NCBI RefSeq assembly: GCF_054482525.1 | Contig: NZ_JBTHVG010000003.1 | Length of the DNA stretch: 64,000 nt | DNA from: a plasmid | Direction: 5' to 3' (one strand) | Shown here: positions 1-64,000 of the stretch, piece after piece | Layout of the letters: every line of letters starts with the position of its first letter | Position numbering within the stretch: the stretch's first letter is position 1 | Notes under the pieces: model-generated | What the model was told of the DNA's origin: nothing | The model's input: only the letters and a program-made list of their open reading frames with translations | Database searches by the model: none | Position numbers and translations under genes: made by a program

Positions 1-127
1 CTCTATAAGGAAAAAGATGCCAGCTTTATGTCTTCAGGTACAAAGATATCTTGCTAAGAATACTCCTTATCTTCCTTGTGCAGACTGTTTCGTGCTTTCG
101 ATGTTGTTCATGAGTCTTAAAATCTGC

Positions 128-412
128 TCACTGTTTAGGGTACTCATGCTGTAAATCAGCAAGAAGGAAGCGCAGAACAACATAAGCAATCGGAAAAGGA
201 AACCATGCCAGTGACAGGCCATATATAGCGGAGATAAACATAGGGTAATTTAACTCACTTACAAAATTCGCTTCATTGTATTGTTGAATCGAAATGGCAG
301 AAGCAAAAATTATAATTAAAGTAAGAAAAATCCACTCTAGCCATCTCTTTTTATAACAAGCATAAGCGAAAGCTGTAGGGTAAAAAATAAAGCAAAAAAA
401 TTCCAGCTGCAA
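128..412 (-). CDS. hypothetical small membrane protein
   Basis: 94-aa ORF in track with hydrophobic stretches; no recognisable family. Confidence 0.3.
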   Translation of the reverse strand: MQLEFFCFIFYPTAFAYACYKKRWLEWIFLTLIIIFASAISIQQYNEANFVSELNYPMFISAIYGLSLAWFPFPIAYVVLRFLLADLQHEYPKQ

Positions 413-725
413 TTACGTTCATAAAAGTAACTTTCCTGATAGCGCCGTTATTTTTCGAATGCAGTATCATGAACAACTGCCATAACATTGATGATTGGCT
501 TTCTTTTTCTGAAGAACCTTCCGCGCGGCAAAGTTTCTCCCGCTTTGAGACGATAAAGCCAGAAAACATAAGCCGGAGGAACATTGCTGTCAAAAATATC
601 TGAACAAGTTTGAACTGTGATGCCTACTGTATTGTCTTTCCTCATCTCTTTAAAAGTGCCTTGCAATGCAGCGGATAACGTCATTTTTAAGAAACCTTTT
701 TTCTGTTTGAACGGATAGACTTGAC

Positions 726-1181
726 TTAGCTGGCTTGACTGTAATGTTTGCCACTAAAGATCCCTCGTTCTGAGGATGCAGGCACTACAAAGTTACCGTC
801 AGGTCTAATCATACGAGTTTGGATGAAATTTTTGCCGGATTTGGTTTTTTCAACCTGGTGCTCGATCTTCCATTCTTCTTTGACGGGACCGGATGACAAA
901 TGAACTAGAACCGGTACTTTTTTACGTGTTCTATCCAGAACAATACAATTTGATTTATCCGTATCAAAGCTTCCCTGAAGAGTATTCAAAGAGCAATTAT
1001 CATATCCCTCAACCGGAACTGCATTACCTTGGATATCAATTTTGAATCCTCCAGCTATTACAATTTCGGGTGCGTTATCATTTAAAGTCTCGTCATAGGC
1101 AGCATCAACTACATCGCAAGCAGTAAGAGTAAGTGACGATGCCACAGCAAGACACAATAAAGAAAATCTGTTTTTGAACAT
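726..1181 (-). CDS. putative lipoprotein
   Basis: 151-aa ORF; N-terminal signal peptide with lipobox-like LTAC; no family recognised. Confidence 0.5.
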   Translation of the reverse strand: MFKNRFSLLCLAVASSLTLTACDVVDAAYDETLNDNAPEIVIAGGFKIDIQGNAVPVEGYDNCSLNTLQGSFDTDKSNCIVLDRTRKKVPVLVHLSSGPVKEEWKIEHQVEKTKSGKNFIQTRMIRPDGNFVVPASSERGIFSGKHYSQAS

Positions 1182-1240
1182 ATTTGAGACCTTTTATAAA
1201 AATAAAATAACAGGAGAATTGTATCATTAACAGTCTAGTT

Positions 1241-1828
1241 CTAACGACTACCACTTTTAAGTATGTATTGAGCCAGTTTTATATTCAGGCACACCATATT
1301 GCACTCTAGCTCTTTCATCATTCTTGAAGAACTCTTAATTAAGTATTCTTCAAGTGGGCCAGCATATGCCCCTGATGTCACGATCGTTAGTTGCGTAAGA
1401 GGATGAGTCAAACTCTCAATGCCCTTCAGGATGTCATTCTGGACAGCAGCAATATAAACAGGCGAAGCCGCAATCAAATATTCATCATTCGGGCTGGACT
1501 GCATTAACTGGCTTATAGTTGCGCAACGGTTATGCTTACCTAGTGATTTTGTGATGGCTTTCCACCAGAGATCATGCCTGAATGGTACTTGATGAAATGT
1601 CGCCTCGTAAGAGGGCACCCGATCTCGACTATTTAAAAACCCCATCCCGGCAGAGATTATCCACAACTCCAGATTTCTGGTTGAGTTTAAAATTTCCTTT
1701 GCCGTAGACCAGTGATTACCTGAATACAAGGACAATGCCGGTACCGCCTGATTACTTCTGGCGTCGTCTACAATGTTACTCCAGGCATATGCTGCGTCGT
1801 CCGGGGTTTGTTTTGGATCTATGTCCAA
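1241..1828 (-). CDS. hypothetical protein
   Basis: 195-aa ORF directly left of the transposon insertion point; no family recognised. Confidence 0.5.
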   Translation of the reverse strand: MDIDPKQTPDDAAYAWSNIVDDARSNQAVPALSLYSGNHWSTAKEILNSTRNLELWIISAGMGFLNSRDRVPSYEATFHQVPFRHDLWWKAITKSLGKHNRCATISQLMQSSPNDEYLIAASPVYIAAVQNDILKGIESLTHPLTQLTIVTSGAYAGPLEEYLIKSSSRMMKELECNMVCLNIKLAQYILKSGSR

Positions 1829-1912
1829 TGTCGGCCAGACGTGGCCCTGATGATTCTTGCCCTTTGTACAGGAAGTGATTAAGTGTACTGGGGTCAGTTT
1901 GGATATCGAAAA

Positions 1913-4900
1913 TTATTGTACGTTAAGGTTATTTTTTGACCTGCCTAATTTAGCTGGCCTCAGCCGACGAAACTTACCGGCTGACGGTATCCGGTTGCTT
2001 TTCCATATATAATCGCCTGTCAGATTGATGTGTTCCCAGCCTAGCGGGGACAAATGCGACAGTAGTTGCTCGTTGATCTTCACTCCCTTACGCTTCAGAG
2101 CATCGACAGCTCTTTCCATATAGACGGTATTCCACAGGGATATGGCAGCTGTCAGGAGCGTCAGTCCACTGGCGCGATAGCTCTGATTTTCCGGTTTTCG
2201 GTCCCTGATTTCTCCCAGCCGGTGCATAAATACCGCTCGCGCCAGCGCGTTACGGGCTTCACCTTTATTCAGCCCCGCCTGTACCCGCCGACGCAGTGCA
2301 GGATCGCGGAACCAGTCGAGCATAAACAGAGTTCGTTCAATACGGCCAATTTCTCTCAGTGCTTTGGCCAGCCCGTTTTGCTTGGGGTAGCTGGCAAGCT
2401 TTTTCAGCATCAGGGATGCCGTCACGGTTCCCTGCTTTATCGAGGTTGCCAGACGCAGCACTTCACGCCAGTGAATTTCGATCTCTTTCAGATTCAGGCT
2501 GGTTGTTGATATCAGTGACTGAAGCGCCGGGTACTGGCCTGCTTTCCCTTTGATAAATAGCTTCTTGTCGTGGAGATTCCTGATTCGCGGACAGAACGCA
2601 AATCCCAGCAGATGCATCAGGGCAAAGACATGATCGGTGAAACCCGCTGTATCGGTGTAATGCTCCCTGATTTCCAGGTCGCTTTCGTGGTACAGCAAGC
2701 CATCGAGCACATGGGTTGAATCTCTGACCCGACTGATTATGCAGGTGTAAAACGGGCTGTATTGATCCGAAATATGGGTATAAAACTGACGTCCGGGCTC
2801 CTGCCCGTATTTCGGGTTAACCTGCCCTGCGTAGCGGCCTGATCTGCCTGTTCTGAAATTCTGTCCATCTGATGATGATGTTGTCCCGTCTCCCCAGAAT
2901 GCCGCCAGCGGCCTTTTCCCCTGCGCGTTTACCAGCTCTGCAAGGGCTGCTGAATAGGTTTCGTCGCGGATGTACCATGCCTGAATATCTTCGAGTGATG
3001 ATTTGGTGCTACCGGGGCAGGCTTCCGCCATTTTGGTCAGGCCAAGATTGATGCCATCCGCAAGAATGGTGGTGAGAAGCAGGCGGATATCGGGACGGGT
3101 AATGTCAGTTTTTATATGCGAAAAATGTCGGGTAAACGTCGTCCAGCTGTTTACCTCATCGAGAATTTCCGTGATTTTAGGGCGCGGTAGCATGCTGTAA
3201 ACCAGCTCTGCCAGCGGTGAAACCTGCACCGGAACGCTGTTATCCAGCGGAGAGACTTTTACGCCCCTGTAAGATATTTCCACATCGGGCAGTTCACCAA
3301 GGGCAGCCATGGCATTGACCTCTTCAAGCCTGGACTGAAGCAGGGTCATACGGCTGGTAATGTACTCATGATAATCAGCAGATACGGGAAGTGGCAGCGC
3401 CGGTGTGAGTTTGTCAAAGTCCTTTTCGGGAATGAGGTAATCATCAAAATTTTTGTAGCGGCGTGAACCTTTGACCCAGATGTCCCCGGAACGCAACGCC
3501 CCCTTAAGCTCGCTGAGCGCACAAAATTCATAGTACTGCCGGTCAATACCCGCAGGTGTAATTACCACCTTGCGCCAACTTTCTGGGACAAACTCAAGCG
3601 GCGCGGTGGCCGGAACTTTACGTGACTGCTTCCGGTACATATCCTTGATCACAACCAGCGCATCAGCCAGAGGTTGCGCTGCCGGAGTTGCGATTAACTG
3701 TAAAGCTGACAACATGCGCGGGGCATATTTCCGTAATGTGCTGTATTTCTCGGTAATAATATGCAGCGGGTCAAAATTATTTTTTCTGGCGAGATGGCGT
3801 GTTTCCTCCAGACTGGCGACAAATTCAGGCCATGGGAGTATGTTTTCTATTGCGAGCCATGGATCTCCCCCGGAATCACGGGCATCAGACAGCGCCTGAC
3901 CGACATTGATGTACTGCCTCAGTTTTGACTGGATCAGCTTTCCGGTCTGCTGAAGGCGCTCAGCCTGTGTTCTTTTGGCTTTGCTGAAAAGGCTGTTCAG
4001 CATTCGCTCATGCAACTCAATCACTTCGTCTGTCAGTGTGGCTCTGGCTTCTTCCAGCACGCACACCAGGATCGCATGACGCCGGGCTGCTGAAAATCGG
4101 GTCAAATCCCGGCTGCTCATCTTTCGGCCTTCCCGCGCCAGTTTCAGCAACCGGTTCTGGTGAATGGTACGATCTATACCTTCCGGTAATGCCAGCGATT
4201 CAATGCTACTGAGCCGATCAAGGTGTTGCAGCACGTTCTTACCATTGATTTTACCCGGAGGTTGCAGAAGCCATGTCAGCCTGGAAGACTGATTATCCGA
4301 TGACTCAAGTAAACAATCCAGAGCATCCCTGTGAGCCGGAGTTAACGGGGCATTCAGGGTCTGAAACACGATTTTATCGCCGCCTGCCATGGCCTCAGCA
4401 CAGGAACGCTCCACGACATCAATCGAGGGGATTATCACGTTGTTCTGCCGGAGCCAGACCAGTAGTTCTTCGGCCAGGAGAATACCTTTATCGGTGCGCG
4501 TCGCCATCGGCAGCAGGTGTGTAATACAGTCCTGCTGTATTTTGCCGGTGAACGCTTTTAAGCCAAGATAGCGGTACAGTTCGGTTAAATGTTCGCGTCG
4601 CGTAGTTTCCCTGCCGGAAAGGTAAGCTGGCCAGAGATCCCCGGTAAGTTTTAGCCTGCTGGCGATATGCTTCAGCAGCGCATCAGAGGGAGGGATTTTT
4701 TTATCCGGGGTAAAGCCGACATTTTTCAGATAGCAAAGAAGGACGGCAAAACCAAAACGGCTGGCAGGTTTACGGTGGGCACTGATAAGTGCCAGATCAT
4801 GTTCACTGAAATACGCCATCCGGGTCAGCGTTAACTCTTCGTCCGGTAATGCCAGTAATGATTCTCTTTCCGACAGAGAAAGAATCTGCCTCCTTGCCAT
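1913..4900 (-). CDS. tnpA: Tn3-family transposase TnpA
   Basis: 995-aa ORF, typical Tn3-family transposase length and N-terminus; stop codon lies inside the terminal IR. Confidence 0.9.
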   Translation of the reverse strand: MARRQILSLSERESLLALPDEELTLTRMAYFSEHDLALISAHRKPASRFGFAVLLCYLKNVGFTPDKKIPPSDALLKHIASRLKLTGDLWPAYLSGRETTRREHLTELYRYLGLKAFTGKIQQDCITHLLPMATRTDKGILLAEELLVWLRQNNVIIPSIDVVERSCAEAMAGGDKIVFQTLNAPLTPAHRDALDCLLESSDNQSSRLTWLLQPPGKINGKNVLQHLDRLSSIESLALPEGIDRTIHQNRLLKLAREGRKMSSRDLTRFSAARRHAILVCVLEEARATLTDEVIELHERMLNSLFSKAKRTQAERLQQTGKLIQSKLRQYINVGQALSDARDSGGDPWLAIENILPWPEFVASLEETRHLARKNNFDPLHIITEKYSTLRKYAPRMLSALQLIATPAAQPLADALVVIKDMYRKQSRKVPATAPLEFVPESWRKVVITPAGIDRQYYEFCALSELKGALRSGDIWVKGSRRYKNFDDYLIPEKDFDKLTPALPLPVSADYHEYITSRMTLLQSRLEEVNAMAALGELPDVEISYRGVKVSPLDNSVPVQVSPLAELVYSMLPRPKITEILDEVNSWTTFTRHFSHIKTDITRPDIRLLLTTILADGINLGLTKMAEACPGSTKSSLEDIQAWYIRDETYSAALAELVNAQGKRPLAAFWGDGTTSSSDGQNFRTGRSGRYAGQVNPKYGQEPGRQFYTHISDQYSPFYTCIISRVRDSTHVLDGLLYHESDLEIREHYTDTAGFTDHVFALMHLLGFAFCPRIRNLHDKKLFIKGKAGQYPALQSLISTTSLNLKEIEIHWREVLRLATSIKQGTVTASLMLKKLASYPKQNGLAKALREIGRIERTLFMLDWFRDPALRRRVQAGLNKGEARNALARAVFMHRLGEIRDRKPENQSYRASGLTLLTAAISLWNTVYMERAVDALKRKGVKINEQLLSHLSPLGWEHINLTGDYIWKSNRIPSAGKFRRLRPAKLGRSKNNLNVQ

Positions 4901-5067
4901 ATAGTTTCCCTCGTAAATTATCCGATGCGGTATTTTTAACAGAAATGCTTATCGCATAAGGGTACACCCTGACGCCATATTCAAAACGTGACGGCACACG
5001 ATGAATGACATAACCTATATGCGATAGATTAAATGCAATAACTTAAATGCGATAACGTGGTGGAAAA
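4901..5067. promoter_or_regulatory. res site and divergent tnpA/tnpR promoter region
   Basis: AT-rich 167-bp spacer between divergent tnpA and tnpR with repeated ATGCGATA-like motifs; position-based inference. Confidence 0.45.
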
Positions 5068-5703
5068 ATGTTCATCAGAGCTTATTTAAGGGCATCGACG
5101 GAAGATCAGTTCGCAGATCGGGCAAAAGAGATGCTGGAGCAGTTTGTTCAGGAGCGGGGACATAAAATAGCCAGTTACTACCGGGAGAACATCAGCGGTA
5201 CAAAACTTGACCGCCCGGAACTGGGGCGCTTACTGATGGACAGTCACCGCAATGATATTTTACTGGTCGAGCAGATAGACCGTCTGACCCGTCTGAGCAA
5301 CAGCGACTGGATGACTCTGAAAAAGCAAATCGAGCAACACGAGCTGCGGATTGTCAGCCTCGATGTACCCACCTCATGGCAGGCGCTGTCAGATAAAGAT
5401 CCTTCGCAGGCTGACCCAATCACCCGCGCCGTGATAACCGCCATCAATAATATGCTTATCGACCTGATGGCCGCGATGTCGCATAAGGACTGGCTGAGCC
5501 GCCGCCATCGGCAGAAGCAGGGAATTGAACGGGCACATACGCTGGGAAAATACCGGGGCAAACAGGCCGATCAGGAACGACATAAGAAAGTTCTGTATTA
5601 CCGACAGGTCAAGAAACTGAGCATAAGAGAAACTGCTGAAGCCACCGGTTACAGCACATCTCAGGTCTGCAGGATTCAGGCCCTGTTCAGGCCTGAAAAT
5701 TAA
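5068..5703 (+). CDS. tnpR: serine recombinase resolvase TnpR
   Basis: 211-aa ORF; resolvase-like N-terminus (RASTEDQ serine motif region) and C-terminal HTH. Confidence 0.85.
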   Translation: MFIRAYLRASTEDQFADRAKEMLEQFVQERGHKIASYYRENISGTKLDRPELGRLLMDSHRNDILLVEQIDRLTRLSNSDWMTLKKQIEQHELRIVSLDVPTSWQALSDKDPSQADPITRAVITAINNMLIDLMAAMSHKDWLSRRHRQKQGIERAHTLGKYRGKQADQERHKKVLYYRQVKKLSIRETAEATGYSTSQVCRIQALFRPEN

Positions 5704-5730
5704 GCACATTTTCTGAGGCTGGAAATCAAC

Positions 5731-6567
5731 TCATGCTGACAGCCTGAGCCTGTTGGCATGGTAAGCAATGTGCTCACCAATAAAGCTGGAAATGAAATAA
5801 TAGCTGTGGTCGTAACCAGTATGATATCGGAATGATGTGTTGATGTTCATCTCGTTGCACACTCTTTCAAGACTTTTAGTGCGTAACTGATCTTCATAAA
5901 AGGCGTCACTTAATCCCTGGTCAATAAAAATTTCTGGTAATTTCGCACCCTGTAAAATGAGACTGACGGGATCGTAGTGCTCCCACGTTTTTTTATTTTC
6001 ACCCAGGTACGCGGTGAATGCCTGTTGTCCCCATGGCACCTGAGAAGGTGACACTATTGGTGAAAATGCCGATACACTCACATATTCATCAGGATTTCGC
6101 AGCGACAGAACCAGCGCTCCCAGCCCCCCCATGGAGTGACCGGATATTGATTTCCTTGATGTTACAGGTAAATGCTCCATGACAACATCCGGAAGCTCAT
6201 GGAGAATATAGTCATACATCCTGTAATGCGTGTTCCACGGATGTTCCGTCGCGTTCAGATAAAATCCGGCACCCTGGCCCAGATCGTAGCTGTCAGCATC
6301 TGCGACATGCTCTCCACGGGGACTGGTATCAGGAACAACGACGATGATGTTGTTCCTGGCGGCATAATGCTGCATACCCGATTTGGTGATGAAATTCTGC
6401 TCCGTACAGGTCAGACCCGAGAGCCAGTACAGGACCGGCAGTTTTTCTGTTGCTGCTTTGGGGGGAAGATAAACACCGAAATTCATCTCACAATTAAGTG
6501 TTTGTGAATTATGGCGGTATACGTTTTGCCAGCCGCCAGCGCTGGCATGCTGCTCGATGAGTTCCAT
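5731..6567 (-). CDS. frmB: S-formylglutathione hydrolase (esterase D family)
   Basis: 278-aa ORF with esterase D/FrmB-like sequence including GHSMGG serine hydrolase motif. Confidence 0.85.
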   Translation of the reverse strand: MELIEQHASAGGWQNVYRHNSQTLNCEMNFGVYLPPKAATEKLPVLYWLSGLTCTEQNFITKSGMQHYAARNNIIVVVPDTSPRGEHVADADSYDLGQGAGFYLNATEHPWNTHYRMYDYILHELPDVVMEHLPVTSRKSISGHSMGGLGALVLSLRNPDEYVSVSAFSPIVSPSQVPWGQQAFTAYLGENKKTWEHYDPVSLILQGAKLPEIFIDQGLSDAFYEDQLRTKSLERVCNEMNINTSFRYHTGYDHSYYFISSFIGEHIAYHANRLRLSA

Positions 6568-6630
6568 TAGCCTCTCTCATGGTTATTTCCCCTGACAGGG
6601 AGTCAGGGGAAGTCTCTTTATAGCCGGACG

Positions 6631-7029
6631 TCAGATGAACGTATAAGCCGTGATTTTGTTACCCGCAGGGTCTCGCAGGTAGGCTGCATAGGCTCCAGGG
6701 AGATGGCTGCGCGGGCCAGGCTGACCTTCATCTTTCCCTCCGGCGGCAAGGCCCGCGGCGTGGAAAGCATCAACTTCTTCCGGACTTGCAGCTGCAAAGC
6801 CGACAGTAACGCCGTTGGCCGATGGCGCTTCACCGTTGCCCGGACGTGCAATAATAAAGGCTGGCTTTTCACGACCATAAAGTACCCAGCCATTGCCAAA
6901 CGGGCCGAGGTTATTGATGCCAAGCGTACCGAGGACAGCATCGTAAAAATCAGCGGATTTTTCAACATCGGATGCACCGATGAAGACGTGGGAAAAAACG
7001 TCATTACCAGAAATTACAGGTGTTGCCAT
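6631..7029 (-). CDS. VOC/glyoxalase-family protein
   Basis: 132-aa ORF with glyoxalase-like fold signature; sits between frmB and frmA. Confidence 0.65.
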   Translation of the reverse strand: MATPVISGNDVFSHVFIGASDVEKSADFYDAVLGTLGINNLGPFGNGWVLYGREKPAFIIARPGNGEAPSANGVTVGFAAASPEEVDAFHAAGLAAGGKDEGQPGPRSHLPGAYAAYLRDPAGNKITAYTFI

Positions 7030-7070
7030 GATCCATTTCCTTCAGTTGGTTTGACTCAGTTAAGACGCTA

Positions 7071-8210
<1,140 letters not shown>

Positions 8211-8486
8211 CTATTTAAGATAGGCGCGAACCAGTTCAATCGTATCGTCAACGGATTTACTGATTTCATGGCTGTAGCTGTCATTCTGGTCAAAGGTTTC
8301 CCGTATGTGGCTCTCGAGCACCTCTGCCATAAGACCGTTAGCTGCTCCGCGAACGGCAGCTATCTGCTGAAGAATGGAACGGCATTCAGCACCATTTTCC
8401 AGCGCTCTTTCCAGAGCATCAATCTGACCCCGAATACGGCGAACACGGGTAAGGACCTTTTTTTTCTCTTCAGGAGTACTGGGCAT
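8211..8486 (-). CDS. frmR: formaldehyde-responsive repressor FrmR (CsoR/RcnR family)
   Basis: 91-aa ORF with CsoR/RcnR-like helical sequence, first gene of the frm operon. Confidence 0.85.
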
Positions 8487-8510
8487 TATTTACCTCACCA
8501 TTTTTGATTT

Positions 8511-8575
8511 TATATACTATAGTGGAGTATATAATTATTATCAATGCATACTCCACTACAGTATAACTAAGAATA
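8511..8575. promoter_or_regulatory. frmR promoter/operator palindrome
   Basis: Inverted repeat CTATAGTGGAGTAT ... ATACTCCACTACAG immediately upstream of frmR. Confidence 0.5.
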
Positions 8576-8867
8576 AACATAACTACCTTTATTTGCGATA
8601 TAAATCATATATTTATATTATTTTTGGCTGTGATACTGTCGGAAGGAAAGTTACTACAAAAATGATATCTACCGATACGGGATTTGCGGCATAGGCGGTT
8701 CTGTTAAATTTCGCCAGATATTGGCTCATCATTGATGGTCAAAAAATGAGCCTAACGTACAATAATTTTCGATATCCAAACTGACCCCGTACTGAGCGTT
8801 CAGAGAACATTATCTTCCTTACATACCCATAGAACAGCTTTCTAAGAACGGTGGGCTCGCCTGAAAA

Positions 8868-9248
8868 TTACAAATCAGCCCCTTTCACGGCATCATTTTG
8901 ATTCTTCGCGTCTGCCCCCAGTAAGATGACCGGTTTTCTGCATGACAGTGTTATTCCTAACAAACGCAACACAAAACCACGCCAGCCAGAGCAAATTTTT
9001 TCATTTGCTGCGTAAAGCCTATTGTTTTCTCTTTTAAGCTTCGCCCACTCGTTACAGAGGGTAACATCATCAAGCGCTGTTATATGCTTCGCCTCACCTT
9101 CGACGATAACGGTATGGATACCGTATGCTGTAAATCTCATACTATTTTCCAGAACCCAGTTGCGGTATTCGTCGAGTCCACCTTCGGAACCGGTAGCTCT
9201 GCGCCACATTTCAATTTGCTTGTGTGATGGGTCAAGTGTACTTGTCAT
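8868..9248 (-). CDS. hypothetical protein
   Basis: 126-aa ORF immediately right of the transposon insertion; no family recognised. Confidence 0.45.
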   Translation of the reverse strand: MTSTLDPSHKQIEMWRRATGSEGGLDEYRNWVLENSMRFTAYGIHTVIVEGEAKHITALDDVTLCNEWAKLKRENNRLYAANEKICSGWRGFVLRLLGITLSCRKPVILLGADAKNQNDAVKGADL

Positions 9249-9507
9249 TGAAGCCTCGTCTCAGCGATAACGCTTGAAATAGCCCGCTTTGGTCATCATG
9301 AAATTAGCCATCTGACTGGCGATTTGATTGTATCTTACTCATAGTGCCCTACCTATAGGTTAAAAAGGGGCATTTTCGCTTTATAGCGTGTTCAGCAGCA
9401 TCAATCCTCCCAAGAAAGGCTGGCTTATTAAGCCGGTCCATCATTTTCTGTATATCTCTCATCAATTTTTATATCCGCCCTGGAGTGCACCGTTCAAGCA
9501 CACCGAT

Positions 9508-9536
9508 TAGGCAGATAGTCACTAGTTAACTCTTTA
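9508..9536. promoter_or_regulatory. perfect 10-bp-arm inverted repeat (candidate operator)
   Basis: AGTCACTAGT-N9-ACTAGTGACT in the AT-rich region upstream of the 9879 operon. Confidence 0.35.
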
Positions 9537-9784
9537 CTAGTGACTAAATTCCATTGATATACGTGACAACGTCACGTCATGAAAGCTTATAAATGCCTAT
9601 TTTTCATACAATGGGATTTAATTAGGAGTAAATCCCATAGGCTTACATAAGGATGACAATTAAAAGCGTTAAATATCAACCAGATAGAATGATTACCCCC
9701 AATTAATGGGCTCATCACATTATTTCACTGGCTGGGGTTATTGCTGGCATATCTGAAAGTGCTAATATGTTAGTCATTAGTAAT

Positions 9785-9803
9785 TAGTAAAGCCTTTACT
9801 AAA
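9785..9803. promoter_or_regulatory. perfect palindrome TTAGTAAAG-C-CTTTACTAA (candidate operator)
   Basis: 19-bp palindrome about 75 bp upstream of the 9879 start codon. Confidence 0.35.
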
Positions 9804-9878
9804 CGCGTTTCTACGTAAATTCTATAGGTTTTATAGTGTCCTACCTTTGCTCAAATCAAAATGTTCTGACATACCAAA

Positions 9879-10709
9879 ATGGAGTGTAAAATGACTCAAA
9901 ACCAGGGTTCTGAGCCAGTACCGGCGAGCCGGACAGGGCAGCTCATCAGCGCCCGGGATATGGCCATGCAGAAATTCGAAGAAGGGATGCGGTTAATCTC
10001 GGAAGCGTCGGAACTGTGCGGTCTCTCTCTCTTCACCAGCAGAATTATGCAGCCCAACGCATTTGGTCTTCCGTCGTCACTGGATCGCACCATCGAGGAG
10101 GGGCGTAAGGAAATTGACCGTAAAACGTGGAAAAGGCTCTTTGAAGAAACAGGTATGGACCGGTACTGGAACCATAAGCAAAAAGAAGCCTTTAACGAAT
10201 CCCTTCGTACGGATCCGCCCGTCGCTTCCCTGGAGATTGTTAAGGGAACATTACAGCATGCACTGGCTAACAGACGAGACACCCTTGCAGAAGGTTTCGT
10301 TGATGTTCTCAACAAGCTTGACCGAAGTTTCAAAAGCAATGCCAGGCAATATACAATGCCAAAAAAGCTTGTTCTTCGGGGGATTTTTCCTGGTGTGAAC
10401 GTGCTGAGGTACAACGGTTTCTCGCAGGACAATCACTTTTGTTTACGCGACTTTGAGAATATTGTATGCATCTGTTCTGATACTCCAACACCTGCAACCG
10501 GCGGTGGGCTGAGTATGGTCGACAGGCTGACGGCCATGAGAAATACAGAATTCACAGGCGAGGTCAGTGATGAGAATGGCTGGCGGTGTCGCCTGTTTGA
10601 GAATGGAAACGTTCATATTTGCATCGACAGTATCTCGCTTCTGAATGCTCTGAACGATCTTATCAGCATATATTTTGCAAACCAGCTTCCGGCCGCAGGA
10701 AAAAAATGA
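9879..10709 (+). CDS. hypothetical protein (plasmid backbone)
   Basis: 276-aa ORF; its stop overlaps the downstream start by 4 nt (ATGA), implying translational coupling. Confidence 0.5.
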   Translation: MECKMTQNQGSEPVPASRTGQLISARDMAMQKFEEGMRLISEASELCGLSLFTSRIMQPNAFGLPSSLDRTIEEGRKEIDRKTWKRLFEETGMDRYWNHKQKEAFNESLRTDPPVASLEIVKGTLQHALANRRDTLAEGFVDVLNKLDRSFKSNARQYTMPKKLVLRGIFPGVNVLRYNGFSQDNHFCLRDFENIVCICSDTPTPATGGGLSMVDRLTAMRNTEFTGEVSDENGWRCRLFENGNVHICIDSISLLNALNDLISIYFANQLPAAGKK

Positions 10710-11911
10710 TGATTGAAAATGATAAAGAAAAAAGCCTGAACGATGCTACCCCGCCAGAGGTGCAGAATGACATCCGCAGCGAATCCACTGAAAAATCAAA
10801 GGAAATGGGTCGTTCAAGGTACTCATCTATCGCGATGATCGATTACTTCAATGCAATCGAACGTCTGTGCAAAGAGAAAGAAATTAACCCGGAAAATATC
10901 GATCTGAGCTTCAAAGTTCACTGGCTCAGAAACGCTGTTGGCGGCTCGTTTGCAAGGTCACAGGAGATGTTCGCGGAGTACCAGAAGTATGTTAAAGAGG
11001 TTCCTGAAGAGGCCCGTTACCTGGATATACCCGATGAGGTAAAGGTTGCACTCGGCGATATTATCTCGTACATCACCTGGCACTACCGTAGAAGCTATAC
11101 CGCAATACAGAATGATAGTGTTAAAAAAGCTGAAGCACGTAGCATGCAGCTGGAGGAGGAGGTAACGCAGCTGTTACAGCGGCTTGAGCAAAGCGCTACC
11201 GATATGGATGAGCTGAAACTTGAGAATCAGGCACTACAGGGTCGATTAGAGATCCGGGACAGTACCGTCAAGGAGTTAGAAACAAGGCTGAATGTTGCCG
11301 AAGCAGAACTCGAAACCTGCCATCACCAGTTAGATAGCACACGGCATGAATTGAGCCTCGCACAGCAGTCAAATGACTCACTCTCCCAGCAACTGGCTGA
11401 ACGTAAAACAGAGATCGCTGGTCACCTTGAATATCAAAAAAAGCTGAACGAAGAGATCAACACGCAGCGTTCTGATAACGCCGGTCTTTCCAGACAATGC
11501 GACCAGTTAAGTCAGACTGTGTCAGATACAAAGGCAGAGAGGGACAGGTTTGAACAGGAATTGATTGCTGCACAGAACCTTTGTACTGAGCTGAAAAGTG
11601 CACTGTCCGGGAAAGAGGGTGACCTGGTGGCGGTGAATGCCGAGCTTACTGAACTCCATAAACTAAACGAGTCGCTGAGCGCCGACCTGAATAAAGTAAC
11701 TTTGGTCAGCCAGGGCTATGAAGCGGAAGTGGCTGAACAAAGCAATGAACTCAAAACGCTCCAGGCCAAAGTAATGAAGCTGGAAGCTACCCTGGAGGCG
11801 GAGAAAACAATCTCAGAATCCCTAAAAGGCACCATTGATACATTAACTGGTGCAATGGCAGGGGGAGGTACTGGAAAGTCAAAACAGCCGCGTAGCAGAA
11901 AAACATCATGA
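10706..11911 (+). CDS. kfrA: KfrA-like coiled-coil DNA-binding protein
   Basis: Start moved from the track to ATG at 10706; N-terminal KfrA-like domain followed by a long heptad-rich acidic coiled-coil and basic tail. Confidence 0.6.
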   Translation: MMIENDKEKSLNDATPPEVQNDIRSESTEKSKEMGRSRYSSIAMIDYFNAIERLCKEKEINPENIDLSFKVHWLRNAVGGSFARSQEMFAEYQKYVKEVPEEARYLDIPDEVKVALGDIISYITWHYRRSYTAIQNDSVKKAEARSMQLEEEVTQLLQRLEQSATDMDELKLENQALQGRLEIRDSTVKELETRLNVAEAELETCHHQLDSTRHELSLAQQSNDSLSQQLAERKTEIAGHLEYQKKLNEEINTQRSDNAGLSRQCDQLSQTVSDTKAERDRFEQELIAAQNLCTELKSALSGKEGDLVAVNAELTELHKLNESLSADLNKVTLVSQGYEAEVAEQSNELKTLQAKVMKLEATLEAEKTISESLKGTIDTLTGAMAGGGTGKSKQPRSRKTS

Positions 11912-11974
11912 TAAATGAAGCCAGGTTGATACACTTCTCTGCATCCCCTGGCACATAAGAACTTCTGCGGACAT

Positions 11975-12178
11975 TCAGCCCGTCCGCAGGAGTTTTCGTC
12001 CTTCAGTCAACAAATGCACTACCTTTTTTGAGTCTCCACTTTCCAGAGCAGAAAACACGTTACCGATTCTACCAACAGCTTGTATCTGAGTGATAACCCC
12101 AGTCTTGTAATCATCTAGGATCCCTGACAGGAAAGCGTTCAGTTTTGTCTGTTCGCTTAGCGAAAGCATGTAGGACAT
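11975..12178 (-). CDS. hypothetical protein
   Basis: 67-aa ORF, last gene of the minus-strand methyltransferase operon. Confidence 0.35.
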   Translation of the reverse strand: MSYMLSLSEQTKLNAFLSGILDDYKTGVITQIQAVGRIGNVFSALESGDSKKVVHLLTEGRKLLRTG

Positions 12179-12190
12179 TTTTTCTCCATT

Positions 12191-13510
12191 TTAAGCAGGT
12201 GTGTCAGTTGAAAGAGGTTTGCGTGATTCTGGAAAATGAGGCAGCACCATAGTTTCAGATGCTGTGGTCGCATCCCAGTGCCACCATCCATAAGGCCCAT
12301 ATTCACGGTTGTAATAATCTTTTTTGAGTTGCTTTCGGGCCAGATAAGCAGGAGTGGCCATACCAAATACTTCCATCGGGAACGGCTTATCGCTTTTTGT
12401 GTCGAGCAGGTAGAAGTCAGGGAACACCTCACTAATACTCGCATCATAACGCATGGGCTTAACGTACTGCCGGTGCTCTGCATCCAGCTTTTCTGCAACA
12501 ACCGCCTCATAGGAGGAGTCCAGAGGTATCCAGTTCTCGCTAACGTGCATCAGCACAATTTGATGAGCTCTTACAGAAGGGCCTCTGCCGGTTACCGCAG
12601 CTGGTGACGTCAACGCAAAGACAACTATTTTCGCCCCGGATTTCCATGCTGCGTACTCCGATGAAAATCGTTTCTTTACGCTATCCCAATGGACTTCTGA
12701 ATTGAAAAAAATCAGCGGTAGCCCCCCAAAATTCCGCAGGGGTAAAAATTTAAGTGGCTTCTCATGCTTTTCAGCATCGTAGCGAGGTAAAACTGACAGG
12801 AGCATGAGACGTTTATCACTCATCGCCTGTGATGAAAGACGCTGAATTTGCGACTGAGCGACAGGTTGTTTCGGGTCAGGTACACCAATGAATAAATGGT
12901 CACCTATGCAGGCTCTGCCGGTACGAATTTGTTTAGCGGTTTCAAGCAGACGATACCGTACCAGTGAATCGTTACGTTTCCCTGCCATTTTCGGGTACCA
13001 GACATTCAGACCAGACTCTGTCCACAAAAGACTAAGCAAGCCCAGGAGGGTCATTGAGGCCTGACCTCCTTCTGGTCGCTGAACATGGGGCAGGGGAGGC
13101 ACTTCTGATTTTTCAGGAGGATCTTTCTCTGTCATACCGATACCGAGCCTTACAGCCATATCACCTTCGGTTGTAATCCGGACCACACCACTCGCATATC
13201 CTTTCAGGCCGGTATGCCGGGCATCAAGGGAGAAGAATACACAGGAAGGATCATGCTCAATGCCCGTGTTAGCGGCTTTGACGAGAATAAAGGCATCACC
13301 GTTCGGTAAAGCACGAACATAAAGTCGCTTTTCTCCTTTTCCACGACATCCGCAGGTGATGACTGATTTTTGACCTGAGGTGTGGTGTGCCTTTTTAAGA
13401 GCCGACTGCCACCCTTTAGCAAACTCATCCTGCGTTTGAAAGTCAGGTGAATACCTTTTGACGTTTGGATCGTCGTCGTAAGCAATCATCACTGCGAATT
13501 TTTGGCTCAT
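12191..13510 (-). CDS. hypothetical protein, 439 aa (methyltransferase-linked)
   Basis: Large ORF co-directional with and downstream of the cytosine methyltransferase; no catalytic motif confidently recognised. Confidence 0.55.
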   Translation of the reverse strand: MSQKFAVMIAYDDDPNVKRYSPDFQTQDEFAKGWQSALKKAHHTSGQKSVITCGCRGKGEKRLYVRALPNGDAFILVKAANTGIEHDPSCVFFSLDARHTGLKGYASGVVRITTEGDMAVRLGIGMTEKDPPEKSEVPPLPHVQRPEGGQASMTLLGLLSLLWTESGLNVWYPKMAGKRNDSLVRYRLLETAKQIRTGRACIGDHLFIGVPDPKQPVAQSQIQRLSSQAMSDKRLMLLSVLPRYDAEKHEKPLKFLPLRNFGGLPLIFFNSEVHWDSVKKRFSSEYAAWKSGAKIVVFALTSPAAVTGRGPSVRAHQIVLMHVSENWIPLDSSYEAVVAEKLDAEHRQYVKPMRYDASISEVFPDFYLLDTKSDKPFPMEVFGMATPAYLARKQLKKDYYNREYGPYGWWHWDATTASETMVLPHFPESRKPLSTDTPA

Positions 13511-13532
13511 AGTAGTCTCCTAAACAGGAAGT

Positions 13533-13700
13533 TTAATATCCCAACCAGAGCAACACTTCCTGAGCGTCATACTGTTCCTTTACGCCCATGTCGCTAAAGA
13601 ATTCTTCGAAATCTGTTTCGGGAACGCAATGCCTGGACAGTTCTTGTAATGCTCGTTCTTTAGATACCGTCTCACCTTCAGCTGATTCGAAATACGTCAT
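13533..13700 (-). CDS. small hypothetical protein (55 aa)
   Basis: ORF below the track's size cut-off, translated by hand as MTYFESAEGETVSKERALQELSRH...; sits between the methyltransferase and the 439-aa gene. Confidence 0.3.
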   Translation of the reverse strand: MTYFESAEGETVSKERALQELSRHCVPETDFEEFFSDMGVKEQYDAQEVLLWLGY

Positions 13701-13760
13701 GGTTGACCTCTGACATTATTACAACAATCTTAAGCATTTAAATTGATGAAGGAGCTCAGG

Positions 13761-15230
13761 TCAGCTGACTTCGTCGTAAAACTGCCGCAAGCGCTGGGAG
13801 GCTGCAAATTCAATTCGTGACTTCAGCAGTTTGGCGACGGCCGCAAAGACATCAACGACCACGGAGTTCCCAAACTGTCTGTAAGCCTGTGTATTGGACA
13901 CAGGGATACGGAAAACACTTTCCCCGGGTTTATCGAAGCCCATTAGCCTGCTGCATTCACGTGGCGTTAGCATGCGTGGCCGACGGTCCATGTTGTATGT
14001 GTTATGGAAATCAGTTTCTCCCAGTTCATGAGACCAGCCCCGATCAATAAGAATTTCAGATCCGTCTTTCATATAGCGGCTTGAGAGGGTTCTGGTGACA
14101 CTATTAACATTGGAAGGATCTACTAGTCCAAAACCAAAACCATTGCCTTTTGCCGCATGTTTCTTTGCATAGTTGTATAAGTACTCCCAGAGTTTAGGGG
14201 AGAGGATGTATTTACTATCTACGCTCGGATCCAGTAAATCTGAGAGAGAAGGGCGCTTGTCCGGATAAAAGTCTTTAATGTCTCTCAGAGTAAAACCGTC
14301 TTTCAGACGTAGGTCGCGGCGAAAACCAATAAGGACGATACGTTCACGGTGCTGGGGTCGGAAATGACGGCCATCGATGACTTTAGGATCATCCGCGCCC
14401 GTGCTTTCGCTGTTTGCGACGTCGTAGCCAAGCTCATCGAGCGTTTTCATGATGATGTTAAAGGTATTACCCTTATCGTGACTCTTCAGATTTTTTACGT
14501 TTTCCAGAACAAAAATTGCAGGTTGTTTTGCCCGGATGATCCTGGCCACATCAAAGAAGAGCGTACCCTGAGTGTCGCACTCGAAACCGTGTTTGCGACC
14601 CATAGAGTTCTTTTTACTGACACCGGCGATGCTGAATGGCTGGCATGGAAATCCCGCAAGAAGAACATCATGATCCGGGATAGAGGCATCGATAAATTTG
14701 TATGCCTCGTCATCAGTAACCTCGGGCCGGTTGCTAAGAGTGATGTCACGGATGTCTGAATTGAAGCGGTGCTCGTTCTCATCGCAATACCAGTTCGCCC
14801 GGTAAGTACGGCTGGAATAAGTATTCCATTCGCTCGTGAAAAGACATTTACCACCGATGGCATCAAATCCGCTTCGCAGTCCACCTATCCCTGCAAACAG
14901 ATCGATAAAGCTAAAGTGCCTGTCCTCATAATCAGCAGGTCGTGAAGGTATTAAAGTCTGTAGATAGCGTCCATCTGCGATACTCAGCTCACAATGCTCA
15001 GGTATGCATGTAACCTGACGTTTAAGGGATGCACGGGACCAATTACTGCCATTTTCATCATTTAATACCTGAGCCAGATATTTCAGGTCATAAATGGTCG
15101 AAGCTGTTAACAAAGTTTTGTGGATCAGAGATGGTGTTTTATCCACATCATTCAGGTCTGTCTCAAGATCATGAGTGTAACGTTTCATCCAAACTCTCTC
15201 AGGAATAATATCTTTGAGATAGATTAACAC
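13761..15230 (-). CDS. DNA cytosine-5 methyltransferase, Dcm/M.EcoRII-like
   Basis: Motif I FAGIGG, motif IV PCQPFS, motif [12 protein letters not shown]; N-terminal extension as in Dcm; true start may be an internal Met. Confidence 0.85.
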
Positions 15231-15399
15231 GCTTAATTTGGATTATTTTTTGGTTCAGGTTCTAAATTTATTGTGATTATTCTGCCTTTAAGTTGCAAAA
15301 AGATTGGTTTTAAGCCCGCCCATGAAATAATGACTTGTTAAAATACTGCCTGTAAATAGGCTTGTGGATACATGTCTGTACTCAACAAATCAAGGTGAA

Positions 15400-15918
15400 A
15401 TGATGTTTTTTTTAACAAAGTTACTTTTGCCCATCATGATTGTTGTATTCCCAGTGGCGTCCTGGGGGAACTCAACAACTTTTGAGGCAAAGGTGGTTAA
15501 GATTGTTGACGGTGACACCATAACTGCGTTGGATGCTCAAAACACAACCATCAAAATACGGATGTATGGTATAGACGCTCCTGAATCTAAACAGGCTTTT
15601 GGCCAAAAAGCAAAACAGGCCTTAACCACAGCTATAGCAACTAAAATCGTTACCGTGATAGACCATGGTACGGATATCTATGGCCGTATGTTAGGTACCA
15701 TCTGGTTAGATGGATATGATATCAATGCCTCTATGGTGGACAGTGGATATGCGTGGGTTTATCGGTTCGAAGATAACGCCATTGTCCCTGGCTATATCAA
15801 ATATGAATCCGCAGCACAAAAGGAGGCAAAAGGGTTATGGGCAGACACCAACCCTGTCCCACCATGGCAGTGGAGACAGGCAAACGAAAAGCCCAGAAAG
15901 GTGAAAGAGAAGAAATAA
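15400..15918 (+). CDS. nuc: secreted thermonuclease (staphylococcal-nuclease fold)
   Basis: Start moved to ATG at 15400 after an AAGGTGA ribosome-binding site; signal peptide then SNase-like core (DGDT, GIDAPE motifs). Confidence 0.75.
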   Translation: MMFFLTKLLLPIMIVVFPVASWGNSTTFEAKVVKIVDGDTITALDAQNTTIKIRMYGIDAPESKQAFGQKAKQALTTAIATKIVTVIDHGTDIYGRMLGTIWLDGYDINASMVDSGYAWVYRFEDNAIVPGYIKYESAAQKEAKGLWADTNPVPPWQWRQANEKPRKVKEKK

Positions 15919-15920
15919 CC

Positions 15921-16817
15921 ATGATGAAAGAGCCTCATCCGTTACTTCAGTTGGTACTAAACGATTCCGGTCGTCTAACCATGCCTGTTTATTATAGAGA
16001 TCAACAGTATTGCCCGACTTGCCTTACAAAGGTGTTGAAGAGTGAGGATGGAAGTTTGGCGCACCTCGGGGAAATAAATCAAAATACATGTAGACCTTCT
16101 ATTTCAGTAGTTGTGACAAAAGCAATTATTGAAATGTTATGTGACGGGGAAAAAATATATGTAAATCCAATACGACACCGAGGCCGGGTGCTGGCACCCT
16201 CAGTAATTTTTTCTCCCGACACTCACACTTTCAAACCGTTTATAAATACAGACTATCAGCCTGTGGGAGCAAACTGGAAAAGTGAAAAGGGATATAAACT
16301 CGGTCTGTTTTATCTCAAAGATCGAGCCAACTCTATCAATAAAGAGGAATTTGATTTCATTGCCGTTATAGACCCTGAGGCAATGCAGAAAGAATTTATT
16401 TCGGCCTGGTCTGAGGTTGATGAAAAAAATCCATTGGAAACGCTGAAGCAGATCTTACGATCTAAAAACAACTCTTCTTTATGGGTAAAATGGCCTGGCA
16501 AAATTGAGCATGCGCAAAAAGGAAATTACAACGAAAATTACTGGTTCGATTATCAATCTGATAATCAGGAAGTGAACTGTACGGTCTCTGTTGTAGGTAT
16601 CGAAGGTAACAGTTCCGGTGAGACAATTTATAGATTGCAAACTTTGCTAAAGCGTAAGCTCAATGAATATCAACTGGTTCGGTCTTTAGGTACTATTATG
16701 CTTCTTGATAATACCGGGAATATGATTCCATCAAACCATCCTTATTTTGAAGTCATCTCAAAAGCATGTATAAATGGAGTGCGTGACTTTGTTCGTCAAA
16801 ACCCGTGGGTAGTCTGA
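15921..16817 (+). CDS. hypothetical protein, 298 aa, coupled to nuc
   Basis: Start at ATG 15921, 3 nt after the nuc stop; contains a CPTC motif; no family recognised. Confidence 0.5.
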   Translation: MMKEPHPLLQLVLNDSGRLTMPVYYRDQQYCPTCLTKVLKSEDGSLAHLGEINQNTCRPSISVVVTKAIIEMLCDGEKIYVNPIRHRGRVLAPSVIFSPDTHTFKPFINTDYQPVGANWKSEKGYKLGLFYLKDRANSINKEEFDFIAVIDPEAMQKEFISAWSEVDEKNPLETLKQILRSKNNSSLWVKWPGKIEHAQKGNYNENYWFDYQSDNQEVNCTVSVVGIEGNSSGETIYRLQTLLKRKLNEYQLVRSLGTIMLLDNTGNMIPSNHPYFEVISKACINGVRDFVRQNPWVV

Positions 16818-16864
16818 CGGTCAACTATAAAGCATAATATAATTAGTAATAACAAGGAACAGAC

Positions 16865-17272
16865 ATGAATGAAAACTCAGTAATCTTAATAAGTTTATTT
16901 TGGTTTTTTTTGGGATCGAGTGTTGTAGCTGGTTTTATGGATGCATCATTATATTGCTGGATTTTTGCAGCCATAAGCGCATTGTTTCTTCTTTCGGTGA
17001 TACAAACACCAAAGGAGTTAACGGTATCTATTAGTCATATGACAAGCAAAACGCTGATCTCAAAGACAGATGATGGATACACATTTAGCATTTCACCTTA
17101 CGGAGACGGGTACCGCTTATCAGTCTCGCCTGAAAATCGTCACAATGGTACCCAAAGCTTTGACGGCTGGTTCCCACGTTTTTTTTCCGAACCACAGTAT
17201 GCCAAATCATCTTTAACTAAATTTCTCGGTGAGTCCTTAGTATGGGAAGAAGATTCAAGTAATGCTCTATGA
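16865..17272 (+). CDS. small membrane protein
   Basis: 135-aa ORF with two N-terminal hydrophobic helices. Confidence 0.4.
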   Translation: MNENSVILISLFWFFLGSSVVAGFMDASLYCWIFAAISALFLLSVIQTPKELTVSISHMTSKTLISKTDDGYTFSISPYGDGYRLSVSPENRHNGTQSFDGWFPRFFSEPQYAKSSLTKFLGESLVWEEDSSNAL

Positions 17273-17317
17273 GATTACTTATTATAAATTTTTCTATTAA
17301 TCTCCATGGAGTGATAT

Positions 17318-17572
17318 ATGAATTTGGCCTATTTTTTATTTTTGTCTATAACTGTTATGCTTACGAGCTTTATTATTAAATCACTTGTCGTATTGGTAAA
17401 GTTCAAATTACTTCGTGATGAACGTCTCGAATATACCAGCAATAAAAATATTGATGAGATGTACGATTTAATGAATGCGAAGGAAGAAATCCTCATAAGG
17501 CATCATAAGCAGATGTTGGCATTGCATCTTTCACTATTAATATTCGTTCTATTTATTGCTTACATTTACTAA
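17318..17572 (+). CDS. small membrane protein
   Basis: 84-aa ORF with hydrophobic helices at both ends. Confidence 0.4.
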   Translation: MNLAYFLFLSITVMLTSFIIKSLVVLVKFKLLRDERLEYTSNKNIDEMYDLMNAKEEILIRHHKQMLALHLSLLIFVLFIAYIY

Positions 17573-17609
17573 AAATAATTTTATTCAACATTTCAACAAA
17601 GGGTTTTCA

Positions 17610-17897
17610 ATGGAAAGCTTCGAAACTGAACAAATGATTCAATATGCTTTCTACATAAATATCGTAATAACGACTGGTTTGGCATGGTTTTGCTTGCGGT
17701 CAGGATTGCATTACAATTTTTTCAGAAAAGCAGAGAGTGCCAGAACAAAAGGGCTGAGTAGTACCTCTACTGAACACGGTCCAGCAATAGTGAGACTAAA
17801 GAAGCTACAAGCATTAGTAGATTTTATTAGTAACTGTGCTTTTCTAATCCTTTCAATTGGCACAGCTTATATTTTGTATGTTTGGAGCCACAGTTAA
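17610..17897 (+). CDS. small membrane protein
   Basis: Start moved to internal ATG at 17610 after an AAAGGG ribosome-binding site; two hydrophobic helices. Confidence 0.35.
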   Translation: MESFETEQMIQYAFYINIVITTGLAWFCLRSGLHYNFFRKAESARTKGLSSTSTEHGPAIVRLKKLQALVDFISNCAFLILSIGTAYILYVWSHS

Positions 17898-17966
17898 CTC
17901 ATACGAGGTAACTTCGGCAGGTAACAACTTCTAATGCAGGACTTTAATAACTCTAAGGGATTCTAC

Positions 17967-18164
17967 ATGAAAAAAGACGATCTAATTACGCGTTGTAAAT
18001 TACTTAAAGGCGAACGCGATGAGTCTATCTTTACCATATTAATTGGGATAGTAGTAAAGCTGGGGCTGGTAGGCCTGGCATTCTATCTGTTGCTTGGTTC
18101 CACGATTGATTGGTCAAGCTGGAAAACTTATGCCGCCATGTTGATCTTGGGAGCATTTCTCTAA
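17967..18164 (+). CDS. small membrane protein
   Basis: Start moved to internal ATG at 17967 after an AAGGGA ribosome-binding site; hydrophobic C-terminal half. Confidence 0.35.
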   Translation: MKKDDLITRCKLLKGERDESIFTILIGIVVKLGLVGLAFYLLLGSTIDWSSWKTYAAMLILGAFL

Positions 18165-18500
18165 AATCTTGAACCTTTTTTCACTCATTACAAGCCATGA
18201 CCTAGTGCGTAGATCATACGATCTTTAAACCTTATGTCATTGATTTATAAGTACATATAACAAAGATTATGTTAAATACTGTATGTATGTACAGCATCAA
18301 CAGTTGCCCCCCTCATATTGAGGTAATTGCTACATTCATACCACTATTCTTCTTATAGTATCGACATCCTGAATTATTGCACCCTACTGCTTTGTCTTTA
18401 GCTGTTCCGAATTAAAATTCATTGCTCAATTTGGATCACATGACGATCAGCGTATTCCTTTGCTTTATCAAAGTTAAGTTTTTAAAACATAAGATATGTA

Positions 18501-18962
18501 ATGACAAATTCTCAATCTGATTTTCCTTTGAACGATCAAAATTTTCAGGCAGATTTGCTGAAAATCAAAAAGGTTTTCGCCGACCTTATAACGCAGGCAT
18601 CAGATGGTAAGATACCCATAAGGTCTTCTCATGTACACGGCTTACACCATTTCGAGGAGCTCTACATCCGGGCAAGAGCAGGCATGTGTTCGGTCCTGGG
18701 ATATCCGGTCATGGTTGTTTCAACTATCTCAGTTAAAGAGCCCGGCACAGGCATTTTTAGAGCGCTTCTTGCAGAATTGAAATGTATTGCAGATGAACAA
18801 AATTACATTTTGAAAATTGAAAATGTACTGCCTCCCCTATTCCGCAAATACCTTATTCAAGAAGGTTTTGTTTTCCCAGGTGAACCTTGGATGTGTGGTT
18901 CCGGCTATTGGTTTAAGAACCCACAAGTACTTCATGAAAATATTGAGTTATTATCTGTTTAA
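18501..18962 (+). CDS. hypothetical protein
   Basis: 153-aa ORF; no family recognised. Confidence 0.45.
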   Translation: MTNSQSDFPLNDQNFQADLLKIKKVFADLITQASDGKIPIRSSHVHGLHHFEELYIRARAGMCSVLGYPVMVVSTISVKEPGTGIFRALLAELKCIADEQNYILKIENVLPPLFRKYLIQEGFVFPGEPWMCGSGYWFKNPQVLHENIELLSV

Positions 18963-18991
18963 GTCGATCTAACAATTTCACTGGAGCTAAC

Positions 18992-19399
18992 ATGTCCCCG
19001 GAATTGGTATCAGACATTGCAAGAGTGGCGCATGAAAAGCTACTTTCAATTTTAACGGAGTGCGGCATAGAGAAGACGGCAGGCACTTGCCTTTTTGCAA
19101 GCTATCTTGTGTGTTATTTAGCAAAAACTAAAGGTCTAGATGCTGTTGTCCGTGGGGGTAACGGTGCAGATGATGGCGGTATATTTATAGAGTGTGGTGG
19201 CTTTGGCCATTATTGGTGTGAGTTGAATTTCGAAGAAGTGCAATATTATATTGACATCACTTCCGAACAGTTTGGGTTTCATCCATACATAGTGAAACTC
19301 GCCAACGATATAACAGGATGGCCTCGATATATTCCTGGTGATCAGGAAACGGTCGATAGTCATTTAGAACAATTATTACGCGACGGCTATACAGAATAG
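18992..19399 (+). CDS. hypothetical protein
   Basis: 135-aa ORF, contains a conserved-looking Cys/His patch (CGGFGHYWC); no family assigned. Confidence 0.45.
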   Translation: MSPELVSDIARVAHEKLLSILTECGIEKTAGTCLFASYLVCYLAKTKGLDAVVRGGNGADDGGIFIECGGFGHYWCELNFEEVQYYIDITSEQFGFHPYIVKLANDITGWPRYIPGDQETVDSHLEQLLRDGYTE

Positions 19400-19449
19400 G
19401 CTGCGTATACCCTATCGCAGCCTTTCAGGCTCTTAACCCTTGTGACCTG

Positions 19450-19977
19450 TTAACGGAACCACTCAGGATGACGCTGCCGATCAACTTTGATAACCTGCGA
19501 ATTAAATTCAACGACATCCGCTGGAGTAAGCATTAATTCATCAGGATTTACAATAAATGGTCTTAAAACCACTTCGCCACCGTCTTCTTTTGCACCGTAG
19601 ATATTAATAAGAAAGTGCAGTCGTTGATTTCCTTCAGCATTGCGTTGCCATTCTCTAAAAGTCAAAGTTTGTTTAATATAGTTTGTTAAAAGAAATGCGA
19701 ATTCAGATTCTTCCGTTTGTGAGATACCGATTTTGTTAGACATTTTTTTTAGTATCTTTCCGAGCATGGACACACAGGCATCTAGACTTAACGATGTTGA
19801 AATTTTGGTCGTATTAAAATCCTCCTGCGAAAGTGAAATCATCCATGTATTATCTTTATGATAGTCGGTAATATAAATAAAATGAGATGTAAAAGGCGTT
19901 GAGTGATTGAACTCTCCTAAGTTCCATCCATACTGACTCACTGTATTTGAGCTAAGTTCTTTGTCGGTAATGTTCAT
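19450..19977 (-). CDS. hypothetical protein
   Basis: 175-aa ORF convergent with the preceding gene. Confidence 0.45.
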   Translation of the reverse strand: MNITDKELSSNTVSQYGWNLGEFNHSTPFTSHFIYITDYHKDNTWMISLSQEDFNTTKISTSLSLDACVSMLGKILKKMSNKIGISQTEESEFAFLLTNYIKQTLTFREWQRNAEGNQRLHFLINIYGAKEDGGEVVLRPFIVNPDELMLTPADVVEFNSQVIKVDRQRHPEWFR

Positions 19978-20143
19978 AATTCATACCTTTCGATAAAGTC
20001 TGTAATGATAATTAGCTATCTCAAAGGACCAGAACAACTCTTGAAATAACCACACTCGAAGAATTTATCATATTGAACACCCCTACCTAATAACCTTGCC
20101 GACTTAATAAATCACAATAGCCCTCCCCTGACATTTTAAAATG

Positions 20144-20530
20144 CTACTTGAATTTTTGATAGCTTATGGTTGTTTTATGTTCTTTGTGATACGCATATGT
20201 CATCTTCTCTTTCCAGTACCAATCTTGTAGATCCTGCAAGTCTAGCCCATTTTTCTCACGTATGCTTTCGTGTAATTCGCTAAGCGCGAGTTTATCATTA
20301 GGTTTATAAATGGCTAATTTTTCTTCAAATAAATCCAGCCAACGTTTCCCCATCTTACGACGCAAAACAAACACCATCGTGATAAATGTAATGAAATGCA
20401 CAGCAATTAGTTCCAACTTATGCGATTGCTGACCAGATAAAATTACTATTGTAACAACAGGGATGGCCGTATATAAAGCAATCAAAGCGACCATAAGTTG
20501 GTATGGTTTTTCCCGTATTACCATGTTCAT
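20144..20530 (-). CDS. hypothetical membrane protein
   Basis: 128-aa ORF with two hydrophobic helices; last backbone gene before the resistance region. Confidence 0.4.
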   Translation of the reverse strand: MNMVIREKPYQLMVALIALYTAIPVVTIVILSGQQSHKLELIAVHFITFITMVFVLRRKMGKRWLDLFEEKLAIYKPNDKLALSELHESIREKNGLDLQDLQDWYWKEKMTYAYHKEHKTTISYQKFK

Positions 20531-20570
20531 GGGTAAACCAGAGGACGCTACTGCTTGCCAAAATCTTAAA

Positions 20571-20608
20571 GGGGAGCCCGCAGAATTCGGAAAAAATCGT
20601 ACGCTAAG
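20571..20608. repeat. 38-bp terminal inverted repeat of a Tn1721/Tn21-subgroup transposon
   Basis: GGGGAGCCCGCAGAATTCGGAAAAAATCGTACGCTAAG, matching the Tn1721 IR as I recall it; the tnpA stop lies within it. Confidence 0.7.
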
Positions 20609-22120
20609 GTTTTCCGGGCATCCGTAAGGGCCGAAACTTCCCGTCTTCCAGTCTGCGGCTCTGCCGCCAGACGTAATCGCCGGTTAGGTTGATGTGCTCC
20701 CAGCCCAGCGGCGACAGGAATTGCAGCAGCTCGCCGTCCACCGGCTTGCCGGCCTCGACCAACCCCTGGGTGGCGCGTTCCAGGTACACCGTGTTCCACA
20801 GCACGATAGCCGCCGTCACCAGGTTGAGGCCGCTGGCCCGGTAGCGCTGCTGCTCGAAGCTCCGATCCCTGATTTCCCCAAGGCGGTTGAAGAACACCGC
20901 CCTGGCCAGCGAGTTGCGCGCCTCACCTTTGTTCAGGCCGGCATGCACGCGGCGGCGCAGTTCAACACTTTGCAGCCAGTCCAGGATGAACAGCGTGCGC
21001 TCGATCCGGCCCAGCTCGCGCAGGGCCACGGCCAGTCCGTTCTGGCGCGGGTAGCTGCCGAGCTTGCGCAGCATCAGCGAGGCGGTGACGGTGCCCTGCT
21101 TGATCGAGCTGGCCAGGCGCAGGATGTCGTCCCAGTGGGCACGCACGTGCTTGATGTTCAGGGTGCCGCCGATCAGCGGGCGCAACGTCGGGTAGGCTTG
21201 CACGCCCTGCGGCACGTACAGCTTGGTTTCGCCGAGGTCGCGGATGCGCGGCGCGAAGCGGAAGCCTAGCAGGTGCATCAGGGCAAAGACGTGATCGGTG
21301 AAGCCGGCCGTGTCGGTGTAGTGCTCCTCGATCCGCAGGTCGGACTCGTGGTACAGCAGGCCGTCGAGCACATAGGTGGAATCGCGGACGCCGACATTCA
21401 CCACGCGGGTGCTGAACGGCGCGTACTGGTCGGAGATATGGGTATAGAACAGCCGTCCCGGCTCGCTACCGTACTTCGGGTTGACGTGCCCGGTGCTCTC
21501 GCCCCGGCCACCCGCGCGGAAGCGCTGGCCATCGGAGGATGAGGTCGTGCCGTCGCCCCAGTGGGCGGCAAAGGCGTGGCGATACTGGTGGTTGACCAGC
21601 TCGGCCAAGGCCGCCGAATAGGTTTCGTCGCGGATGTGCCAGGCTTGCAGCCAGGACAGCTTGGCGTAGGTCAGGCCGGGGCTCGACTCGGCCATCTTGG
21701 TCAGCCCGAGGTTGATCGCATCACCGAGGATTGCGGACAGCAGCAACGTCCTGTCTTTGGCCTCGGCCCCGTCCTTCAAGTGGGTGAAGTGGCGGCTGAA
21801 GCCCGTCCAGTCGTCCACGTCCATCAGCAGTTCGGTGATCTTGATGCGCGGCAGTAACTGGCTGGTTTGGTCGATCAGCGCCTGCGCCCGATCCGGCACC
21901 GCCGCATCCAGCGGGGTGATTTTCAGCCCTGACTCGGTGAGGATGGCATCGGGCAGCTCGTTGTCCTTGGCCAGGCGGGTGACGGTGGCCAACTGCTCGT
22001 CCAGCAGCTGCAAACGCTCTTCCAGGTACTGGTCGCTGTTCGGGTTGATCGCCAGGGGCAGGGCCTGCTCGCGCTTGAGTGCGGCGAACTTCTCGGCCGG
22101 CAGCAGGTAGTCGTCGAAGT
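20604..22120 (-). pseudogene. tnpA: Tn1721/Tn21-family transposase, 3' fragment truncated by IS26
   Basis: High-GC ORF encoding the C-terminal ~505 aa of a Tn3-family TnpA; reading frame runs into IS26 at 22121. Confidence 0.85.
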
Positions 22121-22940
22121 GGCACTGTTGCAAATAGTCGGTGGTGATAAACTTATCATCCCCTTTTGCTGATGGAGCTGCACATGAACCCATTCAAAGG
22201 CCGGCATTTTCAGCGTGACATCATTCTGTGGGCCGTACGCTGGTACTGCAAATACGGCATCAGTTACCGTGAGCTGCAGGAGATGCTGGCTGAACGCGGA
22301 GTGAATGTCGATCACTCCACGATTTACCGCTGGGTTCAGCGTTATGCGCCTGAAATGGAAAAACGGCTGCGCTGGTACTGGCGTAACCCTTCCGATCTTT
22401 GCCCGTGGCACATGGATGAAACCTACGTGAAGGTCAATGGCCGCTGGGCGTATCTGTACCGGGCCGTCGACAGCCGGGGCCGCACTGTCGATTTTTATCT
22501 CTCCTCCCGTCGTAACAGCAAAGCTGCATACCGGTTTCTGGGTAAAATCCTCAACAACGTGAAGAAGTGGCAGATCCCGCGATTCATCAACACGGATAAA
22601 GCGCCCGCCTATGGTCGCGCGCTTGCTCTGCTCAAACGCGAAGGCCGGTGCCCGTCTGACGTTGAACACCGACAGATTAAGTACCGGAACAACGTGATTG
22701 AATGCGATCATGGCAAACTGAAACGGATAATCGGCGCCACGCTGGGATTTAAATCCATGAAGACGGCTTACGCCACCATCAAAGGTATTGAGGTGATGCG
22801 TGCACTACGCAAAGGCCAGGCCTCAGCATTTTATTATGGTGATCCCCTGGGCGAAATGCGCCTGGTAAGCAGAGTTTTTGAAATGTAAGGCCTTTGAATA
22901 AGACAAAAGGCTGCCTCATCGCTAACTTTGCAACAGTGCC
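22121..22940 (+). mobile_element. tnp26: IS26 copy 1 (canonical Tnp26)
   Basis: 820 bp bounded by GGCACTGTTGCAAA terminal repeats; Tnp26 coding 22184-22888; residue 184 is Gly. Confidence 0.95.
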
Positions 22941-23529
22941 CGCTGTACCAAATGCGGGACAACGTAAGCACTACATTTCGCTCATCGCCGGCCCAGTCGG
23001 GCTGCGAGTTCCATAGCTTCAAGGTTTCCCTCAGCGCCTCGAATAGATCCTGTTCAGGAACCGGGTCAAAGAATTCCTCCGCTGCCGGACCTACCAAGGC
23101 AACGCTATGTTCTCTTGCTTTTGTAAGCAGGATAGCTAGATCAATGTCGATCATGGCTGGCTCGAAGATACCCGCAAGAATGTCATTGCGCTGCCATTCT
23201 CCAAATTGCAGCTCGCGCTTAGCCGGATAACGCCACGGGATGATGTCGTCATGCACGACAAGGGTGACTTCTATAGCGCGGAGCGTCTCGCTCTCGCCAG
23301 GGAAAGCCGAAGCCTCCATAAGATCATTGAGCAATGCTCGCCGCGTCGTTTCATCAAGCTTTACGGCCACAGTAACCAACAAATCAATATCGCTGTATGG
23401 CTTCAGGCCGCCATCCACTGCGGAGCCGTACAAATGCACGGCCAGCAACGTTGATTCCAGATGGCGCTCAATGACGCTTAGCACCTCTGATAGTTGGTTC
23501 GAAATTTCGATGGTCACCGCTTCCCTCAT
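22941..23529 (-). pseudogene. aadA2: aadA2 aminoglycoside adenylyltransferase, 3'-truncated by IS26
   Basis: N-terminal ~196 aa match the AadA2 sequence as recalled (MREAVTIEISNQLSEVLSVIERHLEST...); sequence diverges after RIWYS at the IS26 junction. Confidence 0.85.
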
Positions 23530-23534
23530 GATGT

Positions 23535-23825
23535 CTAACGGGCGAGGTAAGCCGACCGCAGAATGCGGGTCGGCTTGACCGAAATGTTAGAACCAGAAGC
23601 CAAAACGGATAACTTGAATTTGGCGACGGGCGCTAACCGTGAAAAAACGCTGCGCCACCGAGGCGGCACAGCACTGCAAAAACGATAGCTGCTTGCGCTT
23701 GCTACGCAAGGGCTAGAGGCCAAAAAGACTGAAAACCTGCGCAGCCCATGCAGGCGAAGCCCGGAAAAAAGGCAAAACAGGCACTGAATAACGCCTGAAA
23801 AGCTAAATGCCGTTTGAATAAACAT
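23535..23825 (-). CDS. gcuF: gene cassette of unknown function (gcuF/orfF)
   Basis: 96-aa ORF lying between dfrA12 and aadA2 in the classic dfrA12-orfF-aadA2 array; assigned by position. Confidence 0.5.
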   Translation of the reverse strand: MFIQTAFSFSGVIQCLFCLFSGLRLHGLRRFSVFLASSPCVASASSYRFCSAVPPRWRSVFSRLAPVAKFKLSVLASGSNISVKPTRILRSAYLAR

Positions 23826-23936
23826 GAGCTAAATAAAGCTGGGTTTCAGTGGTGCTAACGTTGGACGTAACGAGAGCCGGAGCGCAGCGGAGGGAACCAA
23901 AATGCGCAGCATTTTGGCGTCCCGTTGACGGAATGG

Positions 23937-24434
23937 TTAGCCGTTTCGACGCGCATAAACGGAGTGGGTGTACGGAATTACAGCTTGAATGGTTTCGGTT
24001 GAGACAAGCTCGAATTCTGTTTCGTTGAGCATTGGGAAGAAGGCGTCACCCTCGAAGGTTTGATGTACCTCAGATAGAAACACGCCGTGGGCGTGAGGTA
24101 GTGCCAGAGTGTATATCTCAGCTCCGCCCGCGACGTAGAGTTCATTGCCGAGTTCGGATGCCAAAGCGATAGCGTGCGACAGCGTTGAAACAACTACGCA
24201 GCCAGTGGCGCGGTAGTTAGCTTGGCGTGAGATTACCAATGTGTGACGGTTCGGTAGAGGCTTGCCGATAGACTCAAAGGTCTTTCGCCCCATGACAACG
24301 ACTTTTCCCTCAGTGAGTCTGCGAAAAATCTTCTGCTCACCCGGAATTTTCCAGGGGATATTAGGACCATTGCCAATAACCCGATTGGCTCCCATCGCAG
24401 CAACGAGATAAATGCGTACTGATTCCGAGTTCAT
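23937..24434 (-). CDS. dfrA12: trimethoprim-resistant dihydrofolate reductase DfrA12
   Basis: 165-aa ORF matching the DfrA12 sequence as recalled; first cassette next to attI1. Confidence 0.9.
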   Translation of the reverse strand: MNSESVRIYLVAAMGANRVIGNGPNIPWKIPGEQKIFRRLTEGKVVVMGRKTFESIGKPLPNRHTLVISRQANYRATGCVVVSTLSHAIALASELGNELYVAGGAEIYTLALPHAHGVFLSEVHQTFEGDAFFPMLNETEFELVSTETIQAVIPYTHSVYARRNG

Positions 24435-24578
24435 ATGGCTAACTTTGTTTTAGGGCGACTGCCCTGCTGCGTAACATCGTTGCTGCTCCATAACATCAAA
24501 CATCGACCCACGGCGTAACGCGCTTGCTGCTTGGATGCCCGAGGCATAGACTGTACAAAAAAACAGTCATAACAAGCC
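24435..24578. promoter_or_regulatory. attI1 and cassette promoter region of a class 1 integron
   Basis: Position between the intI1 start and the first cassette; inferred, not motif-checked. Confidence 0.45.
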
Positions 24579-24775
24579 ATGAAAACCGCCACTGCGCCGT
24601 TACCACCGCTGCGTTCGGTCAAGGTTCTGGACCAGTTGCGTGAGCGCATACGCTACTTGCATTACAGTTTACGAACCGAACAGGCTTATGTCAACTGGGT
24701 TCGTGCCTTCATCCGTTTCCACGGTGTGCGTCACCCGGCAACCTTGGGCAGCAGCGAAGTCGAGGCATTTCTGTC
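24579..24775 (+). pseudogene. intI1: class 1 integrase IntI1, N-terminal ~65 codons, truncated by IS26
   Basis: [66 protein letters not shown] then IS26 at 24776. Confidence 0.85.
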
Positions 24776-25595
24776 GGCACTGTTGCAAATAGTCGGTGGT
24801 GATAAACTTATCATCCCCTTTTGCTGATGGAGCTGCACATGAACCCATTCAAAGGCCGGCATTTTCAGCGTGACATCATTCTGTGGGCCGTACGCTGGTA
24901 CTGCAAATACGGCATCAGTTACCGTGAGCTGCAGGAGATGCTGGCTGAACGCGGAGTGAATGTCGATCACTCCACGATTTACCGCTGGGTTCAGCGTTAT
25001 GCGCCTGAAATGGAAAAACGGCTGCGCTGGTACTGGCGTAACCCTTCCGATCTTTGCCCGTGGCACATGGATGAAACCTACGTGAAGGTCAATGGCCGCT
25101 GGGCGTATCTGTACCGGGCCGTCGACAGCCGGGGCCGCACTGTCGATTTTTATCTCTCCTCCCGTCGTAACAGCAAAGCTGCATACCGGTTTCTGGGTAA
25201 AATCCTCAACAACGTGAAGAAGTGGCAGATCCCGCGATTCATCAACACGGATAAAGCGCCCGCCTATGGTCGCGCGCTTGCTCTGCTCAAACGCGAAGGC
25301 CGGTGCCCGTCTGACGTTGAACACCGACAGATTAAGTACCGGAACAACGTGATTGAATGCGATCATGGCAAACTGAAACGGATAATCGGCGCCACGCTGG
25401 GATTTAAATCCATGAAGACGGCTTACGCCACCATCAAAGGTATTGAGGTGATGCGTGCACTACGCAAAGGCCAGGCCTCAGCATTTTATTATGGTGATCC
25501 CCTGGGCGAAATGCGCCTGGTAAGCAGAGTTTTTGAAATGTAAGGCCTTTGAATAAGACAAAAGGCTGCCTCATCGCTAACTTTGCAACAGTGCC
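24776..25595 (+). mobile_element. tnp26: IS26 copy 2 (canonical), left arm of a Tn4352-like unit
   Basis: 820 bp with 14-bp terminal repeats; Tnp26 coding 24839-25543; Gly184. Confidence 0.95.
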
Positions 25596-25732
25596 AATTT
25601 ATGAGTAAAGGATTATGTCCACGATAAGCACCTGGGTCGATTCCTGGGAGGCGGCCATGAGGGTAGGGAAGCGCCGTCCCGTCAAGTCAGCGTAATGCTC
25701 TGCCAGTGTTACAACCAATTAACCAATTCTGA

Positions 25733-26548
25733 TTAGAAAAACTCATCGAGCATCAAATGAAACTGCAATTTATTCATATCAGGATTATCAATACCATATT
25801 TTTGAAAAAGCCGTTTCTGTAATGAAGGAGAAAACTCACCGAGGCAGTTCCATAGGATGGCAAGATCCTGGTATCGGTCTGCGATTCCGACTCGTCCAAC
25901 ATCAATACAACCTATTAATTTCCCCTCGTCAAAAATAAGGTTATCAAGTGAGAAATCACCATGAGTGACGACTGAATCCGGTGAGAATGGCAAAAGCTTA
26001 TGCATTTCTTTCCAGACTTGTTCAACAGGCCAGCCATTACGCTCGTCATCAAAATCACTCGCATCAACCAAACCGTTATTCATTCGTGATTGCGCCTGAG
26101 CGAGACGAAATACGCGATCGCTGTTAAAAGGACAATTACAAACAGGAATCGAATGCAACCGGCGCAGGAACACTGCCAGCGCATCAACAATATTTTCACC
26201 TGAATCAGGATATTCTTCTAATACCTGGAATGCTGTTTTCCCGGGGATCGCAGTGGTGAGTAACCATGCATCATCAGGAGTACGGATAAAATGCTTGATG
26301 GTCGGAAGAGGCATAAATTCCGTCAGCCAGTTTAGTCTGACCATCTCATCTGTAACATCATTGGCAACGCTACCTTTGCCATGTTTCAGAAACAACTCTG
26401 GCGCATCGGGCTTCCCATACAATCGATAGATTGTCGCACCTGATTGCCCGACATTATCGCGAGCCCATTTATACCCATATAAATCAGCATCCATGTTGGA
26501 ATTTAATCGCGGCCTCGAGCAAGACGTTTCCCGTTGAATATGGCTCAT
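25733..26548 (-). CDS. aph(3')-Ia: aminoglycoside 3'-phosphotransferase APH(3')-Ia
   Basis: 271-aa ORF matching the Tn903 kanamycin phosphotransferase sequence as recalled. Confidence 0.95.
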   Translation of the reverse strand: MSHIQRETSCSRPRLNSNMDADLYGYKWARDNVGQSGATIYRLYGKPDAPELFLKHGKGSVANDVTDEMVRLNWLTEFMPLPTIKHFIRTPDDAWLLTTAIPGKTAFQVLEEYPDSGENIVDALAVFLRRLHSIPVCNCPFNSDRVFRLAQAQSRMNNGLVDASDFDDERNGWPVEQVWKEMHKLLPFSPDSVVTHGDFSLDNLIFDEGKLIGCIDVGRVGIADRYQDLAILWNCLGEFSPSLQKRLFQKYGIDNPDMNKLQFHLMLDEFF

Positions 26549-26635
26549 AACACCCCTTGTATTACTGTTTATGTAAGCAGACAGTTTTATTGTTCATGAT
26601 GATATATTTTTATCTTGTGCAATGTAACATCAGAG

Positions 26636-27455
26636 GGCACTGTTGCAAATAGTCGGTGGTGATAAACTTATCATCCCCTTTTGCTGATGGAGCTGCACAT
26701 GAACCCATTCAAAGGCCGGCATTTTCAGCGTGACATCATTCTGTGGGCCGTACGCTGGTACTGCAAATACGGCATCAGTTACCGTGAGCTGCAGGAGATG
26801 CTGGCTGAACGCGGAGTGAATGTCGATCACTCCACGATTTACCGCTGGGTTCAGCGTTATGCGCCTGAAATGGAAAAACGGCTGCGCTGGTACTGGCGTA
26901 ACCCTTCCGATCTTTGCCCGTGGCACATGGATGAAACCTACGTGAAGGTCAATGGCCGCTGGGCGTATCTGTACCGGGCCGTCGACAGCCGGGGCCGCAC
27001 TGTCGATTTTTATCTCTCCTCCCGTCGTAACAGCAAAGCTGCATACCGGTTTCTGGGTAAAATCCTCAACAACGTGAAGAAGTGGCAGATCCCGCGATTC
27101 ATCAACACGGATAAAGCGCCCGCCTATGGTCGCGCGCTTGCTCTGCTCAAACGCGAAGGCCGGTGCCCGTCTGACGTTGAACACCGACAGATTAAGTACC
27201 GGAACAACGTGATTGAATGCGATCATGGCAAACTGAAACGGATAATCGGCGCCACGCTGGGATTTAAATCCATGAAGACGGCTTACGCCACCATCAAAGG
27301 TATTGAGGTGATGCGTGCACTACGCAAAGGCCAGGCCTCAGCATTTTATTATGGTGATCCCCTGGGCGAAATGCGCCTGGTAAGCAGAGTTTTTGAAATG
27401 TAAGGCCTTTGAATAAGACAAAAGGCTGCCTCATCGCTAACTTTGCAACAGTGCC
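26636..27455 (+). mobile_element. tnp26: IS26 copy 3 (canonical), right arm of a Tn4352-like unit
   Basis: 820 bp; Tnp26 coding 26699-27403; Gly184; direct orientation with copy 2, total span 2680 bp. Confidence 0.95.
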
Positions 27456-27664
27456 ATAAGAATATCATCAATAAAATTGAGTGTTGCTCTGTGGATAACT
27501 TGCAGAGTTTATTAAGTATCATTGCAGCAAAGATGAAATCAATGATTTATCAAAAATGATTGAAAGGTGGTTGTAAATAATGTTACAATGTGTGAGAAGC
27601 AGTCTAAATTCTTCGTGAAATAGTGATTTTTGAAGCTAATAAAAAACACACGTGGAATTTAGGG
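27456..27664 (+). mobile_element. ISEcp1 3'-end remnant with right IR, truncated by IS26
   Basis: Ends in ACGTGGAATTTAGGG followed by a ~41-bp spacer before blaCTX-M, the usual ISEcp1 promoter-providing arrangement. Confidence 0.8.
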
Positions 27665-27687
27665 AATACTGATGTAACACGGATTGA

Positions 27688-28581
<894 letters not shown>

Positions 28582-28583
28582 CT

Positions 28584-28932
28584 GGTTTTGTTGAATAAAT
28601 CGAACTTTTGCTGAGTTGAAGGATCAGATCACGTATCTTCCCGACAACGCAGACCGTTCCGTGGCAAAGCAAAAGTTCAAAATCACCAACTGGCCCACCT
28701 ACAATAAAGCCCTCATCAACCGTGGCTCCATAACTTTCTGGCTGGATGATGAAGCTATTCAGGCCTGGTATGAGTCAGCAACACCTTCTTCACGAGGCAG
28801 ACCTCAGCGCTATTCTGACCTTGCCATCACGACTGTGCTGGTCATTAAACGCGTATTCAGGCTGACCCTGCGCGCTGCGCAGGGCTTTATTGATTCCATT
28901 TTTTCTCTGATGAACGTTCCGCTACGCTGCCC
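28584..28932 (+). mobile_element. IS903-like fragment (left IR plus transposase N-terminus)
   Basis: Begins GGTTTTGTTGAATAAATCG; encodes MKDQITYLPDNADRSVAKQKF..., the IS903 transposase N-terminus; breaks off near 28932. Confidence 0.8.
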
Positions 28933-29192
28933 GGTGTAATGTCGGTGCTGATTTGGTCTTCAATAAGGCGATTTTTAGCCCGCTTTTTCCGGGGGGATGA
29001 AATGTTATTGGATTGCTAAATGATTTCAAAAAAGGGGTAACATAGAGCGGGGATTAGTGTGGCGAGGCGCAGGTTTCCGATGGCAGGCTAAACGCAAAAA
29101 ATGCGCTTTTTAGCCGGTGATGAGGTGAGGCCGGGAGGGGATGCGTCGCCGATCACAGTTTACAACAGGGTTTGATAACGGGAGGAAAAGTC

Positions 29193-29609
29193 ATGCTGCA
29201 GGGATTGAATCATCTGACGCTGGCGGTCAGCGATCTGGCGTCAAGCCTGGCATTTTATCAGCAGTTACCTGGAATGCGCCTGCACGCCAGCTGGGATAGC
29301 GGAGCCTATCTCTCCTGTGGGGCGCTGTGGCTGTGCTTGTCGCTGGATGAGCAGCGGCGTAAAACGCCCCCTCAGGAAAGCGACTATACCCACTACGCCT
29401 TCAGCGTGGCGGAAGAAGAGTTTGCCGGGGTGGTGGCTCTGCTGGCGCAGGCGGGGGCTGAGGTATGGAAAGATAACCACAGTGAAGGGGCGTCTTACTA
29501 TTTTCTCGACCCTGACGGCCATAAGCTGGAGCTGCATGTGGGGAATCTGGCGCAGCGGCTGGCCGCCTGTCGCGAACGCCCCTACAAGGGGATGGTCTTT
29601 TTTGATTGA
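29193..29609 (+). CDS. fosA3: fosfomycin-resistance glutathione transferase FosA3
   Basis: Start at internal Met ([15 protein letters not shown]...); 138-aa product matching FosA3 as recalled. Confidence 0.85.
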
Positions 29610-29613
29610 CGGG

Positions 29614-30132
29614 TTAGTTCAGCTTACTGCCGGATTTCAACGTGCAGATCCACAGCGGTGAATTGATAGAGCTGAGCAAGATAGCCTTTTCGTTGAGCTT
29701 CTGAGCGTTGAGAAACAGCCCGTCGTGGCTGTCGGACATCTCGCGCATAAAGTAGTCGAAAATCACGTTCGGCGATTCATCAATCGAGGAGGCGCTCGAT
29801 TCCCACTGATTGATGCGGTAATGACGCTCGGTGGCCGAGATGCGTTTGCTGCTGTAGGTAAACTTCACGTAGCGTTGCAGGTAGAGCCAGCCGGCGGCGG
29901 AGTCGGTGTAACCTTCGACCACCATCGAGCCTTTACCCTGCGCGCCAAAATTGAAGTGAATATTGCCGTTAACGTTCTCTTTGTCCATGTTCTCAAAGCG
30001 CATGATGCCCTTAGTGGAACAGCTCATGACACCCGCGTTGTCGGCAGGCAGCAGCCGCCAGGCGCTAAACGCGGCGGCGGCAATAAATACCAGAACGCAG
30101 AGGGCAAAGAACGGACGCGGCGCGAGTCTCAT
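29614..30132 (-). CDS. hypothetical exported protein linked to fosA3
   Basis: 172-aa ORF with N-terminal signal/TM segment, in the position of orf1 of the fosA3 module. Confidence 0.5.
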   Translation of the reverse strand: MRLAPRPFFALCVLVFIAAAAFSAWRLLPADNAGVMSCSTKGIMRFENMDKENVNGNIHFNFGAQGKGSMVVEGYTDSAAGWLYLQRYVKFTYSSKRISATERHYRINQWESSASSIDESPNVIFDYFMREMSDSHDGLFLNAQKLNEKAILLSSINSPLWICTLKSGSKLN

Positions 30133-30831
30133 TACGGCTTCCAGGAGTAGTAAAAGTAGTTATCGCAATAGCTGAACGGGTTATCTTCATGCATGGCGCA
30201 GTGGGCAAGGAACACGCGCCCCAGCCCGTTGGTTTCGAGCCGATCGCCGTAGAAGAAAAGAAAACGTTCACCGGGTTTACAGGCAATATTCAGCCGCTGG
30301 CGTACCTCATCGAAGTTTTTGCCGTAGGACTCTTCACTGACCGAACGTCGCATTTCATCGCTGGCCAGCAGTTCGCACTGGCTATGGCTGAGGCGGGTCA
30401 GCGCGATAGGCTGGGATTCACTGATGCCGACCAGACTGAAGGCAACCAGAAGCAGGGCAATGGTGAGCAAGCAGGCTCCGGCCATGTACCAGCACATCCC
30501 GCGAGCATGTGCGGAGCGCGGTGCGTCTGGCGTTGTCGTAACGGGCGGCGGTTCGGCAGGCGTCTGTTGTGGTGAAACCGGCGGCGCGTCGTCCAGCGCT
30601 TCGATAATGACCTCGGGATTAAGCTGCAAATAGCCGCGCGAGACGGTGACGATGATGTTATCGACGCCGTAATGGCGAAAGGTCTTCCGCAGCATGCTGA
30701 GATACTGATTCAGATTGCTGTTGGATGAGGTTAATCCATTGTCATCCCAGACTTTTTTCAGAACATCTTCCCGGCTGACAATCTCGGTATGGCGCAGAAA
30801 ATAGTTAAACAGGGCGCTGGCGGTGAGGGAT
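30132..30831 (-). pseudogene. winged-helix regulator gene, 5'-truncated by IS26
   Basis: ORF N-terminus MNKTKGCLIANFATVP is encoded inside IS26 copy 4; the native part has a transmembrane segment and a C-terminal DNA-binding-like region. Confidence 0.5.
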
Positions 30832-31651
30832 GGCACTGTTGCAAAGTTAGCGATGAGGCAGCCTTTTGTCTTATTCAAAGGCCTTACATTTCAAAAACTC
30901 TGCTTACCAGGCGCATTTCGCCCAGGGGATCACCATAATAAAATGCTGAGGCCTGGCCTTTGCGTAGTGCACGCATCACCTCAATACCTTTGATGGTGGC
31001 GTAAGCCGTCTTCATGGATTTAAATCCCAGCGTGGCGCCGATTATCCGTTTCAGTTTGCCATGATCGCATTCAATCACGTTGTTCCGGTACTTAATCTGT
31101 CGGTGTTCAACGTCAGACGGGCACCGGCCTTCGCGTTTGAGCAGAGCAAGCGCGCGACCATAGGCGGGCGCTTTATCCGTGTTGATGAATCGCGGGATCT
31201 GCCACTTCTTCACGTTGTTGAGGATTTTACCCAGAAACCGGTATGCAGCTTTGCTGTTACGACGGGAGGAGAGATAAAAATCGACAGTGCGGCCCCGGCT
31301 GTCGACGGCCCGGTACAGATACGCCCAGCGGCCATTGACCTTCACGTAGGTTTCATCCATGTGCCACGGGCAAAGATCGGAAGGGTTACGCCAGTACCAG
31401 CGCAGCCGTTTTTCCATTTCAGGCGCATAACGCTGAACCCAGCGGTAAATCGTGGAGTGATCGACATTCACTCCGCGTTCAGCCAGCATCTCCTGCAGCT
31501 CACGGTAACTGATGCCGTATTTGCAGTACCAGCGTACGGCCCACAGAATGATGTCACGCTGAAAATGCCGGCCTTTGAATGGGTTCATGTGCAGCTCCAT
31601 CAGCAAAAGGGGATGATAAGTTTATCACCACCGACTATTTGCAACAGTGCC
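30832..31651 (-). mobile_element. tnp26: IS26 copy 4 (canonical)
   Basis: 820 bp; Tnp26 coding 30884-31588 on minus strand; Gly184. Confidence 0.95.
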
Positions 31652-31801
31652 CGTCATACTTTCGCCTTCATGATCTGCAACGAGTTGATCAATAATAAGC
31701 GAAATTCGATAACGAAATTCGATATAAATCTAGAAAAAAATACCTCTATGTGTACTACGCAGTTTTAGCTGTGGCTTTCACAGGAGCACGCTTACTTACG
31801 G

Positions 31802-31839
31802 CTTAGCGTGCTTTATTTTCCGTTTTCTGAGGCGATCCC
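31802..31839. repeat. Tn21-subgroup-like 38-bp terminal inverted repeat
   Basis: Reverse complement reads GGGATCGCCTCAGAAAACGGAAAATAAAGCACGCTAAG, close to the Tn21 IR as recalled; abuts the orf5 break point. Confidence 0.5.
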
Positions 31840-32016
31840 TAGGAGCTCGGATCTCAGGACGAAGGTCTCCGCGAATGTCCGGTCGATCCGCGCGACGTCC
31901 CAGGCGGGCGTTCCCTTGGCGGACATCCACGCCGCAGCGTCGTGCATCAGCCGCACAACCTCGTCGATATCACCCGAGCAGGCGACCCGAACGTTCGGAG
32001 GCTCCTCGCTGTCCAT
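31840..32016 (-). pseudogene. orf5 (GNAT family) of the class 1 integron 3' conserved segment, truncated
   Basis: MDSEEPPNVRVACSGDIDEVVRLMHDAAAWMSAKGTPAWDVARIDRTFAETFVLRSELL then divergence. Confidence 0.7.
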
Positions 32017-32143
32017 TCGCTCCCCTGGCGCGGTATGAACCGCCGCCTCATAGTGCAGTTTGATCCTGACGAGCCCAGCATGTCTGCGCCCACCTTCGCG
32101 GAACCTGACCAGGGTCCGCTAGCGGGCGGCCGGAAGGTGAATG

Positions 32144-32983
32144 CTAGGCATGATCTAACCCTCGGTCTCTGGCGTCGCGACTGCGAAATTTCGCGAGGGT
32201 TTCCGAGAAGGTGATTGCGCTTCGCAGATCTCCAGGCGCGTGGGTGCGGACGTAGTCAGCGCCATTGCCGATCGCGTGAAGTTCCGCCGCAAGGCTCGCT
32301 GGACCCAGATCCTTTACAGGAAGGCCAACGGTGGCGCCCAAGAAGGATTTCCGCGACACCGAGACCAATAGCGGAAGCCCCAACGCCGACTTCAGCTTTT
32401 GAAGGTTCGACAGCACGTGCAGCGATGTTTCCGGTGCGGGGCTCAAGAAAAATCCCATCCCCGGATCGAGGATGAGCCGGTCGGCAGCGACCCCGCTCCG
32501 TCGCAAGGCGGAAACCCGCGCCTCGAAGAACCGCACAATCTCGTCGAGCGCGTCTTCGGGTCGAAGGTGACCGGTGCGGGTGGCGATGCCATCCCGCTGC
32601 GCTGAGTGCATAACCACCAGCCTGCAGTCCGCCTCAGCAATATCGGGATAGAGCGCAGGGTCAGGAAATCCTTGGATATCGTTCAGGTAGCCCACGCCGC
32701 GCTTGAGCGCATAGCGCTGGGTTTCCGGTTGGAAGCTGTCGATTGAAACACGGTGCATCTGATCGGACAGGGCGTCTAAGAGCGGCGCAATACGTCTGAT
32801 CTCATCGGCCGGCGATACAGGCCTCGCGTCCGGATGGCTGGCGGCCGGTCCGACATCCACGACGTCTGATCCGACTCGCAGCATTTCGATCGCCGCGGTG
32901 ACAGCGCCGGCGGGGTCTAGCCGCCGGCTCTCATCGAAGAAGGAGTCCTCGGTGAGATTCAGAATGCCGAACACCGTCACCAT
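32144..32983 (-). CDS. sul1: sulfonamide-resistant dihydropteroate synthase Sul1
   Basis: 279-aa product from internal Met [26 protein letters not shown]..., matching Sul1 as recalled. Confidence 0.95.
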
Positions 32984-33185
32984 GGCGTCGGCCTCCGCAG
33001 CGACTTCCACGATGGGGATCGGGCGAGCAAAAAGGCAGCAATTATGAGCCCCATACCTACAAAGCCCCACGCATCAAGCTTTTGCCCATGAAGCAACCAG
33101 GCAATGGCTGTAATTATGACGACGCCGAGTCCCGACCAGACTGCATAAGCAACACCGACAGGGATGGATTTCAGAACCAGAGAAC
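32977..33185 (-). pseudogene. qacEdelta1: qacEdelta1 efflux gene, additionally 5'-truncated
   Basis: C-terminal ~68 aa match QacEdelta1 ([22 protein letters not shown]...); stop overlaps the sul1 start as usual; N-terminal part replaced. Confidence 0.75.
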
Positions 33186-33189
33186 ATGT

Positions 33190-33327
33190 CATTGTACTGG
33201 AAGGCGCATTACAACTGCGGCTGGGGGATGAGTGGCACACCGTTTCTGCCGGGGAATCCCTGCGCTTCCATGCGGATATCCCGCACGCTTACGCCAATCC
33301 CGGTAAGGCCATTGTGACAGGGGTCTG
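33190..33327 (+). pseudogene. C-terminal fragment of a cupin-domain protein gene
   Basis: Hand translation ...[43 protein letters not shown], with the stop supplied inside the Tn2/Tn3 IR. Confidence 0.4.
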
Positions 33328-33357
33328 ACGCTCAGTGGAACGAAAACTCACGTTAAG
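33320..33357. repeat. Tn2/Tn3 38-bp terminal inverted repeat
   Basis: GGGGTCTGACGCTCAGTGGAACGAAAACTCACGTTAAG. Confidence 0.85.
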
Positions 33358-34655
33358 CAACGTTTTCTGCCTCTGACGCCTCTTTTAATGGTCTCAGATG
33401 TCCTTTGGTCACCAGTTCTGCCAGCGTGAAGGAATAATGGCCGAGCATATTGATATGTCCGTGGCAAAGCGGGGAGAGGCGTGCGATATCTTCATCATTC
33501 AGTGTTTCACCCTGCGCCCGGAGATGATCCAGGGCTGCCTGCATATAAATAGTGTTCCATAACACGACGGCGTTAGTGACCAGCCCCAGTGTGCCCAGTT
33601 GATCTTCCTGACCGTCGGTATATCGTTTTCTTATCTCACCTTTTTGACCGTGACAGATGGCTCTGGCAACGGCATGGCGACTTTCTCCCCGATTAAGCTG
33701 GGTCAGAATGCGCCGGCGGTAATCTTCATCATCAATATAATTAAGCAGATACAGCGTTTTGTTGATGCGCCCCACTTCAATGATTGCCTGAGTCAGTCCG
33801 GAAGGACGTTCACTTTTCAGCAATGAACGGACCAGCACTGAAACCTGTACTTTGCCCAGCTTCAGGGAGCCAGCGGTCCGGATCATTTCGTCCCACTGAA
33901 GGACTATTTTTCGGGGATCTGATTGCCCTCTGGCAATATCATTCAGCACGCCATAGTCGGCATCATGGTCCATTCGCCAGAAAACCGAAGCACCGGCATC
34001 AGCCAGGCGTGGAGAAAACTGGTATCCCAGCAGCCAGAAAAGGCCAAAGACAAGTTCGCTGGCACCTGCTGTATCGGTCATAATTTCGGTTGGATTCAGC
34101 CCGGTCTCCTGTTCCAGAAGACCTTCCAGCACAAAGATAGAGTCCCTCAGCGTCCCCGGTATAACGATGCCATGAAAGCCGGAATACTGATCGGACACAA
34201 AGTTGTACCAGGTGATCCCTCTGTTATTACCAAAGTATTTGCGGTTCGGTCCGGCATTGATTGTTCTGACTGGCGTAACAAAGCGCATTCCATCTGCAGA
34301 TGCCACTTCTCCTCCACCCCATATCTGTGCCAGTGGCAGCGTTGCCTGAAAATCAACCAGTCTGGCATTAGCGCTGGTGATAGTTTCAGCCCGCAGATAG
34401 TTCGCTTTTGTCCAGTTCAGCCGGTGTCGGGTCAGTGCAGGAACATTTGATCTGATCAGTGGTTCCAGACCGATATTGCAGGCTTCAGCCATCAGCACGG
34501 CGCTGATGCTGACGGGCAGATCATCAACTCTGGCACTGGCTTCACTAGCATGGAAAAACTCATCAGCAAATCCGGTATGGGCGTTAATTTCGAGCAGCAA
34601 CTCCGTTAAATCCACCGGAGGGAGTAGATCACTGATCATTTTGCTCAGTCGTTTC
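33353..34655 (-). pseudogene. tnpA: Tn2/Tn3 transposase, 3' fragment truncated by IS26
   Basis: 435-aa ORF with Tn3-type TnpA C-terminal sequence ending at the IR; cut at 34656 by IS26 copy 5. Confidence 0.85.
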
Positions 34656-35475
34656 GGCACTGTTGCAAATAGTCGGTGGTGATAAACTTATCATCCCCTT
34701 TTGCTGATGGAGCTGCACATGAACCCATTCAAAGGCCGGCATTTTCAGCGTGACATCATTCTGTGGGCCGTACGCTGGTACTGCAAATACGGCATCAGTT
34801 ACCGTGAGCTGCAGGAGATGCTGGCTGAACGCGGAGTGAATGTCGATCACTCCACGATTTACCGCTGGGTTCAGCGTTATGCGCCTGAAATGGAAAAACG
34901 GCTGCGCTGGTACTGGCGTAACCCTTCCGATCTTTGCCCGTGGCACATGGATGAAACCTACGTGAAGGTCAATGGCCGCTGGGCGTATCTGTACCGGGCC
35001 GTCGACAGCCGGGGCCGCACTGTCGATTTTTATCTCTCCTCCCGTCGTAACAGCAAAGCTGCATACCGGTTTCTGGGTAAAATCCTCAACAACGTGAAGA
35101 AGTGGCAGATCCCACGATTCATCAACACGGATAAAGCGCCCGCCTATGGTCGCGCGCTTGCTCTGCTCAAACGCGAAGGCCGGTGCCCGTCTGACGTTGA
35201 ACACCGACAGATTAAGTACCGGAACAACGTGATTGAATGCGATCATGGCAAACTGAAACGGATAATCAACGCCACGCTGGGATTTAAATCCATGAAGACG
35301 GCTTACGCCACCATCAAAGGTATTGAGGTGATGCGTGCACTACGCAAAGGCCAGGCCTCAGCATTTTATTATGGTGATCCCCTGGGCGAAATGCGCCTGG
35401 TAAGCAGAGTTTTTGAAATGTAAGGCCTTTGAATAAGACAAAAGGCTGCCTCATCGCTAACTTTGCAACAGTGCC
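34656..35475 (+). mobile_element. tnp26: IS26 copy 5 (Tnp26 G184N variant)
   Basis: 820 bp; Tnp26 coding 34719-35423; RIINATLGF instead of RIIGATLGF, plus one silent change. Confidence 0.95.
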
Positions 35476-35625
35476 GCCCCAGCAGCATCTCCAGCTGTGA
35501 ACGCTGTTCGGCTGACGGTATCAGTGCCAGTTTGTTCCACAGGCGCAACGTCGCCTTTTCCCTTACCTCTGAAATCAACCGGGTCAGCGTAGTGGCTCCG
35601 GGGAGAATAATAGTCTATCCCGGCA

Positions 35626-36003
35626 TTGCCAGTCGGGGATATTAAAAAGAGTATAGGTTTTTATTGCGATAAACTAGGTTTCACTTTGGTTCACCATGAA
35701 GATGGATTCGCAGTTCTAATGTGTAATGAGGTTCGGATTCATCTATGGGAGGCAAGTGATGAAGGCTGGCGCTCTCGTAGTAATGATTCACCGGTTTGTA
35801 CAGGTGCGGAGTCGTTTATTGCTGGTACTGCTAGTTGCCGCATTGAAGTAGAGGGAATTGATGAATTATATCAACATATTAAGCCTTTGGGCATTTTGCA
35901 CCCCAATACATCATTAAAAGATCAGTGGTGGGATGAACGAGACTTTGCAGTAATTGATCCCGACAACAATTTGATTAGCTTTTTTCAACAAATAAAAAGC
36001 TAA
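35626..36003 (+). CDS. bleO: bleomycin-binding protein, BleO-like
   Basis: Low-GC ORF matching the pUB110-type BleO sequence as recalled (PVGDIKKSIGFYCDKLGFTLVHHEDGFAVLMCNEVRIHLWEA...); the track starts it at a TTG, so the true N-terminus is uncertain. Confidence 0.75.
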   Translation: MPVGDIKKSIGFYCDKLGFTLVHHEDGFAVLMCNEVRIHLWEASDEGWRSRSNDSPVCTGAESFIAGTASCRIEVEGIDELYQHIKPLGILHPNTSLKDQWWDERDFAVIDPDNNLISFFQQIKS

Positions 36004-36020
36004 AATCTATTATTAATCTG

Positions 36021-36085
36021 TTCAGCAATCGGGCGCGATTGCTGAATAAAAGATACGAGAGACCTCTCTTGTATCTTTTTTATTT
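36021..36085 (+). terminator. tandem hairpins with T-run downstream of bleO
   Basis: TTCAGCAATC-GGGCGC-GATTGCTGAA then AGATACGAGAGA-CC-TCTCTTGTATCT followed by TTTTTTATTTT. Confidence 0.55.
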
Positions 36086-36090
36086 TGAGT

Positions 36091-36185
36091 GGTTTTGTCC
36101 GTTACACTAGAAAACCGAAAGACAATAAAAATTTTATTCTTGCTGAGTCTGGCTTTCGGTAAGCTAGACAAAACGGACAAAATAA
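36091..36185. repeat. long imperfect palindrome in the bleO module
   Basis: TTTTGTCCGTT...CCGAAAGAC...GTCTGGCTTTCGG...AACGGACAAAA, nested inverted repeats over ~95 bp. Confidence 0.4.
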
Positions 36186-36322
36186 AAATCTAAATATGCT
36201 TGAACAACTTGTAACTTAAATTCATAACTGTATTTTGCCATAAAAAATGACCTCCCATAAGTTAGATTTTTGGTCTAACTTATGGGGGTCAGTTCATTCT
36301 ACACTTGGGCTGCATGTTTTGA

Positions 36323-36715
36323 TTAATTATCTAATATCTCCGGATCTCCTGTAAAGGAATATAAAACTGCCTGCATGTTTTTCAAATAAAATACGGTGAA
36401 TTTCCCATCATCAGCGCTATACCAATCTCTCAAAAACGGATTTGCTTCAAGCATTGCTTCCCTTGCTTCCACGGTATCATCAATTACGGCTTCGCCGGTG
36501 AGCCGAATCCATTTTCCTTTTGCCATACCTGAGACTTCCACCTTTGAATTTGCCAATAACTGCTGATAAACTTTTTTCTGATTGGTTGTACCAAGATAGA
36601 CCTTGCCATTCCTCTCCATGGCTGCATTAAACGGTCTGACCCTTGGCTGGTCTCCTTCAACGGTTGCAAAATAAAAAGTTTTTGCTTCATTTAAAAAATC
36701 AACAACTTGACTCAT
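36323..36715 (-). CDS. pyridoxamine 5'-phosphate oxidase-like (split-barrel flavin-binding) protein
   Basis: 130-aa low-GC ORF; family assignment from general resemblance, unverified. Confidence 0.5.
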   Translation of the reverse strand: MSQVVDFLNEAKTFYFATVEGDQPRVRPFNAAMERNGKVYLGTTNQKKVYQQLLANSKVEVSGMAKGKWIRLTGEAVIDDTVEAREAMLEANPFLRDWYSADDGKFTVFYLKNMQAVLYSFTGDPEILDN

Positions 36716-36759
36716 CCTTTTTTACCTCCATAAATAAATTTTTCTTTACTTTTCTTTGA

Positions 36760-36997
36760 CCTAAATTCCACGTGCATTTTTTATTAGCTTAAAAGAACAC
36801 TATTTCACGAAGAATTTAAACTGATACTCCCACATTGTAACATTATTTACCACCACCTTTCAATCTTTTTCAATAAATTATTGATTGCAACTTTTGAGTA
36901 AAGATACTTATTAAACCCTGCAAGTTATCCACAGAGCAACACTCGATTTTCAAGATGATATCTTTATTATACCAGACATTTTTCATACACTTCCTTG
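36760..36997 (-). mobile_element. divergent ISEcp1-like (IS1380 family) 3'-end remnant, truncated by IS26
   Basis: Reverse complement aligns at roughly 85% identity with the ISEcp1 remnant at 27456-27664 and ends in ACGTGGAATTTAGG about 45 bp upstream of the 36715 start codon. Confidence 0.6.
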
Positions 36998-37817
36998 GGC
37001 ACTGTTGCAAAGTTAGCGATGAGGCAGCCTTTTGTCTTATTCAAAGGCCTTACATTTCAAAAACTCTGCTTACCAGGCGCATTTCGCCCAGGGGATCACC
37101 ATAATAAAATGCTGAGGCCTGGCCTTTGCGTAGTGCACGCATCACCTCAATACCTTTGATGGTGGCGTAAGCCGTCTTCATGGATTTAAATCCCAGCGTG
37201 GCGTTGATTATCCGTTTCAGTTTGCCATGATCGCATTCAATCACGTTGTTCCGGTACTTAATCTGTCGGTGTTCAACGTCAGACGGGCACCGGCCTTCGC
37301 GTTTGAGCAGAGCAAGCGCGCGACCATAGGCGGGCGCTTTATCCGTGTTGATGAATCGTGGGATCTGCCACTTCTTCACGTTGTTGAGGATTTTACCCAG
37401 AAACCGGTATGCAGCTTTGCTGTTACGACGGGAGGAGAGATAAAAATCGACAGTGCGGCCCCGGCTGTCGACGGCCCGGTACAGATACGCCCAGCGGCCA
37501 TTGACCTTCACGTAGGTTTCATCCATGTGCCACGGGCAAAGATCGGAAGGGTTACGCCAGTACCAGCGCAGCCGTTTTTCCATTTCAGGCGCATAACGCT
37601 GAACCCAGCGGTAAATCGTGGAGTGATCGACATTCACTCCGCGTTCAGCCAGCATCTCCTGCAGCTCACGGTAACTGATGCCGTATTTGCAGTACCAGCG
37701 TACGGCCCACAGAATGATGTCACGCTGAAAATGCCGGCCTTTGAATGGGTTCATGTGCAGCTCCATCAGCAAAAGGGGATGATAAGTTTATCACCACCGA
37801 CTATTTGCAACAGTGCC
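36998..37817 (-). mobile_element. tnp26: IS26 copy 6 (Tnp26 G184N variant)
   Basis: 820 bp; Tnp26 coding 37050-37754 on minus strand; Asn184. Confidence 0.95.
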
Positions 37818-38073
37818 AGTTTTATTGTTACATTTAAATCCACGCCGGGATCGCGGTTTTTTATCCCCCCCCTGGACCGCACATAAAGTGCAACAATTAT
37901 TCTTGCACTTAGTTAAGCGCCTTCCTACAATCGCCGCGATAGTGTATTCGAAATTGTTACAGTTTTGTGGCGATGATCGACACAAATGGCCTTAAGCCAG
38001 CCCGGACAAAGGAAGTGGCGCGGCTTCTCACGCTGCGTCTTGCCCGGCGGCTACATTTACCGGAATAAAAATA

Positions 38074-39249
38074 ATGAGCCTGCAAAAAACCTGGGGAAAC
38101 ATTCACCTGACCGCGCTCGGCGCGATGATGCTCTCCTTTCTGCTCGTCGGCTGCGACGACAGCGTCGCACAGAATGCTGCGCCTCCCGCCCCGACGGTCA
38201 GCGCCGCTAAGGTGCTGGTGAAGTCGATCAGTCAGTGGGATAGTTTTAACGGTCGCATTGAAGCGGTGGAGAGCGTTCAGCTTCGCCCTCGCGTCTCGGG
38301 ATACATTGATAAAGTGAATTACACTGACGGCCAGGAGGTGAAAAAGGGCCAGGTGCTGTTCACGATAGATGACAGAACCTATCGCGCCGCGCTGGAGCAG
38401 GCGCAGGCGGCGTTGGCAAGAGCCAAAACGCAGGCCAGCCTCGCGCAAAGCGAGGCGAACCGCACCGATAAATTAGTCCATACCAACCTCGTCTCCCGTG
38501 AAGAGTGGGAGCAGCGCCGGTCAGCCGCGGTTCAGGCGCAGGCCGACGTTCGCGCCGCGCAGGCGGCGGTGGATGCCGCGCAGCTTAACCTCGACTTCAC
38601 CAAAGTGACCGCCCCTATTGACGGCCGCGCCAGCCGGGCGCTGATCACCAGCGGTAACCTGGTCACCGCGGGCGACACCGCCAGCGTGCTCACCACCCTG
38701 GTCTCGCAAAAGACGGTGTACGTCTACTTTGACGTCGACGAGTCAACCTACCTCCACTATCAAAACCTCGCCCGCCGCGGGCAAGGCGCGTCCAGCGATA
38801 ATCAGGCGCTCCCGGTGGAGATTGGCCTGGTGGGCGAGGAGGGTTACCCCCACCAGGGCAAAGTGGATTTTCTCGATAATCAGTTAACGCCGAGTACCGG
38901 CACCATCCGCATGCGTGCGCTGCTGGATAACTCGCAGCGTCTGTTCACGCCGGGGCTGTTTGCCCGCGTGCGTCTGCCGGGCAGCGCAGAGTTCAAAGCC
39001 ACGCTGATCGACGACAAAGCGGTACTGACCGATCAGGATCGTAAATACGTCTATATCGTTGATAAAGATGGTAAAGCACAGCGCCGCGACATTACCCCAG
39101 GGCGGCTGGCAGACGGTTTACGCATCGTTCAGAAGGGGTTGAATCCTGGGGATAGCGTCATCGTCGACGGCTTACAAAAAGTGTTTATGCCGGGTATGCC
39201 GGTTAACGCCAAAACCGTTGCCATGACCTCCAGCGCCACCCTTAACTGA
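38074..39249 (+). CDS. oqxA: RND efflux periplasmic adaptor OqxA
   Basis: 391-aa ORF with lipoprotein signal (LLVGC) and membrane-fusion-protein sequence matching OqxA as recalled. Confidence 0.95.
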   Translation: MSLQKTWGNIHLTALGAMMLSFLLVGCDDSVAQNAAPPAPTVSAAKVLVKSISQWDSFNGRIEAVESVQLRPRVSGYIDKVNYTDGQEVKKGQVLFTIDDRTYRAALEQAQAALARAKTQASLAQSEANRTDKLVHTNLVSREEWEQRRSAAVQAQADVRAAQAAVDAAQLNLDFTKVTAPIDGRASRALITSGNLVTAGDTASVLTTLVSQKTVYVYFDVDESTYLHYQNLARRGQGASSDNQALPVEIGLVGEEGYPHQGKVDFLDNQLTPSTGTIRMRALLDNSQRLFTPGLFARVRLPGSAEFKATLIDDKAVLTDQDRKYVYIVDKDGKAQRRDITPGRLADGLRIVQKGLNPGDSVIVDGLQKVFMPGMPVNAKTVAMTSSATLN

Positions 39250-39272
39250 TCCCTAATCAGAGAATCCAAGAC

Positions 39273-42200
39273 ATGGACTTTTCCCGCTTTTTTATCGACA
39301 GGCCGATTTTCGCCGCGGTGCTGTCGATTTTAATTTTTATCACCGGGTTAATCGCTATCCCACTGCTGCCGGTGAGCGAATATCCGGATGTCGTCCCGCC
39401 GAGCGTCCAGGTGCGCGCGGAGTATCCCGGCGCCAACCCGAAAGTGATTGCCGAGACCGTGGCGACGCCGCTGGAGGAAGCGATCAACGGCGTTGAAAAC
39501 ATGATGTACATGAAATCGGTCGCCGGCTCCGACGGCGTGCTGGTCACCACCGTCACCTTCCGCCCGGGTACCGACCCGGATCAGGCGCAGGTTCAGGTGC
39601 AGAACCGCGTCGCGCAGGCCGAAGCGCGTCTGCCGGAGGATGTACGCCGTCTGGGGATCACCACCCAGAAGCAGTCTCCGACGCTGACCCTGGTGGTGCA
39701 TCTGTTCTCCCCCGGCGGGAAGTACGACTCGCTGTATATGCGCAACTACGCCACGCTGAAAGTGAAGGATGAGCTGGCGCGCCTGCCCGGCGTCGGCCAG
39801 ATCCAGATTTTTGGCTCCGGTGAATATGCGATGCGCGTCTGGCTGGATCCCAATAAGGTCGCTGCCCGCGGTCTGACGGCCTCGGATGTGGTGACGGCGA
39901 TGCAGGAGCAAAACGTCCAGGTGTCTGCCGGACAGCTTGGCGCCGAGCCGCTGCCGCAGGAGAGCGATTTCCTGATCTCCATTAACGCCCAGGGCCGTCT
40001 GCATACCGAAGAAGAGTTTGGCAATATCATTCTGAAAACGGCGCAGGATGGCTCGCTGGTCCGCCTGCGCGACGTGGCGCGCATCGAGATGGGTTCCGGT
40101 AGCTATGCGCTGCGCTCCCAGCTCAACAATAAGGATGCGGTCGGGATCGGTATCTTCCAGTCACCCGGCGCTAACGCCATCGATCTGTCGAACGCGGTAC
40201 GCGCCAAAATGGCCGAGCTGGCCACCCGCTTCCCGGAAGATATGCAATGGGCGGCGCCGTACGACCCGACGGTTTTCGTCCGCGACTCCATCCGCGCGGT
40301 GGTGCAGACGCTGCTGGAGGCGGTAGTGCTGGTGGTGCTGGTAGTGATCCTGTTCCTGCAGACCTGGCGCGCGTCGATTATCCCGTTGATCGCTGTGCCG
40401 GTATCGGTGGTGGGTACCTTCAGCATTCTCTATCTGCTGGGCTTCTCGCTGAATACCCTGAGCCTGTTCGGGCTGGTACTGGCTATCGGTATCGTGGTGG
40501 ACGACGCCATCGTGGTGGTGGAGAACGTCGAGCGTAATATCGAAGAGGGGCTTGCGCCGCTTGCCGCGGCGTATCAGGCGATGCGTGAGGTCTCCGGGCC
40601 GATTATCGCCATTGCGCTGGTGCTGTGTGCGGTGTTCGTGCCGATGGCGTTTCTCTCCGGGGTCACCGGCCAGTTCTACAAACAGTTCGCGGTGACCATC
40701 GCCATCTCGACGGTGATCTCGGCCATCAACTCGCTGACGCTCTCCCCGGCGCTGGCGGCCCTGCTGTTAAAGCCGCACGGCGCGAAGAAAGACCTCCCTA
40801 CCCGGCTGATCGATCGCCTGTTTGGCTGGATTTTCCGTCCGTTTAACCGCTTTTTCCTGCGCAGCTCGAACGGCTATCAGGGACTGGTAGGCAAAACGCT
40901 TGGACGCCGTGGCGCAGTGTTTGCGGTGTACCTGCTGCTGCTCTGCGCCGCTGGGGTGATGTTTAAAGTCGTCCCCGGCGGGTTTATTCCCACCCAGGAT
41001 AAGCTGTATCTCATTGGCGGCGTGAAGATGCCGGAAGGGTCGTCGCTGGCGCGCACCGACGCGGTGATCCGCAAAATGAGCGAGATCGGGATGAATACCG
41101 AAGGGGTCGACTATGCGGTCGCTTTCCCGGGGCTTAACGCGCTGCAGTTCACCAACACGCCGAATACCGGGACGATCTTTTTTGGCCTGAAACCGTTCGA
41201 CCAGCGCAAACACACGGCGGCGGAAATTAACGCGGAGATCAACGCCAAAATCGCGCAAATCCAGCAGGGCTTTGGCTTTTCCATCCTGCCGCCGCCGATT
41301 TTAGGTCTGGGTCAGGGTTCCGGCTACTCCCTGTACATCCAGGATCGCGGAGGGCTGGGCTATGGCGCGCTGCAAAGCGCGGTGAATGCGATGTCCGGGG
41401 CGATTATGCAGACGCCGGGGATGCACTTCCCGATCTCGACTTACCAGGCTAACGTGCCGCAGCTGGACGTGCAGGTCGATCGCGATAAGGCGAAAGCGCA
41501 GGGGGTATCGCTAACCGATCTGTTCGGTACGCTGCAGACCTATCTCGGCTCGTCTTATGTCAATGACTTTAACCAGTTCGGGCGTACCTGGCGCGTGATG
41601 GCCCAGGCTGACGGACCATACCGCGAGAGCGTGGAAGATATCGCCAATCTGCGCACCCGCAATAATCAGGGCGAAATGGTACCGATCGGCAGTATGGTGA
41701 ATATCAGTACCACCTACGGGCCGGATCCGGTGATCCGCTACAACGGTTATCCGGCGGCGGACCTGATTGGCGATGCCGATCCGCGGGTCCTCTCTTCTTC
41801 GCAGGCGATGACGCATCTGGAAGAGCTGTCGAAGCAGATCCTGCCGAATGGGATGAATATTGAGTGGACGGATCTCAGCTTCCAGCAGGCCACCCAGGGC
41901 AACACGGCGCTGATCGTCTTCCCGGTGGCGGTGCTGCTGGCATTCCTCGTACTGGCCGCGCTGTATGAAAGCTGGACCCTGCCGCTGGCGGTGATCCTTA
42001 TCGTACCGATGACGATGCTCTCCGCGCTGTTTGGCGTCTGGCTGACCGGGGGCGATAACAACGTCTTCGTGCAGGTGGGTCTGGTGGTCCTGATGGGCCT
42101 GGCCTGTAAAAACGCCATTCTGATCGTCGAGTTTGCCCGCGAGCTGGAGATCCAGGGGAAAGGCATCATGGAAGCGGCGCTGGAGGCATGCCGCCTGCGT

Positions 42201-42425
42201 CTGCGCCCGATCGTGATGACCTCCATCGCCTTTATCGCCGGGACCATTCCGCTGATCCTCGGCCACGGCGCGGGGGCGGAAGTCCGCGGCGTCACCGGGA
42301 TCACGGTGTTCTCCGGGATGCTGGGCGTGACGCTCTTCGGTCTGTTCCTGACGCCGGTGTTTTACGTGACGCTACGGAAACTGGTGACCCGCAGGAAGCC
42401 GGTCCAGGAGGATCTGCCCGCCTAG
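39273..42425 (+). CDS. oqxB: RND efflux transporter OqxB
   Basis: 1050-aa ORF, 12-TM RND permease, 23 bp downstream of oqxA. Confidence 0.95.
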   Translation: MDFSRFFIDRPIFAAVLSILIFITGLIAIPLLPVSEYPDVVPPSVQVRAEYPGANPKVIAETVATPLEEAINGVENMMYMKSVAGSDGVLVTTVTFRPGTDPDQAQVQVQNRVAQAEARLPEDVRRLGITTQKQSPTLTLVVHLFSPGGKYDSLYMRNYATLKVKDELARLPGVGQIQIFGSGEYAMRVWLDPNKVAARGLTASDVVTAMQEQNVQVSAGQLGAEPLPQESDFLISINAQGRLHTEEEFGNIILKTAQDGSLVRLRDVARIEMGSGSYALRSQLNNKDAVGIGIFQSPGANAIDLSNAVRAKMAELATRFPEDMQWAAPYDPTVFVRDSIRAVVQTLLEAVVLVVLVVILFLQTWRASIIPLIAVPVSVVGTFSILYLLGFSLNTLSLFGLVLAIGIVVDDAIVVVENVERNIEEGLAPLAAAYQAMREVSGPIIAIALVLCAVFVPMAFLSGVTGQFYKQFAVTIAISTVISAINSLTLSPALAALLLKPHGAKKDLPTRLIDRLFGWIFRPFNRFFLRSSNGYQGLVGKTLGRRGAVFAVYLLLLCAAGVMFKVVPGGFIPTQDKLYLIGGVKMPEGSSLARTDAVIRKMSEIGMNTEGVDYAVAFPGLNALQFTNTPNTGTIFFGLKPFDQRKHTAAEINAEINAKIAQIQQGFGFSILPPPILGLGQGSGYSLYIQDRGGLGYGALQSAVNAMSGAIMQTPGMHFPISTYQANVPQLDVQVDRDKAKAQGVSLTDLFGTLQTYLGSSYVNDFNQFGRTWRVMAQADGPYRESVEDIANLRTRNNQGEMVPIGSMVNISTTYGPDPVIRYNGYPAADLIGDADPRVLSSSQAMTHLEELSKQILPNGMNIEWTDLSFQQATQGNTALIVFPVAVLLAFLVLAALYESWTLPLAVILIVPMTMLSALFGVWLTGGDNNVFVQVGLVVLMGLACKNAILIVEFARELEIQGKGIMEAALEACRLRLRPIVMTSIAFIAGTIPLILGHGAGAEVRGVTGITVFSGMLGVTLFGLFLTPVFYVTLRKLVTRRKPVQEDLPA

Positions 42426-42440
42426 CCTGCAGCAGATAAC

Positions 42441-42478
42441 AAAAAAACCGCCTTCACAATTTGAAGGCGGTTTTTTTT
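42441..42478. terminator. bidirectional rho-independent terminator
   Basis: A-run, AACCGCCTTCA-CAATT-TGAAGGCGGTT hairpin, T-run; lies between convergent oqxB and oqxR. Confidence 0.7.
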
Positions 42479-42494
42479 CGTCACCAGAAAATGA

Positions 42495-43023
42495 TTAATG
42501 CGCTTTTTTAAAGCGGGCGATCATTTCCGGCACCGGGTCGCAGCCGCTGGTATCGGCGTTTTTGACCGCCTCCAGCGCGCTGGCCACGGTATGGCGAGCG
42601 AGGACGTTTAACGAAGCCTGCTCTGCTTCATCGGCAACCGATTTGAAGTACCAGCAGGCGTTGGCGCTGACCACGCAGCGGGCCGGGACGTCAGGACGCG
42701 ACGCCCACAGTTTTTTATCTTCGATAACCGAAAGATAGATATCACGCAGGGTGATCTTGTCCGCCGGACGGCCAAGATGAATTGAGCCGTTGCGACCAAG
42801 CGTGGAGACGATAATGCCGTCACGAGTTAGCGGAACCATTAGTTTACGGATAAAGCTCGGGTTCGCTTCCAGGCCGTAGGCCAGAATCGCACTCGTCGAA
42901 CGTTCACCCATCTGCTCCGCCATTGCTACGCTGAGAACCATCTGCAAAGCTGTCGGGAAGCGGTAATCTAACATGGCAGTGTCCTGGGTTGCGGTGAATC
43001 TTGTTCTTTTTAGCACCGCAGAG
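42495..43023 (-). CDS. oqxR: Rrf2-family repressor OqxR, N-terminus replaced at the IS26 junction
   Basis: Rrf2-like sequence from LDYRFPTALQMVLSVA onward; the in-frame N-terminus MNKTKGCLIANFATVP is encoded inside IS26 copy 7. Confidence 0.65.
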
Positions 43024-43843
43024 GGCACTGTTGCAAAGTTAGCGATGAGGCAGCCTTTTGTCTTATTCAAAGGCCTTACATTTCAAAAACTCTGCTTACC
43101 AGGCGCATTTCGCCCAGGGGATCACCATAATAAAATGCTGAGGCCTGGCCTTTGCGTAGTGCACGCATCACCTCAATACCTTTGATGGTGGCGTAAGCCG
43201 TCTTCATGGATTTAAATCCCAGCGTGGCGTTGATTATCCGTTTCAGTTTGCCATGATCGCATTCAATCACGTTGTTCCGGTACTTAATCTGTCGGTGTTC
43301 AACGTCAGACGGGCACCGGCCTTCGCGTTTGAGCAGAGCAAGCGCGCGACCATAGGCGGGCGCTTTATCCGTGTTGATGAATCGTGGGATCTGCCACTTC
43401 TTCACGTTGTTGAGGATTTTACCCAGAAACCGGTATGCAGCTTTGCTGTTACGACGGGAGGAGAGATAAAAATCGACAGTGCGGCCCCGGCTGTCGACGG
43501 CCCGGTACAGATACGCCCAGCGGCCATTGACCTTCACGTAGGTTTCATCCATGTGCCACGGGCAAAGATCGGAAGGGTTACGCCAGTACCAGCGCAGCCG
43601 TTTTTCCATTTCAGGCGCATAACGCTGAACCCAGCGGTAAATCGTGGAGTGATCGACATTCACTCCGCGTTCAGCCAGCATCTCCTGCAGCTCACGGTAA
43701 CTGATGCCGTATTTGCAGTACCAGCGTACGGCCCACAGAATGATGTCACGCTGAAAATGCCGGCCTTTGAATGGGTTCATGTGCAGCTCCATCAGCAAAA
43801 GGGGATGATAAGTTTATCACCACCGACTATTTGCAACAGTGCC
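43024..43843 (-). mobile_element. tnp26: IS26 copy 7 (Tnp26 G184N variant)
   Basis: 820 bp; Tnp26 coding 43076-43780 on minus strand; Asn184; direct orientation with copy 6 around oqxAB. Confidence 0.95.
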
Positions 43844-43990
43844 ACGCAAAGACGTAATGAGCAGTGTATCCCCTGCCACAATACCCTCTTCAGGGATGCT
43901 GTCAGTGGACGTCCAGTACTGACCCGCCAGCAAAGAATGAAATCGCTCTAAACGGTCAATGCTATTTTTGCTGACCAGGTCACCCATATA
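43844..43990 (-). pseudogene. backbone gene 5' fragment truncated by IS26
   Basis: Hand translation from ATG near 43990: MGDLVSKNSIDRLERFHSLLAGQYWTSTDSIPEEGIVAGDTLLITSLR, running into IS26 copy 7. Confidence 0.3.
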
Positions 43991-44237
43991 CTTTTCCTTC
44001 CAGATTCGTGTGTTAGGTGAATCATACCAGATTGCCCTTGCCGTCTAATAACGCAGAAAACTGTGAATCCAAAATTCCTTAAATTCAAACCTGTCCAATA
44101 TAAAAGATGGCTCTTTTTCTTATCCAGTGTTAAGCGATAATGCTCAATTTTATTTCATTATTGTCAGAATCAAAATAATCTGAAAATAAAAAAGGCTTCA
44201 GAATTGAAGCCTCTATATTATACAACGTGAATGTATT

Positions 44238-44594
44238 TTATTTATCTTTCACCGGGTTCATTTCCCAGTATCTTTCACGTACGTTTTCTTGGCAATGGTC
44301 CGCTCGCTCCGGCGTGTCCCTTTTACGAGTAGCAAATGCTTCAATTACGGCATTCAAGTCTTTTTCTTTGATTTTAGATCCAACAGGCAAGTTTTCTTCA
44401 AACTCAGTCCTTACCAGTTCTTTCGTTTTTTTATAATCGGTTTCACTTTGGATTTCAGGTTTTAAACAAATATCGGCAACCATCACATCTGATTTGCCCG
44501 GGATCGGTTTTTTCCCGTTTTCAGATGCAAGGACCGCAGAGGAGGTAAAGGCGACAGACAGAGTTGCACATAACAGAAGGTATTTTAATTTCAT
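44238..44594 (-). CDS. secreted hypothetical protein
   Basis: 118-aa ORF with signal peptide (MKLKYLLLCATLSVAFTSSAVLA). Confidence 0.45.
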   Translation of the reverse strand: MKLKYLLLCATLSVAFTSSAVLASENGKKPIPGKSDVMVADICLKPEIQSETDYKKTKELVRTEFEENLPVGSKIKEKDLNAVIEAFATRKRDTPERADHCQENVRERYWEMNPVKDK

Positions 44595-44743
44595 GACTCA
44601 CTCCATGATTATCAATGATGGTTGCTCAGACACATCATTTATACCATGCCTGTCACCGAATACGAGATCCCCATATTTTGGCTTTAAATATTATCCAATA
44701 GGGTTTCATACACCTGGCTTCTGAAAGCAAGGTTCAAGGAGCT

Positions 44744-45361
44744 TCAGGGGGAAATCAGATTGTTGTCGACCCAGTACTTGTGCAAACCTACCACCCAATT
44801 CCTGGAAATGGACGAAAGTTCATGCGCCAGTTCACGACAGCATTCAGGCGTAAAAATACGTATGGGTCCTGAAGTACCGATATCAACAGACATGATAAAC
44901 TCCAGAATGTTGCCATGGCATAGGTTGTTTCTCAGCCTGACAATTTCTGCTTCAGGTGTTCTCCCGGCTGCTACCTTAACCAACATATCCTGCTCGGCTG
45001 GAAATGAAAGTAATTCTACCGGCACCCCTTCCTGCTTGGCCTTTCTCAGTAAGGCATTACTCATTACGGAGATACCCTCCAAGTCCACCAGCTCAGGAGC
45101 TGCATGCTGATCGTTAACTGTTGGTTTCAGCATCAGCGACTTCAACGTAACCATGAGTGATGTTTCAATCCCGTTCAGGAAGCTCGTACAGGCCGGTATC
45201 CATAGTTCGTGATGCAACGCCTCGGTTGCTTGTTTAAAGAACCAGTCAATCACGGGGACAGTGTGATAATCATAATAGTGATTTATCTCGCTGAATCTTG
45301 ACATATAAGCATCGTACTCAGCCTGGTCTTCAGGAGATAAAAAATTTGGTGGGAGGGGCAT
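44744..45361 (-). CDS. hypothetical protein
   Basis: 205-aa ORF; no family recognised. Confidence 0.45.
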   Translation of the reverse strand: MPLPPNFLSPEDQAEYDAYMSRFSEINHYYDYHTVPVIDWFFKQATEALHHELWIPACTSFLNGIETSLMVTLKSLMLKPTVNDQHAAPELVDLEGISVMSNALLRKAKQEGVPVELLSFPAEQDMLVKVAAGRTPEAEIVRLRNNLCHGNILEFIMSVDIGTSGPIRIFTPECCRELAHELSSISRNWVVGLHKYWVDNNLISP

Positions 45362-45515
45362 CAGAATCCTTTCATCCTAGCTTGTATACCTTCTTCGTAG
45401 GCCAGCTCGCCATTATCGGTAAAAGATGGTTTTTGGTGTTTGTGACAAAGCTTAATTTTTCGTCAGGCTCGATAGCGTTACCGGAGAGATTTGATCTTTT
45501 CTCTGTAACTCGCAA

Positions 45516-45535
45516 TACTGTTTATACATACAGTA
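45516..45535. promoter_or_regulatory. LexA (SOS) box
   Basis: TACTGTTTATACATACAGTA, a close match to the TACTG-N10-CAGTA consensus, 20 bp upstream of the umuD-like start. Confidence 0.65.
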
Positions 45536-45554
45536 TGAGAATTCGAGTGTAGCT

Positions 45555-45989
45555 ATGTCTGTTATCCTTGAGCACATTAGCAACAAGCCTTACGAAATGG
45601 CACCTTTTTTCAGTGATTTACTGAGCTGTGGAGTGATGAGTCCGTGCGCCGGGCATGAAGATAATGAATTAAATTTGCATGAATATGTAGTCCGTAACCG
45701 CCCCTCAACCTTCTTTGTCAGGGCGGCGGGCCTCAGTATGATCAATGCCGGTATCAATGATGGCGCTATTCTGGTTGTGGATCGGTCTTTAACGGCACGA
45801 CACGGCTCTATCGTCGTTGCGCTGGTGGATGGAGAGTTCACGGTAAAGATCTTACACACGTATCCTGAGCTGCTTTTGATGCCTTCTAATCCAGCCTATA
45901 AGCCGATACGTGTAAATCCCGAATCCCTTGAGATATGGGGCGTCGTCACCTTTGCACTGAATCAGTTTAGCCATGTACATGCACGTTGA
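45555..45989 (+). CDS. umuD: UmuD/MucA-like self-cleaving accessory subunit of error-prone polymerase
   Basis: 144-aa ORF with LexA-like S24 peptidase features (cleavage-site-like CG, Ser/Lys dyad region). Confidence 0.8.
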   Translation: MSVILEHISNKPYEMAPFFSDLLSCGVMSPCAGHEDNELNLHEYVVRNRPSTFFVRAAGLSMINAGINDGAILVVDRSLTARHGSIVVALVDGEFTVKILHTYPELLLMPSNPAYKPIRVNPESLEIWGVVTFALNQFSHVHAR

Positions 45990-47232
45990 TATTAACGGGG
46001 CCTATGCGGCATTTGAGTGTGCGATGGATCCCAAGCTGGCAAAAAAGCCGCTCATCATAGCCAGCAATAACGATTCGTCCGTCATTGCAATGAATAAACT
46101 GGCTAAAAGCGTTGGTATTAAGCGTGGGACCCCAATTTTTAAGTGCAGGGATTTGATTCAGCAACACCAGATCGAAGTCCGGAGCTCTAACTTTACTTTG
46201 TATGAAGACTACTCAAATCGCTTCCATGAAACGCTGGAAAGCTTCGCGCCTCAATCGAGTCGATATAGCATAGATGAAAATTTCATGTTATTGAAAAACA
46301 TGAACAAGATAATAGATTATGAAGATTACGGCCGGTTGATCAGAAGTACACTTCTTCATAATCTGTCCCTTACCTGTGGTGTGGGGTGTTCAAGCACCAA
46401 AACCCTGGCTAAATTATGCACCTATGCGAGCAAACGATGGGCAGCTACAGGCGGGGTTGTAGTTTTGACTGATCAGGCCAGGATCAGGAAGCTCCTGGGC
46501 CTTATCAGTACCAGAGAAATATGGGGTATTGGTCAAAAGATCAGTGAACGCCTGTCGGCTTTCGGGATCATCACTGCCGGTGATTTTTATAATAGCGACG
46601 TTCGCTTTTTACGTAAAAGCTTTGGCGTTGAAATCGAGCGTACCTGGCGGGAACTGCATGGCGAACCATGTTTCCGGCTGCATGAATCCCCTCCTGTCCG
46701 GCAACAGATTATCGTTTCCAGAAGTTTTGGTCAGCGCCTTAATGAGATAGGCAAGCTACATGAGGCAGTTTCATTTTTTACCGCCCGGGCGGCAGAGCAG
46801 CTGCGCAAGGATGGCTCGTGGACCCGTCAAATCACAGTCTTCATTCAGAGCAGCAATTATGCGCAAGGTGAAAACCGCTACAGCAATTGTGGTATCGAGC
46901 CGCTTACCGCTACACAGGACACCCGCGATCTGGTTGATGCAGCCATGACCATCCTGAACCGCATTTACAAACCCGGGATAGCGTATGCGAAAGCTGGGGT
47001 AATGCTCTCCGCTATGACTGACGGCACAGAGCAACTCAGCCTGTTTGATGAGCGCCCGGCCAGGCCTGGCAGTCAGGCACTGATGAAAGTTATGGACCGG
47101 TTCAATAAAGAAAAGCGCGGAGCTCTGTTTTTGCTGGGGGAAGGCATTCAACAGGATTTTCGTATGAAACAGGCCATGCTATCACCGAGATATACGACCC
47201 GCTGGGATGAATTACTCGTTGTAAAAGCGTAG
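45973..47232 (+). CDS. umuC: UmuC/MucB-like Y-family DNA polymerase
   Basis: 419-aa ORF overlapping the umuD stop; N-terminus VDINGAYAAFE resembles the UmuC palm start; true start may be ATG at 45979. Confidence 0.85.
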   Translation: MYMHVDINGAYAAFECAMDPKLAKKPLIIASNNDSSVIAMNKLAKSVGIKRGTPIFKCRDLIQQHQIEVRSSNFTLYEDYSNRFHETLESFAPQSSRYSIDENFMLLKNMNKIIDYEDYGRLIRSTLLHNLSLTCGVGCSSTKTLAKLCTYASKRWAATGGVVVLTDQARIRKLLGLISTREIWGIGQKISERLSAFGIITAGDFYNSDVRFLRKSFGVEIERTWRELHGEPCFRLHESPPVRQQIIVSRSFGQRLNEIGKLHEAVSFFTARAAEQLRKDGSWTRQITVFIQSSNYAQGENRYSNCGIEPLTATQDTRDLVDAAMTILNRIYKPGIAYAKAGVMLSAMTDGTEQLSLFDERPARPGSQALMKVMDRFNKEKRGALFLLGEGIQQDFRMKQAMLSPRYTTRWDELLVVKA

Positions 47233-47277
47233 CGGCCATGACCGGCATGGCCGTACTCATCAAAAGTGAAAGTAACT

Positions 47278-48087
47278 TTAGGCCCCGCGAGCTTTTTCGA
47301 TTGCGCCCTGCAAAGTTGCTGCGTCCATAGCCCCGGGGATAAATGTGGTAGTCGCCGCATTCGGCTTTTTCATATTCATAATGATGAAGCCGGGTGTGCC
47401 GGTGATCCCAAGCGCTTCGCCCAGCTGCATGTTGCCGGAGATCACGTTTTCATATCGGTTTTTTTCCCTGTCAGAAAACGTGCTGTTAAACCCTGACTTA
47501 TCCACCACAGTATTAAAGTCGCTGAGTTCGAATTTGCGTTGAGAGGTCATGAAGGTATGAGCCACAGCCATCAGGTTGTTGTGGTATTTACGATAGGCTT
47601 CAGCACCGAAATTCTGATAGACGTGCAGACCCGTAGCGGCCCCCATGGCAGATACAGGTTTTGAACCGGCAAAAATCGGGAATTCTTTAAAGAAGAATTT
47701 TACATCTTTGCTCTGATTCATTACCGATTCAACAACAGGTGTAACCCGCATGCAGTAAATACACTGATAGTCGAAGAACTCGATTACCGCGACGTCGGCG
47801 TCATCCGGGCCGATGTTTGGCGTCTCCTTGGTATCCAGCAGAGCTGGCGCATATGGAATTATTCGTTCCACTGAGGCACTTACGTTCTGATTTTCCAGCG
47901 CCTTACCTGCTTCCACTAAATAATGGGGATTTTTTACCAGGTAAGTAGCGGCAATTTTGCCAATTTCTTCCTCACTGAGCACCTTCGGTTTAAAATAAGT
48001 TGCCGCGATTAACGCCGAGGCAGCGGTAGCAATTACCGCAGAAATTAAAATCGTGGCCATCGGTTTTAAATAAAATTCTTTAGACAT
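47278..48087 (-). CDS. DsbA-like thiol:disulfide oxidoreductase
   Basis: 269-aa ORF with N-terminal membrane anchor and thioredoxin-fold CIYC active site. Confidence 0.7.
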   Translation of the reverse strand: MSKEFYLKPMATILISAVIATAASALIAATYFKPKVLSEEEIGKIAATYLVKNPHYLVEAGKALENQNVSASVERIIPYAPALLDTKETPNIGPDDADVAVIEFFDYQCIYCMRVTPVVESVMNQSKDVKFFFKEFPIFAGSKPVSAMGAATGLHVYQNFGAEAYRKYHNNLMAVAHTFMTSQRKFELSDFNTVVDKSGFNSTFSDREKNRYENVISGNMQLGEALGITGTPGFIIMNMKKPNAATTTFIPGAMDAATLQGAIEKARGA

Positions 48088-48193
48088 AGCTACCTTTATG
48101 CTTTTCAGCCTGTTAGTTATTAACCTGCGATGGATTATACTGGCCCGGTAAATCGGAATTATTCGTGAAACAATGCTTTTTGGAGATTAAAGG

Positions 48194-48805
48194 ATGATTA
48201 GGCAGGGCTTTATACTCACAACCGCAATGCTTTTGAGTGGTTGTGGATATCATTTCGCAAACCAGGTAGATGCGTACGATCTAATGCCTCGTCCTGTTAC
48301 AAATAAAAGGTTTCAGATAGTCCCTCCGGACGAAAGTATTCAGTCCAGAATGTTTTCAGGCCGTTTTGCTGATGGATTAGCAAAAAAAGGAGTCATTATT
48401 TCCACTCACCAGCCAGATTATGTGCTCAGGTTCCGAATGAGCAGCTCACAGGAGAACATGCAGTATAGCGAGCAGCTTCTTACTGGGGTGACAGGCTACG
48501 TTGTAGATAAAAAGACAACGAGAACTGACAAGCATGGCGAATCGCATACTGACTATGACTACAGGCCGGTCGATGGGGTAATAGGCACTGAGACGATGTC
48601 GCAGATGCACTATATGCGACAGCTGGATGTCGAGGTATACCCGTCAGCGAAAGGAGCAAAGCAGGTTCTGAAAGTGAGTATGCAAAGCAATGCACCTGTG
48701 CCGTCAGACAGCATTGCTTATTCAGCAATGATCGACGCCTTTACTGATAAATTTGATGCGCCGCTGCGTTCCGGAAATTATGTTGCAGTGATCCCCTGGA
48801 ACTGA
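48194..48805 (+). CDS. putative lipoprotein
   Basis: 203-aa ORF with lipobox LLSGC. Confidence 0.45.
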   Translation: MIRQGFILTTAMLLSGCGYHFANQVDAYDLMPRPVTNKRFQIVPPDESIQSRMFSGRFADGLAKKGVIISTHQPDYVLRFRMSSSQENMQYSEQLLTGVTGYVVDKKTTRTDKHGESHTDYDYRPVDGVIGTETMSQMHYMRQLDVEVYPSAKGAKQVLKVSMQSNAPVPSDSIAYSAMIDAFTDKFDAPLRSGNYVAVIPWN

Positions 48806-48864
48806 AAGCAGACGGCGGGAAGAGAATGTTCAAAAGTGACTTTTGGACACGCACATAAACGTGG

Positions 48865-49287
48865 CTATCGCCCTCCCCCATTAAAATCATAAAGTCGGTA
48901 AAGATCGCCCATCGTGATGGAATTGGGCTTATTAATGATTAGATACTGTAACTGTTCTTTATGTTGAGTACTGGCGGCTGCATTCATAAGCACTTCCAGG
49001 TAGAACTTGTAGCCTATGCTTCGCTCTGAATACATATACTGGAACTGCATCAGTAAAATGCCTGACATAACATACAACAGCAGCAGACTGAGTAACACAG
49101 TGCTATCAGGCTGTTCCAGTGCCATACTGACATACCCTGAACCCAGAATGCACAGAAGCCAACCCGTCATTAGAGCAGGCACCCTACGACTCAGACGTTC
49201 ATAACAACGTTTTATTACGGGATCCCGGAGATACTTTTTGTCAGGTATCCCCGTTGCCCTGATGACGAAGTTACTGAGTATCGACAT
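48865..49287 (-). CDS. hypothetical membrane protein
   Basis: 140-aa ORF with two central hydrophobic helices. Confidence 0.4.
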   Translation of the reverse strand: MSILSNFVIRATGIPDKKYLRDPVIKRCYERLSRRVPALMTGWLLCILGSGYVSMALEQPDSTVLLSLLLLYVMSGILLMQFQYMYSERSIGYKFYLEVLMNAAASTQHKEQLQYLIINKPNSITMGDLYRLYDFNGGGR

Positions 49288-49320
49288 CTTTTTTCCTTCT
49301 GGACGCTCTCAGTCAATAAA

Positions 49321-49719
49321 TCAGGCCAGGCGCTCATTGAAAGCTACCACGAGCTGCGAATCGGGATTTTTTACCAGTTCGGGCCGGATAACTTTTAGTT
49401 GCCTCGTTGGGGCGAGCTCATCTGTAGGCCTGATGGTGGTATTACCCGGCCCCTTGCGGGTACTGTCGGTGTTTACCTTGAGCTTTTTATTTCCCAGGTA
49501 GCTTTCCATCTTTTTAGAGATGGTGTCACCTGTGGTCGCAACACCAGAGAGTTCCTTTAGTTGTTCACCTTGATCCATTTGTACCGATGACATCAGAAAT
49601 ACGATTCCTGGATCGTTTTCCGTTCCACAGGCTCCGTACTGACATTGTGCAGCGAAAACGGGCTGTACACCTACAGCAACCAGCATTAACGTACTCAGTA
49701 AAGTAGATTTCATACACAC
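49321..49719 (-). CDS. secreted hypothetical protein
   Basis: 132-aa ORF with signal peptide; start may be the internal Met at 49713. Confidence 0.4.
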   Translation of the reverse strand: MCMKSTLLSTLMLVAVGVQPVFAAQCQYGACGTENDPGIVFLMSSVQMDQGEQLKELSGVATTGDTISKKMESYLGNKKLKVNTDSTRKGPGNTTIRPTDELAPTRQLKVIRPELVKNPDSQLVVAFNERLA

Positions 49720-49737
49720 CTCTTACAGTCGGAAAAG

Positions 49738-50487
49738 TTACTTTTGCGCAGCGCCCATTTGGGTCACCAGGTTTTCCGGGCTCAGCCACCCCGTAAATAA
49801 CTGCGGTTTGCCGCTTAGTGTCACCATGGTAGGAGTACCTTGCAGCGGGATTGTTGAGGCCACCTGGAAATGCGATTTGATAATGTTTAAGCAAGCCTCA
49901 TCAGGACGTCCTTCCGGGATAGTTGAAACCGGATTCATCGCTGCATCCAGAGCTTCGTTTGGCTTTGCTGAACACCAGATTTTGGCCATGTTCCCGGCTA
50001 CTACCGAGTTCAGTCCTGCACGTGGGAATGCAAGAAACTTAATCGAAATACCGGCATCAAGATAAGACTTCAGATCATGATGCAGTTTTTGGCAGTATCC
50101 ACAGGTTATATCGGTAAAGATAGCAAGCCGGTATTTTTCGTTTGGTGATTTGTAGTCGATGGATTTTGTTTTGGATGCGAATTCCCGGACGCCCATTAAA
50201 ATGGCCTGCTCAGTGGTGTTTACCACATCTTTACCTTTCACGTGGAATAAGCTTCCGGTAAAAATGTAATCTCCGTCTTTGCTCACGTAACTTACCCCCT
50301 CCCTGGAAATCACCGTAAAAATATCTTTTACTGGCGAGGGTTCGACGTGCTCGATTGAAAGCCCAATGGCTTTGAGCTTATCCCGGGCTGCATCTGGCAG
50401 TACCATTGTATTAACCGGCTCGGCATTCATCGTGAAGGCGGTACTTAATGAAAGAAGTAATACCGATGCCTTAATAATTTTTTTCAT
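49738..50487 (-). CDS. DsbC-like periplasmic disulfide isomerase
   Basis: 249-aa ORF with signal peptide and CGYC active site in a thioredoxin-like C-terminal domain. Confidence 0.75.
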   Translation of the reverse strand: MKKIIKASVLLLSLSTAFTMNAEPVNTMVLPDAARDKLKAIGLSIEHVEPSPVKDIFTVISREGVSYVSKDGDYIFTGSLFHVKGKDVVNTTEQAILMGVREFASKTKSIDYKSPNEKYRLAIFTDITCGYCQKLHHDLKSYLDAGISIKFLAFPRAGLNSVVAGNMAKIWCSAKPNEALDAAMNPVSTIPEGRPDEACLNIIKSHFQVASTIPLQGTPTMVTLSGKPQLFTGWLSPENLVTQMGAAQK

Positions 50488-50634
50488 TTATGCTCCTTGA
50501 ATCGAGCACTAATATTATCACGCCCAAAAATTCCAGAATTTTGCTTAAACGCTTAAATCAACGGGTAAAGCCGAAAGAAAGTCGATAGATATATGGGAGA
50601 ATAGATAAAACGTAGATTCAGTGGAGAAATCGTT

Positions 50635-51174
50635 GTGTTTACACCACCAGCAGATGATGTGAAACCTATTCCCGTTCCTGATGAGATTTACACTCAGTGC
50701 ATTACGGATGCCGCCCGCTTCTTCGGAATTGATGCCGAACTGGTTTTTACGTTGTTTGACAATGAAGGCGGTAAGGTTGGTACTTTCAGCAGGAATACTA
50801 ACGGCACTTATGATATTGGCCCGATGCAGATCAACTCATCCAATCTGCCTGAAATAAAAAAGCATTTCCCGACTGTAACGTGGCGGGTTCTGGCTTACGA
50901 TGCTTGCGCTAGTTTCTGGGTTGGAACATGGTGGCTCTACAGAAAAATTGTTGATCGCAAGGGCAATGTGTTTGAAGGGATTGCAGATTACAACAGCAAA
51001 ACCCCAAAGGTACGTGCAAAGTACATATTTAACTTCATGGTAAAGTACAATCGCCGGATCCAGCAGCGTAACGGGATGGGTGAGCTTTATCAATGGACCC
51101 AACAACCTCCTCGATACAATGGCCATATAGCTAAAAATGTCCCGGAGCAAAACCCGACTCCTGTTGTTAAATAA
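50635..51174 (+). CDS. lytic transglycosylase (conjugation-associated)
   Basis: 179-aa ORF with SLT-domain-like sequence; assignment from general resemblance. Confidence 0.6.
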   Translation: MFTPPADDVKPIPVPDEIYTQCITDAARFFGIDAELVFTLFDNEGGKVGTFSRNTNGTYDIGPMQINSSNLPEIKKHFPTVTWRVLAYDACASFWVGTWWLYRKIVDRKGNVFEGIADYNSKTPKVRAKYIFNFMVKYNRRIQQRNGMGELYQWTQQPPRYNGHIAKNVPEQNPTPVVK

Positions 51175-51256
51175 ATTCAACCTGATATTACAGAAGATCA
51201 TCGAGTAGCTTGGGTACCCCCCCGCAAAAAATTCGCATAGACTCAGGGGTAATAAA

Positions 51257-51823
51257 TTGTCTTTTTCTGCAAGAAATATATTTAAGATTCTCTCTTCTTT
51301 CTTGATGCAGAAAAGCCCTCTTCATGAAGAAGTATGTGTTCCTGAAGAAACAACAGCTGGTTTATGGGGCCCTCTCCCTGATTCGCATGTCGTGCTTTTC
51401 TTAGATTTCGATGGGGTTTGTCACAGGTGCAAAAATGAAACCTTTGAGCGAATGCCATTGGTGGAAAAATTACTGGATAAATGCCCTTCCATGGTGATTG
51501 TCATCTCCAGTTCGTGGCGTGAATGTGCCAGTATAACTTACCTGAAATCTCTTTTCCGGCTACCTTATAGAGACAAAGTCATAGGTGCTACCGATTCGGT
51601 ATATTTAAAACCTAATCAGTCAGGTGTGCGGGCTGCTGAGTGTGAGGACTTTGTATTTTCACATCGAGTTAAAGCATTTATCTGCCTTGATGACGACGAA
51701 TCATTATTCCCGGTCGGTTATCCACATTTGCAAAAAACCAATTATTACACCGGCCTCACCGAATCTGATCTTGCAGCTCTTAACACCAGGTATCATCTGC
51801 TTATGAAACGTTGGGCTTCCTGA
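51257..51823 (+). CDS. hypothetical protein, possibly HAD-like hydrolase
   Basis: 188-aa ORF with FLDFDGV motif resembling HAD motif I (DxDG[TV]); weak. Confidence 0.4.
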   Translation: MSFSARNIFKILSSFLMQKSPLHEEVCVPEETTAGLWGPLPDSHVVLFLDFDGVCHRCKNETFERMPLVEKLLDKCPSMVIVISSSWRECASITYLKSLFRLPYRDKVIGATDSVYLKPNQSGVRAAECEDFVFSHRVKAFICLDDDESLFPVGYPHLQKTNYYTGLTESDLAALNTRYHLLMKRWAS

Positions 51824-51930
51824 ATTAAAGTAACTTTTACGGAGAGCATGCCCGCATTATCAGTTCTATGCTTCTCCATTTCTGCCCCGGGTCAAAGCAT
51901 TGCACAGTTGGAAGAAAACATGCCGGTCTC

Positions 51931-53220
51931 TTAAGCTTGCTGCTCAGTTTGGTTCCGGTGCTGAAAAACCTGCCAACGGTGCTTTAGGAATTCAGTATTG
52001 ATGGGTTTACGCAGCGGCTTAATAAACTCTCCTTGATATGCCGCTAAATCATGATCTACCGCCAAAGCTTCAGCGAGAATGTTAACCTCCAACGTCACCG
52101 GATGAATGGCAATCATGTTTGCGTCGAAAAGATCGTGTATATCATGGCGTAAGAGCAACCCATTTGTATAATGGTCTACTCCTCCGTTACGATGCTCCAT
52201 CAGATGAGCAGCCTCAGTGCGCTGGCGCAGTCTAGAGCCTGTAATCACACATTGGTCATAACAGTTGTTGCGGACGGCTTCTGCAAATGAGGCCTGATCT
52301 GGTCGTGTCTCGACAGTTGTCTTACTACCCTTACGCTTACCCGGTACAGTAGTTTCATCAGGAATATTCGGCTGAAGCTCCTTTTCTTCTATACCATCAG
52401 TCTTCATAGCGACCATAATCGCGGCCGGTGGAGATTTAGGCTGATCTTCCTGCGATCTTTCGCGGCCACCAACTGGATACCCTAGAAAACCCTCAATGAT
52501 CTCTAGTGGAGGTAATGTAGCGTTTGAACGTGCATAAATAGCGAACTCTGCGGCACGTCCGCCGGGAATATATCTACGTACCAGTATTGGAAGAGAGGCT
52601 TCTTCATCTGGTTCCTCTTTTTCCGACAGGATTATTCGTTCGGTGAGACGGGCTGAATTTTTTTTCATTTCACTCAACAGTCTATTGCGTTCTTTTACCT
52701 TTCGGTCATTATCCTCCAACATCTTACGATGACTAACCTTAGCCAGATGGTCTTCCAGTTCCTGTATATATTCGGGATCGATAGTGTCAATTAGACCGAA
52801 CGCCATCAACCGCTCCCCCCTTGTTTTACAAGATTCTAGCCGAACGCGAATGTACTCCTTACGCTTGGCCATCAAATGTTCTTTTTGTTTTTTTTCTCGA
52901 ATTACACGGAGCTGAGTATTGTAATTAGAATAAACGGTTTCGCTATTCTGCTCTGTCTCTAGAGCAAATTTTTGTAGGTGTTCACGTAGTTTTTTACGGG
53001 TATTTTTGGGGGCATGCATTACGGTACGCTCAATGTATGAGCCTGTGCAGCGTAAAGAAAGTACAGTTTCAGCATGGGAATAACCAGCATTGAGACGATA
53101 GCGGGCAATTTTAAGCAAATTATTAAAGTGTGCACCATTACATATACCTAGTTCTTCCAAGACACGACGTTCTCTATCATTAATAGATGGATGGTTAATA
53201 TCTTTTACTTTGTTTGCCAT
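51931..53220 (-). CDS. HNH endonuclease-domain protein with long N-terminal coiled region
   Basis: 429-aa ORF; C-terminal CYDQC ... HLMEHRNGGVDHYTNGLLLRHDIHDLFD resembles an HNH motif. Confidence 0.6.
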   Translation of the reverse strand: MANKVKDINHPSINDRERRVLEELGICNGAHFNNLLKIARYRLNAGYSHAETVLSLRCTGSYIERTVMHAPKNTRKKLREHLQKFALETEQNSETVYSNYNTQLRVIREKKQKEHLMAKRKEYIRVRLESCKTRGERLMAFGLIDTIDPEYIQELEDHLAKVSHRKMLEDNDRKVKERNRLLSEMKKNSARLTERIILSEKEEPDEEASLPILVRRYIPGGRAAEFAIYARSNATLPPLEIIEGFLGYPVGGRERSQEDQPKSPPAAIMVAMKTDGIEEKELQPNIPDETTVPGKRKGSKTTVETRPDQASFAEAVRNNCYDQCVITGSRLRQRTEAAHLMEHRNGGVDHYTNGLLLRHDIHDLFDANMIAIHPVTLEVNILAEALAVDHDLAAYQGEFIKPLRKPINTEFLKHRWQVFQHRNQTEQQA

Positions 53221-53308
53221 GTCCTGTGTCTCAGTGCCTATTCAGCCGGAACATCTACTACATAAAGAACGAGATTGTACAGAAATCAGCTAAGTTTATG
53301 AATAAAAA

Positions 53309-53345
53309 AGGCCGCAAATTTATACTTTGCGGCCTTCACTGTTTA
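53309..53345 (-). terminator. hairpin terminator downstream of trhG
   Basis: AAGGCCGCAAA-loop-TTTGCGGCCTT with flanking A/T runs. Confidence 0.45.
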
Positions 53346-53400
53346 ACACCATATTTTAGTAAATACGTTTAATTTTCATTAGGTTATATTTGAAACTCAC

Positions 53401-56400
53401 CTACCTTTTATTTTCATTAAGCCACTGATCCGCTTTATCGACACGTGACTGGTAAGGCTCATTTGTGTTGCTCAGCTCTGACTTCATGTACTGAATGAAT
53501 TCATCTGCTTTCTGAGGCCCAAAGCGTGGGTCATCCGTCAATTGCTGCCGGATAGCCCTTTCAGAGTTCTGCGCTGCATTCGCATAAGTCGAAACGCCGT
53601 CGCTGCTAATACTCTGATACCGGTCACTTACAGCTGCGACGCCATCAGACATCTGCATGTGATTAAGGACTTTACCCTGGAGAGAATCAGGCATATTTGC
53701 AGGGTTAGAGGCATCATTTGCTATCGATGTCTGGGTTTGAAGGATGCCCGCTCCCGTAAGCATCTCATTTACCGGTTTCGCCCCAACGCTGGTTAGCGTA
53801 TCCGAAACAAATTGCTGGCCCCCGAGTAGCGCACCAGAAATCGCGCCCCGCTCAGTGTTGGCCTCTATCTTTTCCCCAACCAAGCGATCTGTGACGGTCT
53901 GAGTGCGGTTACCAACGAGACCACCGCCCGACCCACCCTCTCCTAGGTTTGCCCGTACGACTGACTCAAGTGAACCATCAGCTCTGTTATGAGTGTTGAA
54001 ACTGCTATGGATGCTCTGAACGTCATTCATACTCCAGTTAACGTTATAGTTACCCAGTTCATTAAGGATCTTCTGGGTATCCGCTTTGAGCTGCTCTCTT
54101 TCGGCACCGGTAGCCATGGTGCTGGCACCATAGGTAAAGACAGCTTGCTGTGCCAATTCAGCTCGCTTATCGTCCCGGCTTAAGTTCGGGTTGTTGGCAA
54201 CACGACTAAAGTAGTTATCAGTGTTATTAGATAAGCCACGAACTTGACCGCTCTGATACATACTGTTCAAAGCAGTGGCTCGTTGATCCATTCCATCACC
54301 AACCACCCGACCTCCGGTAGCCTTTTCCAGATCGTTAAATGTGCCTTCTGCATTTCTGACATCCTGACCTGAATTGACGACTTTCTCTACACCCTGATTA
54401 TTCAGTACAGGGCCATTCGTTTTGAGAGAATTGAGCACATTCCTTTCTTCATCAGAATAAGTGCGGCCCACGTTGTTGTTATGTATTCCCTGAATATCGC
54501 CTTTGCCCGCGTTATCAAGGTTATACGGAGTAAAGCCAGCTTCACTTTTTCCAGGGACACGCTGAGTCGCGTCCTGAGCGTTGGAGGAAAGACCGAGTTT
54601 AGCCTGCGAATCAACACTTCCACCCAGTTCCCCTACGCGTGACGCACTCATCACGCCAGACGTATTTACGCTGTCAGGAGTTCTATCCTGTGCCTGAGTG
54701 ATAGTATTAATTCCTGACCCTTCGCCTGAAATTCTGTCGAGCTGATTGGTGATAGGTAGCAGCTGCTGTGCATTACCACCGAAGTCGGAAACCAGACTTT
54801 TAAGCAGGCTGGAGGTTTCACGGAGATCCTGTTTATTACTTTCGGCCGTCTCTCCCCGGGCGGTATCAATCGCAATTTTTTGCTCACTGAAATCTCGTGT
54901 TGCAGCCACAAGCGCGTCAGTACGTTGAAGCTGCGAACCAAGCTGATTACTGGCCTTGAAGGTATCGTTATAGGAGTTGAATTTCTCCATAAACGCATTC
55001 TCATCCAGCCCATTCTTACGAGCAAAATTCCTTACATCATCATCACTGAAGTTTTTGTTGCGAATAGAATCGGAGAACCTGTCCAGGTTAATGCTTTGTT
55101 TAGAATCAAGGCTCATTCCACTATTGGAGCTGGCGTTAGTCGATACCGATGTAGAAATGTTTTGCGCCATCGTCTGTGTCGCCTGGTTCATTTTCGACGA
55201 TGCTTCTTTAAACGCATTAGTATTGGATATCTGATCGCTGCTTACCTGAGACGCCGCTTTACTGAACTGGTCAGTCAAAGCAGAATCCTGGCTAAGCTGA
55301 TTCGTGATTGCTTTTGAAAGGTCATTTGAAAGCGAGTCACTGCCTGTATTGGTCTTAGATGCGCCGCTACTCAATTGCCCTGCTACAGCTGCTTTCAGCC
55401 CGGCTCCGTTGCCAGTTCCAGCACCTCCATTAAGCCCAGCGTTTAGAATAACATTTGAAGCAATGCTGGCCATCTGAGACGCACTCACCCCATGTTTCGT
55501 TGCAATACCTTCTGCTACAGAGGCACCAATCTTATCCGAGATCTGCTTCATTGTTTGCAGGTTGGTTGAGAACTGCTGGCTCGACTGTCCTGACCTTCCA
55601 ATTTCACTCATCTGACTGTAACCAGCCTGGAATGAATTACTTGCCGCACTCATAACTGATGAGGTTACAGCTGATCCTTGCCCCTGGCTGTTAGCGATAC
55701 TTGAACCAGCATTCCACATTCCAAGACGGAAATTACTTGAATCAACTGCGCCGCCATCGCTGTATCCCTGACCGGTACTGGTCAAGGCGGTTCGTGTCAC
55801 GTCACCAAATGAAGATTTACCGCTGTTAGGGCCATCCCATACTTTGGGCGTTACATGACCAGTATCCACCGGCGCATCGGGGGTCACTCCCTTAACCGCA
55901 TTCATCATCGGGTGAATCGACTGTGTCATCAGGAATAATGTGAGTACCGGAATCAGAGCATAAAGCGCGGAAGCAACAGACAGGTATGAACTGTATGTTT
56001 CCGCAAGCCCTGGGAGCCCCATCCACGTGACGGCATTATTCTGGCTGTTGAGGGTGCTCCAGGTATCCAGATCGGCCGTCGCGACTTTCTTCACATACGC
56101 GTTGACCATTACTGCCGTAAGCGGCCACATATTCACGAAGAGAATAAGTTGCAAATATTTCGCCGCAGCGGCAACACCATTACCACCTAACGCCAGCAGC
56201 ATAAGCAAAGCAAATGGAGCAACCATGTAAGCAAACATCTCAAGGAATGCGATTGCTGCTCCAGACAGTTGTAACCACAACTGGCCCTGTGAAGCCATTG
56301 TGTTGGTTCGCTTCAGAGAAGCCTCAAACAACTGCATATCGGAAGCCAGACTGAGTGGGGTCTTATATTTGCTTGCGCCATTTCTGAGCTCATTCATTAT

Positions 56401-57354
56401 GAACAGGTTCAGGGTGGCGTCATACGAACCAATAGCCTTACCGTACATACCATTTGCTGACGCCATAACATCAGTAAAACTTGCGCCGGTAGGTGCACCA
56501 TTTGCTTCGTCTGGAGTAAGGATGCCGTTTGTCTGTCCTATAAGGGAAATAGTCTGGCGAGCTTCAGCTGTACTGGTAACCTGTTTCACAGTTGACCAGA
56601 CCTCATCACACGTACCAGATTTTGAACCGTTAGCGCCAACAATACTGGCAGAGGCATTCTTCAGTGCGCCTTTCATCGCCTGATTAATCCGGTCCATGCT
56701 ATCTGCCAGATTAGCTGAGAAAATATCGTTAAAAATAGTTTCTTTACCGGCAATATTTGCGCTTGAGTTTTGGGTAGCCTTCAGGCAGTTGTATGCAAGA
56801 GACTGAACGGTAGCACATACGTTCATTGGCCCTAGCCCGCTGGCCGGTTCAGGAAATGCAGAACAGTAGCCCTGGCTATCGCCGCCCCATTGCAAAAACT
56901 TCACGAATCGGATCATCGGACCGAGGGTGATGTCATCGTCCAGAGTTGTTGCAGACAGGTCCACCGGAGAAAGCGGATCAAACGCAGTTTTATAATCCTT
57001 CAGCAAACCCTGGCTTAAGTTAGTGGTGACGGTGGCCATCGCAGCAATAAAAATTGGAATTCCGTCGACGTTTCTGACCTCTCCCGACTTTACAGATTCA
57101 ATAGTTACATCCACTCGAACCATTGCCATCATGAAAAGGATCAACCCCAAAAACCAGGAGAAAAACGGTAATTCATTTTTGGTCGGAGCCTGAAGCCATA
57201 GCCACGTTTTATAGAATAGGCTCACACCTGCTACAACGGCGGCCGTGGTCAGGAACTCTTTTACACCAGTATATTGAGAAAAGATTAGGGCAATACCGGT
57301 AAAAGCCGACCAGACAAAATCAATATCACCCAGGGTATATATGTTGTAATCCAT
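53401..57354 (-). CDS. trhG: conjugative mating-pair stabilisation protein TraG/TrhG
   Basis: 1317-aa ORF; polytopic N-terminal membrane domain and long Ser/Gly/Asn/Gln-rich C-terminal region typical of F-type TraG. Confidence 0.85.
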   Translation of the reverse strand: MDYNIYTLGDIDFVWSAFTGIALIFSQYTGVKEFLTTAAVVAGVSLFYKTWLWLQAPTKNELPFFSWFLGLILFMMAMVRVDVTIESVKSGEVRNVDGIPIFIAAMATVTTNLSQGLLKDYKTAFDPLSPVDLSATTLDDDITLGPMIRFVKFLQWGGDSQGYCSAFPEPASGLGPMNVCATVQSLAYNCLKATQNSSANIAGKETIFNDIFSANLADSMDRINQAMKGALKNASASIVGANGSKSGTCDEVWSTVKQVTSTAEARQTISLIGQTNGILTPDEANGAPTGASFTDVMASANGMYGKAIGSYDATLNLFIMNELRNGASKYKTPLSLASDMQLFEASLKRTNTMASQGQLWLQLSGAAIAFLEMFAYMVAPFALLMLLALGGNGVAAAAKYLQLILFVNMWPLTAVMVNAYVKKVATADLDTWSTLNSQNNAVTWMGLPGLAETYSSYLSVASALYALIPVLTLFLMTQSIHPMMNAVKGVTPDAPVDTGHVTPKVWDGPNSGKSSFGDVTRTALTSTGQGYSDGGAVDSSNFRLGMWNAGSSIANSQGQGSAVTSSVMSAASNSFQAGYSQMSEIGRSGQSSQQFSTNLQTMKQISDKIGASVAEGIATKHGVSASQMASIASNVILNAGLNGGAGTGNGAGLKAAVAGQLSSGASKTNTGSDSLSNDLSKAITNQLSQDSALTDQFSKAASQVSSDQISNTNAFKEASSKMNQATQTMAQNISTSVSTNASSNSGMSLDSKQSINLDRFSDSIRNKNFSDDDVRNFARKNGLDENAFMEKFNSYNDTFKASNQLGSQLQRTDALVAATRDFSEQKIAIDTARGETAESNKQDLRETSSLLKSLVSDFGGNAQQLLPITNQLDRISGEGSGINTITQAQDRTPDSVNTSGVMSASRVGELGGSVDSQAKLGLSSNAQDATQRVPGKSEAGFTPYNLDNAGKGDIQGIHNNNVGRTYSDEERNVLNSLKTNGPVLNNQGVEKVVNSGQDVRNAEGTFNDLEKATGGRVVGDGMDQRATALNSMYQSGQVRGLSNNTDNYFSRVANNPNLSRDDKRAELAQQAVFTYGASTMATGAEREQLKADTQKILNELGNYNVNWSMNDVQSIHSSFNTHNRADGSLESVVRANLGEGGSGGGLVGNRTQTVTDRLVGEKIEANTERGAISGALLGGQQFVSDTLTSVGAKPVNEMLTGAGILQTQTSIANDASNPANMPDSLQGKVLNHMQMSDGVAAVSDRYQSISSDGVSTYANAAQNSERAIRQQLTDDPRFGPQKADEFIQYMKSELSNTNEPYQSRVDKADQWLNENKR

Positions 57355-57362
57355 GTCAGACC

Positions 57363-58841
57363 TCAGTTACGTGTGCCACGAATACTTTCAGTGAAAGCCT
57401 TCCGTTGCAGGCGACGGTTATCCCAGGTTGAAATGACGTCCGAGCTGGTACCGACCTGGCTGTGCGATAGCTCATAGGCGGCTTTAACCTGTTTTGAGAG
57501 ATTGTCTGTTAATCGGTTGAGATCATCCCTTTTACCCGACAGCGACTCACTCGGTATGCTCATGGTTGAAATTTTGGCCTCAACCTGGCGCAACATGTTG
57601 ATTACGAGGCTCGTCGCAGCAATAGTGCTTATGTCCTGAATGTATGCGTACCCTTCCGGTGCTTCGAATGTTTGCAAAGAGTCGATAATGGTCGGGATGC
57701 CGATATAGGAGATAATGCGTAATTCATCATCTGAAACACGAACGTCGTTGATGATTTTTTTCTGTACGTTTAAAAGAAGATCAGAAATGGTATCCTTCAA
57801 TCCCTTAAAACCACCGTCATTAACTTCTGACATGACAAGGCACTGAGCCTTTCGTGGGGATGATGGATCTGGTGCCGGAGAACACTTGAGCATTTTAATT
57901 GATCCGCCAGCTGGTGGCCCCATGATGTAATCCGTGACAGTCATGGTAGACGGGCGGACTTCCATTCCCGCTTTTTCGCCTTTGCTATCCCAGTTGATAA
58001 TGACAGTACCCACGAGAGACATAAGTTGTTCTGCCAATTTATAACCGGATAACTCCGTTACCCCTCCGATGTTCATTGTTCCCTTATCAATATCCATGAA
58101 CGACATATAGAAGAGGTTACCACTGAATTTTTCAGCGAACTCTTCGGGATCCTTTGCTTTAACCTGAGAAGTGACAGCTTCAGGTGACTTTGTCATCGAT
58201 GAGCCAAAATCAGGAATGAGACCATTAATCGATCCCAGAATTGAGGCTGGTCCAGAGCTAACTGAGTTAGCAAACTGGCTTGGCGTACCCACGTTTTCAG
58301 AAAGGAAAGAGTAAGTTGCATTGCATGAATCTTTCGCAAATTTATTTAGCGCTTGCAGTTTGTTTTGGATGTCATTAATCGTTGCAGCACAGTCAGCACA
58401 AATAGCTGAAACAGCAACGTTAAAAGCATAGATAGCCGCACCCTGGGCAATACCACGGGCCACCTGCACAAGCTGGTCCCCGTTGATCATGCTGAAGGAC
58501 CCAAGAAAAACGTCAATACCATTACAACCGACAGAAGCTTTTGGAAACGACATGGAAACAAGGTTGGTATTAACGTTTGTTGTTCGGTAAGACATTGACC
58601 CGCCAACTATGCCTGTACGGGTTGCTGTGGAAAAGGTGGCCGGGCTGGTAGACGTCATCATGCCATTGAAAATGTTACGCATTGCGTTGTCTGCATTTGC
58701 AGTCGGGGCTAAAATTGCAGCACAAACAGAAAGAGACAAAAGTAACTTTTTGAAGTTGAAAACGGCATTACTGCGCATAAGTGCCTCCAAAACTGCCGCC
58801 AGCATTGAGATAATTGACCGGATCGGCCGTAGGCATGTCAT
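57363..58841 (-). CDS. trhH: conjugative pilus assembly protein TraH/TrhH
   Basis: 492-aa ORF, periplasmic with signal peptide; true start probably an internal Met (for example near 58778), since the track ORF overlaps the trhF 3' end. Confidence 0.8.
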   Translation of the reverse strand: MTCLRPIRSIISMLAAVLEALMRSNAVFNFKKLLLSLSVCAAILAPTANADNAMRNIFNGMMTSTSPATFSTATRTGIVGGSMSYRTTNVNTNLVSMSFPKASVGCNGIDVFLGSFSMINGDQLVQVARGIAQGAAIYAFNVAVSAICADCAATINDIQNKLQALNKFAKDSCNATYSFLSENVGTPSQFANSVSSGPASILGSINGLIPDFGSSMTKSPEAVTSQVKAKDPEEFAEKFSGNLFYMSFMDIDKGTMNIGGVTELSGYKLAEQLMSLVGTVIINWDSKGEKAGMEVRPSTMTVTDYIMGPPAGGSIKMLKCSPAPDPSSPRKAQCLVMSEVNDGGFKGLKDTISDLLLNVQKKIINDVRVSDDELRIISYIGIPTIIDSLQTFEAPEGYAYIQDISTIAATSLVINMLRQVEAKISTMSIPSESLSGKRDDLNRLTDNLSKQVKAAYELSHSQVGTSSDVISTWDNRRLQRKAFTESIRGTRN

Positions 58842-59814
58842 AGCCTTCGAGTTTTTGGTCCATTATTTTTTGAAGTAAGAATGGGTCTGATTCCATTTCG
58901 GATTTATTAACGGTAATAACGCCATCATCACCGATGGTATATTGCCTTTTAATATCTAGAGTTGACTGAAACGAAGCGTCATCGATCAGATTCATGCCCT
59001 TCGCGGCAAGTATAATAGTGTTCTTTAATTCATCAGCGGAGATCATGCCTTCACTAATGCGCTGAGCTGATGTCCCATCCTTTGAAACCAGGAAAATTGT
59101 AGGTACCTCTCGAATTTTAAATTGATCAATAATTTGTGCATTGGGGATGTTAAAATCCTGAAAAAGGCCATTATGCAATGGCCTTCCATCCATACTGATT
59201 GGAAGAATATCTACCGAATAATAGTTCTGCATAAATTGAAGTATTTGGCTCTCTTCGTGGCAAAACTGGCAAGTACTCTGGAAAAAGAAAAATAAACCTG
59301 ACTTAGTAAAGATATCTTTCATTACCGTTTGCTGATTTTTTTCAACAACAGTGCGGTGAGCATCCAGTGCCACCTTTTCCACTGGTTGCCTGCGTTTTTC
59401 AGACATCATCGGGTTTTTAAGAAAATAATCTTTTGATTTGTCAGAAAAACGCGTACTGATATCCAGCATTAACCTTTGCGCCGTGTAATAACGTGATAGA
59501 TTTTCTGCGGTAGGGTTATCCATTGCCTGCGTTAACAGTCGAGGCATATTCTCTTTTAGCCATTTTGAATTTAAATCTACCTTTTCCTCTTTTGAAGGCG
59601 AGCTAGCAGCACCGGTTGGTGGCAAAACCTTTTCTTCTTCAGCTTCGCTTTTTTTAGCAGGATCGTCATACCAGAAGAAACCCTTCTTATAAGCCTGGCC
59701 TGATACAAAGGGCGTATCTTTTATTAGGGGTTGCTCAGGGCTGGCGTGGGCACCAGTAATTACCAAAGACATAAGCAAAACCATCTTTGAAGGCGCTAAT
59801 GCAATACGAGTCAT
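58768..59814 (-). CDS. trhF: conjugative pilus assembly protein TraF/TrhF (thioredoxin-like)
   Basis: 348-aa ORF with signal peptide and thioredoxin-like CQFC motif. Confidence 0.8.
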   Translation of the reverse strand: MTRIALAPSKMVLLMSLVITGAHASPEQPLIKDTPFVSGQAYKKGFFWYDDPAKKSEAEEEKVLPPTGAASSPSKEEKVDLNSKWLKENMPRLLTQAMDNPTAENLSRYYTAQRLMLDISTRFSDKSKDYFLKNPMMSEKRRQPVEKVALDAHRTVVEKNQQTVMKDIFTKSGLFFFFQSTCQFCHEESQILQFMQNYYSVDILPISMDGRPLHNGLFQDFNIPNAQIIDQFKIREVPTIFLVSKDGTSAQRISEGMISADELKNTIILAAKGMNLIDDASFQSTLDIKRQYTIGDDGVITVNKSEMESDPFLLQKIMDQKLEGYDMPTADPVNYLNAGGSFGGTYAQ

Positions 59815-60407
59815 AGACCGTTCTCCTTTTCTGATGCGGTTATGATGGCATACAAAAAAAAGGTTAGAGCTCGTATAGCATGGTCGTTTTTATGTTGAAA
59901 AGGACGGAAAAGGAGTGCTGACTAAGAAGATAGTCTCGGTGATGGAAAGATCATCCATCTTGCACATTGTGAAAAATCCGGTGTAACAAAAACATGGTTT
60001 TATCGAATATCTAAAAGCAAATATTGCTTTGAAAACAGGTGTATTAAGAGCTGAAAAAAATCATCACCAGTAACGCTGTTTCTATATTTCAAAGAAGGAA
60101 TAGCTAAGGATCAAAGAAGCGAACTTAGGCAAGAATATAAAATATATTAATTGAAAGCGATTAAGAAGTCGTCATGCATAGAAGGTTTTAGAGAACCTAA
60201 GTAGTTTTACGTTTTCAACAGAAAAAAAGGTGAACATTTTTTGGAACGAAGAAAGACTGTATAAAGAAAAATCAAATTATATCTTTACTTGTCAAGAGTT
60301 AATATTTAAGTTGTAACTAATATTTGATTGTAAAGCAAACAACAGAATTTGACTTAAGTCAATATTTAGATTCAGACAAGGCAAGTTTCGCGATATCTTT
60401 TTTAAAT

Positions 60408-60920
60408 TTAATCTAATTCTTCTTGAGAATACCTCTCTATGGCTGAAGCAGTTGAAGATAATCTGCAACGTGGACAATAAGCATCATTTGTCACTGGCAC
60501 AATGTATGGGCGTTTACATTTTTCGCAGGCACCTAGTTCTTCAATTTCTTTCATAGAAGTAAGGATTTCTATTATTTTATTAACTTCCGGTGCGCATACA
60601 AAGTATCCCAGATTATGAAGGACACTCATTATTCGGTTGAAGTCAATTTGCCGAAAACTCGCTTCCGGATTTATTGGATCAAAACCAAAATAGTTAACTG
60701 CGACATCAATAACAGCAGAAAAAGCTCGGCGGTTATCTGTGCGTTTGCTCCAGCCCCGGATACCTTTTTTGAGTTTTGTTTTTGCACCAGGCTCAAAATC
60801 GATATTTTCAGCAACATGATTACCGTACAAAATTCGTATTGTATTTTTATTTGCCCCAAGCGACATAGTCCTTGCTGCTCGCAATAGAGCATTAGCTTTT
60901 GTTTGATCGACCTTTGCCAT
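60408..60920 (-). CDS. zinc-ribbon protein, candidate transfer activator (TrhY-like by position)
   Basis: 170-aa ORF with C-terminal CEKC...CPRC; placement upstream of trhF-H-G matches my recollection of the IncHI trhR-trhY-trhX-trhF-trhH-trhG operon. Confidence 0.4.
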   Translation of the reverse strand: MAKVDQTKANALLRAARTMSLGANKNTIRILYGNHVAENIDFEPGAKTKLKKGIRGWSKRTDNRRAFSAVIDVAVNYFGFDPINPEASFRQIDFNRIMSVLHNLGYFVCAPEVNKIIEILTSMKEIEELGACEKCKRPYIVPVTNDAYCPRCRLSSTASAIERYSQEELD

Positions 60921-60921
60921 A

Positions 60922-61722
60922 TTAATAATCCTTTAACATAACTTTATTTGTTAAAGTGTTGAACACATCCTGACGGTGACTGGTGAACATAGTGTCATAA
61001 CGTAATAGTTCCATCAAATCATCACTAACTTTTCCTAACCGGATGTCAGCAGACAATTCATAAGCCCAGGCAAAAACTTTCGTTTTAAGTGAAACACTCT
61101 CTTCAATATGCCCTTGTGAGAAAGCAATTGTACGTGGGAAAAGAACGACATCGTTAATTGTTTTTAACGATGAATAACCAATGTCTTTAATAGCATCAGC
61201 TGTAGTTGGTTTTAAACCAAAGAAAACACTTACAAACTCTGGTGCGAGCATTGAGATAAAGAACACCTGCATAAAGTAGTCATTCTGTATATCAACACAT
61301 TTAGAACGCAACTCATGAATCTTCTTGGGATTATAGATATCCACTGTACCATTCAGAAAAGTCACTTTTTCACCGGCATCGTAAATACCATAGTCAATAT
61401 CATTTGTATCATATTCACGAATTACATTGGAATCACCGTCCAAGACCGCAGAAAAAAACCTCTCCCATGTAATTTCCTTTCCGAGTGTACGCGGAACCAA
61501 AAAACTACCTGGACGTGTTTCCACTTCAAAAGCTAAATCAGCGGCTGTACTAAATCCTTTCCCAAATAGGCGACGCTGGAGAAGAGGAGTCCCAGTTTGA
61601 TATGCAGAAGATCCATGCACAGGCAATAACATTAAAAATGCACGGTAACTACGAATAAGCGAAATCTCAGTGCGGAAAAGTTTACCGAGTAAGCTACGAG
61701 TTAAATTATCAGATTCTGACAT
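60922..61722 (-). CDS. candidate transfer activator (TrhR-like by position)
   Basis: 266-aa ORF, first gene of the minus-strand operon, 1 nt before the downstream gene. Confidence 0.4.
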   Translation of the reverse strand: MSESDNLTRSLLGKLFRTEISLIRSYRAFLMLLPVHGSSAYQTGTPLLQRRLFGKGFSTAADLAFEVETRPGSFLVPRTLGKEITWERFFSAVLDGDSNVIREYDTNDIDYGIYDAGEKVTFLNGTVDIYNPKKIHELRSKCVDIQNDYFMQVFFISMLAPEFVSVFFGLKPTTADAIKDIGYSSLKTINDVVLFPRTIAFSQGHIEESVSLKTKVFAWAYELSADIRLGKVSDDLMELLRYDTMFTSHRQDVFNTLTNKVMLKDY

Positions 61723-62071
61723 GTGCTGATTGTCCTTGCGCCATTACAATTGTTCAAATCTTCAACATGGATTTTTTGTTAGGTGTTCGGTAGGGTGAAA
61801 AGTAACTTTTAGTATTTTCTTAAGGCTTGAATAAGCCTTAAATCTATCCCTTCAACCACACCGCTTACTTGTAACACTTTTTAACCAAACTGACCAGAAT
61901 TTTATCAAAATTTCTTCGCATGCTAACGAAATGTGAAGCGATTAAAAAAAAACCTAAATCCAGCCCCTCCCAACGTTGGATTAGAATAACGACGTCTTTC
62001 ACTGACCGTCATAAACTGACATTTTTACTTTTCATCAACCTCATGCTTACATAGGATCACTAAACAAAGAA

Positions 62072-62191
62072 AAGTGACCCTATGAATACCTCACATAGGG
62101 TCACTTATGTTTGAAAAGTGACCCTATGTAATGTCGTCATAGGGTCACTTTTTATAAAAGTGTCACTATGGACAAAGTTCCATAGGGTCAT
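62072..62191. promoter_or_regulatory. array of three palindromic operator-like sites
   Basis: AGTGACCCTATG-N9-CATAGGGTCACT at 62072-62105 and 62117-62150, plus a degenerate third copy at 62159-62191, in the divergent intergenic region. Confidence 0.55.
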
Positions 62192-62480
62192 TTTTTTTGG
62201 AAAAGTGGCACTAGATATATGTATAACTTTAATAGAGCAATGCACATTATCAAAAGCAATAATCCACAATGGTCATTCCCTCAAAAGTAACTTTAGAGGG
62301 TAGCGATGGAAGTGAGGCTAAACTCGCTGTTACTGTTTCTGAAGGCCCCTCCCGAATGGGGGAAACAGCGAGTGCATTACATCTGTTCAATTCCCTCATC
62401 AAAGAGCATTCAAAAATCTTCTGTTCGTGAAAAAAAACGGAAATTTCCTCCGGTATAGTAATTTCACATCAGGAGGCGTC

Positions 62481-62966
62481 ATGAGTAATTCGAATCTTAT
62501 AAGTTCTATAGAGCTAACACGTAAAAATTTACGTGCTCAGATTGAAGGTTTGCGTGTTGAGGCTGAAGATCTCATTACAAAATACTGGATCAAGTGGAAG
62601 GAACGAAACCACCAAGAGATTAACCTTACCCGACATAGCAAAGTTCCAAAGAGGGAGTATCTGGGTTCTTACGCACCAAAAGTTGAGCTAATTGGTAATG
62701 CCAGAAAAGTAACGATCACTTGGCATCAGTTCAGCCCTTATAAAACAAGAGCGCCTAGTCACATGTCAAAACGGGTGCAACCAATGAAAAGTGGAAAATA
62801 TTCTAAGAACTGTTTTGTAAACCATGCCAGCTGGGAATACGAAATGATTTCTGAAACGGAAGCATTGCTGGAGCCTTACAGAGAAATGCTTGAGCTCTAT
62901 CATTCAGCATATATCGAACTTGGACGAAAAATCCGTCAATACTCAAAAACTAAGGTGGCACAATGA
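62481..62966 (+). CDS. hypothetical protein, first gene of the divergent plus-strand operon
   Basis: Start taken at internal Met (MSNSNLISS); by position this could be an HtdA-like regulator, but that is a guess. Confidence 0.35.
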   Translation: MSNSNLISSIELTRKNLRAQIEGLRVEAEDLITKYWIKWKERNHQEINLTRHSKVPKREYLGSYAPKVELIGNARKVTITWHQFSPYKTRAPSHMSKRVQPMKSGKYSKNCFVNHASWEYEMISETEALLEPYREMLELYHSAYIELGRKIRQYSKTKVAQ

Positions 62967-63700
62967 CCGACGCAATTATCACGGACAATGAGCGTATTAA
63001 CATTGAACCAAAAGATGTAATGGTAAAAGGTTCAAATAAAAAGCAAGGCGTAAACGCTCAAACTTCTACTCAACGTAGACCAGAGCACCAGGGTATGGCC
63101 AAAGTTATTATTAACCCCGGCACCCCAGATTTTAACCGGTTTTTAACTGCCAGAAATGGAGCAGTCATCAGAGGTTTTGATGATGTGAGTATCGCTATTT
63201 CCTCTCTCTTTAAAACGGTTGATGCAGTTAAACATCCTGACCTTGTTCAGGCTATTCAGGATTGGTTCAACGAGCTGCATGAAGAAAACAATAAGATGAA
63301 AGAAAATCTTGTTGCTTATATTAAGTCAATTGAGTTCGACAAGAATGACTCATTCATGTCATCAACTCAGTTTGTACCTTTCAGTTTTGAACCAGTACAA
63401 CTCAACTTCAATAACCACAACACCATGAGGTTTTACAAGTACATCTTCGAGATGAACCAGCTCATGAACACAATGTATGAGTACAACTCATTGGGTTTAC
63501 TGGCTGTAAGCGACTATCCGGTTATGTCTCACAACATTATAAAGAGTATTAATTTATATGTTGAGAATGTGAAAAAGACTCTGAATGTTTCTCGCCGTAA
63601 GGATGGGCCATACAGTCCAGCAGAGTTCATCACCAAAGTAATGCAATATAAAAGTGTGCAGGCATACATTGCAGCCGAACTGTCAGGCAAACGTCGATAA
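62963..63700 (+). CDS. hypothetical protein
   Basis: 245-aa ORF overlapping the upstream stop by 4 nt. Confidence 0.4.
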   Translation: MTDAIITDNERINIEPKDVMVKGSNKKQGVNAQTSTQRRPEHQGMAKVIINPGTPDFNRFLTARNGAVIRGFDDVSIAISSLFKTVDAVKHPDLVQAIQDWFNELHEENNKMKENLVAYIKSIEFDKNDSFMSSTQFVPFSFEPVQLNFNNHNTMRFYKYIFEMNQLMNTMYEYNSLGLLAVSDYPVMSHNIIKSINLYVENVKKTLNVSRRKDGPYSPAEFITKVMQYKSVQAYIAAELSGKRR

Positions 63701-63703
63701 GGT

Positions 63704-64000
63704 ATGATGATGAATTTCAGGGCGCTGTATTTATGTATTAAACGGATTTTGGGGATATTCTCATCTCAGGAGAATGATGCAACCTCTGTAATGATTGAGG
63801 ATATATCAAGCCTCTCTCCTTTTGCGCAGATTCTAGGAGATCAGAAGTACACTGTTCCTGATCATCCAAATCCAGAAGTCCTGAAATTCATCGAGTATCC
63901 AACTCGTCCGACGGGCATACAGACATTTAATGAACAGTCAATCCTGTCTCTGTATCGGGAAAAGCTGCACTCAATTTCAATGATGTTAGCTATCAGCGAT
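63704..64000 (+). CDS. hypothetical protein, 3'-incomplete at window edge
   Basis: Open frame from ATG at 63704 to the end of the window. Confidence 0.35.
   Translation, partial: MMMNFRALYLCIKRILGIFSSQENDATSVMIEDISSLSPFAQILGDQKYTVPDHPNPEVLKFIEYPTRPTGIQTFNEQSILSLYREKLHSISMMLAISD

Follow-up and report, generated by a model that had tools for sequence, protein, structure and literature searches.

An IS26-flanked inversion as the likely source of the wrong-side layout of two class 1 integron remnants in an IncHI2-type multiresistance region

The window (the whole 64-kb stretch of plasmid DNA analyzed here) very likely comes from an IncHI2 plasmid of the pHXY0908/pHNSHP45-2/pXDL-CTX-M-14 family and carries its IS26-rich multiresistance region, reshaped by an IS26-flanked inversion. 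Two class 1 integron remnants lie apart in this region, and a single inversion between two IS26 copies (22121–31651) is the most likely explanation, judging from the sequence, for the position of the 3' remnant on the wrong side of the cassettes. As far as the compared sequences indicate, the window is a new isomer made only of known junctions.

The intact dfrA12-gcuF-aadA2-qacEdelta1-sul1-orf5 integron of C. portucalensis p1_085039 (L003) served as a BLAST query against the window and produced exactly two matches, both 100% identical; beyond these, no integron sequence was detected with this query elsewhere in the 64 kb. Query positions 5001–6835 correspond to 24775–22941 (1835 bp), and positions 7342–8687 to 33184–31839 (1346 bp). 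The two non-adjacent remnants of the preliminary description are thereby confirmed, with exact coordinates for the 5' piece (22941–24775); the 3' piece, placed at 31840–33185, is real, but its coordinates were off by 1 nt. Both occupy the minus strand; relative to the direction in which the cassettes are transcribed, the 3' piece is upstream of them, in agreement with the same-strand, wrong-side arrangement that had been reported.

The 5' piece is organized as IS26, intI1-delta, attI1, dfrA12, gcuF, aadA2-delta, and IS26, with the flanking IS26 copies (22121–22940 and 24776–25595, both on the plus strand) in direct orientation. The first copy adjoins aadA2-delta through its IRR end and a Tn1721-type tnpA remnant through its IRL end, while the IRL end of the second adjoins intI1-delta; intI1 and aadA2 are indeed cut exactly at IS26 ends, as first described. 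The intI1-delta of the R32_N39 type (24579–24775, plus strand) retains the initial 197 bp, i.e., about 66 of 337 codons, its product aligns with positions 1–68 of the 337-position integron integrase model, and its junction with IS26 (24775/24776) occurs in 703 PLSDB records. Since about 66 codons remain, cassette gain or loss by the integron alone would have been lost. The attI1 region, comprising the 5' conserved segment from intI1 to the first cassette (24435–24578, minus strand), measures 144 bp from the intI1 start codon to the dfrA12 start codon, the same figure as given earlier. It is followed by the complete dfrA12 cassette gene (23937–24434, minus strand; 165 aa), whose product scores 385 bits against NCBIfam trim_DfrA12 (cut-off 360), and by the complete gcuF (orfF, DUF1010) cassette ORF (23535–23825, minus strand). 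The aadA2-delta (22941–23529, minus strand) keeps the initial 589 bp (196 of 263 codons), which are 100% identical to intact aadA2, and its frame continues into IS26 to form a 231-aa fusion ORF (22834–23529). In the truncated AadA2, only positions 2–43 of 103 of Pfam AadA_C are covered, and the protein, deprived of 67 C-terminal residues, is probably inactive.

The cassettes had been thought to rely on any promoter left in the 144-bp attI1 region, a view that the sequence contradicts. Pc sits within the intI1 coding sequence (PMC2791841, which also defines the PcS variant), and in the window it lies in the intI1 remnant (24666–24694, minus strand) as PcS, with a −35 hexamer TTGACA (24694–24689), a 17-nt spacer, and a −10 hexamer TAAACT (24671–24666). 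It is wholly kept in the 197-bp stub, 81 bp from the IS26 boundary, and is the only sigma-70-like site in 22900–24900. The 144-bp attI1 region contains P2 as its sole promoter element, in which TTGTTA (24575–24570) and TACAGT (24555–24550) are separated by 14 nt; this is the inactive form, as the active P2 spacer is 17 nt (PMC2791841, Table 1). Two checks proposed in the preliminary description, comparison with an intact dfrA12-gcuF-aadA2 integron (here that of p1_085039) and identification of the promoter variant, yield 100% identity for both pieces and an intact PcS. Because the promoter sequence is fully intact, this strong PcS would still drive dfrA12 and gcuF.

The 3' piece contains a complete sul1 (32144–32983, minus strand; 279 aa), whose product scores 641 bits against NCBIfam Sul1 (cut-off 600); across both pieces, protein scans report DfrA12 and Sul1 as complete and AadA2, IntI1, and QacE-delta1 as truncated. 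The qacEdelta1 remnant (32977–33184, minus strand) consists of the last 208 of 348 bp; its initial 140 nt are missing, along with the qacE promoter region upstream. As neither Pc nor the qacE-region promoter is still linked to sul1, expression of this gene would depend on read-through or an unrecognised promoter. The splitting had been ascribed to IS26, which holds for the 5' piece but not for the 3' piece, whose other junctions involve TnchrA, a cupin fragment, and Tn2. The orf5-delta (31839–32016, minus strand; 178 of 501 bp) is cut by the end of a 187-bp TnchrA remnant (31652–31838, minus strand), made up of a Tn21-family terminal inverted repeat and the first part of the chrA module and itself cut by IS26 187 bp in. 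This 187-bp piece runs on into chrA in many plasmids, and an IS26-truncated TnchrA has been described in oqxAB IncHI2 plasmids (PMC5645526). At the opposite border, nt 141 of qacEdelta1 is fused to 136 bp from the interior of a cupin-domain gene (33185–33320, plus strand), with no IS end present at this junction. Next comes a Tn2/Tn3 terminal inverted repeat together with a 3' tnpA portion (33321–34655, minus strand), identical to the matching part of pOLA52 and cut by IS26-v1; the inverted repeat occupies 33321–33358, so the end coordinate 33357 of the preliminary description falls inside it.

Of the seven IS26 copies in the window, four are identical standard copies: those at 22121–22940 and 24776–25595, a third mapped at 26636–27455 (plus strand), and a fourth at 30832–31651 (minus strand), the IRL end of which adjoins the TnchrA remnant. 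The first and the fourth, each 820 bp, form a 100% complementary inverted pair, which represents the left and right arms of an invertible segment. This segment encloses the 5' piece, a 1040-bp aph(3')-Ia module corresponding to the Tn4352-type central segment (25596–26635, minus strand), and a 3,376-bp module of ISEcp1-delta, blaCTX-M-14, IS903-delta, fosA3, orf1, and orf2 (27456–30831, plus strand), a fragment also reported from pHNSHP45-2 (PMC5645526).

The E. coli IncHI2 plasmid pXDL-CTX-M-14 (NZ_CP043034, Hangzhou) shares all modules and IS26 junctions at 99.9–100% from the Tn1721 tnpA remnant to oqxAB, including both integron remnants, aph(3')-Ia, and the 3,376-bp CTX-M-14/fosA3 unit. Its three modules between the outer IS26 copies are opposite to those of the window as one block, whereas the outer flanks are unchanged; consequently, aadA2-delta and the chrA-delta/sul1 piece face each other across a single IS26. 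The comparison establishes the difference in layout, from which the mechanism is inferred. The 9.5-kb unit, with its 5' piece, aph(3')-Ia, and blaCTX-M-14/fosA3, would have flipped between the inverted IS26 copies, most likely via homologous recombination within IS26, which is favoured because the flip adds neither junctions nor IS copies and leaves no target duplication. Such a block flip would leave the 3' piece about 7 kb off, sharing the strand of the cassettes but lying on their wrong side.

Inversions by intramolecular replicative transposition of IS26 are common (PMC4471558; PMC9019673); nevertheless, a Tnp26-catalysed event of this kind is a very improbable cause of the flip relative to pXDL-CTX-M-14, since it would add an IS26 copy at a fresh target site together with inverted 8-bp duplications, while the two isomers have equal IS26 copy numbers, the same junctions, and no matching 8-bp flanks. 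The 14 flanks of the IS26 copies in the window include no matching 8-bp pairs, and no transposition event is therefore directly documented. Published IS26 inversions were diagnosed by inverted 8-bp target duplications, in contrast to the window, which has none; the flip is therefore better explained by recombination between pre-existing IS26 copies.

Perfect 820-bp inverted repeats flank the segment, and short reads can mis-assemble the orientation between them; the wrong-side arrangement might then reflect an assembly artefact, or one of two isomers that occur side by side, with the 7.9-kb segment oriented arbitrarily. Neither PLSDB nor the complete E. coli RefSeq genomes contain a public record colinear with positions 21500–38500 of the window, and the unflipped form exists in pXDL-CTX-M-14. 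This reading is nonetheless unlikely, as the window-type junction of Tn1721 tnpA-delta, IS26, and aadA2-delta, although limited to four PLSDB records, occurs in independently assembled complete plasmids, and no mis-join signal is seen in the window sequence. Additionally, the relatives, which carry other permutations of the same modules, hold the CTX-M-14/fosA3 unit in both orientations, so that real inversions evidently do occur at these IS26 copies.

Beneath the proposed flip, an older event, less certain than the flip itself, may have first brought the two pieces into opposition. IS26 in TnchrA would probably have undergone intramolecular replicative transposition into aadA2, thereby turning around the 3' conserved segment (3'-CS) and setting both pieces face to face; the cupin/Tn2/IS26-v1/bleO/oqxAB block would later have taken the place of the far end. 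Counting against this model, the IS26 that bounds the sul1 piece on its far side is the G184N variant and not a replicative copy of the standard IS26. The mechanism of IS26 inversion is documented (PMC4471558), inversion units are known in IncHI2 plasmids (PMC9019673), and the sul1, aadA2-delta, dfrA12, and aphA1 region has been ascribed to recombination or replicative transposition involving IS26 (PMC5645526). In most relatives, the two remnants meet head to head at one IS26 that they share. The adjacency of aadA2-delta, IS26, and chrA-delta is found in 76 PLSDB records, including pHXY0908, pHNSHP45-2, pHK0653, and pHNLDF400, and the IS26 common to both pieces adjoins aadA2-delta with its IRR and chrA-delta with its IRL, the orientation expected if a single integron underwent inversion in one step. 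Furthermore, the IncHI2 plasmid pZ0117ECO0133-1 carries an intact dfrA12-gcuF-aadA2 integron with an identical chrA-delta(187)/IS26 junction. A single-integron origin of both pieces is plausible and consistent with this model.

It is possible, with a lower degree of confidence, that the pieces stem from different class 1 integrons joined by IS26-IS26 homologous recombination or by insertion of an IS26 translocatable unit. The older inversion predicts a reciprocal product in which complete qacEdelta1, the aadA2 attC site, the aadA2 3' part, and CGCTGTAC are followed by IS26; the corresponding junction (IS26 end, GTACAGCG, aadA2 3' part) is absent from the 4,330 PLSDB records with that aadA2 part. 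Moreover, the qacEdelta1 end is joined without an IS end to unrelated DNA (cupin, Tn2), and the sole intact dfrA12 integron with the chrA-delta(187) junction has PcW-TGN-10 instead of PcS, with three nucleotide differences. In plasmids of the pHXY0908 type, sul1/orf5-delta/TnchrA is present twice, each copy cut independently by IS26 (91 bp and 187 bp), and the 187-bp junction also lies downstream of aac(6')-Ib-cr...arr-3 arrays and of a dfrA1-aadA1 array in Proteus. This linkage to other arrays shows that 3'-CS copies are exchanged between arrays by recombination in this plasmid family, and the pieces could therefore differ in source; however, at least one arr-3-linked case, pSAL4681-1 (152 kb versus 249 kb), looks like a secondary deletion through sul1-sul1 recombination.

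Among intact integrons, p1_085039 (NZ_CP043007, PcS) matches the window at 100% in cassette array, attI1, and 3'-CS, and pZ0117ECO0133-1 (NZ_CP098184) also matches in these parts and has an identical orf5-delta/TnchrA(187 bp)/IS26 junction, although its PcW-TGN-10 differs from the window in three Pc-defining nucleotides. In both, intI1, aadA2, and qacEdelta1 are full-length, and the 3'-CS directly adjoins the cassettes in the same orientation. As in the inversions reported by He et al. 2015 (PMC4471558) and in PMC9019673, oppositely oriented IS26 copies bracket the inverted segment and a gene or operon is split. The ST3-type IncHI2 oqxAB plasmids pHXY0908 (KM877269), pHNSHP45-2 (KU341381), pHK0653, and pHNLDF400/pHNYJC8, described in PMC5645526, have junctions identical to those of the window along the string aphA1, IS26, intI1-delta, dfrA12, gcuF, aadA2-delta, IS26, chrA-delta (187 bp), orf5-delta, sul1, qacEdelta1-delta, cupin, Tn2-delta, IS26-v1, bleO, IS26-v1, and oqxAB. 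The pHXY0908/pHNSHP45-2 group differs in that a sul3-type integron, floR, aac(3)-IV, and hph are additionally present between the modules and the dfrA12 piece keeps its uninverted orientation; in pHXY0908, aac(6')-Ib-cr...arr-3 is followed by a second sul1 copy. Set against these relatives, the layout of the window is ordinary, a flipped version of one already known from IncHI2 plasmids.

Integron sequence in the window is confined to two pieces. BLAST comparison of the window with an intact dfrA12-gcuF-aadA2-qacEdelta1-sul1-orf5 integron, that of Citrobacter portucalensis p1_085039 (NZ_CP043007; L003), gave exactly two hits and no further integron sequence across the 64 kb: L003 5001-6835 corresponds to window 24775-22941 (1835 bp, 100%), i.e., the 5' piece with truncated intI1, attI1, dfrA12, gcuF, and truncated aadA2, and L003 7342-8687 corresponds to window 33184-31839 (1346 bp, 100%), i.e., the 3' or sul1 piece with truncated qacEdelta1, sul1, and truncated orf5. 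Both lie on the minus strand. The window lacks 817 bp of intI1, the end of orf5, and a 506-bp stretch that spans the final 203 bp of aadA2 and its attC, the beginning of the 3' conserved segment (3'-CS), and qacEdelta1 up to nt 140. Among the seven IS26 copies in the window, that at 22121-22940 adjoins the truncated aadA2 exactly and that at 24776-25595 adjoins the truncated intI1 exactly. This abutment and the two identical BLAST matches bear out the preliminary description of two remnants cut by IS26, in which the coordinates of the 5' piece were correct and those of the 3' piece were off by 1 nt; the splitting by IS26 holds at intI1 and aadA2 and fails at the 3' piece, which IS26 does not cut directly.

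From 24775 to the first cassette, the 5' conserved segment is 100% identical to that of intact integrons, with the attI1 site and the Pc promoter present upstream of the cassettes. The dfrA12 and gcuF cassettes are complete (100% identity), while the aadA2 cassette ends short of its last 203 coding bp and attC. The integrase is not functional, as 197 bp of intI1 (about 66 of 337 codons) are left; against the NCBIfam model of integron integrases, they cover positions 1-68 of 337 and score 143 bits, where the cut-off is 435. The 3'-CS is not contiguous with the cassette array; its remnant begins at qacEdelta1 nt 141, some 7 kb off, on the upstream side. With a non-functional integrase and a detached 3'-CS, the present structure is no class 1 integron but two integron remnants embedded in an IS26 mosaic.

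The gene products differ in their integrity. DfrA12 (385 bits; cut-off 360) and Sul1 (641 bits; cut-off 600) are complete, and only the C-terminal half of QacE-delta1 remains. AadA2 retains 196 of 263 residues, comprising the nucleotidyltransferase domain and 43 of the 103 positions of AadA_C, with 67 C-terminal residues gone. Its reading frame runs on for 35 codons into IS26, giving an AadA2::IS26 fusion of 231 aa (22834-23529, minus strand) that is presumably inactive. Since this fusion scores 393 bits, above the cut-off of 375 for the NCBIfam ANT_3pp_I (AadA) equivalog, automatic pipelines may label it an AadA enzyme. The aadA2 fragment should be left out when determinants of streptomycin/spectinomycin resistance are tallied.

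The Pc promoter of class 1 integrons sits within the intI1 coding sequence according to PMC2791841, Table 1 of which defines the PcS variant as TTGACA-17-TAAACT. This variant is the one retained here (24694-24666, minus strand): the 197-bp intI1 stub contains both hexamers, -35 at 24694-24689 and -10 at 24671-24666, 81 bp from IS26, and the promoter scanner reported no other sigma-70-like site in 22900-24900. The stub encodes N39 (VNW), matching the R32_N39 form of IntI1 discussed in PMC2791841. The 144-bp spacer between intI1 and dfrA12 holds only the P2 hexamers, TTGTTA (24575-24570) and TACAGT (24555-24550), with 14 nt between them; the active P2 described in PMC2791841 has a 17-nt spacer. 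Since PcS is kept intact in the intI1 stub, the supposition that the cassettes rely on a promoter in the 144-bp attI1 region is wrong, and dfrA12 and gcuF are predicted to retain the strongest common cassette promoter. Public dfrA12-gcuF-aadA2 integrons occur in two forms that differ over the 1835 bp only at 24693, 24673, and 24668: the PcS form, found in the window and in records L001, L003, and L004, and a PcW form with an extended TGN -10, found in records L013 and L015.

The sul1 gene is separated from Pc and lacks the region upstream of qacEdelta1, for which PMC8876359 describes a qacE-cassette promoter. A promoter scan of 32900-34700 returned no sigma-70-like, consensus-like site at the tool threshold. 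As sul1 is left without both usual promoters, prediction of the sulfonamide phenotype from genotype should not rest on sul1 alone. Annotation should not present the two remnants as an integron; they amount to a dead integron platform on which dfrA12 is probably still under a strong promoter.

The junctions of the 3' piece involve other elements. At 31839/31838, orf5 gives way to a Tn21-family element, TnchrA, that has inserted into it; what is left of TnchrA before the IS26 at 30832-31651 is 187 bp, namely its terminal inverted repeat and the first part of the chrA module. PMC5645526 describes for these plasmids "TnchrA, itself truncated by IS26". On the other side, the sequence passes at 33184/33185 from qacEdelta1 nt 141 into a 136-bp fragment (33185-33320) from the interior of a cupin-domain gene, which is in turn interrupted at 33320/33321 by a Tn2/Tn3 inverted repeat. 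The qacEdelta1/cupin junction has no IS end. The junction of truncated qacEdelta1, cupin fragment, and Tn2 occurs in 154 PLSDB records, always in the same context. From the Tn2 repeat on, window 33319-37000 is 99.95% identical to the original oqxAB plasmid, pOLA52; derivation of the cupin fragment from pOLA52 was rejected, as the match begins only at the Tn2 inverted repeat. With regard to its source gene, a word-indexed protein search returned only the fragment itself, and an exhaustive HMMER search gave only distant cupins of at most 56% identity, apart from a 44-aa protein that matches at 88% across 24 residues.

The IS26 copies fall into two sequence classes. Three of the seven, at 34656-35475 (+), 36998-37817 (-), and 43024-43843 (-), differ from the other four by the same 3 nt (459 G>A and 613-614 GG>AA), which results in Tnp26 G184N; this variant, IS26-v1, is reported to be more active (Pong 2019, as cited in PMC9019673). 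The G184N copies flank the pOLA52-derived bleO and oqxAB modules, and the integron, aphA1, and CTX-M-14/fosA3 modules are bordered by standard copies, of which there are four. The 1835-bp integron piece lies between direct copies, both in plus orientation, and aph(3')-Ia likewise lies between direct copies starting at 24776 and 26636; both thus have the bracketing typical of an IS26 pseudo-compound transposon or translocatable unit. No matching pair of 8-bp target site duplications, direct or inverted, which would have indicated movement as a unit, was found among the 14 flanks of the seven copies; duplications therefore give no means of tracing a transposition event. A 208-nt inverted repeat of 86% identity (27456-27663 and 36760-36967) is cut by IS26 in both arms, the former being an ISEcp1 remnant upstream of blaCTX-M-14. 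The latter, beside the IS26 of oqxAB, we take by its position to be a related IS1380-family remnant, probably 'delta-ISEnca1'. This element is named in PMC5645526.

Whether the two pieces stem from one integron was considered in light of a one-step model, in which the IS26 located 187 bp into TnchrA would transpose replicatively into aadA2 on the same molecule, thereby inverting the 3'-CS; the mechanism of IS26 inversion is covered in PMC4471558. As this model predicts for the new IS26 copy, truncated aadA2 lies next to IRR and truncated chrA next to IRL. A synthetic "precursor" query (complete qacEdelta1, sul1, truncated orf5, the 187 bp of chrA, and 300 bp of IS26) gave single-piece 100% matches, including the IncHI2 plasmid pZ0117ECO0133-1 (NZ_CP098184; L015), which carries an intact intI1-dfrA12-gcuF-aadA2-3'-CS integron ending in the same chrA/IS26 junction. 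However, this integron differs from the 5' piece at exactly the three nucleotides that define Pc, having PcW with a TGN -10 instead of PcS. The same junction is also found downstream of aac(6')-Ib-cr...arr-3 arrays (pSAL4681-1, pC1147) and of a dfrA1-aadA1 array in Proteus. Moreover, sul1/TnchrA is present a second time in pHXY0908, in a copy whose truncation arose independently; simple derivation of the sul1 piece from this arr-3 integron copy was rejected because it has only 91 bp of TnchrA and adjoins the other IS26 end. The reciprocal junction predicted for IS26 insertion or inversion in aadA2, TTGCAACAGTGCC-GTACAGCG-CAATAACCGGC, i.e., an IS26 end, GTACAGCG, and the 3' part of aadA2, was absent from the 4,330 PLSDB records with that aadA2 part. 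In exact-pattern scans of genome and metagenome contigs, neither this junction nor the positive control (truncated aadA2/IS26) was matched; since the control was missed, these collections are uninformative on this point. At its far end, the sul1 piece is bordered by an IS26 of the G184N variant and not by a copy of the standard IS26. The Pc mismatch, the shared junction, the second copy, the missing reciprocal, the G184N copy, and the lack of duplications argue against a firm conclusion; a single-integron origin is plausible and on balance somewhat favored, though unproven. Copies of the 3'-CS have clearly been exchanged by homologous recombination in this IncHI2 plasmid family.

In L015 (8764-14572), an mph(A)-mrx-mphR-IS6100 block follows the chrA(187 bp)/IS26 junction. 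The usual order is chrA-padR-IS6100-mphR-mrx-mph(A)-IS26, to which this block is opposite in orientation. Provided that this usual order holds, the arrangement is consistent with an IS26 inversion that had chrA as its target, which would explain the placement of IS26 187 bp into TnchrA.

The surrounding sequence places the region in its plasmid context. Window 1-22120 is 98-99.4% identical to IncHI2A-typed plasmids, with one PLSDB record alone covering at least 80% of it, and on the right, 43844-46000 corresponds to the backbone of pHXY0908 and pHNSHP45-2. Judged by sequence similarity, the flanks are IncHI2 (pHNSHP45-2-type) backbone, the replicon itself lying outside the window. A Tn1721-type remnant (20571-22120), made up of a 38-bp inverted repeat (GGGGAGCCCGCAGAATTCGGAAAAAATCGTACGCTAAG, 20571-20608) and the 3' part of tnpA, is truncated by IS26 at 22120/22121; in this sub-lineage of plasmids, it anchors the multiresistance region on the left and does not vary. 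Farther left, a gene at 1913-4900 encodes a complete transposase of the Tn3 family (995 aa) and is neighbored by genes for S-formylglutathione hydrolase (5731-6567) and a class III alcohol/S-(hydroxymethyl)glutathione dehydrogenase (7071-8180); the IncHI2 backbone may thus contain, at 1913-8180, a transposon for formaldehyde detoxification.

The position of the sul1 piece on the wrong side of the cassettes is resolved by comparison with pXDL-CTX-M-14 (NZ_CP043034), in which all inter-IS26 segments are 99.9-100% identical to those of the window. The backbone with the Tn1721 remnant, the sul1 module, bleO, and oqxAB have the same orientation in both, whereas the integron piece, aph(3')-Ia, and CTX-M-14/fosA3 are inverted as a single block between the outer IS26 copies (22121-22940, +, and 30832-31651, -), which are inverted repeats of 820 nt with 100% complementarity. 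Both orientations of this 9.5-kb unit (22121-31651) are thus known with the same outer flanks. Because no new junction, IS copy, or duplication is involved, homologous recombination between the outer copies would be the simplest mechanism of the flip. With low probability, the orientation in the window reflects how the sequence was assembled, or is just one of two isomers that coexist. Were the unit a reversible switch, PcS read-through in the common orientation would cross IS26 and run antisense into truncated orf5 and sul1, and in the window orientation would enter the Tn1721 remnant instead; flipping would then alter sul1 expression, and populations might contain both isomers. We regard it as highly improbable that either such a switch or an AadA2::IS26 fusion keeping or altering adenylyltransferase activity is at work.

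No record colinear with window 21500-38500 was found in PLSDB or among complete E. coli RefSeq genomes; as its junctions are all known, the window is a new permutation of known junctions only. Nothing but the orientation isomer was missing from the collections searched, and such an isomer follows trivially from IS26 repeats in inverted orientation. The junction of the Tn1721 tnpA remnant, IS26, and truncated aadA2 is present in four PLSDB records, the adjacency of truncated aadA2, IS26, and truncated chrA in 76, and the individual junctions in about 94 (truncated aadA2/IS26), 703 (truncated intI1/IS26), and 157 (IS26/truncated chrA). Elsewhere, the CTX-M-14/fosA3 unit adjoins the sul1 module in either orientation (MK962305, pSH16G4909), aphA1 adjoins it without the dfrA12 piece (p23AR1101A), and the dfrA12 piece adjoins the Tn1721 remnant in plasmids whose sul3 integron is inverted (p13C1065T-1, pWW012). 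The region is a further example of IS26 letting IncHI2 plasmids delete, invert, and reshuffle resistance modules, which matters for structure-based plasmid comparison or typing. pXDL-CTX-M-14 itself resembles pHNSHP45-2 less about 26.5 kb between two direct IS26 copies. In pHXY0908, pHNSHP45-2, and p12519A, the string runs aphA1, IS26, intI1-delta, dfrA12, gcuF, aadA2-delta, IS26, chrA-delta(187), orf5-delta, sul1, qacEdelta1-delta, cupin, Tn2-delta, IS26-v1, bleO, IS26-v1, oqxAB, so that the 3'-CS is inverted relative to the cassettes. For these plasmids, PMC5645526 lists "oqxAB, sul1, delta-aadA2, dfrA12, aphA1..." and ascribes inter-plasmid differences to IS26 recombination or replicative transposition. 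The remnant type is already known, having been repeatedly described for ST3-type IncHI2 plasmids from China and elsewhere.

What the first reader, a model, noticed from the sequence alone, without database searches (positions are those of the whole stretch)
24776..30831. Tn4352-like aph(3')-Ia unit next to an ISEcp1-blaCTX-M-IS903-fosA3 module
Two directly oriented IS26 copies span exactly 2680 bp around aph(3')-Ia, and the next IS26-bounded segment carries blaCTX-M with its ISEcp1 promoter remnant, an IS903 fragment and fosA3. These are well-known resistance units and are reported for completeness rather than novelty.
Basis: established knowledge. Interest (0 to 1): 0.3.

Follow-up and report, generated by a model that had tools for sequence, protein, structure and literature searches.

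The report
Known IS26 resistance array, rare fosA3 allele
This stretch is an ordinary, already published plasmid antibiotic-resistance cluster (kanamycin, cephalosporin and fosfomycin genes stitched together by copies of the insertion sequence IS26); its only unusual points are one rare amino-acid change in the fosfomycin gene and an inversion relative to its closest relative.

Summary
Two identical, directly oriented 820-bp IS26 copies (24776-25595, 26636-27455) enclose a 1,040-bp segment with aph(3')-Ia. The total is 2,680 bp, which is Tn4352, the stable form and not Tn4352B. The right-hand IS26 is shared with a 3,376-bp module (27456-30831): a 208-bp ISEcp1 end with its promoter, a 42-bp spacer, blaCTX-M-14, 353 bp of IS903B, fosA3, orf1 and truncated orf2. 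The module ends at an inverted IS26 (30832-31651). The spacings (611 bp and 1,222 bp) match the published "type V/type D" blaCTX-M-14-fosA3 context of IncHI2 plasmids.

The whole 6,876 bp equals E. coli plasmid pXDL-CTX-M-14 except for one base. Window 29479 is A instead of G, which changes FosA3 Arg96 to His. This allele is rare: 0 of 679 fosA3 plasmids and 0 of 262 fosA3-positive complete E. coli genomes carry it. It is real, because the exact protein is WP_247785953.1 and also occurs in a second, different IS26 context. It falls at a position that is Arg or Lys in 127 of 128 homologues, so its effect on resistance is unknown.

Relative to pXDL-CTX-M-14, the 9.5-kb segment between inverted IS26 copies is flipped.

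Verdict: already known, low interest.

The parts
24776..25595 (+). IS26, left copy of the Tn4352 unit. It truncates intI1 (IntI1 N-terminus ORF 24579-24827).
   Evidence: 820 bp with terminal repeats GGCACTGTTGCAAA / TTTGCAACAGTGCC, identical to the copies at 22121, 26636 and 30832. The transposase matches the IS6 family model NF033587 at 275.6 bits.
25596..26635 (.). 1,040-bp central segment of Tn4352
   Evidence: The length equals the 1,040-bp aphA1a fragment of the Tn4352 translocatable unit (PMC4894685). A single G at 26635 precedes the IS26 GG, giving a run of three Gs. That is Tn4352, not Tn4352B, which has five Gs (PMC4676283).
25733..26548 (-). aph(3')-Ia (aphA1a), kanamycin/neomycin phosphotransferase, 271 aa
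   Evidence: NF051474 APH(3')-Ia at 649.9 bits, cut-off 625. The DNA is identical to pXDL-CTX-M-14, where AMRFinderPlus gives 100%.
26599..26628 (-). promoter-like site upstream of aph(3')-Ia, abutting the IS26 left end
   Evidence: GTTACA-18-TATCAT, 9 of 12 matches. This is a consensus match only. The position fits the aphA1a promoter drawn in Fig. 2C of PMC4676283.
26636..27455 (+). IS26 shared between the Tn4352 unit and the CTX-M-14/fosA3 module
27456..27663 (+). 208-bp right-end remnant of ISEcp1, cut by IS26. It includes the outward promoter (27560-27589) and the right inverted repeat (27650-27663).
   Evidence: 100% identical to sequence annotated as ISEcp1 in many E. coli genomes, and matches in other contexts stop exactly at 27663. 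TTGAAA-18-TACAAT, 10 of 12 with an upstream TG, is the best promoter-like site in 25500-30900.
27664..27705 (+). 42-bp spacer between the ISEcp1 right inverted repeat and the blaCTX-M-14 start codon
   Evidence: Read directly from the sequence. From my own knowledge, 42 bp is the usual spacer for the CTX-M-9 group.
27706..28581 (+). blaCTX-M-14, extended-spectrum beta-lactamase, 291 aa
   Evidence: NF033089 CTX-M family at 620.7 bits, cut-off 570. The DNA is identical to the pXDL-CTX-M-14 gene called CTX-M-14 at 100%.
28582..28934 (+). 353-bp left-end fragment of IS903B/IS903D, encoding the transposase N-terminus
   Evidence: Megablast matches to annotated IS903B copies cover query positions 1-353 at 99-100% and then stop. 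The IS5 family model matches positions 1-82 of 289.
28935..29192 (+). 258-bp native upstream region of fosA3
   Evidence: Shared with the independent fosA3 contig L002 from 28935 onward.
29193..29609 (+). fosA3 variant, 138 aa. G to A at 29479 changes codon CGC to CAC, giving Arg96His.
   Evidence: 137/138 identical to PDB 5VB0 FosA3, with the only difference at residue 96. This is also the only mismatch to pXDL-CTX-M-14 across 6,876 bp. The exact protein is WP_247785953.1.
29614..30132 (-). orf1, FidL-like protein, 172 aa
   Evidence: Annotated as a FidL-like protein in pXDL-CTX-M-14 and matches PF15941 in L002.
30132..30831 (-). orf2 (winged-helix regulator), 5'-truncated by IS26. The fosA3 stop codon is 1,222 bp from IS26.
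   Evidence: The ORF runs into IS26. Weak matches to the CadC/PhoB DNA-binding domain. The full 262-aa form is in L002. The 1,222-bp spacing is.
30832..31651 (-). IS26 closing the module, inverted relative to the copies at 24776 and 26636, with its right end facing inward
22121..22940 (+). IS26 that, together with the inverted copy at 30832, bounds the 9,531-bp block shared with pXDL-CTX-M-14
22941..24775 (-). Class 1 integron fragment between two IS26 copies: truncated aadA gene, gcuF (DUF1010), dfrA12, attI side and truncated intI1
   Evidence: ORFs. dfrA12 (100%) and the DUF1010 protein are annotated in the identical pXDL-CTX-M-14 stretch. The names aadA2 and gcuF come from my own knowledge.

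Best explanation
This is part of an IS26-built multiresistance array on an IncHI2-type plasmid closely related to E. coli pXDL-CTX-M-14.

Unit 1 is Tn4352, a pseudo-compound transposon: IS26, a 1,040-bp aph(3')-Ia segment, then IS26 in direct orientation. Its kinase phosphorylates kanamycin and neomycin and is expressed from its own promoter next to the IS26 left end.

Unit 2 shares the right-hand IS26 and is the published blaCTX-M-14-fosA3 module.
- The ISEcp1 remnant supplies the promoter that drives blaCTX-M-14 (cephalosporin hydrolysis).
- An IS903B stub joins it to a fosA3-orf1-orf2 segment.
- The FosA3 enzyme inactivates fosfomycin by Mn2+/K+-dependent addition of glutathione.
- The module ends at an inverted IS26.

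The units were assembled and are rearranged by IS26. This happens either by insertion of a translocatable unit next to an existing IS26 or by homologous recombination between IS26 copies. It did not happen by classical transposition, because no 8-bp target duplications flank any unit.

What is shown: the anatomy, the alleles, the identity to published contexts, and the inversion relative to pXDL-CTX-M-14.

What is inferred: expression from the named promoters, the resistance phenotypes, and the route of assembly. The fosA3 copy here carries Arg96His. I assume it still confers some fosfomycin resistance, but this is untested.
For: - Seven IS26 copies are mapped. The four in and around the finding are identical.
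- The 2,680-bp unit has a 1,040-bp centre and a run of three Gs at the IS26 left end, matching Tn4352 as described in PMC4894685 and PMC4676283.
- Gene identities come from NCBIfam and from base identity to annotated pXDL-CTX-M-14.
- The ISEcp1 end and its exact boundary are confirmed, as is its promoter.
- The IS903B fragment boundary is confirmed.
- The spacings of 611 bp and 1,222 bp equal those reported for IncHI2 plasmids (PMC4267423). The gene order equals type D in PMC10352792.
- 169 PLSDB plasmids hold at least 80% of the query in one place. These top hits are mostly large plasmids of 130-290 kb; the two checked for typing (pXDL-CTX-M-14 and ps11011-CTX) are IncHI2A.
- No matching 8-bp flanks occur at any IS26.
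- Identity to pXDL-CTX-M-14 stops exactly at the outer IS26 ends, and the flanks are swapped.
Against: - Nothing contradicts the structural reading.
- Phenotypes were not measured.
- The fosA3 allele differs from the reference at a position that is Arg or Lys in 127 of 128 homologues, so the fosfomycin phenotype may be weaker than the gene name implies.
- One paper gives Tn4352 as 2,681 bp (PMC4676283), against 2,680 bp here. The same group gives the centre as 1,040 bp (PMC4894685), which yields 2,680 bp, so I treat the extra base as a counting difference.
Confidence: 0.95

Rival explanations
1. The aph(3')-Ia unit arrived as a discrete compound transposon that transposed into this site as one piece.
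For: It has the exact dimensions of Tn4352.
Against: - The outer 8-bp flanks differ (TTTCTGTC versus ATAAGAAT).
- The left IS26 interrupts intI1 and the right IS26 interrupts ISEcp1. These are unrelated sequences, so there is no single target site.
- IS26-bounded units are known to move as a single IS26 plus the adjacent segment, inserting next to an existing IS26 without creating a duplication (PMC4196232, PMC4894685).
Confidence: 0.03
2. The fosA3 base change at 29479 is a sequencing or assembly error, and the gene is really the reference allele.
For: - It is a single base.
- The allele is absent from 679 fosA3-carrying PLSDB plasmids and from the 262 complete E. coli genomes that carry fosA3.
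Against: - The exact 138-aa protein is on record at NCBI (WP_247785953.1, with two GenBank entries) on two contigs.
- One of these, a 2,473-bp contig of GCA_023098405.1, carries the same A in a different IS26 context: 322 bp upstream and 1,619 bp downstream.
- The site is not in a homopolymer.
Confidence: 0.08
3. The CTX-M-14/fosA3 segment is a self-contained IS26 pseudo-compound transposon that can excise as a translocatable unit using its two bounding IS26 copies.
For: It is bounded on both sides by intact, identical IS26 copies.
Against: - The two bounding copies are inverted, with both right ends facing inward.
- Recombination between inverted copies inverts the segment rather than excising it. 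That outcome is exactly what the comparison with pXDL-CTX-M-14 shows for the larger block between the copies at 22121 and 30832.
- The next IS26 in direct orientation is at 34656, so any excisable unit would be larger.
Confidence: 0.05

Closest known systems
Tn4352 (IS26-aphA1a-IS26; Wrighton and Strike 1987; Harmer and Hall, PMC4676283 and PMC4894685)
   Same: Two directly oriented 820-bp IS26 copies. A 1,040-bp centre carrying aph(3')-Ia transcribed opposite to tnp26. [quoted passage not shown]
   Different: There is no 8-bp target-site duplication. It sits inside an IS26 array, between truncated intI1 and truncated ISEcp1, and shares its right IS26 with the next module.
Type D / type V fosA3 context: IS26-delta-ISEcp1-blaCTX-M-14-delta-IS903D-fosA3-orf1-delta-orf2-IS26 (PMC10352792, PMC4267423)
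   Same: The gene order matches. So do the 42-bp ISEcp1-bla spacer, the 611 bp from bla to fosA3, and the 1,222 bp from fosA3 to IS26. The association with IncHI2 plasmids also matches.
   Different: fosA3 carries Arg96His.
Plasmid pXDL-CTX-M-14 (NZ_CP043034.1, E. coli, human blood, Hangzhou; IncHI2A)
   Same: Window 22121-31651 (9,531 bp, from the IS26 at 22121 to the IS26 at 30832) is identical apart from one base. The outer flanks are also 100% identical.
   Different: The block between the inverted IS26 copies is in the opposite orientation relative to its flanks. pXDL-CTX-M-14 has the reference fosA3 allele.
FosA3 reference protein (WP_014839980.1; PDB 5VB0)
   Same: 137 of 138 residues are identical. 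Because residue 96 is the only difference, all residues listed for Mn2+, K+ and fosfomycin binding (PMC5574708) are unchanged.
   Different: Residue 96 is His instead of Arg. This is the first residue of the K+-binding loop (PMC12888890) and is Arg or Lys in 127 of 128 homologues.

Membership tests
Tn4352 | Two IS26 copies in direct orientation | tested here: met
   24776-25595 (+) and 26636-27455 (+), both 820 bp and identical.
Tn4352 | 1,040-bp central segment carrying aphA1a / aph(3')-Ia | tested here: met
   25596-26635 is 1,040 bp (PMC4894685). The APH(3')-Ia model scores 649.9 bits against a cut-off of 625. The allele is 100% by base identity with pXDL-CTX-M-14.
Tn4352 | [quoted passage not shown] | tested here: met
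   The sequence ...CAGAG|GGCACTG has a run of three Gs. Tn4352B would have five (PMC4676283).
Tn4352 | An 8-bp target-site duplication flanking the whole unit, the signature of insertion as one piece | tested here: not met
   The flanks are TTTCTGTC and ATAAGAAT. Duplications are not expected when the unit is built next to an existing IS26 (PMC4196232), so this bears on how it arrived, not on what it is.
blaCTX-M-14-fosA3 IS26 module (type D / type V) | Truncated ISEcp1 with its promoter upstream of blaCTX-M-14 | tested here: met
   A 208-bp ISEcp1 right end at 100% identity with an exact boundary. Promoter TTGAAA-18-TACAAT. 42-bp spacer.
blaCTX-M-14-fosA3 IS26 module (type D / type V) | The blaCTX-M-14 allele | tested here: met
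   The DNA is identical to the gene called CTX-M-14 at 100% in NZ_CP043034.1. CTX-M family model at 620.7 bits.
blaCTX-M-14-fosA3 IS26 module (type D / type V) | A truncated IS903 between bla and fosA3, with 611 bp from bla to fosA3 | tested here: met
   353 bp of IS903B at 28582-28934. 611-bp spacing (PMC4267423).
blaCTX-M-14-fosA3 IS26 module (type D / type V) | orf1 and truncated orf2 downstream, with IS26 1,222 bp after fosA3 | tested here: met
   1,222-bp spacing. Gene annotations. Published spacing in PMC4267423 and PMC10352792.
FosA3 (reference allele) | Full-length identity to the reference FosA3 protein | tested here: not met
   137/138 identical, with Arg96His. NCBI names the exact protein only at the level of the FosA3/FosA4 family.
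FosA3/FosA4 family glutathione transferase | Score above the curated NCBIfam cut-off, and the Mn2+/K+/fosfomycin-binding residues retained | tested here: met
   NF000075 at 322.5 bits, cut-off 275. The only difference from 5VB0 is residue 96, which is not among the ligand residues listed in PMC5574708.
FosA3/FosA4 family glutathione transferase | Confers fosfomycin resistance (glutathione-dependent inactivation) | not testable with these tools
   This needs an MIC or enzyme assay of the Arg96His protein.
IS26 | 820 bp, 14-bp terminal inverted repeats, and an IS6-family DDE transposase | tested here: met

The most novel reading that the evidence does not exclude
FosA3-Arg96His is a functionally altered allele, not a neutral one. 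Replacing the conserved basic residue at the start of the K+-binding loop could weaken glutathione binding or K+ activation. From my memory of Rigsby et al. 2007, which I could not retrieve, this residue is modelled as a glutathione contact. If so, isolates that gene-callers score as "fosA3" would have a lower fosfomycin MIC than predicted. The presence of the same change in two different IS26 contexts would then point to either recurrent mutation or exchange between fosA3 copies.
Probability: 0.3. Interest if true: 0.3.

Novelty: already known. Interest (0 to 1): 0.1.

Why it matters
The region co-locates resistance to aminoglycosides, third-generation cephalosporins and fosfomycin on one conjugative plasmid type, so use of any one of these drugs selects for all three resistances. 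This is well documented for IncHI2 plasmids from China and adds nothing new.

Two points have minor practical value:
- The fosA3 copy is a rare Arg96His variant, so the fosfomycin phenotype should not simply be read off the gene name.
- Comparison with pXDL-CTX-M-14 gives a clean natural example of a 9.5-kb inversion between inverted IS26 copies. This is a reminder that the order and orientation of such arrays are unstable and easily mis-assembled.

Tried and rejected
- I tried to read Klontz et al. 2017 (PMC5655077) and Rigsby et al. 2007 (PMC2709490) for direct data on FosA3 Arg96 / PA1129 Arg93. Neither is held. The claim that this residue contacts glutathione therefore rests on my memory only.
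- A paper search for fosA3 with R96H / Arg96His found nothing relevant. PMC10779102 does not mention the residue.
- I tried to fetch pRMH760 (KF976462, Tn4352B) for a direct alignment. It is not in the collections, so Tn4352 was separated from Tn4352B using the published description of the G run.
- I looked for 8-bp target duplications, direct or reverse-complement, among all 14 IS26 flanks. There are none. This rules out recent simple transposition and an intramolecular replicative-inversion signature.
- I considered whether the window comes from pXDL-CTX-M-14 itself. I rejected this because of the SNP and the inversion. The source is probably the 230,346-bp contig that carries WP_247785953.1, which is in neither PLSDB nor the complete E. 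coli set.
- I first took L002 for the classic 1,758-bp type A context. Measurement gave 322 bp upstream and 1,619 bp downstream, so it is a different variant.


Full report
**Observation**

The window holds seven IS26 copies of exactly 820 bp, at 22121 (+), 24776 (+), 26636 (+), 30832 (-), 34656 (+), 36998 (-) and 43024 (-). The copies at 24776-25595 and 26636-27455 are identical and in direct orientation, with starts 1860 bp apart. Between them lie 1,040 bp (25596-26635) carrying aph(3')-Ia on the minus strand (25733-26548).

**The aph unit**

- The 1,040-bp centre equals the aphA1a fragment of the Tn4352 translocatable unit (PMC4894685).
- The sequence at the IS26 left end upstream of aphA1a is ...CAGAG|GGCACTG, a run of three Gs. 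Harmer and Hall showed that the unstable variant Tn4352B has five Gs here and that Tn4352 has three (PMC4676283). This copy is therefore the stable Tn4352 form.
- That paper quotes 2,681 bp for Tn4352. With 820-bp IS26 copies and the 1,040-bp centre given by the same group, the sum is 2,680 bp, so I treat this as a counting difference.
- The APH(3')-Ia model scores 649.9 bits against a cut-off of 625.
- The DNA is identical to the gene called at 100% in pXDL-CTX-M-14.
- A promoter-like site (GTTACA-18-TATCAT) sits at 26628-26599 on the minus strand, next to IS26.
- The outer 8-bp flanks differ (TTTCTGTC and ATAAGAAT). The left IS26 cuts intI1 and the right one cuts ISEcp1. The unit was therefore not inserted as one piece. 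It was built or moved within an IS26 array, as described for IS26 translocatable units (PMC4196232, PMC4894685).

**The CTX-M-14/fosA3 module (27456-30831, 3,376 bp)**

- 27456-27663 is the last 208 bp of ISEcp1. It is 100% identical to annotated ISEcp1 copies, and matches in unrelated contexts stop exactly at 27663.
- It contains the best promoter-like site of the region: TTGAAA-18-TACAAT with an upstream TG, at 27560-27589.
- A 42-bp spacer leads to blaCTX-M-14 (27706-28581), identified by the CTX-M family model at 620.7 bits and by identity to the CTX-M-14 gene of pXDL-CTX-M-14.
- Directly after the stop codon come 353 bp of IS903B (28582-28934). Matches to annotated IS903B stop at that point, and the fragment encodes the N-terminus of an IS5-family transposase.
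- From 28935 the sequence is the fosA3 segment: 258 bp of upstream region, fosA3 (29193-29609), orf1 (FidL-like, 29614-30132, minus strand), and orf2 (winged-helix regulator, minus strand) cut at 30831 by IS26.
- The spacings are 611 bp from bla to fosA3 and 1,222 bp from fosA3 to IS26.
- Yang et al. reported exactly these figures for blaCTX-M-14-fosA3-IS26 on IncHI2 plasmids (PMC4267423).
- The gene order is "type D" in the review PMC10352792.
- At least 169 PLSDB plasmids hold 80% or more of the 6.9-kb query in one place.

**Closest relative and the inversion**

Across 24776-31651 the window differs from E. coli plasmid pXDL-CTX-M-14 (NZ_CP043034.1; IncHI2A, human blood, Hangzhou) by one base.

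- The identity extends over 22121-31651 (9,531 bp). This block also includes a class 1 integron fragment: a truncated aadA gene, a DUF1010 cassette, dfrA12 and truncated intI1.
- Identity breaks exactly at the outer ends of the two IS26 copies.
- The flanks are present in the window but exchanged and reversed. The sul1 side of pXDL-CTX-M-14 matches window 32996 down to 30832. The other side matches 22940 down to 18121. Both are 100% identical.
- The block between the inverted IS26 copies at 22121 and 30832 is therefore inverted relative to pXDL-CTX-M-14. This is the expected product of recombination between inverted IS26 copies.
- No 8-bp signature of a replicative inversion is present.

**The fosA3 allele**

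The single mismatch is window 29479, A instead of G. It changes codon 96 from CGC (Arg) to CAC (His).

- Frequency test: I used a 41-mer centred on the base, so that megablast's 28-base word must include it. The A allele is in 0 PLSDB plasmids and 0 complete E. coli genomes. The G allele is in 679 plasmids and in 262 of 5,426 genomes.
- Why it is not an error: the exact protein is on record as WP_247785953.1, named only as a FosA3/FosA4 family protein, on two contigs. One is a 2,473-bp contig of GCA_023098405.1 that carries the same A in a different setting, with IS26 322 bp upstream and 1,619 bp downstream.
- Conservation: position 96 is Arg (72) or Lys (55) in 127 of 128 non-self homologues of 67-96% identity. 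It is Arg or Lys in the five solved FosA sequences whose alignments were printed.
- Structural role: it is the first residue of the K+-binding loop (PMC12888890). It is not among the residues listed as ligands of Mn2+, K+ or fosfomycin (PMC5574708).
- From memory, Rigsby et al. 2007 modelled the equivalent Arg93 of the Pseudomonas enzyme as a glutathione contact. I could not retrieve that paper.
- Conclusion: the effect on resistance is open. The gene is still fosA3 by family criteria (322.5 bits, cut-off 275), but it is not the reference allele.

**Mechanism**

- Shown: the anatomy, the alleles, the boundaries and the relation to published structures.
- Inferred from established knowledge:
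  - APH(3')-Ia phosphorylates kanamycin and neomycin.
  - CTX-M-14 hydrolyses oxyimino-cephalosporins and is transcribed from the ISEcp1 promoter.
  - FosA3 adds glutathione to fosfomycin.
  - IS26 moves and reshuffles the units, by Tnp26-mediated insertion next to another IS26 or by homologous recombination.
- The CTX-M-14/fosA3 module is bounded by inverted IS26 copies, so those two copies cannot excise it as a circle. The Tn4352 unit is bounded by direct copies, but it is the form that excises only rarely (PMC4676283).

**Novelty and verdict**

Interest is 0.1.

Noticed in passing
window 18121-32996, block 22121-31651: The 9,531-bp block bounded by the inverted IS26 copies at 22121 (+) and 30832 (-) is inverted relative to its flanks when compared with pXDL-CTX-M-14. 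Both flanks are 100% identical but swapped and reversed.
   Followed up: yes
window 34656-35475, 36998-37817, 43024-43843: These three IS26 copies differ from the other four by G459A and GG613-614AA. The second change gives Tnp26 Gly184Asn (KRIINATLGF instead of KRIIGATLGF). From memory this is the described IS26 variant with enhanced activity. The array therefore mixes two IS26 types, and the variant copies bound the bleO and oqxAB segments.
   Followed up: partly
window 36760-36967 (minus orientation), with 36323-36715 and 35626-36003: This is an 86%-identical inverted copy of the 208-bp ISEcp1 right-end remnant. It lies just upstream of a pyridoxamine-5'-phosphate-oxidase-family gene (130 aa, minus strand) and next to bleO, between two IS26 copies. 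It looks like the end of a different IS1380-family element placed where it could supply a promoter to that gene.
   Followed up: partly
L002 (GCA_023098405.1 contig JALMGU010000266.1), 1-2473: The same rare fosA3 Arg96His allele occurs in a different IS26 context: 322 bp upstream, 1,619 bp downstream, with full-length orf2 and part of a TetR-like orf3. Either the mutation recurred or it was exchanged between fosA3 copies.
   Followed up: partly
window 31652-34655: A detached 3'-conserved-segment piece (orf5 fragment, sul1, qacE-delta-1, all on the minus strand) is followed by the C-terminal 435 aa of a Tn3-family transposase cut by IS26 at 34656. It is separated by the resistance modules from the integron 5' part (22941-24775).
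   Followed up: no
window 37818-43023: The IS26-bounded oqxAB efflux-pump segment with an Rrf2-family regulator lies downstream in the same array, judging from annotation of matching plasmids.
   Followed up: no
window 2559-2728 and 21220-21389: A 170-nt direct repeat at 76% identity. The second copy lies inside the Tn3-family transposase fragment at 20604-22193, so this probably reflects two related transposase genes.
   Followed up: no

Follow-up and report, generated by a model that had tools for sequence, protein, structure and literature searches.

Organization of the Locus

The segment considered here (positions 31,652 to 32,016) is part of a 64,000-nucleotide stretch of plasmid DNA (contig NZ_JBTHVG010000003.1 of the RefSeq assembly GCF_054482525.1), to which we refer as the window. 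It is bordered on one side by the fourth of the seven IS26 copies present in the window and leads, on the other side, into a fragment of a class 1 integron 3'-CS. Between these two boundaries lie a short remnant of the chromate-resistance gene chrA, the region upstream of this gene, a 38-bp terminal inverted repeat (IR), and the beginning of orf5 (Table 1).

Table 1. Features at and around the orf5/IR/chrA segment (window coordinates).
Feature	Position	Strand	Remarks
IS26, copy 4 of 7 in the window	30832-31651	minus	820 bp, terminal GGCACTGTTGCAAA repeats; identical to copies 1-3
chrA remnant, codons 1-2 (ATG ACG; the window reads cgtcat)	31652-31657	minus	chrA CDS of pEcIMT16316 extends 6 nt into the match
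chrA upstream (leader/promoter) region, 144 bp	31658-31801	minus	100% identical to pCNB 17034-17177
38-bp terminal IR of the chrA transposon (published as IRLchrA)	31802-31839	minus	reads GGGATCGCCTCAGAAAACGGAAAATAAAGCACGCTAAG
TAGGA, 5-bp target in orf5	31840-31844		occurs as a duplication that flanks the intact element of pT413A
Truncated orf5, codons 1-59 of 166	31840-32016	minus	100% identity to R100 11888-12064
sul1, intact	32144-32983	minus	100% identical to R100; in the same 3'-CS fragment
qacEdelta1, 3' 208 nt	32977-33184	minus	R100 identity stops at 33184 = R100 13232 (R100 qacEdelta1 13025-13372)

On the integron side, positions 31839-33184 of the window match positions 11887-13232 of R100 (In2/Tn21 3'-CS) without a single difference (1346/1346). 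The gene order qacEdelta1-sul1-orf5 is that of the reference, and the fragment is cut at both of its ends, within orf5 and within qacEdelta1. The orf5 gene of the class 1 integron 3'-CS encodes an acetyltransferase of the GNAT family; its nucleotides 1-177 are retained, and the breakpoint, which we mapped on R100, follows codon 59 (...FVLRSELL). In the comparison with R100, no identity to orf5 was detected beyond position 31839 toward the IR. The observation made in the initial annotation, according to which the match to orf5 ends after ...SELL and is joined directly to a 38-bp IR, is consequently correct. The junction itself carries an ambiguity of 1 nt, base 31839, at which the terminal C of the IR coincides with the base of orf5 and is shared by both. 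Past the junction, the orf5 reading frame continues for eight codons into the IR (GIASENGK*), and the resulting 67-aa open reading frame (31813-32016) is found as hypothetical protein WP_000376616.1 in the RefSeq annotation of other plasmids. An NCBIfam scan of this hybrid frame gave no match; for annotators, it should be kept in mind that the 67-aa "hypothetical protein" is an artefact of the fusion of orf5 with the IR.

The interval between the IR and IS26 copy 4 (31652-31801) had been described as about 150 bp of unidentified sequence. The length estimate was accurate, as the interval comprises exactly 150 bp, but the sequence can now be assigned: it consists of the first 6 nt of chrA and 144 bp of the chrA upstream region. 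The latter contains a tandem 12-nt repeat (CGAAATTCGATA; 31700-31711 and 31713-31724, with a spacing of 13 nt), a candidate operator that could serve, for instance, the PadR-family regulator whose gene is adjacent in the intact element. Neither sigma-70 promoters nor terminators were found in a scan of positions 31560-32160, and the chrA upstream region contains no match to the sigma-70 consensus. When the whole window was scanned against Rfam, no hit fell within the orf5/IR/chrA segment. Other pieces of chrA, padR, IS6100 or mph(A), sought as a sign of inversion as opposed to loss, were found nowhere in the window.

The Inverted Repeat Is of the Tn21 Subgroup

A search of the window with the Tn21 IR pattern, in which up to three mismatches were allowed, returned the 38-bp IR as its sole match, with two mismatches; none of 100 shuffled sequences matched the pattern. 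When aligned with individual transposon ends, the IR proved identical at 36 of 38 positions to IRtnp and at 35 of 38 positions to IRmer of Tn21 (both from R100). It shares 27/38 positions with the Tn1721-type IR located elsewhere in the window (20571-20608), presumably the same number with the IR of Tn501, and 19/38 with a Tn3-type IR of the window (33320-33357). The repeat is uninterrupted and conforms to the consensus of the Tn21 subgroup (GGGG...ACGCTAAG); it ends in ...ACGCTAAG and carries an A instead of a G at position 4. These alignments uphold the reading of the IR as a Tn21-like repeat with two mismatches, and a poor fit to every Tn3-family IR, which would have spoken against that reading, is not what we observed. 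A second, inverted copy of the IR was not found in the window even when up to 10 mismatches were permitted, and the element to which the single copy once belonged is therefore present here only as a remnant.

A likeness to Tn3-family IRs that came about by mere chance can be dismissed. The outcome of the shuffling experiment refutes this possibility, as does the identity of the IR to the end of a functional transposon that is surrounded by target duplications at two independent sites (see below).

Tn501 and Tn1721 have also to be considered as sources of the repeat, as it is labeled "IR of Tn501" in one publication (PMC6331395). However, the agreement with the Tn1721-type IR of the window, which we used as a verified proxy, is far lower than that with Tn21 IRtnp (27/38 versus 36/38), and the TnpA protein of the parent element described below is 93.5% identical to that of Tn21. 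An assignment to the Tn501/Tn1721 type is thus very improbable, and the published label is accordingly imprecise.

A Complete Chromate Transposon as the Source

Positions 31652-31839 match, at 188 of 188 positions, the chrA end of a transposon on plasmid pCNB from Comamonas testosteroni CNB-1 (NC_010935; 17028-17215). The outermost base of the IR is also the last identical one, and the IR of the window agrees with the chrA-end IRs of both pCNB and pT413A at all 38 positions. On pCNB, chrA occupies positions 15828-17033, and the alignment with the window begins at 17028. The sequence inside the IR of the window was also tested for an origin from a different element than the transposon of the pCNB type, and no such origin was found.

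The pCNB element is a complete, 5,416-bp transposon of the Tn21 subgroup (11800-17215) with the layout IR-tnpA-tnpR-res-padR/orf98-chrA-IR. Its two 38-bp IRs, of which the one at the tnpA end reads GGGGTCGTCTCAGAAAACGGAGAATAAAGCACGTTAAG, agree with each other at 34/38 positions, and the element is flanked on both sides by the 5-bp direct repeat GATCT. Its 988-aa TnpA protein (93.5% identity, as stated above) and its TnpR protein (82%) are related to those of Tn21, and the res-tnpR-tnpA region possesses 85% DNA identity to its Tn21 counterpart. The chromate transposon and Tn21 (R100) consequently resemble each other in their IRs, their TnpA and TnpR proteins, the layout of their res-tnpR-tnpA regions, and the generation of 5-bp target duplications. 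They nevertheless are distinct elements: the chromate transposon carries chrA-padR as passengers and has an outer IR starting with GGGA, while mer and In2 are the passengers of Tn21. A passage in PMC6737455 that cites Partridge (2011) likewise derives the chrA region (IRLchrA-chrA-orf98) from a Tn21-like transposon on the Comamonas plasmid pCNB1.

Compared with the pCNB transposon, whose chrA end including the IR it reproduces without change, the window retains 188 of 5,416 bp. The res site, padR, a functional chrA gene and the second IR are missing, and neither tnpA nor tnpR of the parent element was found in the remnant.

An Intact Insertion in the orf5 Gene of pT413A

If this transposon had entered orf5 at the breakpoint seen in the window, a second junction must once have existed that joined the tnpA-end IR, via TAGGA, to the distal part of orf5. 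We assembled this predicted junction as a 210-nt chimera from the R100 and pCNB sequences and searched for it in 72,556 plasmids. It was recovered in full (210/210) in one record only, that of pT413A (OL332704). In this IncC plasmid, captured from dairy manure (OL332704.1), a transposon identical to that of pCNB in 5416/5416 positions (record positions 9101-14526) resides inside the orf5 gene of a Tn21-like structure. Its insertion site is precisely the breakpoint of the window, and TAGGA is present on both sides of it (GCGACTAGGA-IR...IR-TAGGAGCTCG); the uninterrupted orf5 of R100 possesses TAGGA only once.

A 5-bp target duplication is out of sight in the window, where one end of the element has been lost, but it is present in pT413A (TAGGA) and in pCNB (GATCT), so that neither of the two complete copies of the chromate transposon lacks one. 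The TAGGA-flanked, complete transposon in the orf5 gene of pT413A therefore constitutes direct evidence for Tn3-family transposition at the breakpoint of the window. Together with the 188/188 match to the pCNB transposon, it bears out the suggestion of the initial annotation that a Tn21-family element had inserted into orf5.

The chromate element goes unmentioned in the preprint of the depositors of pT413A. We tentatively regard this plasmid as a possible preserved ancestral state of the chrA region which, if it has been reported nowhere else, might provide direct proof that a single transposition event brought this clinically widespread region into the 3'-CS. As such, the intact, progenitor-like insertion is an only mildly new by-product of our analysis.

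In view of these findings, we also considered whether the IR might be IRtnp or IRmer of Tn21, or an end of Tn1696, that was moved next to orf5 through a deletion within a Tn21::In2-like structure without any separate insertion. Its similarity to both ends of Tn21 would fit such a scenario, as would the fact that class 1 integrons are commonly located within Tn21-type transposons, as they are in R100. However, the sequence inside the IR consists of the chrA upstream region and the start of chrA, and not of tnpA or merR, and the segment matches pCNB over 188/188 positions, whereas only about 40 bp can be aligned to Tn21. The IR furthermore agrees completely with the chrA end of pCNB, and the orf5 gene of pT413A harbors the chrA transposon in full, together with the TAGGA duplication. 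The alignment with pCNB and the insertion in pT413A refute the origin of the IR from a Tn21 or Tn1696 end, to which we attach a practically negligible probability.

The ends of Tn3-family elements start near-universally with GGGG. That of the chromate transposon starts, at its chrA end, with GGGA (window 31836-31839; pCNB 17212-17215). Nevertheless, the element is bordered by clean 5-bp duplications at both of its independent insertion sites (GATCT in pCNB, TAGGA in pT413A), which indicates that this variant end is competent for transposition.

Dissemination of the orf5/IR Junction

A 199-bp query from the orf5/IR/chrA segment found matches in 4,554 plasmid records, 1,924 of which reach a query coverage of 80% or more; chrA lies under the match in most of the records listed. 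The chrA region IRLchrA-chrA-orf98(padR), located on a truncated orf5 of the class 1 integron 3'-CS, has already been described (Partridge, 2011, as cited in passages of PMC6737455 and PMC5034289). In the one such record that we examined, pEcIMT16316, the arrangement reads IS26-mph(A)-mrx-mphR-IS6100-padR-chrA-IR-orf5delta-sul1-qacEdelta1-aadA5-dfrA17-intI1.

The published chrA region and the window have the breakpoint after codon 59 of orf5, the 38-bp IR and the 144-bp chrA upstream region in common, with 100% identity in pEcIMT16316. They differ in that chrA of the window is cut after codon 2 by IS26 and that the remainder of chrA, padR/orf98, IRt-IS6100 and mphR-mrx-mph(A) are missing. Where the published unit carries chrA and orf98/padR beside the IR, the window holds only nucleotides 1-6 of chrA and no padR; its segment is a truncated derivative of the chrA region and not the unit itself.

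The junction between res and padR is kept only by pCNB and pT413A, and about 1,690 plasmid records share one common deletion endpoint on the tnpA/tnpR side, corresponding to position 15475 of pCNB. In the one record examined in this respect, pEcIMT16316, this endpoint abuts the outer end of IRt, which is followed by IS6100. At positions 4320-4448 of that record, the match to pCNB breaks off 37 bp past padR, precisely where the outer tip of the integron IRt begins; 128 bp of IRt-end sequence and then IS6100 follow. By analogy, a boundary at the tip of IRt within the res region would be reminiscent of the res-site targeting of Tn402-type elements rather than of a random deletion. The lineage of the window, from which IS26 has removed that side, may have passed through the IRt-IS6100/mph(A) form before IS26 acted.

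The IS26 Boundary

The transposase gene of IS26 copy 4 reads leftwards (mechanical open reading frame from 31606 to 30884; usual 705-nt CDS from 31588 to 30884), and the end of the element at which this gene starts abuts the chrA remnant at chrA nt 6. A simple insertion of the 820-bp IS26 leaves an 8-bp direct duplication of the target on its two flanks. The 8-mers flanking copy 4, TGAGGGAT and CGTCATAC, differ from each other, so that no such duplication is present, and an 8-mer matching either of them was not found beside any other IS26 copy of the window.

The ancestor that a simple insertion would have produced (chrA...CGTCATAC-IS26-CGTCATAC) was sought with a query in which pCNB chrA, ending in CGTCATAC, was joined to the IS26 end. 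No continuous match was obtained among the 72,556 plasmids, as four matches of nominally full coverage consisted of two separate pieces each that lie 300-740 bp apart. Given that both the 8-bp duplication and the ancestral junction are absent, the boundary is to be viewed as the product of an IS26-mediated rearrangement and not as a pristine insertion. Later truncation by IS26 had been proposed for this site, and this proposal stands: IS26 adjoins chrA nt 6, and the remnant ends there without an 8-bp duplication. This rearrangement may have been an insertion followed by recombination between IS26 copies, or an exchange via cointegrates or translocatable units.

The exact IS26/chrA-nt-6 junction occurs in about 150-159 plasmid records, mostly from large conjugative plasmids of Salmonella and E. 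coli, and these belong mostly to IncHI2 where typing information was seen. The IncHI2 oqxAB plasmids pHXY0908 (KM877269) and pSH16G4909 (MH522425) are cases in point: they possess an identical junction, and the downstream order of their genes is that of the window (sul1, cupin fragment, IS26, bleO, IS26, oqxAB). They differ in the module found to the left of the position of copy 4, which contains dfrA12 in pHXY0908 and CTX-M/fosA3, inverted relative to the window, in pSH16G4909. In the window, this blaCTX-M/fosA3/FidL-like/wHTH module extends over positions 27456-30831 between IS26 copies 3 and 4, and its orientation is opposite to that in pSH16G4909 (2395-5567). An inverted module next to an unchanged IS26/chrA junction suggests that the module was flipped or re-inserted through the action of IS26.

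A more direct origin of the boundary would be intramolecular replicative transposition (adjacent deletion) by the IS26 copy on the mph(A) side. The common module does end in an IS26 past mph(A), and a copy without an 8-bp duplication is what one expects after such a deletion. An adjacent deletion preserves the orientation of the IS. Yet, when viewed from the chrA segment, copy 4 and the IS26 beside mph(A) in pEcIMT16316 point in opposite directions, and a simple adjacent deletion from this copy therefore fails to explain the junction. Copy 4, moreover, bounds on its left a CTX-M/fosA3 module that is inverted in pSH16G4909, which points to an exchange of modules between IS26 copies. We accordingly consider an adjacent deletion unlikely.

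A Model for the Origin of the Segment

Collectively, these data identify positions 31652-31839, with near certainty, as an inert scar: it represents the chrA-proximal end of a 5.4-kb chromate-resistance transposon of the Tn21 subgroup in orf5, the rest of which was removed in an IS26-mediated event. Nothing contradicts this core reading.

The history of the segment began with an ordinary replicative transposition event of the Tn3-family type, in which the element entered the orf5 gene of a class 1 integron 3'-CS at codon 59/60 and duplicated TAGGA, as can still be seen in pT413A. In most descendants, the res-tnpR-tnpA side of the element and distal orf5 would subsequently have been lost, and the probable product of this step is the widespread module orf5-delta/IRLchrA-chrA-padR/IRt-IS6100-mphR-mrx-mph(A)-IS26. 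Finally, an IS26-mediated event placed IS26 after nucleotide 6 of chrA, the structure now found in the window, and removed everything beyond; this might have occurred through insertion followed by IS26-IS26 recombination, through cointegrate formation, or through deletion. What is left in the window are two chrA codons, 144 bp of the chrA upstream region, the 38-bp IR on its own, and a stub of orf5 comprising 59 codons. As the window contains neither a functional chrA nor any gene for the transposase of this element, the remnant is not expected to have retained a function, and annotators should note that no chromate resistance is encoded at this site.

The structure as such is already known as a scar that is widely disseminated in resistance plasmids, and its end has been published as IRLchrA. 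The orf5/IRLchrA junction can serve as a lineage marker, as it traces back to one ancestral transposition event that is shared by thousands of resistance plasmids. Within this group, about 150 plasmid records form a sub-lineage recognizable by the IS26/chrA-nt-6 junction, which is thereby a lineage marker for IncHI2-type resistance regions. The value of the scar is limited to lineage marking, and it raises no new biological question. IS4321/IS5075 have been reported to target IRLchrA in other plasmids, and one may speculate that the lone IR of the window is a possible target for these elements as well, or that it could take part in one-ended transposition if a Tn21-type transposase were provided in trans.

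Other Mobile Elements in the Window

Past the end of the 3'-CS at 33184, a 135-bp fragment (33185-33319) is covered by a 54-aa open reading frame, which the annotation of pSH16G4909 lists as a cupin domain protein. It is followed by a 38-bp IR of the Tn3/Tn2 type (33320-33357) and a truncated Tn3-family tnpA gene (33353-34660), which is cut by IS26 at 34656.

The three right-hand copies of IS26 (34656-35475, 36998-37817 and 43024-43843) flank the bleO and oqxAB modules. Each of them deviates by three substitutions from the four left-hand copies (99.63% identity), and two sequence variants of IS26 are hence present in the window.

The interval between IS26 copies 1 and 2 (22941-24775) contains a separate integron fragment, with a truncated aadA open reading frame at 22834-23529 and an Rfam match to attI1/AAC_AAD_leader on the minus strand (24411-24489). 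The 5' part of an integron and the sul1-containing 3'-CS part are thus situated about 8 kb apart, with IS26-bounded modules between them.

Further ends of Tn3-family elements are present in the left-hand part of the window. The Tn1721-type 38-bp IR mentioned above (GGGGAGCCCGCAGAATTCGGAAAAAATCGTACGCTAAG) adjoins a truncated Tn3-family tnpA gene (20571-22120 region) that is cut by IS26 copy 1 at 22121 and possesses 80% DNA identity to tnpA of the pCNB transposon. A third Tn3-family end, with the IR GGGGTCAGTTTGGATATCGAAAATTATTGTACGTTAAG at 1890-1927, adjoins a full-length gene for a 995-aa transposase (1913-4900), and genes for formaldehyde detoxification are found nearby, those for an S-formylglutathione hydrolase (5731-6567) and a class III alcohol dehydrogenase (7071-8180).

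Follow-up and report, generated by a model that had tools for sequence, protein, structure and literature searches.

A probable two-junction scar beside sul1 joins truncated qacEdelta1, a Morganella-like regulator fragment and a Tn2 inverted repeat

Introduction

The integrons in which ISCR1 was first seen are In6 and In7. A common origin was reported for the partial duplications of the 3'-CS in these two integrons (Stokes et al. 1993, as relayed in PMC6218425 and PMC3940617). A circle-plus-recombination model of how ISCR1 captures neighbouring DNA has also been summarised (PMC3940617). Structures of this kind are found on plasmids of several groups. The IncU plasmid pRA3 (NC_010919) and plasmids of Shewanella and Vibrio carry, in this order, a 3'-CS, ISCR1, catA2, a small ORF, a cupin remnant, truncated qacEdelta1, sul1, orf5 and IS6100, while an IncFII plasmid of K. 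oxytoca (CP020359) and the Proteus plasmid pZN5-103kb carry the same qacEdelta1-cupin join and 183 bp of the remnant, then dfrA3b, then ISCR1. A complete 3'-CS lies beyond ISCR1 in both the catA2-type and the dfrA3b-type records, and in the pRA3, Shewanella, K. oxytoca and Proteus plasmids ISCR1 itself sits at the opposite end of the captured segment, ~0.9-1.9 kb from the join. In6 of pSa carries catA2, so that pRA3 is an In6-type structure. For the DNA studied here, the name In6 is used by way of pRA3 and of Stokes et al. (1993) as cited in those papers.

A second described system is the Tn2 of plasmid pOLA52, which is interrupted by IS26-ble-Tn6010, including oqxAB. In pOLA52 this interrupted Tn2 lies in an IncX1 backbone, keeps both of its ends and is flanked by the 5-bp duplication TTATA (positions 41898-46578 and 2071-2113 of our pOLA52 sequence, L009). 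As both ends are kept, the interrupted Tn2 could have been mobile in one piece, given a transposase acting in trans. The block, designated deltaTn2-IS26-ble-Tn6010, has been described in IncHI2 plasmids (PMC5645526); pHXY0908 and pHK0653 are two examples of this group that carry it. Separately, a chromosomal catA2 is on record in Morganella morganii (PMC3521468), and catA genes are missing from a 2021 curated list of the origins of mobile resistance genes (PMC7782503).

Here we describe a locus within a 64,000-nucleotide stretch of plasmid DNA (contig NZ_JBTHVG010000003.1 of assembly GCF_054482525.1), hereafter the window. The qacEdelta1-cupin structure as such is already known, common and ordinary among resistance plasmids.

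Results

Layout of the sul1 block

The block and its boundaries comprise the following features (coordinates are those of the window):

30832-31651, minus strand: left-bounding IS26, with 14-bp terminal repeats at 30832 and 31651 and a 240-aa transposase ORF at 30884-31606
31652-31838: end of a Tn21-like chrA transposon (TnchrA), ~150 bp of the chrA end plus a ~38-bp terminal repeat (~31802-31839)
31839-32016, minus strand: truncated orf5 (GNAT acetyltransferase gene of the 3'-CS), first ~59 codons
32144-32983, minus strand: intact sul1, no other gene of the segment being complete
32977-33184, minus strand: qacEdelta1 remnant, nt 141-348 (Ser48 to stop), opening a partial second copy of the 3'-CS
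33164-33328, plus strand: chimeric 54-codon ORF made of 7 antisense qacEdelta1 codons, 45 cupin codons and 2 Tn2-repeat codons, then a stop
33182-33184: 3-nt overlap GAA at the join of qacEdelta1 and Morganella-like DNA, common to both parents
33185-33319, plus strand: XRE-HTH/cupin regulator remnant, 135 bp, codons 133-177 of 190, from a Morganella-like chromosome
33320-33357, plus strand: 38-bp terminal inverted repeat of Tn2, tnpA end (IRL), a perfect match
33353-34655, minus strand: Tn2 tnpA remnant, last 434 codons, cut by IS26 as in pOLA52
34656-35475, plus strand: right-bounding IS26 interrupting Tn2, recognised by its terminal repeats, its ORF and its match to pOLA52

Alignment with the complete 3'-CS of the K. 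oxytoca plasmid CP020359 identifies 32977-33184 as qacEdelta1 nt 141-348. Specifically, identity to the 3'-CS runs from ...TTCTCTGGTTCTG onward, with none before, and the homology ends abruptly at 33184/33185. From nt 141 of qacEdelta1, identity to the canonical 3'-CS spans sul1 and extends into orf5, and sul1 is annotated at 100% identity within identical plasmid segments. A whole qacEdelta1 is a 115-codon ORF starting MKGWLF; in the window the first 140 nt are missing and codons 48-115 are kept, so that the QacE remnant lacks 47 of 115 codons and retains the last 68 residues.

At the other end of the block, homology to the 3'-CS of pRA3 begins at 31839, and the orf5 reading frame (31813-32016) starts MDSEEPPNVRVACSGDIDEV. 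The gene is truncated by the TnchrA end, which is in turn cut by IS26, whereas in pRA3 orf5 runs on to IS6100. The segment 31652-31838 matches 'chrA' contexts of many plasmids at 100%, and its last 40 bp correspond to the terminal repeats of the Tn21 family. The sul1 block has been struck by three different transposable elements.

The cupin fragment and its join to qacEdelta1

On the plus strand, 33185-33319 encodes 45 residues that match the Pfam family Cupin_2 (E = 2e-11; 43.7 bits, against a profile cut-off of 27.2 bits). The match covers profile positions 20-62 of 70 and is accompanied by no HTH. Since full-length relatives (~185-190 aa) have both an HTH and the whole barrel, the stretch is a fragment of a gene from the XRE-HTH plus Cupin_2 regulators (YdcN/PuuR-like), not a member gene of that family. 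Nor is it the normal upstream sequence of qacE, a possibility that had been named as fatal to the initial reading of this DNA, as comparison with the complete 3'-CS finds no similarity beyond 33184.

The trinucleotide GAA at the join is common to both parents, and the breakpoint can therefore be placed only between 33181/33182 and 33184/33185, as determined by nucleotide comparison of the window, pRA3 and two Morganella contigs (L012 and L013, below). Read on the minus strand, which is the sense strand of ISCR1, the join lies within the tetranucleotide GTTC (CATGTTC/TCTGG). GTTC is the target and cleavage tetranucleotide of the IS91 family (PMC13181058), which is suggestive and no more, because the canonical IS91 rule puts the target tetranucleotide beside oriIS, not at the far end. 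The qacEdelta1-cupin join carries no ISCR1 end and no other IS.

The cupin fragment is open in the chimeric ORF 33164-33328, which annotation pipelines label 'cupin domain-containing protein' (WP_072644484.1). Its frame crosses the Tn2 junction as ...GTG ACA/GGG GTC TGA, and its stop codon therefore comes from the Tn2 repeat. Neither an HTH domain nor the first half of the cupin barrel (strands 1-3) is left in the ORF, and for that reason we judge it non-functional. A scan of 32900-33500 for promoters and terminators found no site.

These results bear out most of an earlier note on this DNA, made from its letters. The note had started the qacEdelta1 match at about residue 49, which is right to within one codon. 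It had also read the end of a cupin-like protein on the opposite strand upstream, assigned the stop codon of that frame to a Tn2/Tn3 inverted repeat at 33320-33357 and seen no IS at the join, all of which agrees with the profile match, the repeat match (below) and the junction itself.

The same join in complex class 1 integrons

The breakpoint at qacEdelta1 nt 141 and the adjoining 135 bp are the same, base for base, in the window and in pRA3, and sul1 and orf5 follow in both. The copy of the 3'-CS in the window starts inside qacEdelta1 and continues through sul1, and the DNA that adjoins it is the end of the ISCR1 variable region, as in a partial second 3'-CS. By this comparison, the join is the known boundary at which, in In6-type integrons, the ISCR1 variable region meets a second copy of the 3'-CS that is only partial. 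Junctions of this class have been described since Stokes et al. (1993; cited in PMC6218425 and PMC3940617).

Compared with pRA3, the window keeps the last 135 bp of a 1.9-kb variable region and lacks catA2, ISCR1, the first 3'-CS, the cassettes and intI1. Searches of the window for an ISCR1 oriIS end, a qacEdelta1 start, catA2 or the rest of its segment were negative. Because ISCR1 and catA2 are missing, the tie of the join to ISCR1 rests on identity with the other records; because ISCR1 and the first complete 3'-CS are missing, the window holds a relic and not a complex integron. The cupin fragment beside qacEdelta1 shows that this sul1 copy comes from a complex integron of the catA2 (In6) type, namely from its second 3'-CS, and not from an ordinary integron.

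The ISCR1-dfrA3b integrons (CP020359 and pZN5-103kb) have the same join and the same 183-bp remnant, which ends 6 nt past the cupin stop codon. Beyond these 183 bp they carry a 753-bp dfrA3b segment in place of the 1,720-bp catA2 segment. That the two types share the remnant shows that it has accompanied the partial 3'-CS in at least two capture or replacement events. The point of divergence, 6 nt after the cupin stop, falls in an apparent terminator hairpin (the 753-bp dfrA3b variable region is at L002 4001-4936 and L007 3871-4806).

Two further observations concern the oriIS side of pRA3. A direct duplicate of the 18 bp at the ISCR1 oriIS end (GGGTATAGGAAGTATAAA) stands at the margin of the variable region (L001, the pRA3 sequence, 5886-5923). 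Furthermore, the 78 bp that precede this duplication match Morganella DNA ~600 bp further downstream (L014 10190-10267), from which we deduce additional deletions, or template switching, within the captured segment.

A full-length source gene in Morganella

The source gene was sought with a codon-degenerate 35-nt DNA pattern in one genome per species, 100,044 species genomes in total. Only two chromosomes matched, both of M. morganii, and both carry a full-length 190-codon HTH_3 plus Cupin_2 gene that is convergent with a chromosomal catA2 and lies beside a benE-like permease gene. The search for a full-length source that the earlier note had proposed thus ends in Morganella. Codons 133-190 of this gene are present in pRA3 and codons 133-177 in the window.

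The 1.9-kb catA2 variable region of pRA3 is collinear with the Morganella locus benE-XRE/cupin-catA2, at 82-96% nucleotide identity. The matches to the pRA3 variable region (L001 4001-5818) are:

L012, Morganella-like Logan contig, 6001-7560: 95.7% nucleotide identity
L015, Morganella-like Logan contig, 1317-3071: 93.8% nucleotide identity
L010, M. morganii chromosome, 1117-2912: 87.4% nucleotide identity
L011, M. morganii chromosome, 6029-7914: 81.8% nucleotide identity

Gene order and orientation in the Morganella locus are as in the plasmid variable region. The C-terminal 58 aa of the regulator are 88-95% identical between chromosome and plasmid and CatA2 92-98.6% identical, with 210 of 213 residues shared between CatA2 of pRA3 and the L015 protein. 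The 135 bp of the window are 94.1% identical to L012 and 89.6% identical to L010. In Morganella the regulator gene is complete (190 codons), and the nucleotide identity of 82-96% means that no sampled Morganella lineage is the actual donor; no donor at >96% identity was found among the sampled genomes and contigs.

The collinearity of the variable region with the chromosome indicates a Morganella-like donor for mobile catA2. In such a donor the cupin gene is the native neighbour of catA2, and the fragment marks the far end of the captured segment. A separate donor for the cupin remnant had been considered, given its GC content (55%, against 41% for the rest) and the fact that dfrA3b-type integrons share the remnant only; for the catA2-type segment, to which the rejection applies, the Morganella collinearity rules it out.

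Protein searches with the 58-aa remnant behaved differently. A word-index search returned just three truncated plasmid ORFs, and a search of 50%-representative proteins gave a best identity of 56%; both missed the 88-95% identical Morganella proteins, which the degenerate DNA scan and a search with the full-length protein recovered. As a separate observation, the XRE/cupin gene of Morganella is often frameshifted or truncated among the lineages that have been sequenced (P0155, P0165, P0166, P0272, P0273 and P0279), and several of these breaks lie at or near codons 130-133.

Natural deletion alleles in Morganella

Two contigs of metagenome-assembled genomes, L013 and L014, which come from different samples and are 96% identical here, are without exactly the cupin-3'/catA2 block, a deletion of 1.74 kb. 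The left end of the deletion (...GTTATC/GAACATG...) is, to the nucleotide, the point at which plasmid DNA begins beside qacEdelta1. The right end lies inside an AATAA repeat, and at this repeat the plasmid copy is itself interrupted by a gap of ~90 bp. The ends of the deletion thus coincide with discontinuities of the plasmid copy to within a few nucleotides. The positions are:

L013 8385-8400: deletion allele (compare window 33181-33185 and L001 ~5731)
L014 9385-9405: deletion allele (same comparison)

In the flank, L012 and L013 are 99.7% identical, yet L012 retains the catA2 block. Direct repeats, integron core sites, dif-like sites and a strict IS91 target rule were each considered as the cause of the matching breakpoints, and none fits.

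The Tn2 junction and the IS26 boundaries

The remnant ends at the terminal base of a transposon repeat. Positions 33320-33357 match the Tn1/2/3 inverted repeat at 38 of 38 positions; this is the sole copy in the window, where 0 would be expected by chance, and the tnpA remnant ORF ends inside it, at 33353. We call the element Tn2 since the literature so names the pOLA52 transposon, although the 38-bp repeat itself would assign it to the Tn1/2/3 group. From the first base of the repeat, the window (33320-38000) is continuous with pOLA52 (L009 41898-46578) at 99.96% identity, including the IS26 cut point in tnpA.

At the junction, the window reads ...GTGACA/GGGG and pRA3 reads ...GTGACA/CTGCAT, so that IRL adjoins the remnant at its terminal base. 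Such exact-base abutment is the hallmark of a Tn3-family insertion and not of a deletion. The expected reciprocal junction, IRR(Tn2)-TGACA-CTGCATAATCTG, was absent from both the window and PLSDB, and transposition of Tn2 into the remnant is therefore read from one end. In contrast to the two-ended transposon of pOLA52, with its TTATA duplication, the window has IRL adjoining the cupin remnant and neither IRR nor the blaTEM end.

Seven complete IS26 copies are spread across 22 kb of the window (22121-43843; starts at 22121, 24776, 26636, 30832, 34656, 36998 and 43024). They divide sul1, ble, oqxAB and other parts of the IncHI2 multiresistance region.

Distribution of the junctions

At least 154 PLSDB records contain the 321 bp with both junctions (33100-33420) at 100% identity; most of these records are IncHI2 plasmids of ~250 kb from Salmonella and E. 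coli. Identity of this extent in so many records shows that the structure is not due to chance, and it answers in the affirmative a question left by the earlier note, whether the junction recurs in other plasmids. The double junction is also present in 58 of 5,426 complete E. coli genomes. On the join side, the 135-bp cupin fragment is 100% identical in 169 PLSDB records, pRA3 among them, and ~15 PLSDB records have the qacEdelta1-cupin join without Tn2.

Discussion

We consider it highly probable that the region is a two-junction scar, produced by an ISCR1-related join to Morganella DNA, a later hit by Tn2 and then trimming by IS26 and TnchrA. In the first step, ISCR1 with a partial 3'-CS ending at qacEdelta1 nt 141 would have joined a Morganella-like XRE/cupin gene at codon 132/133, in the tetranucleotide GAAC/GTTC and with a 3-nt overlap. 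The adjacent chromosomal DNA (the cupin 3' half, the terminator, the small ORF and catA2) would then have been mobilised and rescued into a class 1 integron, giving an In6-type product with 5'-CS, cassettes, 3'-CS, ISCR1, the catA2 segment and the partial 3'-CS. For the enzymology of this step we infer rolling-circle or one-ended transposition by ISCR1, followed by homologous recombination in the 3'-CS. The regulator piece would have arrived decades ago, together with the chloramphenicol-resistance gene catA2.

In the second step, Tn2 would have landed in the cupin remnant, at a distance of 135 bp from the join, the element being the same Tn2 that is interrupted by IS26 in pOLA52, upstream of ble and oqxAB. 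This insertion would have cost the remnant its last 13 cupin codons and provided the TGA stop from the Tn2 repeat. Finally, IS26 events, whose order we infer, and the insertion of TnchrA would have stripped Tn2 of its blaTEM end and the integron of intI1, the cassettes, the first 3'-CS, ISCR1 and catA2. The outcome would be the present IS26-bounded 3.0-kb block (31652-34655), with sul1 as its only intact gene.

The first step has a serious competitor, which we regard as possible but clearly the less probable account: illegitimate recombination at a microhomology shared by qacEdelta1 and the cupin gene, not rolling-circle transposition of ISCR1, may have produced the join. In this scheme, of the Partridge-Hall type and held with the same reserve, a circle of partial 3'-CS, ISCR1 and captured DNA would have been closed in that way and entered another integron by homologous recombination. 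The 3-nt GAA overlap fits microhomology, and simple read-through past terIS does not explain why the captured DNA is found on the oriIS side of ISCR1. Against this, the join falls on GTTC, the IS91-family motif, and the remnant of 183 bp that dfrA3b and catA2 regions have in common is explained at least equally well if a single ISCR1 unit moved serially. Under both models, the accepted last step is the rescue of a circle by recombination (PMC3940617).

Whichever way the ISCR1-related join was made, the Morganella deletion alleles raise a further idea, namely that the breakpoint is not arbitrary. The catA2 block may be an excisable module, or GTTC/GAAC may be a recurrent cleavage site of an IS91/ISCR-type HUH enzyme; we rate this as an outside chance.

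A more local origin, by deletion or recombination between a resident cupin gene and qacEdelta1 within this plasmid lineage, is very improbable. It is true that no IS lies at the join and that IS26-rich regions, such as this one with its seven copies, do generate deletions. However, the identical join is found in unrelated replicons without Tn2 (IncU pRA3, IncFII, Shewanella, Vibrio and Proteus), with ISCR1 and catA2 or dfrA3b intact, and the join is therefore older than this plasmid; in addition, no full-length cupin gene was found in the plasmids searched. The earlier note had suggested the scar of an earlier deletion or recombination. The scar stands; its making by a local deletion does not, given that complete ISCR1 integrons elsewhere have the same join.

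Least credible of all is a functional fusion under selection, whether the plus-strand chimera (33164-33328) or the QacE ORF with its replaced N-terminus (32977-33240, minus strand): both are open, the plus-strand ORF is called a cupin protein by pipelines and the sequence is 100% conserved in >150 plasmids, but the entire block is identical, so that this conservation reflects recent common descent, and the cupin piece has 45 of 190 codons with neither HTH nor barrel strands 1-3, the QacE piece preserves only the 68 C-terminal residues, out of 115, of a protein that was defective to begin with, 32900-33500 offers no promoter-like site, and the versions before and after Tn2 differ in their C-termini with no sign of constraint. 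We therefore judge the layered scar at 33185-33357 to be inert.

The calls 'cupin domain-containing protein' and 'DMT family transporter' made at this place in hundreds of plasmid records refer to gene fragments, not genes. The double junction offers a handy way to trace the lineage of the IS26-bounded sul1 block in IncHI2 plasmids that carry oqxAB. If either reading of the breakpoint were true, the relic and the Morganella alleles would together preserve both products of an ISCR-type capture, and Morganella would be identified as the origin of mobile catA2. As it stands, the collinearity of the catA2 segment with the Morganella chromosome adds modestly but usefully to knowledge of the origins of mobile resistance genes.

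Follow-up and report, generated by a model that had tools for sequence, protein, structure and literature searches.

The 1,522-bp segment between two IS26 copies at positions 35476–36997 of the window (the whole analysed stretch of plasmid DNA, 64,000 nucleotides long) very probably consists of the right-hand 1,385 bp of a 2,802-bp ISEnca1 transposition unit and 137 bp of its Tn2 target, assembled through the history reconstructed below. The block as such is already known: annotations of it in resistance plasmids go back to pOLA52. Positions 33353–39300 of the window share 99.95% identity with positions 41931–47878 of that plasmid (three mismatches in 5,948 bp), and the pOLA52 region ΔTn2-IS26-ΔTn2-blmS(bleO)-orf63(nimC)-ΔISEnca1-Tn6010(oqxAB) is the same DNA without any structural difference. 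In the literature, the order is given as Tn6010-ΔISEnca1-orf63-blmS-ΔTn2 and the remnant is labelled ΔISEnca1 (PMC5645526, PMC6288184, PMC7823714). The excerpts of pOLA52-type annotations contain no mention of a TATTA-flanked unit, of a pUB110 origin, of the 5′ truncation of bleO or of an IS3 orfA scrap. The TATTA-flanked unit, the pUB110 origin and clipping of bleO, and the orfA scrap are refinements of the published annotation.

Identity of the insertion sequence remnant

The remnant occupies positions 36760–36997 on the minus strand and represents the right-hand 238 bp of a 1,655-bp element of the IS1380 family. It opens with the last ten tnpA codons and the stop codon (36997–36967, minus strand; C-terminus KEVYEKCLV*), so that the transposase frame ends 31 nt into the remnant, and it closes with the right inverted repeat (IRR) ACGTGGAATTTAGG at 36773–36760 on the minus strand. 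This repeat sequence occurs exactly twice in the window, the other occurrence being at 27650–27663 on the plus strand. The first-pass annotation had noticed an IRR-like sequence upstream of a pyridoxamine-phosphate-oxidase-like (PNPOx) gene and had estimated about 85% identity to the ISEcp1 remnant in front of blaCTX-M. Both observations hold: the repeat is an exact ISEcp1-type IRR, and a MAFFT alignment of 36760–36967 with 27456–27663 is gapless with 179 of 208 positions identical (86.1%). Over all 238 bp, the identity to full ISEcp1 is 87.4%.

The remnant might be taken for a diverged or mutated copy of ISEcp1, or for a chance resemblance of AT-rich sequences, with no second element involved: the IRR and the promoter hexamers are identical to those of ISEcp1, and the identity of 87% extends across 238 bp. 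This reading is ruled out, with practically no probability left to it, by a separate lineage that the 238 bp match at 99–99.6% in 25 contigs representing different species, mostly Bacillota, in which the homology stops exactly at the IRR. The full-length copies of this lineage are 1,655 bp long and uniformly about 91% (91.0–91.3%) identical to ISEcp1 over 1,653 bp. Their left inverted repeat (IRL) is a different one, CTGAGATTCTACGT, which departs from the ISEcp1 IRL CCTAGATTCTACGT at 2 of 14 positions, and PGAP gives the transposase another name, ISEnca1 family. The TnpA of a full-length relative shares 95% identity with the TnpA of ISEcp1, and the full-length relative in the metagenome locus L043, which is over 99% identical to the remnant, reaches 319.6 bits on the IS1380 model NF033539 (cut-off 180). 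The usual ISfinder limit for isoforms of one insertion sequence is about 95% nucleotide identity. At about 91% (86–87% over the retained end), the element therefore falls outside ISEcp1 proper.

On sequence grounds, we assign the remnant to the right end of ISEnca1, a name that follows PGAP and the published papers. ISEnca1 is distinct from ISEcp1 but its close sister, and belongs to the IS1380-family elements found in low-GC Gram-positive bacteria. The insertion sequence at this junction is known and annotated, but it is a close relative of ISEcp1. The earlier proposal was that the module had been mobilised by such a relative from the IS1380 family, in the geometry by which ISEcp1 captures and drives genes; it is supported by the identity of the element together with the TATTA duplication, the empty site and the conserved promoter sequence described below. 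In all five complete stand-alone genomic copies that were checked, a 5-bp duplication directly outside the inverted repeats is absent. The PNPOx gene was found downstream of the element in none of the 25 Bacillota loci, so that the original capture site is not revealed by them.

The transposition unit in Tn2 and its assembly

The left end of the segment (35476–35612, minus strand) was mapped onto intact tnpA of Tn2/Tn3 and corresponds to nt 604 to 468 of this gene; thousands of plasmids have Tn3-family transposase genes that match it at 100%. Its last five nucleotides (35608–35612, TAATA on the plus strand, that is TATTA on the minus strand) are the right-hand copy of the target-site duplication. 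The Salmonella plasmid CP082383.2 keeps the whole ISEnca1 element. In this plasmid, a unit of 2,802 bp, composed of the insertion sequence, the PNPOx gene, 18 codons of an IS3-type orfA and 577 bp of pUB110-type DNA, lies inside Tn2 tnpA with the 5-bp duplication TATTA at both sides and thus encloses ISEnca1 and 1,147 bp of foreign DNA. Nucleotides 1–472 of tnpA adjoin the IRL and nucleotides 468–604 follow the end of ΔbleO, nt 468–472 (TATTA) being doubled. The reconstructed empty site matches intact Tn2 at 105 of 105 positions and is found at 100% identity in more than 4,200 plasmids. Such a duplication and empty site characterise one-ended transposition units of the ISEcp1 type. At the right end of the unit, the 14 bp ATGCCGGGATAGAC agree with the IRR at 4 of 14 positions, which is the modal chance score, and neither this end nor the joint between ΔIS3 and pUB110 DNA (6/14), the two ends scored, has a recognisable surrogate IRR. 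The case for a transposition unit therefore rests on the target-site duplication and the empty site.

Both edges of the segment are formed by IS26. The left border is copy 5 (34656–35475, plus strand, 820 bp), which has GGCACTGTTGCAAA terminal repeats at both ends and encodes Tnp26 of 240 aa at 34701–35423 on the plus strand. Copy 6 (36998–37817, minus strand, 820 bp, also with terminal repeats; Tnp26 ORF at 37050–37772, minus strand) cuts off ISEnca1 and doubles as the left-hand IS26 copy of Tn6010, the oqxAB transposon. Copy 5 has no flanking 8-bp duplication and adjoins Tn2 tnpA nt 604 on one side and approximately nt 1697 on the other, from which it follows that about 1.09 kb of tnpA has been deleted. 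In CP082383.2, an IS26 is located at the same position as copy 6 with an 8-bp duplication, CAAGGAAG, and beyond it lies the remainder of ISEnca1. The complementary left half of the unit is present in NZ_CP030182.1.

Seven IS26 copies are present in the region, two of them flank the segment, and both truncations at its edges are clearly due to IS26. It is therefore conceivable that IS26 alone built the module, that its successive insertions and deletions threw together bleO, the PNPOx gene and the IS fragment as unrelated pieces, and that the ISEcp1-like end had no role in their movement. This is very improbable. The internal junctions at 35612/3 and 36188/9 contain neither IS26 nor an IS26 scar, and the block in CP082383.2 precisely interrupts Tn2 tnpA, from the IRL to ΔbleO, with a 5-bp duplication; IS26 generates duplications of 8 bp and does not make such joints. 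In addition, copies 5 and 6 are mutually inverted and lack the direct orientation of a translocatable unit or pseudo-compound transposon, and are hence unable to form a translocatable unit.

The joint at 36188/9 brings together two sources. On its left side lies pUB110/pTB19-type plasmid DNA (35613–36189, plus strand, 577 bp), which comprises ΔbleO, the bleO terminator and a part of the bleO–mobV intergenic region and is 100% identical to positions 9078–9655 of Geobacillus pTB19 (NC_025008). Past 36189, pTB19 runs on with TGGCAAGGG towards mobV. On the other side are the first 18 codons of an IS3-type orfA (MAKYSYEFKLQVVQAYLD; 36188–36241, minus strand), which are cut where the pUB110 DNA begins; the AT at 36188–36189 is common to both sources. 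Six metagenome loci (L043–L048) carry orfA onward, to 189 aa in L043, and depart from the window exactly at the joint. Against the IS3 transposase model, the ORF scores weakly (48.8 bits, cut-off 160), with the match confined to the N-terminal part. L043 combines an intact ISEnca1-type element with an identical 44-bp spacer and the PNPOx gene at 98.6% nucleotide identity. A search of L045 for the inverted repeats of the IS3-type element, as markers of what originally lay 3′ of the PNPOx gene, gave no convincing pair.

The likeliest route to this joint is an earlier ISEnca1 transposition unit. We give somewhat less than an even chance to the alternative that illegitimate or microhomology recombination, or an IS3-associated deletion, created it in the Gram-positive donor. 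The 2-bp AT overlap and the position of the joint inside another mobile element, the IS3 orfA, would fit such an event, and the putative surrogate IRR CAAGCATATTTAGA matches the IRR at only 6 of 14 positions, a score within the top 12% of background 14-mers and thus equalled by 12% of them. However, a contiguous ATTTAG in it matches the terminal core of the IRR, nested and ever longer units with variable end-points are a documented habit of ISEcp1-type elements (PMC9330008), and the same insertion sequence demonstrably made such a jump at the next step. The ΔIS3-pUB110 joint alone has no match in the JGI metagenome contigs, and a donor that joins an intact bleO 5′ end to this joint has no match in these contigs and is absent from PLSDB.

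The block very probably arose in five steps, the joint most likely by way of the earlier ISEnca1 unit. ISEnca1, like ISEcp1, is able to bypass its own right inverted repeat and to take along the adjoining DNA. In the first step, in a Bacillota host, the element was located 44 bp upstream of the PNPOx gene, followed by the IS3-type element, which is the arrangement seen in L043. In the second, ISEnca1, the PNPOx gene and the 18 orfA codons became linked to pUB110-type plasmid DNA at a point between mobV and the terminator of bleO; the joint itself can be read in the window. The third step was a renewed transposition of ISEnca1 with an end-point 13 nt inside bleO, which carried the 2,802-bp unit into nt 468–472 of Tn2 tnpA. 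The landing in Tn2 tnpA with the TATTA duplication is observed directly. In the fourth step, IS26 inserted 31 nt before the stop codon of ISEnca1 tnpA and duplicated CAAGGAAG, as is evident in CP082383.2. In the last step, IS26-mediated rearrangements removed the left 1,417 bp of the insertion sequence and 1.09 kb of Tn2 tnpA. The outcome, likewise evident from the sequences, is the block beside oqxAB, as in pOLA52.

The genes carried by the unit

The segment contains two convergent reading frames, ΔbleO (35626–36003, plus strand) and the PNPOx gene (36323–36715, minus strand), in agreement with the arrangement given in the first-pass annotation. The description of the segment as low-GC DNA is correct for the whole (38.4%, compared with 52.1% for IS26) and does not extend to its first 137 bp, which are the Tn2 tnpA fragment. 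The Tn2 origin of this fragment and the 5′ truncation of bleO had been missed.

ΔbleO comprises 125 codons from the first in-frame TTG. Its product reaches 297.9 bits on the NCBIfam model NF000027 (cut-off 275) and covers model positions 10–134 of 134. The first 13 nt of bleO (GTG AGA ATG TTA C), its ribosome-binding site and its promoter have been replaced by Tn2 DNA that ends in the in-frame stop codons TAA TAG: pTB19 reads GTG AGA ATG TTA CAG TCT where the window reads GAA TAA TAG TCT. The gene is therefore incomplete, being devoid of its start codon and expression signals. A terminator-like hairpin of pUB110 origin follows at 36048–36079 on the plus strand (14-bp stem, then a T run). Relative to the pUB110/pTB19 aadD-bleO region, bleO codons 5–134 and the terminator are retained, while aadD, the bleO promoter, the ribosome-binding site, the start codons and the replicon are missing here; the pUB110 fragment is probably only the DNA between two end-points of ISEnca1 units. 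Brought in at the far end of the unit in reverse orientation, and lacking start codon, ribosome-binding site and promoter, ΔbleO is, judged from its sequence context, probably passenger debris of doubtful expression. The "bleO" reported at 100% identity by AMR callers in hundreds of IncHI2, IncX1 and IncF plasmids is this 5′-clipped gene, and with the native expression signals gone, prediction of bleomycin resistance from such a call is unsafe.

The PNPOx gene encodes a 130-aa FMN-binding split-barrel protein of the PNPOx family. The spacer between the IRR and its ATG (36716–36759, minus strand; TCAAAGAAAAGTAAAGAAAAATTTATTTATGGAGGTAAAAAAGG) contains a GGAGG ribosome-binding site; it measures 44 bp, close to the earlier estimate of about 45 bp, against 42 bp for blaCTX-M, and in L043 the identical spacer stands downstream of the intact insertion sequence. 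Within the remnant, a putative outward sigma-70-type promoter (36863–36834, minus strand) consists of TTGAAA, 18 nt and TACAAT with an extended −10 TG and matches the consensus at 10 of 12 positions. Its hexamers and spacing are the same as in the published ISEcp1 promoter, TTGAAA-18N-TACAAT (PMC9330008). This retained ISEcp1-type promoter most likely transcribes the PNPOx gene, and a terminator-like hairpin, also present in L045, is located 3′ of the gene (36254–36286, minus strand; 13-bp stem, then a T run).

The gene is called orf63 or nimC/nimA in the literature (nimC/nimA with blmS in PMC5501952 and PMC6387526). Its product matches Pfam PF01243 (E 1.4e-9) and the PDB entry 2IG6 (E 3.9e-36, sequence search), and its AlphaFold model (pLDDT 95.9) superposes on 2IG6 with TM scores of 0.92–0.94 at 49% sequence identity. 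This is the only close structure, an unassayed structural-genomics entry; a genuine NimA structure was found neither in the sequence search at E ≤ 10 nor among the top 50 fold matches. No curated model reached its cut-off in the NCBIfam search, and the nearest diverged homologues, with 69–78% identity, are from Clostridia. The nimC/nimA label has no experimental or curated-model backing. It is quite unlikely that the flavoprotein would be a real trait, expressed from the ISEnca1 promoter, that alters susceptibility to reductively activated veterinary drugs. The candidate drugs under such a reading are the quinoxaline-di-N-oxides olaquindox and carbadox, nitroimidazoles and nitrofurans. Such a trait, if real, would account for the lasting attachment of the block to oqxAB in livestock-associated plasmids since pOLA52.

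Distribution and significance

At least 385 plasmids in PLSDB carry the block with 100% conservation, as do 146 of the 5,426 complete E. coli genomes. This conservation, the intact PNPOx frame with its strong predicted promoter, and the names blmS and nimC/nimA given to the genes in papers (PMC5501952, PMC6387526) could suggest that the block is maintained as a working two-gene resistance cassette (bleomycin through BleO, nitroimidazole through Nim) and not as a hitch-hiker of oqxAB. Three independent truncations of the insertion sequence (q1, q81 and q88) all leave the promoter (q135–164) intact, which adds little, as this is expected by chance with a probability of about 0.18. We consider the cassette unlikely. 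Recent spread with oqxAB and IS26 explains the 100% identity equally well, bleO has in-frame stop codons upstream in place of its start codons, ribosome-binding site and promoter, and the PNPOx protein stays below every curated NCBIfam cut-off, has the unassayed 2IG6 as its only close structure and recovers no genuine NimA at E ≤ 10 or among the top 50 fold matches. Moreover, the copy in Enterococcus carries a frameshift. The copies from Enterococcus faecalis (P0101, L011–L013) were also considered as the ancestral Gram-positive form and rejected: at the same cut, L013 still has 37 bp of an IS26 end, and it shares the Tn2/pUB110 joint, which shows that these copies derive from the enterobacterial block.

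The closest parallel is the ISEcp1-blaCTX-M unit, a copy of which is present in the window at 27456–28580. The two share the IS1380 family, the identical 14-bp IRR, the identical promoter sequence, a short spacer to the ATG of the cargo and the one-ended transposition of flanking DNA with a 5-bp duplication, and both are commonly left as a remnant of about 200 bp that was cut by IS26 and retains the promoter. They differ in the element, with about 91% nucleotide and 95% TnpA identity, a different IRL and a Bacillota reservoir for ISEnca1, and in the cargo, which here is a flavoprotein and plasmid debris, not a proven resistance gene. Gram-positive-type cargo in Gram-negative hosts is also known from Tn7409 (ISEnca1-optrA) of Aliarcobacter and Campylobacter (PMC9535334), which belongs to the same element family and differs in cargo and structure. 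The three ISEnca1-family copies in the Aliarcobacter plasmid NZ_CP099557.1 are only 95.5% identical to the element here, and the Aliarcobacter copies have the ISEcp1-type IRL CCTAGATTCTACGT (PMC9535334) in place of CTGAGATTCTACGT.

For annotation, the remnant is to be named ΔISEnca1 and not divergent ISEcp1. The block is a clean case of an ISEcp1-type element moving Gram-positive DNA into a Gram-negative transposon, and the closest relative of ISEcp1 is common in Clostridia and Lachnospiraceae; neither point upsets the current understanding. ISEnca1 may have acted as a direct relay in two steps, leaving a clostridial chromosome for a pUB110-type plasmid and moving on from there to Tn2 in Enterobacterales. 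Such a relay, if true, would suggest that the ISEcp1 lineage has its home in Bacillota of the gut.

The mosaic segment between two IS26 copies

IS26 is present in seven 820-bp copies in the window. The copies at 34656-35475 and 36998-37817 are mutually inverted and enclose a segment of 1,522 bp with a GC content of 38.4%, compared with 52.1% for IS26. Judged from its sequence, this segment is a four-part mosaic. It consists of nt 604 to 468 of the Tn2/Tn3 tnpA gene (35476-35612), pUB110-type DNA which is 100% identical to plasmid pTB19 (35613-36189), a stretch with the PNPOx gene (36190-36759) and the insertion sequence remnant ΔISEnca1 (36760-36997, minus strand). The BleO ORF (35626-36003, plus strand; NCBIfam bleO, 297.9 bits) and the PNPOx ORF (36323-36715, minus strand; 130 aa, Pfam PNPOx_N at E 1.4e-9) face each other. 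The IS26 copy at 34656-35475 has no 8-bp duplication and links tnpA nt 604 with nt ~1697 (region 33353-35612). The loss of the intervening ~1.09 kb of tnpA, nt 605 to ~1696, is an IS26-adjacent deletion.

The window contains just two copies of the ISEcp1 right inverted repeat (IRR), ACGTGGAATTTAGG, one before blaCTX-M (27650-27663) and the other in the remnant (36773-36760, minus strand). A gap-free alignment of the two IS remnants gives 86.1% identity (179/208), and the full 238 bp is 87.4% identical to ISEcp1. The spacer between the IRR and the ATG is 44 bp for the PNPOx gene versus 42 bp for blaCTX-M. The first-pass annotation, which had reported a lower-GC segment with convergent BleO-like and PNPOx-like genes, about 85% identity to the ISEcp1 remnant before blaCTX-M, an IRR-like sequence and a spacer of about 45 bp, was thus borne out in every particular.

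The tnpA frame stops 31 nt into the remnant. The promoter-like TTGAAA-18-TG-TACAAT is retained at 36863-36834 and is identical to the promoter characterised in ISEcp1, TTGAAA-18-TACAAT (PMC9330008); the retained ISEnca1 promoter is likely to transcribe the PNPOx gene. A wrong-frame ORF of 46 aa runs across the junction of IS26 and ΔISEnca1 (36870-37010, minus strand); dozens of public "hypothetical proteins" of 30-70 aa are this artefactual ORF or its ISEcp1 equivalent. Elsewhere, ΔISEnca1 has been cut independently by unrelated sequences at remnant positions 81 and 88 (locus L014, 633/634; L045-L047, metagenome contigs, ~70-75; NZ_OP242281.1, 5485-5703). The promoter, at remnant positions 135-164, is kept in all of these further truncations. 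One plasmid carries positions 88-306 alone, that is, the IS end and the first 24 PNPOx codons.

Identity and distribution of ISEnca1

A variant-specific motif was used to scan one genome per prokaryotic species, and 25 contigs matched. Going by their record titles, 21 of these belong to Bacillota (Lachnospiraceae, Oscillospiraceae, Hespellia, Lacrimispora, Eubacterium aggregans, Hathewaya proteolytica with three copies, and Alkalibacterium); the remainder are single contigs from Thermotogae, Acholeplasmataceae, Prevotella and an unclassified MAG. The 238-bp remnant is 99-99.6% identical to the matched contigs, and the homology ends at the IRR. The genes downstream of the IS are different at every site, which indicates that this IS1380-family element is active. 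Complete copies measure 1,655 bp, with the left inverted repeat (IRL) CTGAGATTCTACGT, and are 91.0-91.3% identical to ISEcp1 over the whole length (GC content 33.4% versus 33.2%). The 420-aa transposase scores above the threshold of the IS1380 model, is 95% identical to the ISEcp1 transposase and is labelled by the NCBI pipeline "IS1380-like element ISEnca1 family transposase". The remnant is assigned by this comparison to ISEnca1, a name that rests on the NCBI pipeline annotation and on published papers.

Five complete copies from Bacillota genomes (L017, L019, L020, L025 and L038) all lack a matching 5-bp repeat immediately next to IRL and IRR. They may belong to longer transposition units, or rearrangement may have altered their flanks. 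A left flank ...ATATTA is common to three of the five. In L019 (Oscillospiraceae MAG JAHDPQ010000173.1, 2439-4903), an erm(A) gene (NF012222, 493 bits, cut-off 475) is preceded, at a distance of 78 bp, by a complete ISEnca1-type element. The capture-and-drive geometry of the window recurs there in a gut anaerobe, in front of a genuine resistance gene. Three copies on the Aliarcobacter cryaerophilus plasmid NZ_CP099557.1 (89456-91108), likewise annotated as ISEnca1 family, are 95.5% identical to the window's element and intermediate between it and ISEcp1; their IRL is of the ISEcp1 type (PMC9535334). This suggests that ISEcp1 and ISEnca1 form a graded series rather than two discrete elements.

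The PNPOx gene and its ancestral context

In the metagenome contig L043, a ComEA-like gene is followed by an intact ISEnca1, which is 99.5-99.9% identical to the genomic copies, and then by a 44-bp spacer identical to that of the window, the PNPOx gene (98.6% nt and 95% aa identity to the window) and an IS3-type OrfA-like ORF of 189 aa. By its gene order, this contig represents the upstream, ancestral state of the IS-PNPOx arrangement. The PNPOx and IS3-orfA stretch recurs in five further contigs, in which the IS has been truncated independently. All six metagenome contigs part from the window at 36188/9, after orfA codon 18, which is the exact start of the pUB110 DNA. The PNPOx stop and the orfA ATG are 81 bp apart (L043 2936-3000; window 36242-36322). 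The "terminator" hairpin after the PNPOx gene stops 3 nt short of this ATG and therefore may be part of the left end of the IS3 element and not of the PNPOx gene. The native 3′ context of the gene seems to have been lost wherever the gene was found.

The protein is modelled as an FMN-binding split barrel (pLDDT 95.9), and its nearest diverged homologues are clostridial (69-78%). Some plasmid papers label the gene as a "nimC/nimA resistance gene" (PMC5501952, PMC6387526). This label may still be right but is unsupported. The sole close solved relative, the Clostridium acetobutylicum protein 2IG6 (49% identity, TM 0.92-0.94), comes from structural genomics and bears the title "NimC/NimA family protein" without an assay; no curated NCBIfam model reached its cut-off, and no genuine NimA structure was returned by the sequence search (E ≤ 10) or among the top 50 fold matches.

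Transposition into Tn2 and later events

A single PLSDB record, the Salmonella Bredeney IncHI2 plasmid CP082383.2, covers the complete IS (99.9%). Its order is blaTEM-1, tnpR, tnpA nt 1-472, IRL-ISEnca1 split by IS26, PNPOx, ΔIS3, ΔbleO and tnpA nt 468-604. Tn2 nt 468-472 (TATTA) are present at both ends of the block, which measures 2,802 bp without IS26 and its 8-bp duplication. The rebuilt empty site with one TATTA agrees at 105/105 positions with the uninterrupted Tn2/Tn3 tnpA of over 4,200 plasmids. On sequence grounds, the duplication and the empty site are the signature of an ISEcp1-type transposition unit, and the earlier proposal that an IS1380-family relative of ISEcp1 had mobilised the module is supported. 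IS26 in CP082383.2, with CAAGGAAG on either side, is a simple insertion at the exact point where the window's IS26 meets the remnant. The Tn2|IRL joint is kept in two more Salmonella plasmids and, with 27 bp of the IS, in many others; NZ_CP030182.1 carries the complementary left half alone.

As the metagenome contigs show, ISEnca1 stood beside the PNPOx gene, followed by the IS3-type orfA; an earlier, shorter ISEnca1 unit would then have made the PNPOx-ΔIS3|pUB110 joint. The last hop, into Tn2 with the TATTA duplication, is demonstrated by CP082383.2 and presumably required a pUB110-type replicon and a Tn2-bearing plasmid together in one cell; IS26 insertion into ISEnca1 and losses, both likewise evident from the sequences, followed. 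Candidate surrogate IRRs at the pUB110 joint (6/14) and at the end of the final unit (4/14) are at background, and searches of PLSDB and the JGI metagenomes turned up no donor plasmid.

On the pUB110 side, the joint falls in the interval from the bleO terminator to mobV. The start of bleO in pTB19 reads GTG AGA ATG TTA CAG TCT..., versus ...GAA TAA TAG TCT... in the window. Bleomycin resistance gene bleO therefore lacks 13 nt, and both candidate start codons, the RBS and the promoter are gone; in-frame TAA TAG stops directly precede ΔbleO (35600-35630). AMRFinder reports bleO at "100% identity" in all plasmids with the block, and bleomycin phenotype calls from this clipped gene are doubtful. 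In Enterococcus faecalis GCA_038437115.1 (JARNBA010000004.1, 4780-7890), the PNPOx-ΔbleO block, with a frameshifted PNPOx gene, lies between two IS1216-type elements and adjoins aac(6')-aph(2'') and IS256. It keeps a 37-bp IS26 end at the identical ΔISEnca1 cut and the Tn2/pUB110 joint, and thus appears to be an enterobacterial block that returned to a Gram-positive host.

pOLA52, an IncX1 plasmid from swine manure and the subject of the first oqxAB description, carries the same DNA, with 99.95% identity over 33353-39300. The block is found at 100% identity in at least 385 PLSDB plasmids and is present in 146 of 5,426 complete E. coli genomes. Earlier reports describe "Tn6010-ΔISEnca1-orf63-blmS-ΔTn2-IS26-ΔTn2" as identical in pOLA52, pHXY0908, pHK0653 and pHNSHP45-2 (PMC5645526, PMC6288184), and "ΔTn2-IS26-ble-orf-ΔISEnca1" (PMC7823714). 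Both the element and the module were thus known before. The accessible text of these three papers does not mention the TATTA-flanked unit, the pUB110 origin and truncation of bleO or the IS3 scrap, which may be described in other literature. What is added here is a cleaner reconstruction of the history of the module, together with two cautions for annotation, one on the clipped bleO and one on the unverified "nim" label.
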